Shown here piece after piece: positions 1 through 32,000 of a stretch of DNA of 32,000 nucleotides. Location: contig NZ_BBVD01000005.1 of the NCBI RefSeq assembly GCF_000964545.1, forward strand, positions 2,838 through 34,837, in the 5' to 3' direction. The position numbers were made by a program, and so were the translations under genes. The DNA is from Comamonas thiooxydans (GTDB lineage Bacteria > Pseudomonadota > Gammaproteobacteria > Burkholderiales > Burkholderiaceae_C). A model generated the notes under the pieces. It was not told the origin of the DNA and did no database searches. It was given only the letters and a program-made list of their open reading frames with translations. Within the stretch, counting starts at the first letter, position 1. Every line of letters starts with the position of its first letter.

Positions 1-2
1 AG

Positions 3-188
3 GCCTCACTTGGCCGTCTGGGGCATTGTCTTGATAGCTTGGAGCCAGCGCGCCGCGCCTGCCTTTTGCACGCCTATGTGGACGGCTGCAGCCACAGCGA
101 GATTGCCGAGCGAGTCAAAGCCCCCCTGGGCACAGTCAAGGCCTGGATTCAGCGCGGACTGCGCGCACTGCGGGAATGCATGCAATGA
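3..188 (+). CDS. ECF-type (sigma-70 family) sigma factor, C-terminal end only; the gene starts upstream of the window
   Basis: My translation of frame 3 gives ...LEPARRACLLHAYVDGCSHSEIAERVKAPLGTVKAWIQRGLRALRECMQ*, the region-4 HTH pattern of ECF sigma factors. It is absent from the ORF track because no start codon lies in the window. Stop TGA 186-188 overlaps ATG 185-187 of the next ORF (ATGA coupling). Confidence 0.75.
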   Translation, partial: ASLGRLGHCLDSLEPARRACLLHAYVDGCSHSEIAERVKAPLGTVKAWIQRGLRALRECMQ

Positions 189-913
189 GCAGCGAAACCC
201 AACAACCACAACCTCCAGACGACCTGCATACACAGGCCGGAGAGTATGTATTGGGCACGCTTGATGAAAGCGAGCGTCGCTCTATTGAAGCGCGCCTTCC
301 CTACGAGCCCGCCCTGCGCGCAGCAGTGGACGAATGGGAGCAGCGCCTGTTGCCGCTGACCACGCTAGCCGAGCCTGTGGAGCCAGGAGCCAGCCTCTGG
401 CTGCGCATCGCCGCAAGCATCGCGCCAGCGAGCCGCCCTCGAGTCGTGCCAGCCCGAATACGCTGGTGGCAATGGGACAGCCTCGCCCTATGGCGCAGCC
501 TGACGGGCGCAGGTTTCGCCGCCACAGCAGTGCTGGCCGCTGTTCTTGTGGTGCGTGAAGCGTCTCCTCCAACAGCGCCGCGCTATTTCGTGGTGTTGGC
601 CGCGCCTCAGAACCAATCTCCAGGCTGGCTCGTGCAGGCCCAGACAGAAGGCAGGCTGCGTCTGGTGCCGTTAGGCACCAATAGTGTTCCTGCAGAAAAA
701 TCCCTGCAGTTCTGGACCAAGGCTGATGGCTGGAGCGCTCCAGTATCGCTTGGCCTCGTAAAGCCAGGCGAGGCCATAGAGGTTCCAGTGGACAAGCTCC
801 CCCCCCTACAGCCCAATCAATTGTTTGAGCTGACCCTGGAACCCTATGGCGGCTCCCCGATTGGACGACCCACTGGCCCCATTCAGTTCATTGGCCGAGC
901 CGTCCAGATCTAA
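176..913 (+). CDS. anti-sigma factor, RskA (anti-sigma-K)-like, single-pass membrane protein
   Basis: The N-terminus AGEYVLGTLDESERRSIEARLPYEPALRAAVDEWEQRLLPL fits the sigma-binding helix pattern of RskA-type anti-sigmas. There is one hydrophobic span (AGFAATAVLAAVLVV) and a C-terminal domain with KSLQFWTK..APVSLGLV. The likely true start is ATG 185, coupled to the sigma factor stop. Confidence 0.7.
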   Translation: MHAMSSETQQPQPPDDLHTQAGEYVLGTLDESERRSIEARLPYEPALRAAVDEWEQRLLPLTTLAEPVEPGASLWLRIAASIAPASRPRVVPARIRWWQWDSLALWRSLTGAGFAATAVLAAVLVVREASPPTAPRYFVVLAAPQNQSPGWLVQAQTEGRLRLVPLGTNSVPAEKSLQFWTKADGWSAPVSLGLVKPGEAIEVPVDKLPPLQPNQLFELTLEPYGGSPIGRPTGPIQFIGRAVQI

Positions 914-1120
914 GACTTCTACCGGTTAAGCCTTGATGAGCCACTTGCCGACATCTCCAAAAGCAAACATAGCGGCCGTCACAGGCAGCCTTGCCTTACA
1001 CCCGTGCCCCCGACGAATCGCCAGCAGAACATAAATAGCGAAATTCAATGAATCCAGACAGAAAGTGGTTGCGTATTCCTTTCAGCCGGCATTTTTCGGC
1101 TTGTACATCAAGGAGCATCC

Positions 1121-1684
1121 ATGTTCTCGATTCAATCTGCACGTAAGTTGGCCTCGTTCAGCCTAGCTATCTCGATGTCTGCTGTATCCGTCGCAGCAAT
1201 GGCTGATGTGATGGTGGGTGGAGCCCCCATGCTGCCCTCCAAGGACATCATAGACAACGCAGTCAATTCCAAGGATCACACTACGCTGGTCGCGGCGGTC
1301 AAAGCTGCTGGCCTCGTCGATACGCTCAAGGGCCCCGGTCCATTTACCGTCTTTGCGCCGACCAATGCCGCATTTGATGCACTTCCCGCTGGCACCGTCG
1401 ATACGCTGCTCAAGCCTGAAAACAAAGCTGTGCTGACCACGGTCCTCACATACCACGTCGTCCCTGGTAAATGGGATGCCGCAGCACTCAGCAAGATGAT
1501 CAAGGACGGCAAAGGCAAGGCCATGATCAAAACAGTCAGTGGCGGCACCCTGACGGCCCAGTCCAGCGATAAGAAAATCATGCTAACGGATGAAAAAGGA
1601 GGCACGGCCACGGTGACCATTCCCAACGTCTATCAATCCAATGGTGTGATTCACGTTATCGACAAGGTATTGCTTCCCAAATAA
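1121..1684 (+). CDS. secreted fasciclin (FAS1) domain protein
   Basis: The ORF has an N-terminal signal peptide (LASFSLAISMSAVSVAAMA). FAS1 hallmarks are present: TVFAPTNAAFDALPAGTVDTLL, LTYHVVPGK and NGVIHVIDKVLLP. A GGAG sits upstream of the ATG (aaggagcatccATG). Confidence 0.85.
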   Translation: MFSIQSARKLASFSLAISMSAVSVAAMADVMVGGAPMLPSKDIIDNAVNSKDHTTLVAAVKAAGLVDTLKGPGPFTVFAPTNAAFDALPAGTVDTLLKPENKAVLTTVLTYHVVPGKWDAAALSKMIKDGKGKAMIKTVSGGTLTAQSSDKKIMLTDEKGGTATVTIPNVYQSNGVIHVIDKVLLPK

Positions 1685-1876
1685 GCAAGCCCCCTGTTTG
1701 AGGCCCCAAACGAGCCTTAACTGAAATATGGGGTCTCCCTTGAAATCGACCGCAACACCATGAGAGTGATGATTGCGGTCGATGGGACGGGAATACTTCT
1801 GGTCGATGTACTCGTAAAGTCCCCATACTGTAGGGTCTTCTCAGAAACTGGCGATGCGCCCCACTGAATGGAGGGA

Positions 1877-2062
1877 CTACTCCTGAGTATCTTGACGGCT
1901 CACATCCAGTTGACGGCGCTTACGGGCGCTGTTTTTCAGCAGTGTTCTTACGAAACAGGGGCCACCGATAACTTCGTGTATGTGGGCGTTGCTGACACCC
2001 TTAGCTAACATTACGTCTAGTACGTGCTGCTTGGGTGTAGATACGGGTACAAGCGGCACCAC
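1877..2062 (-). pseudogene. possible remnant of a LuxR/GerE-type HTH domain (C-terminus of a response regulator); no receiver domain upstream
   Basis: KQHVLDVMLAKGVSNAHIHEVIGGPCFVRTLLKNSARKRRQLDVSRQ follows the spacing of the GerE pattern (VL.L.A.G.SN..IA..L.IS..TVK.H...I..KL.V..R), but key positions are degraded. It lies in a lower-GC patch with no intact upstream coding sequence. Confidence 0.3.
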
Positions 2063-2571
2063 TGTCGTTGATGCAGTTGCACTGCCATCAACTTTGCTTG
2101 GCCAAAGCTCAGCAGATTAGTGTCTGTGGGGTTCATGCAGACATGAGAAGAGCTAGTTAAAGAAATGCAGCCGCATCGGCTTACCTGAAGTCTGGAGATG
2201 AAGAGCCGAAGGACGCCAAGCTCGACATCGTGGATATCAAGACTGTAGCTGAAGCCGATACGTTCACCTAGACGGCCGTACTGCTGCCCGTAGCCTTCGA
2301 AGACTATCTTAACTGCTTCACTTTTAATGTTTCAGTTTGATACATATCAACCGATAACCTCATAAGAGCTCAACAGACTCAAGGAGATTTCATTGAAGCG
2401 ATGCATCATCAAAGTAGCAGGAGCCTGCTACACCGCCCTATTCCCAAGCACATGCGCCGCACTTGAAGATGCCCTGAAGCGCTTCCCGAGCGCCACCGCA
2501 ATCTCCGTGAAAGCCGCTTGAATTCGGCTTGATCTAGCTATTCATCTAACATCCAACGCCAACTAGCAATC

Positions 2572-3093
2572 GTGTCTGTGACCGTTGCGAAGTCCCGGCT
2601 TAGCCAAATCAATACTGGAATAGCTATGCGTCCATCAATGCTGTCTATCAGCATATCGATCGCCATTTCAGGCTTCGTCCTTGTCTCCTGCACGAATGAG
2701 GAGAGCCACAAACTTGAGGCCAGGCGAGCTGCCAGGCGGCTGCTTGCTTTCCCTGAGCATGCCGAGTTCAAAGATGTGAAGTTGGGAAAGAACGGCGATG
2801 CTGTCTGCGGATTTGTGGGCTTTCGTCAAGGTGAGTTAGCATCCTATCCAGGCAAGAAACCATTTGTCTATGAAGTCAACACGCACACCGCAAGCCTAGT
2901 GGAAATGCTTCAGGATAAGGACTTCAAGAACTTTATAGAGGACAGGCTCGAAAACGAAGACGAAGTTGCCAAAGCGAAAAACTTGATCAAGACCTGCCGC
3001 GGGCAAGCTCTATGGGAAACGAACTGCTCTCCCACGCTTGATATCAAGAAGCACGCTCTCTGCAGCTACGTTGAGCCTCCCACAGTGCTTTAG
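2572..3093 (+). CDS. hypothetical lipoprotein
   Basis: A lipobox-like sequence ISGFVLVS-C follows a hydrophobic N-terminus. The probable start is ATG 2626 (MRPSMLSISISIAISGFVLVSC). I recognise no family. G+C is visibly lower than in neighbouring core genes. Confidence 0.5.
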   Translation: MSVTVAKSRLSQINTGIAMRPSMLSISISIAISGFVLVSCTNEESHKLEARRAARRLLAFPEHAEFKDVKLGKNGDAVCGFVGFRQGELASYPGKKPFVYEVNTHTASLVEMLQDKDFKNFIEDRLENEDEVAKAKNLIKTCRGQALWETNCSPTLDIKKHALCSYVEPPTVL

Positions 3094-3177
3094 CAATTCC
3101 AGCAAACCAGTCTTGGCACCTGCTTGCAGGGTTACCGGCCTTCTGCACGAAGTAGCATGCAGCGCTCCCCGAGAAGA

Positions 3178-3265
3178 CCATCTGGCGTGTTCGCTCACGC
3201 AGGCACGGCAGTTCAGGAATGGGCTTGGGCTAGCCATCTATCAAGAGCACGGCGCGGCTTTCGCG
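3178..3265. repeat. copy A of a diverged ~88-bp intergenic repeat
   Basis: By hand alignment to 4026..4112, 45 of the first 57 positions are identical (ccatcYggcgtg..cgct.a.gcagg.acggca..tcaggaat..gc.tgggct.gc). After a 1-nt indel, 15 of the next 21 match (gag..cgg.g.ggctt..gcg). Confidence 0.6.
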
Positions 3266-3319
3266 TCGTGGCAACAGTGGTAACACTAGATGGCCCAGCA
3301 ACTTTCCTAAACATGACGA

Positions 3320-3748
3320 ATGAATGCTTCGCGTGTAATTTGCGGAAGTGGCGCTGAGTGCTTCAAGCAAAAATCAATGAAAGCACTCGATGCATGCAAA
3401 TGCACGAAGAGCAAGCTTATGCGGCAGAGAACTTCAAGCCAAGCTGAGGCAAAGATGCTAGTACGCCCCATTACCTATCACCTTGAAATTTCACAGGACT
3501 CAATTAAGAGCGAACCGGTCGTCCACCTTGAGTCATCAACACCATTTCACCCCTTCGCCGTCGGAGACAAGATGAGTTGGAATGGATTTAGAAATGCTAG
3601 ATGGCACCCTGAGCCCCAGACAGGACAGTTCCTACGTGTAAAGGATGCACTTCATTTTATTTGGGACATACGTGGCTCGAACATCGGCCACAAAGTTCGT
3701 CTGTGCGTCGAAATATGCAACGTCGAAGACTTGCCAACACACCACTGA
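3320..3748 (+). CDS. hypothetical protein (start uncertain; ATG 3455 has the better RBS)
   Basis: This is an open frame of 142 codons. ATG 3455 is preceded by gaggcaaag (GAGG) and would give a 97-aa product, MLVRPITYHLEIS... No recognisable motif. Confidence 0.35.
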   Translation: MNASRVICGSGAECFKQKSMKALDACKCTKSKLMRQRTSSQAEAKMLVRPITYHLEISQDSIKSEPVVHLESSTPFHPFAVGDKMSWNGFRNARWHPEPQTGQFLRVKDALHFIWDIRGSNIGHKVRLCVEICNVEDLPTHH

Positions 3749-3986
3749 ACCAAACGTCTTCGATTTCGTCAGCATGCAGCCTTCTAGGCGGATTTTTCCT
3801 GTTTGATGCGCTTGTGCGATGAGCTGCGAGCATGTGGCAGGACTCTACCGGAGCCACCACAGCGCGGAAATGTACGCGCCAACGCACTTCGAAATGTATT
3901 GAGCAGCAAAAGCCTGCCCCTCGTGAAATTATTCCAGTAGCATTCGCGTTGGGCCCAGCTATTAGGACGTAGGTGGAGCCTCTTAT

Positions 3987-4010
3987 GCCACCCACGAGGT
4001 GGCTTTTTTT
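3987..4010 (+). terminator. rho-independent terminator
   Basis: Stem gccacc(3987-3992)/ggtggc(3998-4003), loop cacga, followed by a T7 run (4004-4010). Confidence 0.6.
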
Positions 4011-4025
4011 GTCCTGAATTTAGGG

Positions 4026-4112
4026 CCATCCGGCGTGACCGCTTAAGCAGGTACGGCAACTCAGGAATTCGCCTGGGCTGGCGACAATTGGGAGTGCGGT
4101 GTGGCTTCAGCG
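4026..4112. repeat. copy B of the ~88-bp intergenic repeat
   Basis: See copy A. The two copies are 848 bp apart in the same orientation and bracket the 3320..3748 ORF. Confidence 0.6.
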
Positions 4113-4302
4113 CCTTTAGCGAAAGTGCTCACGCCAGATAAGGCAGAGCCTGTTTATGAGCCCACGCACATCTTGATTCCATCACTCTCTTTGGGCAAAA
4201 TTTGCGTCACGTACCTGTTTTGCCGGGCCTGGGGTCACAGACTCCTTTCACTTCCTCAACTTGCCCAGGCATGACCAAATAGGTCACCGGCTTTTTATTC
4301 GC

Positions 4303-4335
4303 GCCCGCAGCAACTGCTTGCGGGCTTTTTCTTTT
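4303..4335 (+). terminator. rho-independent terminator abutting the IS3-family element
   Basis: Stem gcccgca(4303-4309)/tgcgggc(4319-4325), followed by tttttctttt. Confidence 0.6.
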
Positions 4336-4370
4336 GTCACAGGAGAAGCATCCTCGCTTTCCTGCACTAC

Positions 4371-5194
4371 CTAAAAGTAGAGGTTGGGGAAACGTTTGAC
4401 ACGATACGCGACCGGCGGAATCCGGCCCAGCGATTCATGTGGACGATGGTGGTTGTAGCAATGCAGCCAGTCCTCGGTCATCGAGCGCACTTCCTGCAGA
4501 GATTCAAAGACATAGCAGTCGAGCACCTCCGTGCGATAGGTTCTGTTGAAACGTTCTACGTAAGCGTTCTGCGTCGGCTTGCCTGGCTGAATGTGGTTCA
4601 ACGCTATGCCTTTATCCTGCGCCCATTGCTTCAAGGCCTGGGCGATGAACTCGAGCCCGTTGTCCAGGCGAATGCACTGCGGCACCCCACGGACCTCAGT
4701 GAGCTCCTCCAAGGCTCGTACCACCCGAGCTGCAGGCAAGCTGGCATCAATTTCGATACGCAGGCACTCCCGGTTGAAGTCGTCAATGACGTTGAGGGTT
4801 CTGAACCGTCTTCCTGACCACAGGGCATCGGACATGAAGTCACAACTCCAGCCCTGGTTCGGTGTTGAGGCTGCCTCCAAGGGATGCTTGATGCGCTGCG
4901 GCAAACGTTTCTTGCCTCGCCTGGGCAGGTTCAGTTTGAGCTGGCAATACACACGCCAAAGCACAGTCTTGCCCAGAGCTGTTCTTGATAGCGGGCGCTG
5001 GCGTAAAGCAGCCCAAACCCGTGGCGAGGATTCAATGCCACGTATCTTTGGATGAAGTCGATTACCCCGGAGTCGTCACAGACCACACGTGCATATCGAA
5101 GCGTTGAGCGAGCCAGGCCCGCCGCTTGGCAAGCTCTGCGCTGACTTAGGCGGTGCTCGCTCATAAGCGCATGCACGATGGATTGCCGACGCAC
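4371..5194 (-). pseudogene. IS3-family transposase OrfB (DDE/rve integrase core) with an extra frameshift
   Basis: The catalytic part is intact (WSCDFMSD..., [27 protein letters not shown]). The N-terminal part (4931..5194, ...[20 protein letters not shown]) is in a different frame from ...[19 protein letters not shown] (4371..4964). The frames switch within about 4965-4990, separately from the normal orfA/orfB slippage. Confidence 0.75.
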
Positions 5195-5199
5195 CGGGG

Positions 5200-5466
5200 T
5201 CAGAGCTTTCGCTCGACAACATCCTTCAGAGCATGGTGCACGAGCGCCAAATCGGTATACATGCGTTTGAGCTTGGCGTTCTCTTCCTGCAACTGCCGCA
5301 TCTGGGCCAGATGCGGCACAGACATCCCTGAATACTGGCTCTTCCTCTTGTAGTACGTGGCATCGCTGATGCCATGTTTGCGACAGGTGTCACCGACTTT
5401 GGCGCCTAGCTCAACCTCCTTGAGGATGCCGACGATTTGCGCTTCACTGAATCTGGACTTCTTCAT
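5200..5466 (-). CDS. IS3-family transposase OrfA (HTH)
   Basis: MKKSRFSEAQIVGILKEVELGAKVGDTCRKHGISDATYYKRKSQYSGMSV...LQEENAKLKRMY is the canonical IS3 OrfA N-terminal HTH plus leucine-zipper pattern. Confidence 0.9.
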   Translation of the reverse strand: MKKSRFSEAQIVGILKEVELGAKVGDTCRKHGISDATYYKRKSQYSGMSVPHLAQMRQLQEENAKLKRMYTDLALVHHALKDVVERKL

Positions 5467-5553
5467 GTTGAGACCTCCGTGAGGGGGATTCTCGACTTTT
5501 GAGTGGCGCGAAGATTCGAGGACACATTTGAGGAGGCGTCAGTAACAGCTGTC

Positions 5554-5754
5554 CTGTTAAAGGCCTTTGCGAAACTGGGCGGCCCCGATCCGGCCAGCGT
5601 GCAGGTGACGGCCCACCGCTGGCGCTATGCCGACACGGCCAACCCGCTGAACATGGGCTCCTGGTGAGACGCGGCTGCCAGTTTGGGGATGTGCGGTGAC
5701 TGGCTGCACAACGGCACCGTGGAAGGCGCCTGGATCAGCGGTATAAGCTTGGCC
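5554..5754 (+). pseudogene. 3' fragment of a renalase-like NAD/FAD-dependent oxidoreductase (COG3380-type), 5' end removed at the IS3 boundary, with an in-frame TGA
   Basis: Own translation: LLKAFAKLGGPDPASVQVTAHRWRYADTANPLNMGSW*DAAASLGMCGDWLHNGTVEGAWISGISLA. This is the C-terminal HRWRYA...CGDW...VEGAW.SG pattern of that family. It begins 13 nt after the IS end, and a TGA at 5665-5667 interrupts the same frame. Confidence 0.5.
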
Positions 5755-5868
5755 TGCCATGTCCATAGGCACTGCTCGCCCATGCCGGATAAACCTACAG
5801 GGAGCACACCATGCGCACATCCTTTACTTCTGTCGATCTTCGGCGATTCGTGTGGATTTACCTTTCAG

Positions 5869-6837
5869 TCAATCCGCCGTTATTTTTCGATCACGGATGA
5901 TGCGGCTCCATTTCTCATTTTCTGTCGAAATGAATTTGGCCAATTCTTCTCGTGATGTTGGAGCTGCGGTTTGACCGTGTTTAAGCAGGTTTGCTCGCAC
6001 GTCAGGTGCGTTCAACACCTTCACGAGCTCGACATTCCATCTGTCCAGTAGCGGCTTGGGTGTTTTACCTGGCGCAACGAACGCATACCAGTTAGTGGCG
6101 TTAAAGCCTGGATAGGTCTCTGCGACGGTGGGCACATTGGGCAGGTAGGCTGGCCGTGTCAGTCCGGTGGTTGCCAACGGGATGAGCTTGCCCGACTCGA
6201 TATGCGGCAGCGCTGTGGGTGGTGCTGCATAGAAGGAGCTGACGCGTCCGCCCAGGACATCCTGTAACGCGGGGGCTCCGCCCTTATAGGGAATGTGAAC
6301 CGTGTCGATCTTTGCAATGTCGTTAAGCAGTTCGCCGGCCAAGTGGGCCGCTGATCCAGGGCCCGTAGAGGCAACGTCCAGTTTGCCCGGTTCACGCTTG
6401 GCTGTAGCCACAAACTCGCCTAGGGTTTTGATGCCTTTGCTTGCAGGCACCACCAGAACGTTGGGAAAGGTCACGCCCATAGTGATTGGTGCGAGATCCT
6501 TGAGCGGGTCGTAGCTCACCTTCATGAAGTGAGGCGAGATGCTCAAAGGGCCGATCGAGCCGAACAGCAAGACAGAGCCATCGGTAGGTCCATGGGCAAC
6601 CTGGGCATGCGCCAGATTGCCGCCGGCACCAGGCTTGTTATCCACGACCACGCTCTGGCCAATGTTTTCACCGAGTTTCTTGGCAATAATGCGTGCGGCG
6701 ATATCGGCCGAACCGCCTGCGGCAAAGCCAACAACCATGGTGACCGGTCTTTTTGGGGGGAAATCCTGGGCATAGGCACCGGCGAGCGGCAGGCAGGCGG
6801 CCAATGCGGCAGCCAGTATGAGAGGGCGTCGTTGCAT
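5869..6837 (-). CDS. Bug-family (TctC-like) tripartite tricarboxylate transporter substrate-binding protein
   Basis: Signal peptide MQRRPLILAAALAACLPLAGAYA, then QDFPPKRPVTMVVGFAAGGSADIAARIIAKKL..VVVDNKPGAGGN, the typical Bug N-terminus. ATG 6837 is preceded by AGGAG (atcaggagacaacATG). The ORF-track start 6864 is probably too long. Confidence 0.9.
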   Translation of the reverse strand: MQRRPLILAAALAACLPLAGAYAQDFPPKRPVTMVVGFAAGGSADIAARIIAKKLGENIGQSVVVDNKPGAGGNLAHAQVAHGPTDGSVLLFGSIGPLSISPHFMKVSYDPLKDLAPITMGVTFPNVLVVPASKGIKTLGEFVATAKREPGKLDVASTGPGSAAHLAGELLNDIAKIDTVHIPYKGGAPALQDVLGGRVSSFYAAPPTALPHIESGKLIPLATTGLTRPAYLPNVPTVAETYPGFNATNWYAFVAPGKTPKPLLDRWNVELVKVLNAPDVRANLLKHGQTAAPTSREELAKFISTENEKWSRIIRDRKITAD

Positions 6838-6934
6838 GTTGTCTCCTGATCGAGTCGTTATCAACTCTGTGCAAGCGGCGATGGTAAATATCCGGGACTA
6901 TTTCGTGAATTGCAATATATGACTAGACTGTTGC

Positions 6935-7834
6935 ATGCAGCGCATTAAATTCGATATTGCCGAACTACAGGCGTTTGTTGCCACGGCAGAGAATTCAAGC
7001 TTTCGTGTAGCTGCGGAACGTCTTTGTTTGTCTGCCCCGGCGTTGAGTCGCAGGGTGGAGCGCCTGGAGGAAGCACTTGGAGCCAAGCTGCTTGAGCGGA
7101 CCACCAGGCATGTTCAGTTGACCGCGATTGGTCAGGAATTTCTGACTGAGGCGCGCGCAGCGCTGGAGAGCCTCGAGACAGCAGCGCAGCGCATCAGCGA
7201 TCAGTCGCTGACTCGCCGAGGATTGGTGACGGTGGCTTGCATCCCTTCAGTGGCAAACCATCTTTTGCCAAATGCATTGCGCACCTTTGCCGATGAGTAC
7301 CCGGATGTGCACGTTCATGTCATTGACGAGAATGCGAGCCATGTCCTGGATGCCGTGGTTAGGGGGCGAGCCGATTTCGGGCTCAGTTTCACGGGAAGCC
7401 AGGAACCAGGAATTCAGTTCGAGACTTTGGCACGCGAGCGATATGTGTTGGCAATGCTGCGAAGTCATGCTTGGGCATGCCGCTCAGAGGTAGCGTGGTC
7501 AGAGCTTGCCGGAGTGCGCCTCGTATCCGTATCGCACCAGAGCAGCAATCGACTGCTTTTGGACCAAGTCATGGCAGGCCTGCCTGAGCAGCCAATAGCT
7601 TGGTACGAATGCAATCACGTAACTGGGGCTCTGGCTCTTGTCGAAGCAGGTTTGGGAATGGCAGCCATCCCGCAGCTTGCTCTGCCTGAGTGCAATCCTA
7701 AGGTCTGCGGTGTGCCACTCATTGAGCCTCAGTTGTGGCGGACTTTAGGCCTGATACAGAAGCGAGAGCGTGTGCTTAGTCCTGTCGCTGAATATCTGAA
7801 GAACCGCTTGCTCACCCTCCATGTGAACCACTGA
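6935..7834 (+). CDS. LysR-family transcriptional regulator
   Basis: N-terminal wHTH LQAFVATAENSSFRVAAERLCLSAPALSRRVERLEEALGAKLLERTTR plus a LysR substrate-binding domain. It is divergent from the Bug gene. An 8-bp palindrome ATTGCAAT (6909-6916) sits in the shared promoter region. Confidence 0.9.
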   Translation: MQRIKFDIAELQAFVATAENSSFRVAAERLCLSAPALSRRVERLEEALGAKLLERTTRHVQLTAIGQEFLTEARAALESLETAAQRISDQSLTRRGLVTVACIPSVANHLLPNALRTFADEYPDVHVHVIDENASHVLDAVVRGRADFGLSFTGSQEPGIQFETLARERYVLAMLRSHAWACRSEVAWSELAGVRLVSVSHQSSNRLLLDQVMAGLPEQPIAWYECNHVTGALALVEAGLGMAAIPQLALPECNPKVCGVPLIEPQLWRTLGLIQKRERVLSPVAEYLKNRLLTLHVNH

Positions 7835-8336
7835 GCACGCACTGGACTGTTGCACGCGACCCATTGCGTTCAGCGGTACAAACCTATGTTCCGATCAAGT
7901 GTTCTCGATTTTTCAGCGAATTGAGCGTGACACATCAACTCAGGTGCGCGACATCCATCACGTAAGAAATCAGGGTTTTTGAGAGTGTCAAAAACTCGGA
8001 GCTCTAAGGGCTTGTACTGCGATCTTCACCATCAAAATTCTCTTTCGCTTCTCTAAAGCGATCTGCGTTTCAAATCTAGCGCCGAGAAGCTCGGTAGGTG
8101 CCCCGACAACCGCCTCACAGCCCAATTGAAAAGGCGGTTTGGAGAACTCCACGCAGCCCAATCCACTTGCGGAATTTTGAGTGGAACTGCGAAGGTGAAA
8201 GCTATGGTCGACCTCATTGAGGAGAGATGACCGATTGGGTTTCGAACAGCGACGGACGCAACCCGTTGAATCCACAGTCACTAGCGGTCGGCCCGCATTC
8301 CTCCAGGGCTGTCTTCTGAAGCAGGAAGTCAACGCG

Positions 8337-8759
8337 TTAGGCGGACGGGTCTTCGAGCATTGTCCTATTCAATTCAAACCCTTCATCGAGCCAACCAGTA
8401 ATACCGCCAACCATTATTTTCACGGGCCGCCCCAGTCTTGCCAGACGCAAGGCACCGCGTGCCGCGCCGTTGCAATGGGGCCCTGCGCAGTAGGTGACGA
8501 ATAGGGTCTCTTCTGGCCAAGCCGCCAACTTGCTTTCGACGATCTTCCCATGAGGCAAATTGATTGCCCCTGGCACATGGCCCTGTGCGAACAGCGCTGG
8601 CGAGCGTACGTCGAGGAGCACGAAATCGGGGCCCTTTAGAAGCCCGTCATGCACATCCCAACAATCGGTCTCGAAACTGAATTCAGCAGCGAAATGAGCG
8701 ATGGCAATGGACGGCTTCGCAGCGGGAATTGCGGTTACATGGGTGCTGGAGAAGGTCAT
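8337..8759 (-). CDS. rhodanese-like domain protein (sulfurtransferase)
   Basis: FVLLDVRSPALFAQGHVPGAINLP and an active-site loop YCAGPHCNGAARGA, the rhodanese fold pattern. Confidence 0.8.
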   Translation of the reverse strand: MTFSSTHVTAIPAAKPSIAIAHFAAEFSFETDCWDVHDGLLKGPDFVLLDVRSPALFAQGHVPGAINLPHGKIVESKLAAWPEETLFVTYCAGPHCNGAARGALRLARLGRPVKIMVGGITGWLDEGFELNRTMLEDPSA

Positions 8760-8831
8760 AACAAAGAAGACTGTGTTTGTGGCAGTGATGCTTATCGTGC
8801 CGAGAGTCCAGTCGAGTCACAATTGGCGTAT

Positions 8832-9848
8832 ATGACATCAACCGAAAATATTACGCCAATCACCGAGGCCACCAGCGGCCCGCTGGTTGTTGCCCCAGTC
8901 TACGATGGCCTATGCACCTTCGAGTTCTCCATCGTGGCAGAGGTTTTCGGTCTGGCGCGTCCGGAGATGGGCCCTGACTGGTACCGCTTTGCCAGTGCGG
9001 CAGTTGAGCCTGGCTTACTGCGGGCTCATGGCGGCCTGCACGTCATGGCTGATGGTCAAGCCGATTTGTTAGAGCGCGCGGATCTGATCGTGATGCCCGG
9101 ATGGAAAGGCCCACATGTACCGGTACCACAGAAGCTTGCGCGACGCTTGCGCCTGGCCTGGGAGCGCGGCGCCCGGTTGGCCTCAATATGCTCTGGAGCC
9201 TTCGTGCTGGCCGCAACGGGCCTGTTGGACGGGCGAAGGGCAGCAACGCACTGGCGCTATGCCGAGACGCTGAGCCAGCGGCACCCCGCAATCGAAGTCG
9301 ATGCCAGCGTGCTCTATGTCGAAGAAGACCGTATTCTGACTTCGGCGGGAAGCGCCGCGGGTATAGATTTGATGCTGCATATCGTGCGAGGAGACTTCGG
9401 CGTGAAAGCCGCCAACAGCGTCGCCCGGCGCTTGGTGATGCCTCCCCATCGCAGCGGTGGGCAAGCTCAGTTCATCGAACGCCCCGTGCAGCCGGACCGG
9501 CTCAATCGGCTCTCTGACGTGCTGGAACAGATGCGTGCGGATCTTCAAGGCGACTGGACAGTTGATCGGATGGCGCAGAGCGTGCTGATGAGTCCCAGGT
9601 CTTTCCTGCGCCATTTCATCAGGGCGACAGGTGTACCCCCAGGCCAATGGCTGATCGCTGAGCGGGTGACAGAAGCCCAACGCCTTCTCGAGGGCAGTGC
9701 AATGCCGGTCGAGGACATTGCTGCACGGGTTGGATTCGGCAGTGTCCAGGTCCTGAGGCATCACTTTCGCGCCAAACTAGGCCTAGCCCCCAGAGACTAT
9801 CGAGCTATGTTCAGCGCTGTACGGATCAGCGAACTGCCTTCGGCATAA
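8832..9848 (+). CDS. GlxA-family transcriptional regulator (DJ-1/PfpI domain + AraC-type HTH)
   Basis: The DJ-1/PfpI-like N-domain has DLIVMPGW and [25 protein letters not shown]. The C-terminal AraC HTH has [21 protein letters not shown]...[20 protein letters not shown]. I chose start ATG 8832 because the ORF-track start 8649 overlaps the rhodanese gene on the opposite strand. Confidence 0.85.
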   Translation: [338 protein letters not shown]

Positions 9849-10403
9849 CTTGAGTGAATTTCTGCTTTGGGTCGCAACCTCATGTCTGTGTCAAGTGACA
9901 GCAGACTTCCAGCAACCAATCGACCTGCAACTAACATCCACTGTCCGCTACTCAACTGAAACCCGTCGTTGAGAATTCGCCAGCATCGATCTTCGGATAG
10001 CTGCTACGGAGCGGTGACCGATAGGTCACGATGCAGCCATGAGCAGCAGCAATCGCTGCAAAGCGGCCGTTTGAACTAACTACTCGAACGACGGCAATGG
10101 GTCGACCTGAGCCTGTTGGGGCATTCAGAACCGGTCCTTCGAGCCAGCTCGCATGGCTGCACCGCGCAATCAACTATGGCGAGTTGTGACAAGCCACGGA
10201 TGTACAGCCCTTGGCGACTTCTATCCCACATGACTGCAAGGCATTTCGCTGAACGCGCGTGACAGAATGTCCTGTCTGTGCCTATTGGCGGCTCACCCGC
10301 TGCCATAGGCGTACTCTCTGTTCAGCTCTCACATCGTGGACGCTTATGGCCTGGTCGCATAAATCAATGTGAGATGCAAAACAGAGAATCCGACGCACAC
10401 TTC

Positions 10404-11624
10404 TCAGCTATCAGCAACTTCTTTAACCAGATACGGCCGAAATCCTGTCTCCTGCGGGAACAGCACTCGTGGAGAGCACCTCACGATATCTCCGTTGTGG
10501 AGCGAATGAACAACGGCGTCTTTCTGGGTTTGATGAGCCACTACGGTAGTTGTCGCATCTTGGCCCTTCGTCAAAGAAGCCCGGGTCTGCATGTCATCCT
10601 CCACACGAGCAACGTGATTGAACAGGGCTTGCAGATGCAGCGTGGGCCGTGCGATCAGGTACCCTTGAACGCCAGTCGCTCCAGCGGTTAAAGCCACATC
10701 GAGCTTCGCAGCAGAATCGATCCCTTCAACGATCACAGTCACCCCGTGATCGGCGCAAATCCCCACCATGCCTTGCAGCAGCCTCGCCGGCAGCTCACCC
10801 TCGGCGGTTTCTTCCAGCACCGACTTGTCGAGCTTGACGGTGTTGGCACGAACTTTGTTCAGGATGTCCAGCGAACCCGCTTCCTTGCCTATGTCGTCAA
10901 GCGCAATCCTGACACCCTGGAACTGTAGGTGATGAATCAGGCTGAGGGCGGATTTCTCTTCCGGAAAGGTGCTCGTTTCTGTGATTTCAAGCACCAGTCG
11001 CTGCGCCAAATTAGGTCGATCCCCTAGATACGTGAGAATCTCATCCCACCACGCCGCACTCACAAAGGAGCGAGCGGAAACGTTGCAACCCAGATTCAAA
11101 CCTTCACTGCCGGCCAATGTGCCCAGCGTGGTCCATAACACGCTACGGTCAAGACGCTCAACCAGCCCCAAGCGCTCCAAGGCCTGAATAGCATCTGGAA
11201 CCACATAGCTGAGACACGCAGCCTCGGGCGCAGTGCGGCGCAACAGGCATTCATAGTAAAGGGTTGGAGCAGACCCCGAGTATTCACGGGTCGCCACCGG
11301 CTGGAATACCAAGGCGAGGTTTCCCAGGCGCAGGTCATTCAGCAAGCAGCTGGCCAGATGCATATCGCTCTGGTAGTGCTGACGCCATATAGAGCGCAGG
11401 CCCCGTGCAGGAGGATATCGACGGCAGTCTGCGGTACGAGAACCTTCCAGCTGCGAATTTGTGCCATTGCCGGAAGCAGCGCCCAGGATCTGCGCTTCGA
11501 CCTGTAGATAGATCTGTTTCATGCCCCAGATCACCGGCACTTGCCCTATCGCTGCACAGATGCGCTCGGCTTCGCCGTGATACCCAGAGTCTTCTGCGGT
11601 CGAGAACTGGCCCGTGACCATCAA
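10404..11624 (-). CDS. EAL-domain protein (putative c-di-GMP phosphodiesterase), no GGDEF domain; start uncertain
   Basis: EAL-domain landmarks are present in order: FQPV...YYECLLR, NVSARSF, LVLEITET, RIALDDIG, KLDKS, VIVEGIDS, QGYLIARP. The N-terminal ~90 aa and C-terminal ~75 aa have no motif I recognise. Confidence 0.8.
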   Translation of the reverse strand: MMVTGQFSTAEDSGYHGEAERICAAIGQVPVIWGMKQIYLQVEAQILGAASGNGTNSQLEGSRTADCRRYPPARGLRSIWRQHYQSDMHLASCLLNDLRLGNLALVFQPVATREYSGSAPTLYYECLLRRTAPEAACLSYVVPDAIQALERLGLVERLDRSVLWTTLGTLAGSEGLNLGCNVSARSFVSAAWWDEILTYLGDRPNLAQRLVLEITETSTFPEEKSALSLIHHLQFQGVRIALDDIGKEAGSLDILNKVRANTVKLDKSVLEETAEGELPARLLQGMVGICADHGVTVIVEGIDSAAKLDVALTAGATGVQGYLIARPTLHLQALFNHVARVEDDMQTRASLTKGQDATTTVVAHQTQKDAVVHSLHNGDIVRCSPRVLFPQETGFRPYLVKEVADS

Positions 11625-11777
11625 AGTCGCACGCTTTTTTGTTGCCGCACGAACGGACAGTCCCTTGCTTGTTGATTTCCACCCAGAAGTGACCCACTAG
11701 CCCCCGGTTTTTCCATCTCAATCTGACCCACGAATTAACCCTAGCCTGCTGTTTTCTTGTGCAGCAGGAGACCAGGA

Positions 11778-11905
11778 GTGATTGACGTGGCCACTTTGAG
11801 TGTCATCCGGCGCTGGGCTCTGCGTGAGAACCTGTCCATCCGAGAGATCGCCCGCAGAACTGGGCTTTCTCGCAATACCATCCGCAAGTATTTGCGCTCC
11901 GACGA
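11778..11905 (+). pseudogene. IS21-family transposase (IstA) N-terminal HTH fragment
   Basis: V/MIDVATLSVIRRWALRENLSIREIARRTGLSRNTIRKYLRSD is the conserved IstA N-terminus. Similarity stops after about 43 codons and no DDE domain or istB follows. Confidence 0.6.
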
Positions 11906-12085
11906 CCGTGCCTTTGCGGTGTTTGGAGGCTACGACAACATGCGCACAGCCGTCGATCGTGTCAGCCGTGGCAAGCTCAGAGAGGTCAATGCCAGATTCA
12001 GTGCTATGCATCTGTTTTAGAAGGGAAAATTCTATTCCAATAAATTTTCGATGGTGCCCTGCCATTCATTTTGTGAGCCTCCGAC

Positions 12086-12491
12086 GTGCTGCAGCATTTG
12101 CCCGAGGATGAAGCGCTTGAGTGCCTGACAGTCGATGCTGCCTACGGCACGCAGCCCGTCCATGAAGCAGTCATCAGAGGTGGCGCTATGCCAGCCATTC
12201 CACCTCGAAAGAATGCCCGAATCCGCAAGGGCAGTGTCTTTGTGCATCGCAATGCTGCGATTGCAGCATGTAGGCGACTGGGGCAAGATCAGGGCGAAGT
12301 CTCTGGAAATGCTGGAGTGCCTACGAAACCAAGATGCACTGCATCAAGCGACTGGGCGAGCGTGTGATGTCTCGTACCTTTGAACGCCAAGTCAACGAGC
12401 TACATATCCGGGCAGCGATCTTGAATCGATTCACTGAACTGGGCCGTCCACAGACGGCAGCGGTGGCTGACCTACGGCGGGAGTTTGGGTA
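12086..12491 (+). pseudogene. IS5-family (DDE_Tnp_1-type) transposase C-terminal fragment, frameshifted
   Basis: LTVDAAYGTQPVHEAVIRGGAMPAIPPRKNA...HRNAAIAACRRLG, then in another frame ...WKCWSAYETKMHCIKRLGERVMSRTFERQVNELHIRAAILNRFTELGRPQT. This is the typical IS5-group C-terminus, with a frame switch near 12285-12300. Confidence 0.6.
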
Positions 12492-12609
12492 GGTTCGTCT
12501 CAAACTAGATTTGAATACGAAGGACTTCCCGCCATCTTGGCCTGCTGGATACGCAGTGCCACGATGGATCGGCAAGCCAATTTCTTCGTCATTCATCAGG
12601 AGTCGTGCC

Positions 12610-13664
12610 ATGCAAACCATCGTCCGTGTTGGGGTAGATCTCGCAAAGAATGTGCTGCAGGTCCATGCAGTCGATGCTCAAGGGAGGATGGTCACTAACC
12701 GGGCCATCCAGCGCAGCAAGTTCTTGGCATGGTGTGCGCAATTACCTGCAGGGTGTCTGGTGGCCATGGAGGCTTGTGGTGGTGCGCACCACTGGTGTCG
12801 GGCTTGGATGCACGCATGATGGCAGCGGCACTGGTCGCACCCTATCGCATGCAGGGCAAGAGCGGTAAAAACGATGCCAATGATGCGGCTGCCATTTGTG
12901 AGGCAGCCAGTCGCCCTCAGATGCGCTTTGTCCCCGTTAAGACTCCAGAGCAGCAGGGCATACTATGTGTGCATCGGCTGCGCGAAGGGTTCAAAGAGGA
13001 ACGCACAGCATGCATTAACCGTATTCGAGGATTGCTCGCCGAGTTTGGCATTGTTCTGCCGCAAAGCCCCAAAGTCTTGCGCACCTATTTGCACGATATC
13101 TTGGAAGATGCGACCAATGACATCGCAGGCGCAGCCCGCATTGCGCTGCAGCGTGCACTCATGCATTGGCAAGAGCTCGATGAACATCTTCACTGGTGCG
13201 AGCAGCGTATTGCCGCTCACTGTAAAGAAGATGCACAGGTGCAGCGAGCTGCCGCCATCAAGGGCTTGGGGCCACTCACTGCATCAGCGATGGTCGCCAC
13301 TGTGGGCGACTTCAGGCAGTTCAAGAACGGTGCACAGTTTGCCGCCTGGCTTGGGTTGACGCCCAGACAGAATTCCAGCGGAGGCAAATCCAATCTGGGT
13401 GCCATCACCAAGCGAGGCGATAGTTACCTGCGCACTTTGCTGGTCCAAGGGGCCAAGGCCGCAGTGCTGACCGGCAAACACAACCTCGACCCGATCTCCC
13501 AATGGGTGATGGCCTTGAGGCAGCGCAGTGGCTGGCAAAAGGCCGCCGTGGCGTTAGCCAACAAAAATGCACGCATCCTGTGGGCGCTCATGACACAGGA
13601 GCGTACCTACGAAGCAGCCCATATCAGCGAACGCCCCAGGCCACCCGTCTCTGCCGTTGCCTGA
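12610..13664 (+). pseudogene. IS110-family recombinase/transposase (DEDD RuvC-like N-domain + C-terminal domain), reading frame broken near 12800-12815
   Basis: MQTIVRVGVDLAKNVLQVHAVD...VAMEACGGAHHWCRAWMHA* is in frame 1. It continues in another frame as GLDARMMAAALVAPYRMQGKSGKNDANDAAAICEAASRPQMRFVPVKTPEQQ...FAAWLGLTPRQNSSGGKSNLGAITKRGDSYLRTLL. AGGAG lies 8 nt before ATG 12610. Element boundaries were not determined. Confidence 0.8.
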
Positions 13665-13950
13665 GACAGGCACTTCAACATGCCAGACGTGAAATCAAAG
13701 ATGCAATGAACAGGTCAGACCAGCAGCAGGCAAGCTCTGTTGTTGCATTGTGAGTCGCAAGACGTCACGAGATTTGAATGGAGCCCTGCTGCGCGGTTTG
13801 TTTCTGGGGGCGCACACCTCGTGCCTAACCCCGTCTGTAGATGTGCAGTCTGTTCCTCGTTTCAAGCACCTGGATCGTCTTGGCAGACAGGTCAGTCAAA
13901 AAGCGCTTGCATTGACGGGAAGTCCCTGTAATGCAGCAACGCCTTTGGAA

Positions 13951-14060
13951 TGTACAAGCGTTTACCTCACACTTTTTCCAGGTAAAACGTTGTACAAAAA
14001 CTCTTTCGGCTTTGGCGCCAAAGGAATGAGCATGTTCTTGTGTACAAGGATTTACCTCAC
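13951..14060. repeat. three copies of a TGTACAAG-NN-TTTACC(TCAC) motif: two direct, one inverted
   Basis: 13951-13970 (tgtacaagcgtttacctcac) and 14041-14060 (tgtacaaggatttacctcac) are identical at 18/20 positions. 13981-13996 (ggtaaaacgttgtaca) is an inverted copy and forms an imperfect palindrome with copy 1 across a 10-nt spacer (13971-13980). A perfect 14-bp palindrome ctttggcgccaaag lies at 14010-14023. Confidence 0.7.
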
Positions 14061-14112
14061 CCACCTGCCCTTTCGCTGCTGGTCTCTCAAGGTTGTGCAT
14101 GCCGAAACCTAG

Positions 14113-14472
14113 GTGATGTTTAGAGCACCTTACCCTGCACATTTGCCGCATCTGCAATACATCCTTGATGATCTGCGCTACAGCGATGCACAGCTCGCTA
14201 GGCTTCTAGACCTCAAGCCAGCTACCATCAAAAAATATCGGCGCGAGGGGCAAGCTCCTCGCGCCGTTCATTTGGCACTGTTTTGGGAATCACGATGGGG
14301 AATTTCTACCATCGACGCGATCGCCTTCAATCATGCAGCGGGCAACTACGCACTAGCCGAATCGCTCAAGCGCACAAATGCTAGGCTTGTCAAGCAAATC
14401 TTGACCATGGAAAAGGAGCTTGCGAGGCATAAAACCGCGCCCGCAAACGCTCCAGTTTTTCAGATTGGCTAA
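14113..14472 (+). CDS. small phage-type HTH regulatory protein (DUF3653-like pattern)
   Basis: AQLARLLDLKPATIKKYRREGQAPRAVHLALFWESRWG resembles the HTH plus 'AP..v.lal' pattern of small prophage regulators. The C-terminus is a coiled-coil-like helix. The family assignment is from memory only. Confidence 0.45.
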   Translation: MMFRAPYPAHLPHLQYILDDLRYSDAQLARLLDLKPATIKKYRREGQAPRAVHLALFWESRWGISTIDAIAFNHAAGNYALAESLKRTNARLVKQILTMEKELARHKTAPANAPVFQIG

Positions 14473-15188
14473 CAACCAATGCGAAATTGTCTATCACGAG
14501 CTTTACGTCGCTCTTCACGAATCCAATCCATGGTGTAACCACCACCGCCAATTCGCCCCAAGGAATCCAGCCAATTCACATGCTCATCTAGAGCTCGGCA
14601 TTCACCAGCATTCGCTCTACCTCCAGTGGGACGAGTTGCGACTGGAACCACTTGCTCAGCGGCAACTGCGTGCGCCCTATCCCGCTGCTGTCTTGCAATT
14701 GCTACTTGCTCCTCCCAAGAGACATTAGTCGGAACACGCGCAATGCGATCCATAAAACGCCCGTTGGCAGAGCATGGAACGCTTTCCCATGTGAGGTTGC
14801 CTTGAAAGTCTTTGCAGAGATAAATTTCCCGAGAGCTTGGCCCATTGCTTGGCTGCGCAATCTGCCTGCCACCTTCGCAAGGTGTAGTGCTGTAGCTATT
14901 TCCACACTGATAAATCTGGCCTGTAGCTTCGGTGCGAGGCTTTTCAGGCACCAAGACTCTTGGTGCAACGACAGTCTGCTCTGGCGGAGGTCGAGATGCA
15001 GGTAGTTGAGGAGCCGCCGGAGGAGGCCCAACTAAAAAGCGCAATATTTCAGACTGATATCTGTATACAAGTGCACCAGCCATAAGCACGGCAATCGTAA
15101 GAACGAGCTTTGCAAAAAAGCTCATTTCATTTTTCCCACTCGTGAATGGATTATCGCGCTGCCATCCACCAGGATCGTAATGTCCCAT
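14469..15188 (-). CDS. DUF4124-like membrane-anchored protein
   Basis: Strong RBS (gaGGAGGgggttATG). One TM helix (FFAKLVLTIAVLMAGALVY) and a Pro-rich linker. Two IY.C.....G......PC motifs are present (IYQCGNSYSTTPC, IYLCKDFQGNLTWESVPC). The C-terminus is CRALDEHVNWLDS...RKARDRQFRIGC. The stop overlaps the stop of the convergent 14113..14472 gene. Confidence 0.6.
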   Translation of the reverse strand: MGHYDPGGWQRDNPFTSGKNEMSFFAKLVLTIAVLMAGALVYRYQSEILRFLVGPPPAAPQLPASRPPPEQTVVAPRVLVPEKPRTEATGQIYQCGNSYSTTPCEGGRQIAQPSNGPSSREIYLCKDFQGNLTWESVPCSANGRFMDRIARVPTNVSWEEQVAIARQQRDRAHAVAAEQVVPVATRPTGGRANAGECRALDEHVNWLDSLGRIGGGGYTMDWIREERRKARDRQFRIGC

Positions 15189-15893
15189 AACCCCCTCCTC
15201 TTTCCCGAATCATAGGACAGAAGCGCTCCCGCACTACTCCCAAAGATTGAGCACTCTACGGTGCTCTAAGTGCTCGCCGCACGGCGTCAGCTGTCCGTGA
15301 CACGTCGCGCCCAGCACCATTCCCCGGAGTTTTCGCCGCTTCGGCCACGCTAAATCAGGAGCGGCCTACGGCCTTGTCCTTTCTCCGGGGGTATTCATAA
15401 AGCTTCGCTTTACAAAGCTTCCCCACTCCGAAACGCCATCCTGATACCGCTAAAGGCACGGCGAAGAACTCAGGGGAACGGTGCAAGCAAGGGACAGTTA
15501 AACGGGCAGCAGACAGTTGACGACCCGGCTCCGAATCTAGGGGCCCGGTACACCAGAAAGGCGGCACATCATGGCAATCGCAGCAAATTTCAGGAAGTAT
15601 GCAGAGGCAATGGCGCTGCAACTGGTGCTGCCTTTCGGCCGGCCGATCTGGAACACTTCGCGCCCCACAACGCGCCTCGGCCGCGAGATCCGCTCATACA
15701 TCACCAAGGCCATAGGCGCGCGGCCTGGTTGAATATCCGGCGCTCCCTGCAATCCCTCAGTGGTGGAAGGATGCTCAGACACGCGCGCGAGCCTTCGTTA
15801 AGTTTGCGAAGGAAGGTCAGCTCAAGATCGACTTGAGCCAGCGAAAACCGACCATCAATAAGCCAAACTAGAAAATCCGGCTATCACTGCTTT

Positions 15894-16640
15894 TTATGCA
15901 ATCTGTTCACCGACGATAATTTTTGCTTCATGATATGGAGCACACCTTTTAAGATAGTCCTTGCAGAATCCTGAAAACGTCTCGGAGGGTTTAGTCATAG
16001 ATTCCATAATCTCCAGTGCCTCTCTTATTTTTCTCTTTTTGTTCTGCTTCTTGATATCTGTCTCAGCATCTTCGTAATCCTTTATGGCTTCTTCAAGTGA
16101 TTCGCTAAAACTATGCAGGCTTACTAAAATATCTGCCCTGGGCCTCATCAATCTTACAGAATTCAGTCCACAGACGCTTATAGTCCGCTCGCCGATTTCC
16201 TTGTGAATATTATTTACTGCGATTTTTATGTCAGTGTAATGGAATATATCTTCCGGATCAGAATCATAGGGGTTAATAATAGGATAACTTACCGTGTCAT
16301 GTCCGCCTTTGCGGTCATTGCATTTTCTACATGCCGGAAGGAAGTTTTCCCAATTAAATGCTAGCGCAGGATAGATCGACTTAGGGGCAAAATGTTCCAC
16401 CTCGATATTTCCACTCTCCCCGGGCTTTGTCTCACAAAACGCACATTTCTCAAGCGAACTTTTAAATAAGACGCTTTTTATTTCTTGGTGCCGATAATGA
16501 ATAAGTAGTTTTTCTTTCTGCTCTGCAGGAATTTTTGAGTAACCCCCAAAAACAGTGACTGCCTCGATTAGACTAGTTGTCCACGAATTTTCATTATTTA
16601 TCAGCACGGCAGGCTTATTATCACGACTTAGCTTAATCAT
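15894..16640 (-). CDS. HNH endonuclease, PtuB-like (candidate Septu nuclease subunit)
   Basis: The zinc-ribbon HNH core is CAFCETKPGESGNIEVEHFAPKSIYPALAFNWENFLPACRKCNDRKGGHD (16317-16445). Start ATG 16640 overlaps the upstream ATPase stop by 8 nt. Composition is AT-rich, unlike the host. The gene call is firm; the PtuB assignment is by architecture and motif only. Confidence 0.75.
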   Translation of the reverse strand: MIKLSRDNKPAVLINNENSWTTSLIEAVTVFGGYSKIPAEQKEKLLIHYRHQEIKSVLFKSSLEKCAFCETKPGESGNIEVEHFAPKSIYPALAFNWENFLPACRKCNDRKGGHDTVSYPIINPYDSDPEDIFHYTDIKIAVNNIHKEIGERTISVCGLNSVRLMRPRADILVSLHSFSESLEEAIKDYEDAETDIKKQNKKRKIREALEIMESMTKPSETFSGFCKDYLKRCAPYHEAKIIVGEQIA

Positions 16641-17886
16641 TTGACAGCGCTACCATCGATGCATATCTTGTATTTAAGACGGTCAAAATGGAATCACTCG
16701 GGTGAGCCACTTCAGATAGTCTGAAAATAGCATTCTTTAAGCCTTCAATAGACCCCTCTTGGATTTTATCAAAAGATTCAGAAATAAGTATTTCGTAGTC
16801 TTTATTCTCTAAACTAACTACACCCATAACTTCCGATAGAATATGATCAGTGCTCCAACCAGAAAATCTCTTAGCCGTTGGCTTAAGAGTTAATTCACTT
16901 GTGCCTGCCTCCCTATTCATTATAATTACTTCATTTTCCTTCGCAGATGAAAGCAAATGCGGAGAATGAGTTGTTACTATAAATTGAATATTCGGAAATA
17001 AGCTCTCCAATCCATCTCGCAGTGTGAATTGCCACTCAGGATGCAAGTGAAGATCAAGCTCATCCACTAAAACTGAACCCGTAGCATTGGCAGCCAACCT
17101 TTCACCTGCACTCCGAGTCGCTTCAACCCATTGAAATATATTAGCGACTATTGATAATACTGCCTGAAAGCCGGCAGAGAGCTCCTCCATGTAGCACTCT
17201 TCACCATAAATTGAAAATATTGGCTCAAAGTCTTTCTCGGTTCTAATATAAGAGAAATTACTATTAAATGGCGCCAGAGCGGGGAGCTTTTCAATTAATC
17301 TTTTCCAATTTTCTCTTTCTTCTGTCGCCCATTCCTTATCAATCATAAAATATCGATTAATGAACCACTGCTTAATATCTATAGGATTTACTCCATATAA
17401 TGACTGTGTTCCATTTGATGAATATTTTTGGCGCTGCTGCGCAAGCCCCAGCTCTCGAGTCATCCCATCTATCTGATGATATTTAATACTTCTTTCTGCT
17501 CCAATAAATAGTGGGCAGAACCCATCCAGCTTTTTATCGGTTTCATGTAGCAAGACAGATTCCCGGCCCATCTCCCTGTCCGGGTGATTCCATGCCCTTA
17601 TTGAATGTCTTCTATAGCCCCTGGGATCGATAGAGTTCCCACCAATTCCAACTCTCTTTTTTTCTCCTAAAACCATCATATCGATCCAGAACTTAGAGCC
17701 CTCATGAAATCTGGAATATTCAAAAGCGGCATGGTTTAGACAGTGAGATATTCCAGCCAGAATTGAAGTTTTACCGCAGCCATTTGGCCCGGCGATAAAA
17801 TTGAAATTTTTATTAAACTCAACATCCAGCGTTTTGAACTGTCTAAAATTTTCCAGATGTAGTTTCTCGATGTAGCTTGATGTCAA
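16633..17886 (-). CDS. ABC/SMC-like AAA15/21-type ATPase, PtuA-like (candidate Septu ATPase subunit)
   Basis: N-terminus IEKLHLENFRQFKTLDVEF. Walker A GPNGCGKTS (17764-17790), signature-like EELSAGFQ, Walker B SVLVDELDLHLHPEWQ and H-loop FIVTTHSPHLL are all present. The start is apparently TTG 17886, with no strong RBS. There is no TOPRIM or nuclease domain. Confidence 0.75.
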   Translation of the reverse strand: MTSSYIEKLHLENFRQFKTLDVEFNKNFNFIAGPNGCGKTSILAGISHCLNHAAFEYSRFHEGSKFWIDMMVLGEKKRVGIGGNSIDPRGYRRHSIRAWNHPDREMGRESVLLHETDKKLDGFCPLFIGAERSIKYHQIDGMTRELGLAQQRQKYSSNGTQSLYGVNPIDIKQWFINRYFMIDKEWATEERENWKRLIEKLPALAPFNSNFSYIRTEKDFEPIFSIYGEECYMEELSAGFQAVLSIVANIFQWVEATRSAGERLAANATGSVLVDELDLHLHPEWQFTLRDGLESLFPNIQFIVTTHSPHLLSSAKENEVIIMNREAGTSELTLKPTAKRFSGWSTDHILSEVMGVVSLENKDYEILISESFDKIQEGSIEGLKNAIFRLSEVAHPSDSILTVLNTRYASMVALSND

Positions 17887-17961
17887 TTTATACCGCCATT
17901 TTTACGTGTACAACAAGATTAAGACAACACAAAAACAATATTCGTCAATCTCTTAGGAATT

Positions 17962-17990
17962 AATATAGCCTCATAAGAAAAAGTGAGCAA
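17962..17990 (-). promoter_or_regulatory. candidate sigma-70 promoter for the ATPase-HNH operon
   Basis: On the minus strand: TTGCTC (17985-17990), a 17-nt spacer, then TATATT (17962-17967), about 75 nt upstream of the ATPase start and inside the AT-rich leader. Pattern match only. Confidence 0.3.
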
Positions 17991-18128
17991 TCGCAAACAA
18001 TATTTGCAGATGATCCCAAAATTTCGAGATTAAGGAAAGTTCATCACTCGCGTAAGACCACCTAACTCGCTCAGATATGGTCATGCGCAGCCACTGGTAC
18101 AACCCGCCAGCTCCGTCGAGATACAAAC

Positions 18129-19517
18129 TCAGTTATCCATCAGGACAGAGCGCACCTGAGAATTGCGCCTGGCCAGGGCTTCCAGATAGCCACCTGCCTG
18201 TTGCTGCTGTTCTTGGCGTACCTGGGCCACTTCCTGGGGCATTGGCGCGTTGCTGTAGCGGGTGTTGCGGCCATCGCTGCGGGAGCCAGTCGCTGCATCG
18301 ACCACAAGGGGCCTGTCCTGGCCGCCGGTGTTCAGGTATGGCGCGTCGCAGGTGACAGGGCGGACTACACCGTCGAACTTCACTGTGACCATGCAGTTCG
18401 CCATGCGCTTGACGCTGTAGCCAGCAGCCTCCAGGTCTTCGCTTGTGACCTCAAACATGCGGCGGGTACCGTCGCTGACGATGAAGAGCGTGATGCTTTT
18501 GTCCTTCTTCGACAGATGCCCGGCAACGTGTAGCTGCTTGCCGAACAGCGGTTCTTTGGTCTGAGGTACGGCCTCAGCTGGGGCCGCGGTGGCCTGCTGA
18601 GGCTCCGAAGGCTTAGGCTCGGTCGGCGTGGGTGCTGGTGACGCGGCGACAGGGGTTGCAGCAGCACCAGGTGCGGGGCCAAGGACGCGCGGCTTGACGG
18701 GTGGCGAAGGCACGACCTTGCGGCCCCAGACATCGTGCTCACCATCAGGCCAAAAGGCCCAGATCACCAGAAGCACCGACAGGACTAGCCACAACTTCTT
18801 GAAACGGTTGAATTTGACGATCATGGGGTTGACGTCAGTCACCCCAGATTCAGCAGAGCCGCTGCTTTGCGTGTTGCTGCGGTACAGGCCGAAATACTGG
18901 CTCTTGTATTCGCGTTCGTCGGTCTGGATGACTGCACCGCGATAGCCCGCATGTACCTTGCGGATGTAGCTCTCTTTCCTGCCCAGGATGTCGGCCTTGC
19001 GGCACTTGATGAGCGTGGCGATGAGCTGCGCGATGGGCTGGTTGATGTCGCGAAAGCTTTGCGTCATCAGCAGCACATCGGCGTTGTAGTGTCGATGCAG
19101 CTTGAACCACTGCACGACGCTTTCAGGTGTGCCTAGCTTGGGCAGTGCGACGTGACATTCGTCGATAACGTACAGTGGGCCTTGGTTTTTGGTGCCGCGC
19201 CATTCGCTGTAGTAGTCCCAGACGGTACCGAATGTAAAAACGTTCTCGGACTGGGGAATGGGCTCTTTGTCCGTCCAAAGCTGAAACGCTTCCTGCTCTG
19301 CAATGTTGGCCGCGTTCCAGTCGCCGAGCTGGGGCGTTGGCCTGGTGCGAACTTCGACCAGGTCGCGATAACTCGGGTCGATGGCCGCGAGAGCATCGAT
19401 GTTCAGCGGCAGGTTTGTGATGACCTTGCGGCCGGCCTGGAGCGCGGGCAGCACGTGATAGGCCACTGCCTCATAGCTTTTGCCAGAGCCAGGGATTCCC
19501 TCTAGTCCATTGATCAT
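18129..19517 (-). CDS. zonular occludens toxin (Zot)-like / filamentous phage assembly ATPase pI
   Basis: MINGLEGIPGSGKSYEAVAYHVLPAL... is the Zot-family N-terminus with a P-loop. It has Walker B LYVIDECH, one TM (LWLVLSVLLVIWAFW), a Pro/Ala-rich linker and a C-terminal periplasmic domain. The start overlaps the upstream gene stop (ATGA at 19514-19517). Confidence 0.85.
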   Translation of the reverse strand: MINGLEGIPGSGKSYEAVAYHVLPALQAGRKVITNLPLNIDALAAIDPSYRDLVEVRTRPTPQLGDWNAANIAEQEAFQLWTDKEPIPQSENVFTFGTVWDYYSEWRGTKNQGPLYVIDECHVALPKLGTPESVVQWFKLHRHYNADVLLMTQSFRDINQPIAQLIATLIKCRKADILGRKESYIRKVHAGYRGAVIQTDEREYKSQYFGLYRSNTQSSGSAESGVTDVNPMIVKFNRFKKLWLVLSVLLVIWAFWPDGEHDVWGRKVVPSPPVKPRVLGPAPGAAATPVAASPAPTPTEPKPSEPQQATAAPAEAVPQTKEPLFGKQLHVAGHLSKKDKSITLFIVSDGTRRMFEVTSEDLEAAGYSVKRMANCMVTVKFDGVVRPVTCDAPYLNTGGQDRPLVVDAATGSRSDGRNTRYSNAPMPQEVAQVRQEQQQQAGGYLEALARRNSQVRSVLMDN

Positions 19518-19903
19518 GAGCCAAGCCTTGTGAACGGGATGAGCTGGAGCGCCAACCGTATGCCGATAGCCGTGACGACGATGCCCACGGCTGTGCCGAT
19601 GCCCGAGAGCTGCATCACAGTGACGATCTCGGGCGGCAGGTTGATGTTGTCGGCAATGCCCTTGAGCGGTGACACATCGACCGCATCAAGGGCGACTTTG
19701 ATGATCTCGAAGAGCTTTTCAATCAGCCAAGACACGGCGTCCGTGAACATGTCCCAGGCGGCCTTGATGATGGCCTTGATAAGGTCTGCAGCCCACTTGT
19801 ACCAGGCATCAACGACATCCTTGGCCCATTTGAAATACTCAGTCAGAGACTCCGTGAGCCAGGAGAAAAATGCATCAATACGACGCTTGAGCCAGTCGAA
19901 CAT
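19514..19903 (-). CDS. pVI-like minor coat / DUF2523-type membrane protein of filamentous phage
   Basis: It occupies the position between the pIII-like and pI genes. ATG 19903 is preceded by GGAGG (cGGAGGctgagcATG). The protein is MFDWLKRRIDAFFSWL... with a hydrophobic C-terminus GIGTAVGIVVTAIGIRLALQLIP. The ORF-track start 19984 would overlap the pIII-like gene. Confidence 0.6.
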   Translation of the reverse strand: MFDWLKRRIDAFFSWLTESLTEYFKWAKDVVDAWYKWAADLIKAIIKAAWDMFTDAVSWLIEKLFEIIKVALDAVDVSPLKGIADNINLPPEIVTVMQLSGIGTAVGIVVTAIGIRLALQLIPFTRLGS

Positions 19904-19905
19904 GC

Positions 19906-20811
19906 TCAGCCTCCGAAGATCAGACGACGCGCGGTAATGAGTGCGGTCAGGATGGTGATGGCCTTCAACACTTCCCAAAGCCACAACGGGGGCGAGATGT
20001 CATGCGTACCGAAATCACCCAACGGCCTAAAGTTGAAATCAACGATCCAGACTGGTGCAGATCCGCCGTCCGCGATCTTTGGCATCAGGGCCATAGCGAG
20101 CGAGCCAAGGCCGGAGTTCTTGATGCCTGCACTGCTTTGCTTCCAGACCTCTACAGGCCCCTGCGGATACTTAGGCTCATAGAGCTTGCCGAAATCACCA
20201 GCCCCCGTGCCTGGCAGGCCAGCTTTGCCGGGGCCGCCACCCGTGTCGTTGCCGCAGTCGGTAATGGTGCAGCCGTCGCCATCACCATCGCCATTGCCGC
20301 TTCCAGTGCCTGAACCTGTGCCGCTCTGGCTATCTTTGCCTGGCACCGGATTGGCGTTGACCGCAGCGCAAAGAAAGCCATCCTTGTTTTTGGCCTTGGC
20401 GCAGTACTGGTCTTGACTGATCTTGTCTGTCGAAGTCGTGGTGCCTGTGACGTTGCCGTTAGCGTCCTTAGTGGTCTTGGTCGTGGTGGACTCACAGACG
20501 CCGTTAGAGCATGTCGTCGTAGTCTTTCCTTCGGTTTTGGTGCCATCGCTGTTTGTGGTGGTACCCGTCCAATCCACGCCAGTTGCGCTGGCTGCAGGGA
20601 TGCAGACATCTTTGCCGTTCACCGTGCCGGTCTGCCCCGCACAACGCTTGTCGATAGGCTCGGCCTTTTCTGCGGGTGGTGGCGCATCAGGCGCAGAAGG
20701 TTCACTAGGTGTGCCGTAGCTGCACTTGCCGCCTGTGAGCGTGCCCATGCCCTTGTACAGGGTCTTGCCGGTGCTATCGGTTACACCTGTGCTTGGGCCG
20801 GCATTAGCCAT
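19906..20811 (-). CDS. pIII-like adsorption / minor coat protein (TspB C-terminal-domain-like); possibly frameshifted at its 5' end
   Basis: Thr/Gly/Cys-rich N-terminal part, a glycine linker GSGTGSGNGDGDGDG and a C-terminal membrane anchor WLWEVLKAITILTALITARRLIFGG. Its position is immediately upstream of the pVI-like and pI genes. As called, the protein lacks a signal peptide. Confidence 0.6.
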   Translation of the reverse strand: MANAGPSTGVTDSTGKTLYKGMGTLTGGKCSYGTPSEPSAPDAPPPAEKAEPIDKRCAGQTGTVNGKDVCIPAASATGVDWTGTTTNSDGTKTEGKTTTTCSNGVCESTTTKTTKDANGNVTGTTTSTDKISQDQYCAKAKNKDGFLCAAVNANPVPGKDSQSGTGSGTGSGNGDGDGDGCTITDCGNDTGGGPGKAGLPGTGAGDFGKLYEPKYPQGPVEVWKQSSAGIKNSGLGSLAMALMPKIADGGSAPVWIVDFNFRPLGDFGTHDISPPLWLWEVLKAITILTALITARRLIFGG

Positions 20812-20933
20812 GCAACCTTGACTACAGCCAGGAAACTTAGGTTGGTCCCAGAAGCAACGGCCAAGACACCCGCAGAACCTGCAACGACCTTGGCACCGTA
20901 GCGACGGGCGATAGAACGAGTTTTATTGAACAT
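20781..20933 (-). CDS. 50-codon ORF encoding a signal-peptide-like sequence, overlapping the pIII-like start in another frame
   Basis: Own translation: MFNKTRSIARRYGAKVVAGSAGVLAVASGTNLSFLAVVKVAWLMPAQAQV*. A 1-nt shift near 20812-20816 would fuse ...FLAVVKVA to MANAGPST..., giving pIII a leader with an A-x-A site. It does not look like a major coat protein because it has no basic C-terminus. Confidence 0.3.
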   Translation of the reverse strand: MFNKTRSIARRYGAKVVAGSAGVLAVASGTNLSFLAVVKVAWLMPAQAQV

Positions 20934-21331
20934 GATTGGACGGGCGTTGGTCCTGTCGGAGATTCGCTTTGTGGTGCTGCGCTCACAAGTAGCTAGACCC
21001 GGCTCCGGTCAAGAGCTGCCGACTACCGCAGACTTCTGAACGACGGCTGGAGGTTGAACTGGGTCATCTTCGTGAATCGGTCTGGACGATTGCAAACACG
21101 GACGTCAGCTCTTGGTCGCAAAGCGACTTCAACCGGCGGGGTATCCCTTAACACCAAACTCTCCGCCATGGAGGTCGAGAAACGCGGGCCTACGAGGAGT
21201 TGGGCCATTTGGTTCGGTAGAACATCACTCCATCATGTTCTTTGCACACTCAAGCGGATGAGCACGGATCTTGCTTAACTGACTTGTAGCCGTTTTTGCA
21301 ATGAAGCAGATTCGGCTGTATCAGGACAACG

Positions 21332-21390
21332 ACGTCTACGTTAGGCATAGGCCGCTATTGCGGGTAATGCCTGCGTAGACGTTTTCTTTT
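21332..21390 (+). terminator. leader terminator/attenuator immediately upstream of the nitrate/nitrite transporter gene
   Basis: Long hairpin: acgtctacg(21332-21340)/cgtagacgt(21374-21382), inner aggcat(21343-21348)/atgcct(21367-21372), and apical ccgc-tatt-gcgg. It is followed by tttctttt and ends 17 nt before ATG 21407. Confidence 0.6.
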
Positions 21391-21406
21391 GTAGGGACAG
21401 AAAGCA

Positions 21407-22627
21407 ATGACGGGCTTCCGAAACTTTTTACAAGCTGGGCATGCACCAACCTTGGGCGCATCATTCTTCTATTTCGCCTGCTCATGCGGCATTTGGGTCA
21501 TCAATGGTGCAATGGCCCCTTTTCTCAGCGAGAGCTTTAATCTGACACCGGCGCAGAAGGGCCTGATGCTATCCATCCCGATCTTCGCGGGGTCGCTGAT
21601 GCGCTTTCCGCTGGGATTACTGGCTCAGTACATCGGTAGAAAGAATGCCACCCTGGTTGAGATGGTGGGCATCGCCATCGCAATGTTGTACGGCTACTTC
21701 GCCGTTGACTCCTTTGGTGATCTGCTGGCCATGGGCGTTTTGCTAGGCATTGCTGGTGCCAGCTTCGGCGTAGCTCTTTCACTCGGTTCAGGCTCATTTC
21801 CACCGCGCTACAAGGGACTAGCAATGGGACTAGTTGGTGCCGGCAACATCGGAACGGCCTTTGCCGCACTGCTGGCACCGCAGTTGGCACAGGCCTTTGG
21901 CTGGCAGGCCGTATACGGCTTTGCGGCTCTAGGTATTCTGGTGCCTATGGTCGTAATGATTGTGTTTGCCCGAGAACCCGCAGACCGTGATGCACATGCC
22001 ACTCTGCGTGACCATGTTGCCTGCCTTTTCGAGAAGGACGGCTGGGCTTTCAGCCTAATTTATGCCGTCACCTTTGGCGGCTTCATTGGCTTAGCCACTT
22101 TTCTGCCAAGCTACTTTTATGACCAATTCGGTGTGAGCAAAGTTGAAGCTGGGCAGTTGACCATGCTGGCTGCGTTTATGGGTGCAACTACGCGCATTTT
22201 TGGCGGCTGGCTGTCGGATCACTGGGGCGGAGTGAACACGCTCACAGCAGTGCTGGTCGTCGTCTTCATTAGCTTGCTGCTTTGCGGACTCAGCGGCCAC
22301 TCCTTAACTCTCACAGTGCTGTTCTTCTTGGTATGTTTTGCCGCCTTGGGAGCTGGCAATGGTGCCTTGTTCCAATTGGTTCCTCTGCGGTGGCCAACAA
22401 CCACTGCTGTGGCCGGCTCCATGATCGGAGAGTTGGGCGCTTTGGGCGGCGGCTTGATCCCTGCAAGCATGGGTTTGTCGCAACAGCACACCGGCAGTTA
22501 CTTCTCAGGATTCGCTGTGTTTGCCTGCTTTTCACTAGTCATGTTGGTGATGCTGCGCTACATGCAACTGCGCTGGACACGCACCTGGGCGGAGAAAGGC
22601 GGTCGCGCACGCACCGTTCCGGCTTGA
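21407..22627 (+). CDS. MFS nitrate/nitrite transporter (NarK/NasA family)
   Basis: 406 aa and about 12 predicted hydrophobic spans. It has an MFS loop motif (GSLMRFPLGLLAQYIGRKN) and Gly-rich NarK-type motifs (GAGNIGTAFAALLAP, AALGAGNGALFQLVP). It is located beside nirBD. Confidence 0.85.
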   Translation: MTGFRNFLQAGHAPTLGASFFYFACSCGIWVINGAMAPFLSESFNLTPAQKGLMLSIPIFAGSLMRFPLGLLAQYIGRKNATLVEMVGIAIAMLYGYFAVDSFGDLLAMGVLLGIAGASFGVALSLGSGSFPPRYKGLAMGLVGAGNIGTAFAALLAPQLAQAFGWQAVYGFAALGILVPMVVMIVFAREPADRDAHATLRDHVACLFEKDGWAFSLIYAVTFGGFIGLATFLPSYFYDQFGVSKVEAGQLTMLAAFMGATTRIFGGWLSDHWGGVNTLTAVLVVVFISLLLCGLSGHSLTLTVLFFLVCFAALGAGNGALFQLVPLRWPTTTAVAGSMIGELGALGGGLIPASMGLSQQHTGSYFSGFAVFACFSLVMLVMLRYMQLRWTRTWAEKGGRARTVPA

Positions 22628-22635
22628 TTCAAAGC

Positions 22636-24393
22636 TCAGCGTGGCAGGAACAGTAACCAGTAAAGCAGCGCCACATTGAGCACAACGCTGAAGGCGAGCG
22701 CTGTCTTCCAACCGAATGCTGGATCGCGCTCAAGGAGTGGACTGGACGCTTGCGGCAATAGTGGCCGCGCAGCTCCGCGCTCTAACGCCAGCAACATTTC
22801 TTCGGCCGTCTCGAAGCGCTGTGCAGGATCGCGAGCGATCGCCTTAAGAACGATGGCATCCAGCCAGATTGGTACTTGTGGGCTGTGACGACTGGGAGGT
22901 ATTGGGTCACGCCAGTAGCGCCCTCTCTGGTAAGCGATAACCTCACCATAGGGCAGACGTCCACTTGTCAATAGCTGGTACAGCGTCACGCCCAAAGCGA
23001 ACAGGTCGCTGCCCGCACTTGCTGGCACTGGCGGATCGTCCCACTGCTCGGGGTTCATGTAGCTAGCAGTACCCGCATGTAAGGCACGCAGTTCGGGAGG
23101 CTCTCGGCCAGTCAGCGCAACGCCAAGGTCGAGCAGACGCAACACCCCATCAACACCGCAGTGAAGGTTCGCGGGCTTGACGTCGCGGTGGATAACACCC
23201 TGTCGGTGCAGGTAACCCAGCACACGCGCGGCCTGCTGACCTATGGCAAGCACCTGGTCTACACCAGGCTGATGTCGTCGCTCCAGCCACTGAGAAAGCG
23301 TCTCGCCCTCCACCCATTCGTACAAAAGATAGAAAGCTGATGGCAGATCCACCGGCGCAGCATGCAGCCGAACCAGATGTCGGGCTGCCGCTCCGGTCTG
23401 CAGATGGCCGGCCACCCATGCTTCATGGGCCAGAGCAGCCCATTCCTGGCGGTCATGGGCACGCTGTGTGTGCAGCGTTTTGAGCGCATGGCGCTGGCCG
23501 CTGCGCTCATCCAGCACTCGGTACACGCGGTAAATGCCACTGTCGGCCACTAAAGCCTCCACACGCAGCCCATCCACCAGACTGCCGGGCCTGAGCAGAG
23601 GCAACGGCGGCAGGGACTGTGCGCGACGCATAGTGTCGTCCAGGGTTGCTTCCTTCACGCCCAGCACGCGAACGACCACGGCTGTGAGATTGTCGCGGCT
23701 GCCGTTGCGCCACGCGGCATCAGCCAAGCGTTCGGCCAGGGACTGTGCACCGCCCTCGCCCGCCCACTGGGCAAACTCGCGCGGCTTGACGTCATTGTGT
23801 ATGCCGTCTGACAGCAGTACAAAAATGTCGCCGGGAACCACTTCTCCTTGCCGATAGTCAATGCTGACCCTATCCTCCAGGCCGATGGCGCGCGCCAGGC
23901 GGTGCGCGAAGTCCACGCCGCCCATCACATGGTCCTCCGTCAGCTGCTCGATCTGCCCTTGTCGCAACAGGTAGGCACGGGTATCGCCTACATGGGCCAG
24001 CGTGAAACTCTGCCCACGTAGAACCAGAGCTGTCAGCGTGGTCAGACCATAGGCCGGCTGACGTCGCCGATTGATGCCATAGAGCCAAGCGTTCTGTGCA
24101 CCCACGATGCGGTCCAGCGCCACGGTGGGCTCCCAGGTGACTGGCGTGCAAAAGAAGTCGCGTGCCAAACAGGTTACCGTGGTCTGTGCAGCTTCACGGC
24201 CCCAGCCACCCGCACTGACACCATCGGCAACGGCGGCGAGCATGCTGGCGTGGCCCGAACTTTCGTCCTGCAGTTGTACTGCCGCGAAGTCCTCGTTGTC
24301 CTGCGCACGACCGGAGCGTGAGACCCATCCGATATCCAGTTCAAAAGGCATGAGCGAATCCGTAATGGCATTCCTTGCAATCGCGCCCCACAA
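22636..24393 (-). CDS. bifunctional PP2C-type Ser/Thr phosphatase + Hanks-type Ser/Thr protein kinase with a C-terminal TM anchor
   Basis: The PP2C part has QDNEDFAAV, AVADGVSAGGWG, GDTRAYLL, LLSDGIHN and RDNLTAVVVRV. The kinase part has RHALKTL, HRDVKPANL, DLGVA and GTASYMNPEQ. The C-terminal hydrophobic helix is ALAFSVVLNVALLYWLLFL. The start is either TTG 24393 or ATG 24351 (MPFELDIGW...). Confidence 0.85.
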   Translation of the reverse strand: MWGAIARNAITDSLMPFELDIGWVSRSGRAQDNEDFAAVQLQDESSGHASMLAAVADGVSAGGWGREAAQTTVTCLARDFFCTPVTWEPTVALDRIVGAQNAWLYGINRRRQPAYGLTTLTALVLRGQSFTLAHVGDTRAYLLRQGQIEQLTEDHVMGGVDFAHRLARAIGLEDRVSIDYRQGEVVPGDIFVLLSDGIHNDVKPREFAQWAGEGGAQSLAERLADAAWRNGSRDNLTAVVVRVLGVKEATLDDTMRRAQSLPPLPLLRPGSLVDGLRVEALVADSGIYRVYRVLDERSGQRHALKTLHTQRAHDRQEWAALAHEAWVAGHLQTGAAARHLVRLHAAPVDLPSAFYLLYEWVEGETLSQWLERRHQPGVDQVLAIGQQAARVLGYLHRQGVIHRDVKPANLHCGVDGVLRLLDLGVALTGREPPELRALHAGTASYMNPEQWDDPPVPASAGSDLFALGVTLYQLLTSGRLPYGEVIAYQRGRYWRDPIPPSRHSPQVPIWLDAIVLKAIARDPAQRFETAEEMLLALERGAARPLLPQASSPLLERDPAFGWKTALAFSVVLNVALLYWLLFLPR

Positions 24394-24587
24394 GAGTGCC
24401 TATCGATGCGGACACCGCACCGAACTGAAGCATCGGTAGATCAGAATCAGCAGCACCTTCGTTTGGAACCACGGTACTGCCAAGCTCCATGAGCAAGAAA
24501 ACGATTGGCATAAAAAATGCTTTATTCATAGCAACGGTCTGGGCAATGTAGCTCCGACAGTTGAGGACAACGGCGTTTGCGACATAC

Positions 24588-24635
24588 CTGGCCAAAGGTG
24601 GCTAGGTCATGGCGCAAGCGCCTTTTTGTTTTTTT
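24588..24635 (+). promoter_or_regulatory. nirB leader: hexaloop hairpin followed by a short hairpin plus U-tract (candidate antitermination target)
   Basis: Hairpin ctggcc[AAAGGT]ggctag (24588-24605, one G-U pair). Then ggcgc-aa-gcgcc (24611-24622) followed by tttttgttttttt (24623-24635). The whole element ends about 55 nt before the nirB ATG at 24690. Confidence 0.4.
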
Positions 24636-24689
24636 AACCGTGAGAGGGAGCGTAACTCGCTTCACTCCCCTCCGACGAAGGGATATCGC

Positions 24690-27275
24690 ATGCCCCACGC
24701 GATTCATAAAACACCACGAAAGCTCATCGTTGTTGGTAACGGCATGGTGGGTCAACGCTATGTCGAAGCTCTAACCGAACAATTTCCCAACCTTTGCGCA
24801 GCAGGATGGGAAGTGACGGTACTTGGTGAGGAGCCGCGCCCGGCATACGACCGTGTCCACCTGTCGGAGTTCTTCAGTGGCCGCAGCGCCGACGATCTGT
24901 CCCTGGTCCCAGAGGGCTTCTACGACCGCCCGGGCCTGACGCTGCGCCTCAATGCCCGCGTTGCCTCCATCGAGCGGCGCGATCGTACGCTGCAACTGAC
25001 CAATGGTGAAGTACTGGCCTTCGACAAGCTGGTGCTTGCAACGGGCTCCTCACCCTTTGTACCAGGTGTGCCGGGACGCGACCGCCCTCACTGCTTTGTC
25101 TACCGAACCATCGAGGACCTCGAAGCCATGCAGGCCTCGGGGGCCAAGTCCCAAAGCGGCGTAGTGGTGGGCGGCGGGCTGCTGGGGCTGGAATGTGCCA
25201 AGGCCTTGCGCGACATGGGGCTGCAAACCCATGTCGTGGAGTTCGCACCACGCCTGATGATGGTCCAAGTGGACGAAGGCGGCGGTCGCGTGCTGCGCAC
25301 CAAGATCGAATCGCTGGGCGTGCAGGCTCACACCAGCCGCAACACTGTTGAGATCACCGATGGCGCCACGGCGCGCCATCGCATGGTGTTCGCCGAAGGA
25401 ACTTATCTCGAAACCGACATGATCGTGTTCTCGGCCGGCATCCGGCCGCGCGACGAACTGGCACGTCAATGCATGTTGGCCATCGGTCCGCGCGGAGGCA
25501 TGGTCATTGACGACCACTGTCGCACCAGCGATCACGACATCTATGCCATCGGTGAATGCGCGGCCTGGAATGAGCAGGTCTTCGGTTTGGTCGCGCCAGG
25601 CTACGATATGGCCCGCGTTGCCGCAGCTCACTTGGCAGGACAGGCCGATGCCACGTTCACGGGCGCCGACATGAGCACCAAACTCAAGCTCATGGGTGTG
25701 GACGTAGCCAGCATCGGGGACGCACTTGGCAAGACGCCGGGTAGTCGCAGCTTTAACTACACCGACGAGCTGCAGCAGATCTATAAGAAAATCGTTGTCA
25801 GCGAAGACGGCAAGCGCCTGCTGGGCGCCGTGCTGGTGGGGGATGCCGCAGAGTACGGCACGCTTCTGCAGATGGCGCTCAACAATATGGAGTTGCCCGA
25901 TGCACCCGGCCAGCTCATCCTGCCAACCAGCGACGGCGCGGCCAAACCAGGCCTCGGCGTGGACGCCCTGCCTGACGCTGCGGTACTGTGCTCGTGTAAC
26001 AACGTCAGCAAGGGGCAGTTGTGCTCAGCTATCGCTGGCGGTGTGCAAACCATCAGCGAACTTAAATCCTGCACCAAGGTGGGGACCTCCTGCGGCGGCT
26101 GCGTGCCGCTGGTTACCCAGGTACTCAAGGCCGAGCTCAAGCGCCAAGGCGTAGCTGTCAACAACCACCTTTGCGAGCATTTTCCGCACTCGCGCCAGGA
26201 GCTTTATCACCTGGTGCGCGTTGGCGAAATCCGAACCTTCGCGCAATTGCTGCAGCAACATGGCAAAGGTCATGGCTGCGACATCTGCAAGCCCACGGTG
26301 GCCAACATCCTGGCCAGTTGCTGGAACGACTTCGTTCTCGACCGCAACGGTGCGCCGCTGCAGGATAGCAACGACTACTTCCTGGGCAATATCCAGAAGG
26401 ACGGCACTTATTCCATCGTCCCACGCGTGCCCGCAGGTGAGATCACGCCTGACCAACTGATCGTGATTGGTAAGGTCGCCAAGGACTACGGCCTCTATAC
26501 CAAGATCACGGGCGGCCAACGCATCGATCTGTTCGGAGCCCAAGTCCACGAACTGCCGCTGATCTGGCGTGAGCTGGTGGATGCAGGCTTTGAATCGGGC
26601 CATGCTTATGGCAAGTCGCTGCGTACGGTCAAGAGCTGCGTAGGGTCCACCTGGTGTCGCTATGGCGTGGACGACAGCGTTGGCCTAGCCATCGAGCTGG
26701 AGAACCGCTACAAGGGCCTTCGCTCGCCACACAAAATCAAGTTCGGCGTTTCCGGCTGCACACGCGAATGCGCCGAAGCACAGGGCAAGGACGTGGGGGT
26801 GATCGCCACAGAAAAAGGCTGGAACCTCTATGTCTGCGGCAACGGCGGCATGAAACCACGCCACGCCGAGCTGCTGGCAGCCGACCTTTCCAAGGATCAG
26901 TTGGTACGCCTGATCGACCGCTTCCTGATGTTCTACATCCGTACCGCTGATCGGCTGCAGCGCACCAGCACCTGGCGCGACAACCTCGAAGGCGGCCTGG
27001 ACTACCTCAGGGCCGTTGTGGTCGACGACAGCCTGGGTCTTGCCTCCGAGCTGGAGGCGCAAATGGCCCATGTCGTGGGCACCTACGCTTGTGAATGGAA
27101 GAAGGCCGTGGACGACCCCGCCGTCGTCCGGCGCCTGCGTACCTTCGTCAACAGCGACGCAGGCGACGACAACGTTGTCTTCGTTCAGGAGCGCGGCCAG
27201 ATCCGACCCGCTACCCAAGCCGAAAAGCACTCACGCCTCAAAGGCATCCCGGTGTTGGTCGAAGCCAGCGTTTGA
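24690..27275 (+). CDS. nirB: assimilatory NAD(P)H nitrite reductase large subunit
   Basis: FAD/NAD fold KLIVVGNGMVGQ, BFD-like 2Fe-2S region CSCNNVSKGQL...CGGC and siroheme/4Fe-4S motifs SCVGSTWCRYG and GVSGCTRECAEAQ. ATG 24690 is preceded by gaaggga. The ORF-track start 24609 adds an implausible leader. Confidence 0.95.
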   Translation: MPHAIHKTPRKLIVVGNGMVGQRYVEALTEQFPNLCAAGWEVTVLGEEPRPAYDRVHLSEFFSGRSADDLSLVPEGFYDRPGLTLRLNARVASIERRDRTLQLTNGEVLAFDKLVLATGSSPFVPGVPGRDRPHCFVYRTIEDLEAMQASGAKSQSGVVVGGGLLGLECAKALRDMGLQTHVVEFAPRLMMVQVDEGGGRVLRTKIESLGVQAHTSRNTVEITDGATARHRMVFAEGTYLETDMIVFSAGIRPRDELARQCMLAIGPRGGMVIDDHCRTSDHDIYAIGECAAWNEQVFGLVAPGYDMARVAAAHLAGQADATFTGADMSTKLKLMGVDVASIGDALGKTPGSRSFNYTDELQQIYKKIVVSEDGKRLLGAVLVGDAAEYGTLLQMALNNMELPDAPGQLILPTSDGAAKPGLGVDALPDAAVLCSCNNVSKGQLCSAIAGGVQTISELKSCTKVGTSCGGCVPLVTQVLKAELKRQGVAVNNHLCEHFPHSRQELYHLVRVGEIRTFAQLLQQHGKGHGCDICKPTVANILASCWNDFVLDRNGAPLQDSNDYFLGNIQKDGTYSIVPRVPAGEITPDQLIVIGKVAKDYGLYTKITGGQRIDLFGAQVHELPLIWRELVDAGFESGHAYGKSLRTVKSCVGSTWCRYGVDDSVGLAIELENRYKGLRSPHKIKFGVSGCTRECAEAQGKDVGVIATEKGWNLYVCGNGGMKPRHAELLAADLSKDQLVRLIDRFLMFYIRTADRLQRTSTWRDNLEGGLDYLRAVVVDDSLGLASELEAQMAHVVGTYACEWKKAVDDPAVVRRLRTFVNSDAGDDNVVFVQERGQIRPATQAEKHSRLKGIPVLVEASV

Positions 27276-27293
27276 CCCCCTAAGGAGCACCTC

Positions 27294-27698
27294 ATGAACG
27301 ATACCGCCATTGCGCCAGAACCCACGCGCACCGCCGCACCCACGAGCTCAGCCGCCAACAAGAGCGCAGCCTCTGCTGCCATCTGGCACCGCATCTGCCC
27401 TTTCGACGACATCTGGCCCGACACGGGCGTTTGCGCTCTCATCGGGCGTCGTCAGGTGGCCGTCTTTCGGCTGACCGACGGCAGCCTCTACGCCATAGGG
27501 AACCATGATCCCCACAGTGGTGCCAACGTACTCTCTCGCGGCATCGTTGGCGACCTGGGCGGCGAACCTGTCGTCGCCTCGCCCATCTACAAGCACCACT
27601 ATCTGCTGCGCACCGGCGCCTGCGTGGAAGAACCGGACACCATCTTGCCGGTCTACTCCATCGAGCTGCGCGACGGCATCGTCTGGCTCAAGGACTGA
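27294..27698 (+). CDS. nirD: nitrite reductase small subunit (Rieske-like fold)
   Basis: WHRICPFDDIWPDTGVCALIGRRQVAVFRL...YAIGNHDPHSGANVLSRGIVGDL...VASPIYKHHYLLRTGAC is the NirD pattern. It lies immediately after nirB. Confidence 0.9.
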   Translation: MNDTAIAPEPTRTAAPTSSAANKSAASAAIWHRICPFDDIWPDTGVCALIGRRQVAVFRLTDGSLYAIGNHDPHSGANVLSRGIVGDLGGEPVVASPIYKHHYLLRTGACVEEPDTILPVYSIELRDGIVWLKD

Positions 27699-27704
27699 GT
27701 GCAC

Positions 27705-28395
27705 ATGGCCAACGAAGTCTTCTCTGTGTGCCCATACTGCGGCGTTGGCTGCGGTATGAATCTGCATGTGGACCAGGGTAAGGTGATCAAGGTCATCGGC
27801 ATCAAAAGCCACCCGACCAACTTCGGCCGCCTGTGCACCAAGGACTCCAGCAGCTCGCAGACTTTGAGGGAGTCTGGCCGGATGGAGACCGCATTTGCGC
27901 GCATTGACCGTCAGCGCGATCCTGTGCAGGTCAAAATGGACGAGGCCATTACGAAAACTGCCCAGCGCCTCAAGACCATCCTTGACACTCATGGCCCCGA
28001 TGCTATTTCGTTGTACGTATCGGGCCAGATGTCCCCGGTTCCTACAAGGACTTCGATCAAGCCGATGTCTTTTTCGTGATCGGCGCCAATATGGCCGATT
28101 GCCACCCCATCCTGTTCCTGCGCATTGATCGGCAAAGCCGGGGCCTGGATGAGCTGCTGGACCATGGGGCTGAACCAGAGCACGCACGGCACCTGGAACA
28201 CCAATGCCATCTGTAACTTGCACCTCGCTACCGGTGCAATCTGCAAGCCGGGTAGCGGTCCGTTCTCGCTGACAGGCCAGCCCAACGCAAATGGGGGGAC
28301 GCGAGATGGGCTATATGGGCCCTGGCCTACCTGGCCAACGGGCAGTGCTGGTGGAAGCTGAGCGCCACTTCGTCGAAGATGTGTGGGACGTACCA
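27705..28395 (+). pseudogene. nasA: assimilatory nitrate reductase catalytic subunit (molybdopterin oxidoreductase), collapsed by internal deletions and a frameshift, 3' part missing
   Basis: Fragment 1, MANEVFSVCPYCGVGCGMNLHV...LYVSGQMS, carries the N-terminal 4Fe-4S motif. In another frame, [29 protein letters not shown] follows after roughly 55-60 codons are missing. Next comes [44 protein letters not shown], after roughly 200 or more codons are missing. A 1-nt shift near 28289 precedes [35 protein letters not shown]. Similarity ends near 28395 at an IS remnant. An intact enzyme would need about 2.7 kb. Confidence 0.8.
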
Positions 28396-28796
28396 CGTCA
28401 CCGTTTCGGCTTTCAGCGGGCTTGTAACGGTAAGTGCTGGATGACGAGCAGTGAGCGGCGTTCGCTGAGTCCACAGCCCATCCTCGCGCCGTGCAGGTGC
28501 GCTCACCACTTTTTTCTCAAGGCTTCTTTCGTCACCTCGTTCTCCAACATGGACTCGGCCAGCAGCCGCTTGATACGGGCGTTTTCAAGCTCTAGCTCCT
28601 TGAGCTGTTTCGCGTCCGAGACGCTCATGCAGAAACCGTGCCGGCGGCGCAGCTCTGCCACTGGCAGTCCAGACTCCGCTTCTCGCAGGAAGCCAATGAT
28701 CTGTTCTTCTGTCAATCTCTTTTTCACGTCCAATCTCCTGTCTTCGGGATTGGACTCCAGAGTCAGACGCTACTCAAATCCGGGGGTCGTCGCTCA
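28395..28796 (-). mobile_element. IS3-family remnant (degenerate orfA plus scrambled first ~35 codons of orfB) replacing the 3' part of nasA
   Basis: orfA remnant 28503..28727: (V)[57 protein letters not shown]. It is 13 residues shorter between HG and MSV than the intact OrfA at 5200..5466. orfB N-terminal pieces (SAPARRE.., ..STYRYKPAESRNGDVV) occur in different frames. The terminus on the complement starts TGAGCGACG at 28796. Confidence 0.65.
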
Positions 28797-28886
28797 GCGA
28801 GCTGCTCTTGGAGGCATGACTGTAAAAACGTACAAGAAATTACTTCACCCACCTGCAACTCAGAACCTGCTGGCAAAATAGTGCCT

Positions 28887-29336
28887 ATGCGATTCCTCCA
28901 CACGATGTTGCGCGTTGGCAATCTCCAGCGCTCTATTGATTTCTACACCAACGTCATCGGCATGCAACTGCTGCGCACGTCCGAGAACCCCGAGTACAAG
29001 TACTCGTTGGCCTTTCTTGGCTTCGAAGGTGGTAACCCGGGTCAGGCGGAAATTGAGCTGACTTACAACTGGGGAACCGAGAACTATGAGATGGGCACGG
29101 CTTACGGTCATATTGCTCTGGGTGTGCCCGATGCCTATGCAGCCTGCGAGAAGATCAAGGCCGCCGGCGGTAATGTGACCCGTGAGGCTGGCCCCGTCAA
29201 AGGCGGTAGTACCGTCATTGCTTTTGTGACGGATCCTGATGGCTACAAAATCGAATTAATACAAAAAAAATTAAACGATTACAGCGAAGAACGCCACTCA
29301 GACGCAAAAAAAATCGATCCGCTGCGTAGCGCGTAG
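28887..29336 (+). CDS. gloA: lactoylglutathione lyase (glyoxalase I)
   Basis: [30 protein letters not shown]...YSLAFLGF...ELTYNWG...YGHIALGV...GYKIELIQ is the classic GloA sequence pattern. The ORF-track start 28638 is too far upstream. The last ~20 codons are A-rich and atypical. Confidence 0.9.
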
Positions 29337-29350
29337 CAGGTGAGCAATAG

Positions 29351-29377
29351 AAAAAGCCTACGCGAGTAGGCTTTTTT
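29351..29377. terminator. bidirectional rho-independent terminator
   Basis: aaaaa-gcctac(29356-29361)-gcga-gtaggc(29366-29371)-tttttt. The A-run and T-run flank a 6-bp GC-rich stem. Confidence 0.7.
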
Positions 29378-29603
29378 CTATCCAGTGATGGAAGGCCTGC
29401 AACGCCCGCGACCATATGCGATTTTTCGAGAATCACCTGGATTCCGCCTGACCGAGGAACTGTCACTGGCTTGCGTCACCAACGGCCAGGAAATCGTTGA
29501 CTGCACGCGCGAGATCGAACAAGACGAGACGCACGTCTACAGCATTGCGAAGTACATGCAGCTGTTTGTCTTCAGAGTCATCGGCAATGGATGTTGTCTC
29601 TAC

Positions 29604-31127
29604 CTATTGGGCCGTTGGCATGGCGAATTCCGCGCCTTTGCCAATGCTCTCGGGCCAACGCTGCATGACGGATTTCTGTTTGGTGTAGAAGCGCACCCCC
29701 TCCTCCCCATAGGCATGCATATCGCCAAACAGGCTCTTCTTCCACCCACCAAAGCCGTGCCAGGCCATGGGCACCGGAATGGGTACGTTGATACCTACCA
29801 TGCCAACCTGGATACGCCGAGTGAATTCCCGAGCCACATTGCCATCGCGGGTGAAACATGCAACGCCATTGCCAAACTCATGCTTGTTGACGAGTTGCAC
29901 TGCGGCGGAGAAATCAGCGACTCGAACACATGACAGCACGGGGCCGAAGATCTCTTCCCGGTAGATGCTCATTTCCGGCGTAACCTGGTCGAACAACGTG
30001 CCCCCCATCCAAAAGCCGTTGGCGCACCCCTCTCCGGCAGCAGCGCCCAGGAAGGTACGGCCATCAACGAGCAGTTGTGCCCCCTCCTTAACGCCCTGCT
30101 CGATATAGCTGCTGATACGCGCATGCGCCGCAGGAGTCACGATGGGGCCCATCTCTGCCGCCAAATTGGTGCCATTGAGCACTTTCAATGCTCTGGTTCG
30201 TTCCTCCAATCTGGGCATGAGCTTGTCAGCGACGTCGCCTACGAGGACTGCGACAGAGATGGCCATGCAGCGCTCCCCCGCTGAACCATAGCCCGCACCG
30301 ATCAGTGCATCCACGGCCTGGTCGATATCGGCATCTGGCATCACCACCATATGGTTTTTGGCACCTCCCAGCGCCTGCACGCGCTTGCCATGGCGCGCAC
30401 CGGTTTCATAGATGTAGTTGGCGATCGGGGTAGAGCCGACAAAGCTCAGCGCCTTCACGTCAGGGTGCTCCAGCAGCGCATCTACAACCTCTTTGTCTCC
30501 TTGCACAACGTTGAACACGCCGTCGGGCAAGCCCGACTGTTTCAACAGATCGGCTATGAACAAACTCGGGCTGGGGTCAATGGGGCTAGGCTTGAGCACG
30601 AAGCAATTGCCGGCGGCAATGGCCACGGGAAACATCCACATGGGCACCATGACGGGAAAATTGAAAGGTGTCACACCAGCGACGACGCCAAGTGGCTGGC
30701 GCAGAGTCCAGTTATCAATACCGGTACTGACTTGATCGGTAAAGTCGCCTTTGAGGAGTTGGGGAATTCCACATGAGAACTCGACGATATCGATGCCCCG
30801 TGCCACCTCGCCTTGAGCATCAGTAAAAACCTTGCCATGCTCGGCCGTGATGAGTGCGGCGAGTTCGTCCTTATTGCGATTGAGCAGTTCCAGGAGCTTG
30901 AACAGTACGCGCGCGCGACGTATGGGCGGGGTGTCCGCCCATCGCGGAAATGCAGACTGCGCAGCAGCAACGGCAGCCTCCACGTCCTGAGCCGTACCCA
31001 GACGCACTTGGCGGCTAACGGCGCCGGTGGCGGGGTTGTAGATGGGTTGCTTACGCGTGCCGTTGCCAGAGATGTGAGCGCCGCCTATGTAGTGGGCGAT
31101 TTCCGTTCTGTTACTGATGTCAGTCAT
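29604..31127 (-). CDS. mmsA: CoA-acylating methylmalonate-semialdehyde dehydrogenase
   Basis: 507-aa aldehyde dehydrogenase with an MmsA-type N-terminus (IAHYIGG...IYNPATG...) and the catalytic-Cys motif [14 protein letters not shown] 31127 is preceded by AGGAG (aggagtttcaccATG). The ORF-track start 31214 is too long. Confidence 0.9.
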
Positions 31128-31182
31128 GGTGAAACTCCTATTCGGTGGAAAAAGAAACCCGTCGAATGACGAATGCCTGTGT

Positions 31183-31675
31183 TCAGAAAGGCTCACACGC
31201 CAGCGTGCTTTCATTGCCTTTGATGACGATGTCGCGCAAGCCTGGAACGTTTGAAAGGATGCGGATGGTGTAGAAGTGCGGTGTGGAGATCTTTGTACTC
31301 AGTAAGGCCGTATCTATCTTCTGGCGCGCCAGCATGTCCAGTGCTGGCAGCAGCGGACACAATGCAAAGCTCATGCTGGCGCTGTTGAGCATTTCCGTGC
31401 ACGCCGCGCCGATGCTGGGCAGACCTTGGCCGCCAAAGGCGGGGGGCTGCAACCCTCTTCCATCGACTGCAGCTAAGCCCATTTGAAGCCGGGCAAGGTG
31501 CTCACCGAGCCATCGGCCAAGGCAGCGGGGTTTTGTCCCCCAACTGCAATTCGGCGCAGGCTTGGGCCGTCTCCGGCATGACTTCTTCCAGCCCCTGCAG
31601 TCGCGCGGTTGCGTCTAGCCCAGCAAGTTCCTTCATGCAACACAGCATGTCGTCAATGGGGGCTTGGTAAGTCAT
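31183..31675 (-). pseudogene. acyl-CoA dehydrogenase remnant with a large internal deletion
   Basis: N-terminal piece MTYQAPIDDMLCCMKELAGLDA... (31502..31675). Then ...FGGQGLPSIGAACTEMLNSASMSFALCPLL is fused directly to a C-terminal-type tail ...[29 protein letters not shown] (31183..31482). About 165 codons remain of a gene type that normally needs about 600. Confidence 0.55.
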
Positions 31676-31698
31676 GTCCTTGCTTATCTTCCGTACGT

Positions 31699-32000
31699 TC
31701 AATGAGATACAGAGGCAATGCCTACGGCGGTTTCCGCGCGCACCTCCTGCGCAGGAAACCCAGCTTTGTCCTGCGCGGCGCGCGGCGAGCGGTCCATGAG
31801 GGATACCACGACGATCACCACGAATGCCAACGGCATCGAAATCAGTGTGGGGTAGTCATAGGGAAATACCGGCGCAGAGAAATGGAAGATGCGCACCCAT
31901 ACCGCAGGCGAGAGCACTACCAAAGCAAGAGCTACGCTCAGCCCTACCAGGCCGCCGGCCAAGGCACCACGGGTCGTCAGGCTGCGCCAGTACATCGACA
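31699..32000 (-). CDS. sodium:solute symporter family protein (ActP-like cation/acetate symporter), C-terminal end; the gene continues beyond the window
   Basis: YWRSLTTRGALAGGLVGLSVALALVVLSPAVW...PYDYPTLISMPLAFVVIVVVSLMD has the pattern of the last two TM helices of SSS/ActP-type transporters. The frame is open to the window edge. Confidence 0.6.
   Translation of the reverse strand, partial: SMYWRSLTTRGALAGGLVGLSVALALVVLSPAVWVRIFHFSAPVFPYDYPTLISMPLAFVVIVVVSLMDRSPRAAQDKAGFPAQEVRAETAVGIASVSH

Follow-up and report, generated by a model that had tools for sequence, protein, structure and literature searches.

A Septu ptuA-ptuB operon directly downstream of zot in a decayed filamentous prophage of Comamonas thiooxydans

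The 32,000-nucleotide stretch of the Comamonas thiooxydans genome analyzed here (the window; contig NZ_BBVD01000005.1) carries ptuA-ptuB, an ordinary and intact member of the Septu family and thus a known kind of system rather than a new kind. We consider it highly probable that the pair constitutes an intact two-gene Septu type I anti-phage system, gained horizontally as an AT-rich cassette at a variable cargo site directly 3′ of zot, in a filamentous prophage that has since decayed, and operating by a proposed mechanism in which PtuA restrains the PtuB nuclease. Standard defense finders would call the two genes automatically. The only unusual point is their location: they are carried as cargo in a decayed filamentous prophage, right behind its zot gene (Table 1).

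Table 1. Coordinates of the Septu cassette and the surrounding inovirus remnant in the window
Feature	Position	Strand	Details
ptuA	16633..17886	-	ABC/SMC-type ATPase, 417 aa, TTG start
ptuB	15894..16640	-	HNH (beta-beta-alpha-Me) nuclease, 248 aa, ATG start
8-nt overlap ATGATTAA, ptuA stop/ptuB start	16633..16640	-	
AT-rich inserted cassette, ∼2.29 kb	15843..18128		blastn against Septu-free relatives L013, L014
Leader, 242 nt, zot stop to ptuA start	17887..18128	-	
pI/Zot inovirus assembly ATPase, 462 aa, immediately upstream of cassette	18129..19517	-	Pfam Zot E = 4e-26, phrog_197 E = 1e-73
pVI-like minor coat protein (DUF2523), inovirus	19514..19984	-	
Truncated pIII-like adsorption gene	19906..20937	-	phrog_4544, C-terminal half only
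Convergent inovirus ORF (149 aa in L013)	15571..15858	+	
Inovirus accessory/regulatory end	14067..15201		79% nt identity to L012 8606-9749
Secreted ORF239	14469-15188	-	homologs directly after zot in L015-L018
Xre-like gene	14113-14472	+	weak Xre-like HTH match

Results

Organization of the Gene Pair

The two genes are adjacent, co-oriented and overlapping, which is the one-operon arrangement of a Septu pair. As described in an earlier note on this DNA, made from the sequence alone, they are minus-strand ORFs that share 8 nt; the junction reads aATGATTAAg, with the ptuA stop TAA at 16633–16635 and the ptuB start ATG at 16638–16640. The AATGATTAA junction is identical in 7/7 homolog loci, despite an overall identity there of only 66–81%. 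The ATGATTAA overlap and the gene adjacency are kept in every homolog locus checked, and the pair in phage KS9 has the same 8-nt overlap. This conservation fits the view, already put forward in the note, that the overlap implies coupled translation, and from the sequence the two genes are probably translationally coupled.

The 417-residue form of PtuA depends on a TTG start codon. Four of the 5 closest homologs share this codon, and the alignment to the PADLOC PtuA model begins at residue 1 of this form. In other assemblies PtuA is called at only 312 or 348 aa. These shorter versions were considered as possible pseudogenes, which was rejected: the DNA is 100% identical, so they reflect start-codon calls, some gene callers skipping TTG.

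PtuA and PtuB Match Known Septu Proteins over Their Full Lengths

The PADLOC run suggested in the earlier note matched both proteins end to end, PtuA with PDLC00279 (E = 6.2e-197; residues 1–417 on model positions 1–416 of 416) and PtuB with PDLC00336 (E = 1.4e-114; residues 1–247 on model positions 1–248 of 250). In the Foldseek comparison, also suggested there, the high-confidence AlphaFold models match only solved PtuA and PtuB chains, again over the full length. The top 50 PDB matches of the PtuA model (AF2, pLDDT 86) are all PtuA, and the sole significant PDB fold matches of the PtuB model (pLDDT 93.7) are the PtuB chains 9u9y_H, 9vhl_F, 9n69_F and 8eea_G. These results bear out the proposal of a Septu (PtuA/PtuB) pair, and the end-to-end coverage of both proteins by PADLOC models argues against the other suggestion made at the time, a divergent or unclassified ATPase-HNH clade. 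The PDB sequence matches of PtuA include PtuA 8ee4 (E = 2e-25) as well as retron PtuA, and those of PtuB include retron PtuB. Identity to any characterized PtuA or PtuB is only 16–21%.

All of the motifs quoted from the sequence are present. PtuA has Walker A GPNGCGKTS (residues 33–41), signature LSAGFQ (236–241, with LSAGF at 236–240), VLVDELDLHLHP (272–283), in which Walker B with its catalytic Glu occupies 272–276, and the H-loop TTHSP (305–309); the key residues of all four elements are invariant among 49 PtuA homologs. At the sequence level, a dN/dS of 0.10–0.14 across the family shows that PtuA is under purifying selection. PtuB has CAFCE (66–70), VEHF (81–84), WENF (97–100) and CRKCN (104–108), with a Cys4 zinc site (C66/C69/C104/C107) and residues H83, N99, N108 and H114/D115. 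The Cys4 site, H83, N99 and N108 are invariant among 51 PtuB homologs.

The regions that the earlier note could not place lie within solved folds. Full-length structural alignment identifies the unplaced parts of PtuA as the ABC insertion, a normal PtuA element that accounts for the middle of the ATPase, and a C-terminal three-helix extension (362–416), which in the model comprises exactly three helices (362–376, 380–393 and 399–416). The K/E-rich C terminus of the HNH protein is a helical C-terminal domain (∼144–243 in the AF2 model) that belongs to the solved PtuB fold.

Weak N-terminal P-loop matches of PtuA to AriA, OLD and Rad50 could mean that some other pairing of an ABC ATPase with a nuclease (OLD, Gabija GajA or PARIS AriA/AriB-like) has been mislabeled as Septu. 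These matches are, however, limited to ∼45–50 residues around Walker A, and their E-values are >170 orders of magnitude weaker than those of the PtuA models. Pfam gave no TOPRIM match, in agreement with the initial reading, a DUF4435 partner is absent, and PtuA is in fact paired with an HNH protein that has the PtuB fold. We regard such a mislabeling as exceedingly improbable.

Comparison with Retron Effectors and Stand-Alone Septu

The PtuA and PtuB proteins of type I-A retrons (Ec78/Eco7, Ec83) have homologous ATPase and HNH folds and dock through the PtuA-CTE/PtuB-CTD architecture that is predicted for the Comamonas pair. They are also the best-scoring NCBIfam models and rank among the best PDB and fold matches, as might be seen if the Comamonas pair were the orphaned effector module of an Ec78/Eco7-like retron whose reverse transcriptase (RT) and ncRNA had been lost. 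However, the scores fall far below the equivalog cut-offs for both PtuA (NF041760, 158.5 bits against 500) and PtuB (NF041761, 59.6 bits against 150). The 417-residue protein is shorter than retron PtuA (540–550 aa; 542–552 aa for the retron chains), lacks its N-terminal extension/helical flap, and matches it in sequence only in the C-terminal half. At the signature position, F240 is hydrophobic, as is the Leu of stand-alone E. coli Septu, in place of the Gln of retron PtuA.

Unlike these retrons, the Comamonas pair is accompanied by no RT, ncRNA or msDNA. Neither an RT ORF nor a retron RNA lies within 10 kb; among the genes at 12–22 kb there is no RT-like ORF, as the earlier note had stated for the neighborhood, and an Rfam E-value scan of the same 12–22 kb returned no retron RNA, the only match being a chance-level snoRNA. 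Every homolog locus checked is likewise a two-gene cassette without RT or ncRNA. A retron origin is therefore very improbable, and the stand-alone Septu assignment is retained.

The stand-alone Septu PtuAB of E. coli (8EE4, 8EE7, 8EEA, 8SUX) and EcB88 is also encoded by a two-gene ptuA-ptuB operon without an RT. It shares with the Comamonas pair an ABC ATPase with a C-terminal helical extension, an HNH protein with a helical C-terminal domain, full-length matches and a hydrophobic residue at the signature position. It differs in that identity is only 16–19% by structural alignment, in the length of PtuA (465 aa, the Comamonas protein being ∼50 residues shorter) and in the PADLOC subfamily model matched.

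An AT-Rich Cassette within an Inovirus Remnant

Comparison with related inoviruses by blastn defines the cassette boundaries. Inovirus homology breaks off at the zot stop (18128/18131) and picks up again at 15842 (L014) or 15788 (L013); these two relatives have only 105 and 233 bp between the break points. The G+C content is 0.40 in 15843–18128, compared with 0.57 in the rest of the window and 0.59 in the adjoining zot block. This composition and the absence of the cassette from related inoviruses uphold the earlier claim of a foreign AT-rich acquisition. The AT-rich islet itself therefore stands; its extent, first given as 15894–18070, is slightly larger (∼15843–18128) when bounded by the related inoviruses. 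None of the 13 related IMG/VR inovirus contigs has the cassette, which therefore does not belong to the inovirus core genome.

Nucleotide homology to the homolog loci spans only 17914–15890. The leader is common to neither the related inoviruses nor the homolog cassettes, and the cassette flanks also differ from those of the homolog loci. Direct and inverted repeats at the cassette ends are limited to short, chance-level matches, with no target-site duplication and no terminal inverted repeat, and there is no recombinase inside the cassette.

Compared with its counterparts on the IMG/VR inovirus contigs L011–L014, the Zot protein shows 96%, 95% and 84% identity. By blastn against L011 and L012, the pIII-like gene is missing ∼711 bp that L011 has, and no inovirus homology extends beyond 20937. 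Comparison with intact relatives by blastn found no rep, ssb or major coat gene in the whole window and, because these genes are missing, the locus is a prophage remnant. The upstream promoters of the prophage are deleted. On the other side of the cassette, the convergent ORF has a frameshift near 15730, and at the cassette boundary other sequence replaces its 3′ end. Close inovirus relatives have either nothing after zot or another defense candidate, PDC-S25, which L012 carries at the same site. The earlier note had missed both that the carrier is a decayed inovirus and that the position following zot is a locus of variable cargo.

A broader reading, which we offer tentatively and think rather less likely to hold than not, is that the filamentous phages of Comamonadaceae have a defense-cargo hotspot exactly at the zot stop, and that this locus is possibly the first documented delivery of Septu by a filamentous phage, the cassette having been kept by the host as the phage decayed (domestication). 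By a bolder extension, since PtuAB is reported to nick supercoiled DNA, an inovirus-borne Septu could act on the supercoiled replicative forms of rival inoviruses or plasmids in addition to tailed phages.

Expression and Integrity of the Cassette

A consensus scan of the leader found no minus-strand promoter, and a promoter and terminator scan of the cassette gave counts at shuffle expectation. The best promoter-like element in the leader, picked by eye, is TTGCTC-N17-TATATT at 17962–17990, a weak element with 8/12 matches. Because the leader has no convincing promoter and the upstream prophage promoters are deleted, expression of ptuA-ptuB is unproven. Both of these features, and the loss of rep, ssb and coat genes, would suit silent, non-functional passengers in a dead prophage. 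Yet both ORFs are intact and keep all invariant residues, the neighboring inovirus genes have suffered a deletion and a frameshift whereas the cassette has neither, and at least 14 independent assemblies carry the locus in identical form. We consider it unlikely that the genes are mere passengers. Since the public-assembly copies are 99.9–100% identical, they give no within-lineage sign of selection since acquisition.

Distribution of the Subfamily

This Septu subfamily is widespread, occurring in Pseudomonas, Aeromonas, Vibrio, Burkholderia phage KS9 and Comamonas. In KS9, gp02 and gp03 are annotated as “AAA family ATPase” and “HNH endonuclease” and belong to the same PADLOC subfamily (PDLC00279, 6e-189; PDLC00336, 3e-111), with PtuA 55% identical over its full length. 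The pair is temperate-phage cargo in both cases, but KS9 is a tailed siphovirus in which it adjoins the integrase, whereas the Comamonas carrier is a filamentous (inovirus) prophage in which it follows zot. The same subfamily is also found inside a siphovirus prophage in Jeongeupia.

As to homolog neighborhoods, which the earlier note proposed to survey for defense-island enrichment, most homologs are outside inoviruses: they occur in tailed prophages, in defense islands and between housekeeping genes. A Zot-like gene was found at 0/65 loci on PtuA-bearing viral contigs, in a scan that used an HMM from one lineage and two peptide patterns only and that distant cases could escape; the small contigs are tailed-phage fragments.

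This distribution bears on the possibility that the pair is mainly an addiction/toxin-like or superinfection-exclusion module, which stabilizes the filamentous prophage or excludes rival inoviruses, rather than a source of general immunity. The pair does lie at an accessory locus within an inovirus genome, and has stayed intact while the surrounding prophage decayed. Moreover, PtuAB behaves in other systems as a toxic, abortive-infection-like module, and when released from a retron it nicks supercoiled DNA, a topology that inovirus replicative forms share. Against such a role, most homologs are not in inoviruses, there is no antitoxin-like third gene, and in assembly L026 a second, different inovirus is integrated right beside the Septu locus, so that exclusion is at best incomplete. 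A dedicated addiction or exclusion function has, in our estimation, a low probability, and general anti-phage defense remains our preferred reading.

Discussion

By analogy with characterized systems, we propose that PtuA would form ABC-ATPase dimers that oligomerize, and that a pair of the PtuA C-terminal three-helix extensions would clamp the helical C-terminal domain of one PtuB. A nine-helix PtuA-CTE/PtuB-CTD bundle has been described (PMC12819146), and the three C-terminal PtuA helices and helical PtuB C-terminal domain of our models fit this arrangement; the predicted binding of PtuB by a PtuA oligomer through the PtuA C-terminal extension is consistent with the same work, which also summarizes the hexameric assembly, DNA nicking and ATP inhibition of stand-alone Septu. 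In the uninfected cell, the nucleotide-bound PtuA scaffold would hold the HNH nuclease inactive. A phage cue, which for another Septu is reported to be a tail-fiber protein, would then license PtuB to cut, either nicking supercoiled DNA or cleaving tRNA-Tyr in its variable loop, and this cutting would arrest the infected cell and block phage yield. The two proteins would probably be translated as a coupled pair, from zot read-through or a weak leader promoter.

Upon infection, Septu EcB88 cleaves tRNA-Tyr, and the system depends on its Walker A/B and HNH residues (PMC13096335). Phage resistance through the ATPase and HNH residues of the Comamonas pair is accordingly suggested by homology, having been shown for EcB88 only. 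Because identity to characterized PtuAB is at most 21%, the target, trigger, stoichiometry and ATP dependence given here are extrapolations.

Variable loci of filamentous prophages are known to carry interchangeable defense genes, both in a survey of Vibrio (PMC11630473) and in the KKP module of Pf (PMC11341870). Like these cargo loci, the one described here is a small inovirus accessory locus with alternative contents at the same site, Septu in the window and PDC-S25 in L012. It differs from them in its host clade, Comamonadaceae, and in its carrier, which is a decayed remnant; the word Septu does not appear anywhere in the Vibrio survey text. The locus is thus a clear-cut case, its boundaries defined, of a defense system in a small filamentous-phage accessory locus outside Vibrio and Pseudomonas, and indicates that cargo can outlive its carrier. 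Since no Septu studied to date shares more than 21% identity with the subfamily, the latter could serve to test the generality of tRNA-Tyr cleavage, DNA nicking and ATP inhibition across the Septu family.

The ATPase-HNH Pair Is a Canonical Type I Septu System

The ptuA and ptuB genes have the coordinates and the 8-nt overlap (ATGATTAA) read from the sequence in an earlier note, and every motif quoted there is present. Key residues are invariant among homologs, both in PtuA (49-homolog alignment: G33, P34, N35, G36, G38, K39, T40, S41; S237, G239, F240; D275, E276; T305, T306, H307, S308, P309) and in PtuB (51-homolog alignment: C66, C69, H83, N99, C104, C107, N108, H114, D115). Full-length PtuA requires its TTG start, and some gene callers give 312 or 348 aa on 100%-identical DNA. 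The TTG start is supported because four of the five closest homologs keep it, the PADLOC PtuA profile alignment begins at residue 1 of the 417-aa form, and Walker A would be missing from the shorter forms.

PADLOC models match both proteins end to end (PtuA, PDLC00279, E=6.2e-197, residues 1-417 on profile positions 1-416 of 416; PtuB, PDLC00336, E=1.4e-114, residues 1-247 on 1-248 of 250). Pfam yields nothing beyond generic AAA_15, SMC_N and AAA_21 and a sub-threshold HNH, which explains why large parts of both proteins had been left unplaced. Among solved structures, PtuA matches E. coli Septu PtuA by sequence (8ee4, E=2e-25), and further matches are to PtuA and PtuB of retrons Ec78, Ec83 and Eco7.

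AlphaFold2 models built from homolog alignments are confident (mean pLDDT 93.7 for PtuB and 86.2 for PtuA). In Foldseek searches of the PDB, the four significant PtuB matches are all PtuB chains (9u9y_H, 9vhl_F, 9n69_F and E. coli Septu 8eea_G), with alignments spanning 243-272 columns, and the best 50 PtuA matches are all PtuA chains from retrons and stand-alone Septu (TM 0.6-0.7, full length). These models indicate that the ATPase's unplaced central part is an insertion, normal in this ABC-ATPase family, that separates Walker A from the signature motif, and that the K/E-rich C terminus of the HNH protein is the helical C-terminal domain (CTD) of PtuB. Three helices (362-376, 380-393 and 399-416) close the PtuA model; in solved complexes, a nine-helix bundle is built from two PtuA C-terminal extensions (CTEs) and the PtuB CTD, which contributes three of the helices (PMC12819146). 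The idea of a divergent or unclassified ATPase-HNH clade is therefore unsupported, whereas the Septu reading is confirmed and sharpened: profile and fold searches recover both PtuA and PtuB, and the pair is a canonical type I Septu, a member of a known system callable by any standard defence finder.

The resemblance to retron proteins raises the alternative of a retron effector module, which we rejected. As the earlier note had observed, there is no reverse transcriptase, none of the ORFs at 12-22 kb being RT-like, and an Rfam search returned no retron RNA. Scores against the NCBIfam retron equivalogs fall well short of the cut-offs (158.5 versus 500; 59.6 versus 150), and PtuA, at 417 aa, is shorter than the 540-550 aa of retron PtuA. 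Its signature motif is LSAGF, with F240 invariant within the subfamily at the position of Gln361 in retron PtuA and of Leu in stand-alone E. coli Septu.

The Septu Cassette Lies within an Inovirus Remnant

Features of the window
Feature	Coordinates	Strand	Remarks
ORFs without family	2572-3093; 3320-3748		beside truncated IS3-type integrase-core gene, 4371-4964
Decayed inovirus prophage	14067-15842; 18129-20937		pIII, pVI and Zot genes retained
ORF239	14469-15188	-	secreted or membrane protein; YxCGNxYSxxPC motif
Convergent inovirus ORF remainder	15571-15858	+	homolog of conserved 149-aa ORF (L013, 7025-7474)
ptuB	15894-16640	-	248 aa, ATG start
ptuA	16633-17886	-	417 aa, TTG start
Zot/pI morphogenesis gene	18129-19517	-	upstream of cassette
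pVI-like morphogenesis gene	19514-19984	-	upstream of cassette
pIII-like morphogenesis gene	19906-20811	-	upstream of cassette
PP2C phosphatase-Ser/Thr kinase fusion	22636-24393	-	585 aa; between nitrate transporter and nirB

We compared the locus by blastn with 13 related inovirus contigs from IMG/VR (Zot identity 43-96%). Homology spans 20854 to 18128, ending exactly at the zot stop codon, and picks up again at 15788 (contig L013) or 15842 (L014). The intervening gap is 233 bp in L013 and 105 bp in L014 versus ∼2.29 kb in the window. Relative to these inoviruses, pIII has lost ∼711 bp by internal deletion and everything upstream of it is gone; rep, ssb and major-coat genes occur nowhere in the window. 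Together, these break points and losses indicate that the Septu cassette (∼15843-18128) is an insertion or replacement within an inovirus genome of which only a remnant is left.

The cassette is the AT-rich islet originally described, with a G+C of 0.40 versus 0.57 for the remainder of the window (0.37-0.41 over 16001-18000 versus 0.54-0.61 in the flanks). Homologous cassettes are likewise AT-rich relative to their hosts (Jeongeupia, 0.41 versus 0.63; Aeromonas, 0.34 versus 0.59), so low G+C marks a mobile cassette and by itself gives no date of transfer.

The convergent ORF, which has no Pfam or PADLOC family, carries a frameshift near 15730, and the insertion replaced its 3′ end at the cassette boundary. 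ORF239 belongs to no Pfam, PHROG or PADLOC family; homologs of 166-169 aa directly follow zot in contigs L015-L018, and the gene is a conserved accessory gene of inoviruses. The NCBI protein 'HNH endonuclease [Comamonas thiooxydans]' is 100% identical to PtuB, and the same locus, with the same chromosomal neighbors, occurs at 99.9-100% nucleotide identity in at least 14 independent SRA/ENA assemblies.

The remnant abuts nitrate-assimilation genes (MFS transporter, 21407-22627). The kinase domain of the phosphatase-kinase fusion matches PADLOC PD-T4-6 models (E=1e-50); the gene is probably a nas-operon regulator rather than a defence gene, the match reflecting kinase similarity of a generic sort. 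A stretch of lower G+C (0.49-0.53) at 1500-5100, which contains the two ORFs without family and the truncated integrase-core gene, may be another small mobile insertion.

The Post-zot Site Varies among Related Inoviruses

The post-zot site is empty in L015-L018 and holds the convergent ORF alone in L013, L014 and L019. In L012 (UViG_2556921102_000002; Zot 95% identical), it carries a 473-aa SIR2/STALD-like protein on the opposite strand (7006-8427), the PADLOC candidate PDC-S25 (E=4e-82). That this relative has another defence candidate there suggests a cargo hotspot. The variation at the site matches the "variable locus enriched in defence" of Vibrio filamentous prophages (PMC11630473).

In a contig from SRR35198428 (L026, 3136-8728), identity with the window ends at 14067 and a second, different inovirus follows, encoding an ssDNA-binding protein, Rep, a pIII-like protein, DUF5455 and a 290-aa Zot. 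In the window, the corresponding stretch (12729-14067) instead has a transposase of the IS110 family (12729-13664). Integration or rearrangement of inoviruses seems to recur at this locus.

The Subfamily Is Conserved and Carried by Diverse Elements

The subfamily is large: 1,295 of the 8,000 candidates scored are hits at E≤1e-10, and the best 120 listed share 55-83% identity. Pseudomonas, Aeromonas, Vibrio, Photobacterium, Shewanella, Marinomonas, Jeongeupia, Burkholderia and Campylobacterota are represented. At each homolog locus examined, ptuA and ptuB adjoin one another, and their junction AATGATTAA is unchanged across these loci although overall nucleotide identity is just 66-81%. Both genes have a dN/dS of 0.10-0.14 versus the closest diverged homologs, which indicates purifying selection.

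Burkholderia phage KS9, a cultured temperate siphovirus, carries gp02/gp03 adjoining its integrase (NC_013055.1, 1658-3710). These match the same PADLOC models, with 55% PtuA identity, and are a full Septu pair of this subfamily. The record labels them only "AAA family ATPase" and "HNH endonuclease", with no defence annotation. In Jeongeupia naejangsanensis (L008, 10001-11993), PtuAB occupies an unusual moron position on the opposite strand of a lambda-like siphovirus prophage tail module, between the tape-measure gene and gpK/gpJ-like genes.

In a Marinomonas island, the neighbors of PtuAB are a tyrosine integrase, PDC-S31 and a PHP-ABC ATPase, and some homolog pairs are bare two-gene insertions between housekeeping genes. 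In a metagenomic contig from ERR2843954 (L036, 2125-8920), PtuAB forms a compact defence island with the genes directly after it, which encode a TIR protein (PADLOC PDC-S35, E=3e-78) and an Avs-like giant protein, an NTPase of 1909 aa with a weak Avs1b match. None of 65 IMG/VR loci encoding PtuA relatives has a Zot-like gene, and the short contigs among them are tailed-phage fragments; inovirus carriage thus looks uncommon within the limits of this pattern-seeded search.

Proposed Mechanism and Significance

The pair belongs to the Septu family, its catalytic residues are intact, and it is conserved as a coupled gene pair under purifying selection. Stand-alone Septu EcB88 requires the PtuA Walker A/B and PtuB H-N-H residues and is abortive-infection-like; its cleavage of tRNA-Tyr, in the variable loop, is confined to infection (PMC13096335). 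As summarised in PMC12819146, the stand-alone PtuAB of E. coli assembles into an inflammasome-like hexamer with ATP-inhibited DNA nicking, and a phage tail fibre is reported to sensitise it. By analogy, the CTE-CTD bundle would let PtuA oligomers hold PtuB in an inactive state; on a phage cue, the nuclease would be freed to cut DNA and/or tRNA and abort infection. The weakest steps of this scheme are the substrate, the trigger and the part played by ATP, because all characterised PtuA and PtuB proteins share just 16-21% identity with this pair. The 242-nt leader contains no consensus promoter, and the best promoter-like element found by eye (17962-17990) is weak.

Beyond known Septu, the locus adds modestly: the exact delimitation of a Septu cassette, its location in a decayed inovirus of Comamonas, at an apparent site for defence cargo 3′ of zot, and the identification of a widespread, phage-borne Septu subfamily outside those characterised so far.

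Follow-up and report, generated by a model that had tools for sequence, protein, structure and literature searches.

Vibrio inoviruses carry defence-rich accessory or hypervariable regions directly downstream of zot, and degraded inoviruses that retain such cargo have been described (PMC11630473, PMC12715192). The hypervariable region of Vibrio CTX-I phages (pHVR) is located between zot and xafT and has a mean insert of 1.9 ± 1.3 kb (PMC12715192). Defence cargo is likewise known from Pf phages (PMC11341870, PMC12328805), and defence hotspots are reported from P2/P4-type tailed phages and satellites (Rousset et al. 2022, as cited in PMC11630473). Among the defence systems themselves, stand-alone Septu protects against a broad phage spectrum and works as an ATP-regulated nuclease complex (PMC12819146, PMC13096335). 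Here, we describe a Septu cassette directly behind the zot gene of a Comamonas inovirus, located in a 32-kb stretch of DNA (hereafter, the window). A sequence-only reading of this DNA had considered an inovirus an unusual vehicle for defence genes, a view that the published zot-downstream regions of Vibrio and the defence cargo of Pf do not sustain. We consider it likely that the hypervariable slot of a Comamonas inovirus took up a bare Septu cassette, and that the phage then decayed to a relic with an intact, apparently transcribed Septu.

A predicted Septu cassette nested in inovirus genes

The two genes of the cassette are assigned to type I, stand-alone Septu on the basis of their sequences (Table 1). 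PtuA matches PADLOC model PDLC00279 over its full length (residues 1-417, 6e-197) as well as Pfam AAA_15 and AAA_21, and its Walker A (G33-S41), signature (L236-S-x-G239), Walker B (D275-E276) and H-loop (H307) residues are invariant in 10 homologues. PtuB matches PADLOC model PDLC00336 (1.4e-114) and PtuB chains in PDB, and its HNH and Cys4 residues (C66xxC69, H83, N99, C104xxC107-N108) are likewise invariant among homologues. Both genes are intact and overlap in the same operon, with ptuB immediately downstream. As in the Septu type I systems of known structure (8ee4, 8ee7), overlapping genes encode an ATPase (Walker A/B, signature) and an HNH protein (Cys4), with no third gene. However, the present PtuA is similar to the solved PtuA (PDB 8ee4, 1.9e-25) in the C-terminal ATPase half only, and therefore represents a distinct subfamily, one often encountered in Aeromonas, Vibrio and Pseudomonas. 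The nearest homologues of PtuA (79-83%) belong to bare two-gene cassettes between housekeeping genes, in non-phage contexts, and nucleotide homology to these cassettes is confined to 15885-17908. A retron type I-A was rejected as an alternative assignment: retron I-A models score far below the Septu models, and neither a reverse transcriptase ORF nor an Rfam ncRNA was found in the zot-ptuA gap or nearby.

Table 1 Features of the Septu islet and the surrounding inovirus relic (window coordinates).
Feature	Coordinates	Strand	Description
119-aa HTH gene	14113..14472	+	Repressor-like; orientation opposite to structural genes; weak Xre-like HTH match
239-aa membrane-anchored protein gene	14469..15188	-	Part of the conserved inovirus backbone
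orfX	15571..15871	+	Conserved inovirus gene convergent with zot; pseudogene in the window; native 3' end replaced by the islet
Septu islet	15827..18130	.	2,304 bp, GC 0.40; insert relative to empty-site relatives
ptuB	15894..16640	-	Predicted HNH nuclease, 248 aa; 8-nt overlap with ptuA
ptuA	16633..17886	-	Predicted ABC/SMC-type ATPase, 417 aa, TTG start
zot-ptuA non-coding stretch	17887..18128	-	242 bp; AT-rich at 17887-18040; presumed promoter site of the cassette
zot / pI morphogenesis ATPase	18129..19517	-	Intact, 462 aa; Pfam Zot 3.7e-26, phrog_197 1e-73
pVI-like minor coat gene	19514..19984	-	DUF2523; gene-caller start 19903 (129 aa)
pIII fragment	19906..20922	-	Frame read by hand; ORF 19906-20811 matches phrog_4544
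pVIII (major coat) 5' fragment	20851..20937	-	First ~28 codons, fused to mid-pIII by deletion

The islet is nested inside inovirus sequence, with pVIII'-pIII'-pVI-zot on one side and orfX'-239-aa gene-HTH on the other. Zot is 95-96% identical to the Zot proteins of the IMG/VR inoviruses L011 and L012, and the pVI-like protein is 91-95% identical to those of L011-L014. The pIII fragment aligns to residues ~155-468 of the pIII of L001 and to positions 267-501 of phrog_4544, and comprises the C-terminal ~300 codons (two thirds), the signal peptide and N-terminal ~160 codons being deleted. Positions 20851-20937 correspond to L011 4074-3988 (95%), and the L012 homologue of this pVIII fragment is a major coat protein (phrog_6548, 5e-21). 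Beyond the islet, orfX has a conserved reading frame ('MAIAANFRKYAEAMALQLV...') in L013, L014, L019, L025 and L026, with no Pfam or PHROG match. The 239-aa and HTH proteins are 61-66% and 91-98% identical, respectively, in L002, L012, L024 and L025, and a 239-aa-like gene directly follows zot in L015-L018 and L035-L037. At the DNA level, identity is 84-92% to L011-L014 for zot, pVI and pIII', 97% to L013 for orfX and 76-80% to L002, L012, L024 and L025 for the 239-HTH segment; phage homology in the window is limited by 20937 (last base, pVIII end) and 14067 (HTH end). The cassette is co-oriented with the pIII-like/pVI-like/pI module, as first read, with all five genes on the (-) strand. Because the phage backbone resumes beyond the islet, the zot module cannot be a later insertion beside an older islet, one of two outcomes that would have contradicted the first reading; the other, an islet at this position without phage genes, was not found.

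The slot downstream of zot

Comparison with relatives identifies the point after zot, where the convergent zot and orfX meet, as a hypervariable slot. It is empty in the IMG/VR inoviruses L013 and L014, in L019 and in a metagenome contig from run X16; the convergent zot and orfX ORFs of L013 have their ends at 7023 and 7025, respectively, and L014 is similar. In L012, a complete-looking relative (Zot 95% identical) that also has Rep, major coat, pIII, pVI and Zot, the slot holds a SIR2-like gene (PDC-S25, 3.7e-82), and in L002 (C. testosteroni ATCC 11996) it holds an OLD nuclease (1e-33). This agrees with the sequence-only reading, which took the position downstream of pI for a common inovirus accessory site: in relatives, it is either empty or filled with other defence genes.

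The comparison proposed at that stage, of the same phage with and without the islet, gives exact borders from the empty-site relatives and the X16 contig, which joins 15826 directly to 18131 with zero letters in common across the joint. Homology with L013, L014, L025 and L026 breaks off at 15788-15842 and 18128-18131. The zot-side border is thus 18130/18131, at the zot stop codon and not ~60 bp past it as proposed earlier, and the far border is 15826/15827, 67 bp beyond the ptuB stop. GC content is 0.37-0.41 in the four 500-nt intervals of 16001-18000 and 0.49-0.64 in all other intervals of the 32 kb, and the islet as a whole has 0.40 versus 0.545 and 0.588 in its two flanks. Over the initial 90 bp of the islet (18041-18130), GC content is still 0.54, which is why the jump is seen near 18040-18070. 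The composition jumps noted earlier near 18070 and 15893 are thereby confirmed as a difference between islet and flanks. Neither a recombinase gene, an IS end nor a flanking direct or inverted repeat was found at the islet edges, in line with the first inspection. Among the relatives, only L012 has a DUF3653 (XafT-like) gene, beyond the HTH gene; the window contains none, and no dif-like site was found in it. Instead, a small serine recombinase is encoded by many members of the clade.

Decay of the phage and transcription of the cassette

Its gene content marks the resident phage as a relic and not a functional filamentous prophage. Rep_trans, Phage_CRI and ssDNA-binding homologues are present in L001, L011, L012 and L013, and none was found in the window. 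A deletion of 711-752 bp (L011 4075-4785 and L012 3339-4090 are absent from the window) fuses pVIII to mid-pIII; Zot and pVI are intact, pIII is without its N-terminal ~160 codons and only the first ~28 codons of pVIII are left. The frameshift in orfX is due to a 2-bp deletion after 15713, where variants in runs X28, X12 and X15 have an extra 'GA'; the X28 variant, which is ~96% identical, has the same ptuB-orfX junction and an intact orfX. In the chromosome, the relic adjoins the narK-nirBD nitrate/nitrite assimilation genes, and all Septu-bearing contigs that can be traced at the pVIII end have the same deletion or narK junction. No intact Septu-carrying inovirus came up in IMG/VR, JGI metagenomes or Logan look-ups, and neither IMG/VR nor JGI metagenome contigs contain the 25-mer of the zot-islet junction. 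The initial description of the cassette as cargo right behind zot of a filamentous prophage is therefore correct as to its place between conserved inovirus genes, but the element is a relic.

RNA-type contigs (from four wastewater 'RNA-Seq' runs, one metatranscriptome and the RNA-labelled X25 and X26) cover only 15738-17893, although these are assembled contigs from low-depth metagenomic libraries, mostly labelled 'RNA?', in which contig depth says little about expression. The contigs stop at 17893, and neither zot, pVI and pIII nor the 239-aa and HTH genes are represented in them. Given that the RNA-type libraries are confined to the Septu genes, they suggest that the cassette has its own promoter, and that the Septu genes are transcribed and the phage genes silent. 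On the earlier question of own promoter or read-through from zot, the lack of RNA-type contigs entering zot favours the former, but a consensus scan found no strong sigma-70 site upstream of ptuA on the cassette strand.

Origin of the islet and comparison with known systems

In the scenario we favour, a bare ptuA-ptuB cassette would have been captured at the zot/orfX convergence point of a Comamonas inovirus, presumably while the phage was still mobile. Loss of the replication module, the pVIII-pIII deletion fusion and the orfX frameshift would have followed, leaving a fixed chromosomal relic. If the cassette behaves as characterised Septu systems do, a PtuA oligomer would form an ATP-bound ABC-type scaffold that restrains the PtuB HNH nuclease, and infection by another phage would release or activate PtuAB, which could then nick DNA and/or cleave tRNA-Tyr and so block phage replication. 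By the same analogy, we infer a defence activity for the PtuAB of the window.

Septu could instead have been inserted after the decay of the prophage, into dead phage DNA, and never have been carried in a filamentous virion. We regard this as unlikely. In its favour, the database searches gave no intact Septu-bearing phage, contigs 100% identical to the window have the same truncated pVIII/pIII and narK junction, and homologous cassettes elsewhere are bare two-gene units in ordinary chromosomal sites. However, the site is the exact point at which close relatives, one of them complete-looking, hold other defence genes. Furthermore, a lineage ~4% diverged has the same junction with orfX still intact, which argues that some of the decay, if not all, came after capture. 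Much less probable is that the islet marks the joint of two elements, one prophage ending with zot and another starting with orfX-239-HTH, or a junction of prophage and chromosome. An integrated CTX-type phage does start with a repressor and end after zot (PMC12715192), the 239-HTH pair of L024 lies directly after a GNAT acetyltransferase gene (possibly a host gene) at one end of a predicted prophage, and in L025 the orfX-239-HTH block is paired with a very different zot (27%). Yet zot and orfX are contiguous, convergent and 1-2 nt apart in L013 and L014 and adjacent in L019, zot is directly followed by a 239-like gene in L015-L018 and L035-L037, and in L026, a single 8.2-kb phage contig whose Rep module resembles that of L012, orfX-239 lies at the end; the window is also without a dif-like site.

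Equally improbable, in our judgement, is that PtuAB serves the phage, through addiction or stabilisation or by excluding rival inoviruses from superinfection, with post-segregational toxicity keeping it in the relic. Toxin-antitoxin-type accessory modules of Pf control their own phage's production in addition to defence (PMC11341870, PMC12328805), and PtuAB freed from its retron partner is toxic to the host (PMC12819146). However, stand-alone Septu is described as a broad-spectrum anti-phage defence (PMC12819146, PMC13096335), and the same cassette family is found at non-phage chromosomal sites. A bolder version of capture in a mobile phage would make the zot/orfX convergence a recombinase-free capture site that swaps Septu, OLD and SIR2-like cassettes with base-precise borders and no repeats, with live members of the Comamonas/Burkholderiales clade shuttling cassettes between strains in virions. 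This is a long shot, if slightly less so than the two-element joint; if true, cassettes would be captured by a mechanism not yet known, which might be linked to structures of ssDNA replication or packaging.

Capture of Septu into the slot of a Comamonas inovirus has its closest parallel in the Vibrio CTX-I pHVR and filamentous Vibrio hotspot, which share the position directly downstream of zot, between morphogenesis and lysogeny or regulatory genes, an insert of ~2 kb (here 2.3 kb), a defence content that includes OLD, and degraded phages that keep their cargo. The term 'septu' does not occur in the main text of PMC11630473. In contrast to the Vibrio pHVR, the Comamonas host is a betaproteobacterium and the slot is flanked by orfX and the 239-aa gene; CTX-I is defined by an xafT/DUF3653 boundary and Xer/dif, whereas DUF3653 is present in L012 only and the window has neither DUF3653 nor a dif-like site. 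CTXφ resembles the locus in having a cargo operon, ctxAB, that directly follows zot in the same orientation (PMC12715192). The ctxAB cargo is a toxin, however, and not anti-phage. CTXφ is a functional, Xer-dependent phage. The Pf modules of Pseudomonas aeruginosa (KKP, PfiAT) are likewise part of an inovirus accessory genome with defence or toxin-antitoxin-type modules expressed from the prophage (PMC11341870, PMC12328805), but the systems and genome positions differ, and Pf4 and Pf6 are active phages whereas the Comamonas element is a relic. P2/P4-type hotspots are similar in that unrelated defence systems alternate among close relatives in fixed slots between conserved phage genes; their carriers, tailed dsDNA phages and satellites, have far larger genomes.

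The locus leaves current concepts unchanged; defence cargo in the slot downstream of zot has already been described in Vibrio and Pseudomonas filamentous phages. For annotation, it points to zot-adjacent islets of 'cryptic' inovirus fragments as places where a search for defence genes is worthwhile. It also displays the end state expected of such cargo, a decayed phage with an intact and apparently expressed defence cassette, and offers a base-resolved example of a single slot at the zot stop that, among close relatives, is either empty or occupied by Septu, an OLD nuclease or a SIR2-like gene. With this locus, the carriage of anti-phage systems by filamentous phages, so far published for Vibrio and Pseudomonas, extends to a betaproteobacterial Comamonas clade.

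Identity and borders of the cassette

By its protein matches, the ATPase-HNH cassette behind zot is a stand-alone type I Septu system. The 417-aa ATPase matches PADLOC PtuA over its full length (PDLC00279, 6e-197) and the 248-aa HNH protein matches PADLOC PtuB (PDLC00336, 1.4e-114); in the PDB the best matches are PtuA (8ee4) and the PtuA and PtuB chains of retron-associated systems. The Walker A (G33-S41), LSxG signature, Walker B (D275-E276) and H-loop motifs of PtuA are invariant in homologues down to 55% identity, as is the CxxC...H83...N99...CxxCN motif of PtuB. The 242 bp upstream of ptuA lack any reverse transcriptase ORF or Rfam match; the cassette is thus the stand-alone form and not a retron I-A.

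The borders were mapped by comparison with IMG/VR inoviruses (L011-L026) and two Comamonas testosteroni genomes, NFYY023 (L001) and ATCC 11996 (L002). Window 18128/18131-20854, which holds zot, pVI and part of pIII, aligns to L011-L014 at 84-92%. Beyond the islet, window 15240-15788 aligns with L013 at 96.7%, 15185-15826 with L025 and L026 at 84-88%, and 14067-15201 with L002, L012, L024 and L025 at 76-80%. Two relatives have an 'empty' slot: in L013 the convergent orfX and zot ORFs almost touch (ends at 7025 and 7023), and in L014 they are separated by ~2 nt. A wastewater-metagenome contig with its own SNPs (X16) joins 15826 straight to 18131, with no letters shared at the joint. The islet spans 15827-18130 (2,304 bp, GC 0.40), starting at the stop codon of zot, and orfX has lost its native 3' end to it.

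The sequence-only reading had started the islet about 60 bp after the zot stop. The compositional jump was seen there because the first 90 bp of the islet still have a GC of 0.54; the true border is the stop codon itself. The compositional shift that it described is real, with GC at 0.37-0.41 across 16001-18000 against 0.49-0.64 in all remaining 500-nt windows of the 32 kb. As it had also noted, the islet edges carry no repeats, IS ends or recombinase, and when the flanks were screened for direct or inverted repeats, the matches did not exceed chance level.

On the far side of the islet, orfX is a conserved inovirus gene without Pfam or PHROG match. Small ORFs on the zot strand at 15355-15782 were rejected as backbone genes, the conserved frame being that of orfX on the opposite strand. 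The C-terminal tail of orfX differs in every relative, and the variable slot therefore eats into its 3' end.

Coordinates of features in the window and of the small serine recombinase in related loci
Feature	Position	Strand	Basis or remark
50-codon ORF	20781-20933	-	ORF reading
pIII-like ORF	19906-20811	-	phrog_4544
pVI-like ORF	19514-19984	-	DUF2523
Zot/pI	18129-19517	-	Pfam Zot 3.7e-26, phrog_197 1e-73
ATPase, 417 aa	16633-17886	-	overlaps HNH gene by 8 nt
HNH protein, 248 aa	15894-16640	-	overlaps ATPase gene by 8 nt
orfX	15571 to ~15871	+	convergent with zot; frame 'MAIAANFRKYAEAMALQLV...' conserved in five relatives
239-aa membrane-anchored protein	14469-15188		far-side backbone
119-aa HTH, repressor-like gene	14113-14472	opposite strand	91-98% identity in relatives
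IS110-family transposase, frameshifted	12511-13664, up to ~13848	+	abuts relic past 14067 homology end
Small serine recombinase	L001 11778-12392; L011 7853-8515; L013 7647-8423		further carriers L015, L016, L019, L020, L023, L035-L037, L039

Decay of the resident phage and its surroundings

The host of the cassette had been read as a filamentous prophage; it is a relic, and as a vehicle it is dead. Homology with relatives runs only to 20937, a little upstream of where pVIII begins; narK starts at 21407, and Rep, ssDNA-binding and other upstream phage genes are all missing from the window. Compared with L011 and L012, 711-752 bp have been lost, which joins codon ~28 of pVIII to codon ~160 of pIII, and a 2-bp deletion after 15713 frameshifts orfX; the extra 'GA' at this site is present in variants from the public sequencing runs X28, X12 and X15. 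Both Septu genes remain intact, as do Zot, pVI and the genes for the 239-aa and HTH proteins.

At the other end, phage homology stops at 14067. The IS110 transposase beyond it is split in two frames (DEDD N-terminus 12511-12819, remainder 12729-13664), and every public contig that is identical to the window terminates at 13848, as expected because of this repeated element. No related phage locus has the transposase, and we take it for a neighbouring element, having rejected it as the vehicle of the islet. A direct repeat of 20 nt, TGTACAAG(C/G)(G/A)TTTACCTCAC, occurs at 13951-13970 and 14041-14060, its copies 90 bp apart, in a window-specific stretch just outside the end of phage homology.

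The source of the window is a Comamonas chromosome. Zot has protein relatives at 76-86% identity in C. testosteroni NFYY023 and ATCC 11996, and the flanking glyoxalase gene has 94.6% DNA identity to ATCC 11996. The flank at 21407-27698 is a nitrate/nitrite assimilation cluster with genes for a NarK-like MFS transporter and a NirB/NirD-like reductase; in the interval from narK to nirB, the other strand encodes a 585-aa PP2C phosphatase/Ser-Thr kinase fusion. A second lower-GC region, window 1-5000 (0.49-0.54), is probably another island and contains an IS3-type integrase-core fragment (4371-4964, rve/rve_3) and two ORFs without family match (2572-3093 and 3320-3748). Next to the IS110 element, an EAL-domain ORF (10404-11624, minus strand) is overlapped by other ORFs and starts with ~90 residues of odd, low-complexity sequence; it may be a damaged gene. 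No tRNA genes, Rfam families or dif-like site were found in the window.

Slot contents, carriers and origin of the cassette

The slot between zot and the 239-aa gene is hypervariable. In L012, an IMG/VR inovirus with a 95% identical Zot, it holds, on the opposite strand, a gene for a SIR2-like protein of 473 aa (Pfam SIR2_2; PADLOC candidate PDC-S25, 3.7e-82), and in ATCC 11996 a 606-aa OLD-family nuclease (PADLOC Old, 1e-33). L013, L014 and L019 have orfX alone, and in more distant relatives (Zot ~63%) zot is followed directly by a 239-like gene, an HTH gene or a small serine recombinase. All three cargos are below the backbone in GC (0.40 and 0.49 versus 0.58). The sequence-only interpretation of the cassette as cargo behind zot was structurally correct: it is a Septu cassette in this post-zot slot.

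L012 looks like a complete phage, with Rep_trans/phrog_453, major coat protein (phrog_6548), pIII, pVI, Zot and DUF3653 (XafT-like) genes. The DUF3653 gene of this SIR2-carrying relative (9877-10260) lies past the HTH gene, a hint that some members of the clade integrate by an Xer-dependent route. ATCC 11996 is a second relic with its cargo kept: zot (L002 10001-10804) is broken by an internal deletion, the equivalent of window 18764-19249 is missing and nothing is left upstream of window 19411, with the OLD, 239-aa and HTH genes still there. In the complete-looking related prophage of NFYY023, Gabija adjoins a repressor-like gene (L001 966-4348; GajA E = 0; GajB C-terminally short, 446 aa versus a 559-position model), and zot is followed by a resolvase and then by type I restriction S and R genes. 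These genes were considered either as candidate further cargo of the post-zot slot or as flanking chromosome. A small serine recombinase (Resolvase + HTH_7, about 200-260 aa) recurs at or near the zot-distal end in the inovirus clade and may be its integrase; it precedes an alpha/beta-hydrolase gene and then SpoT/RelA in L011, and is missing from the relic in the window.

The comparison of relatives with and without the islet thus yielded an empty slot and mapped borders, but not an intact phage bearing Septu. The exact 25-mer across the zot-islet junction has no match in JGI metagenome contigs or in IMG/VR, the inovirus collection searched, hence no such phage was recovered; an IMG/VR scan with PtuA gave one match at 50% identity. 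A DNA search of GenBank phages with the 7.4-kb region found no related inovirus, its sole match being ptuA (67%) in the tailed Burkholderia phage KS9, and the Zot protein search returned distant inoviruses only (<=46% identity over half the protein). The nearest PtuA relatives (79-83% identity, one from Pseudomonas sediminis) are encoded in bare two-gene units amid housekeeping genes and away from any phage genes; at nucleotide level they match the window only over 15885-17908, a span made up of both ORFs and 22 nt upstream of them. The PtuA family is common in Aeromonas, Vibrio, Pseudomonas and Shewanella. A ~96% identical variant in run X28 retains the ptuB-orfX junction, with orfX intact and a zot contig present, so more than one clone has the association.

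Expression and comparison with known systems

Four wastewater libraries labelled RNA-Seq (X21-X24) have contigs covering 15738-17893 only, and a leaf metatranscriptome (X27) and two RNA-labelled runs (X25 and X26) have single contigs inside ptuA; one RNA-type contig has an rRNA-like chimeric end. Nothing in X21-X27 falls on zot, pVI, pIII, the 239-aa gene or the HTH gene, whereas DNA metagenomes cover the whole region evenly. These low-depth assembled contigs suggest silent phage genes and a Septu transcript that originates in the cassette's own upstream region. Between an own promoter and read-through from zot, their restriction to the Septu genes favours the former, but the promoter candidate proposed at 17962-17990 has a poor -35 box (TTGCTC, 3/6 match) and is not reported by the consensus scan, which gave no strong promoter upstream of ptuA. 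TTGTCT-17-TAAAAA, immediately upstream of the point where RNA coverage appears to end (17893), is weak, would give a near-leaderless TTG-start mRNA and is not claimed.

Stand-alone PtuAB is a hexameric, inflammasome-like, ATP-binding complex whose DNA-nicking activity is lowered by ATP and which is reportedly sensitised by a phage tail-fibre protein (PMC12819146). By analogy, the PtuAB of the window would be expected to follow the same logic.

An inovirus had been considered an unusual vehicle for defence genes; such cargo is published in Vibrio and Pf phages. A literature search joining Septu with inovirus terms returned an unrelated Xylella paper only, and the main text of PMC11630473 contains no instance of the term 'septu'. 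That paper describes a defined locus for accessory genes in filamentous prophages of Vibrionaceae, with complete defence systems in 8.5% of loci (PMC11630473), and in Pf phages the modules carried are KKP and toxin-antitoxin ones (PMC11341870, PMC12328805). Vibrio CTX-I inoviruses have hypervariable regions of 1.9 ± 1.3 kb between zot and xafT that contain PARIS, restriction-modification, CBASS, Abi, dGTPase and OLD, and degraded elements keeping the region are also noted (PMC12715192). Defence cargo in filamentous phages is already published, and the arrangement is of a known kind; the relative L012 has a gene of the DUF3653 family, to which XafT proteins belong (PMC6744903).
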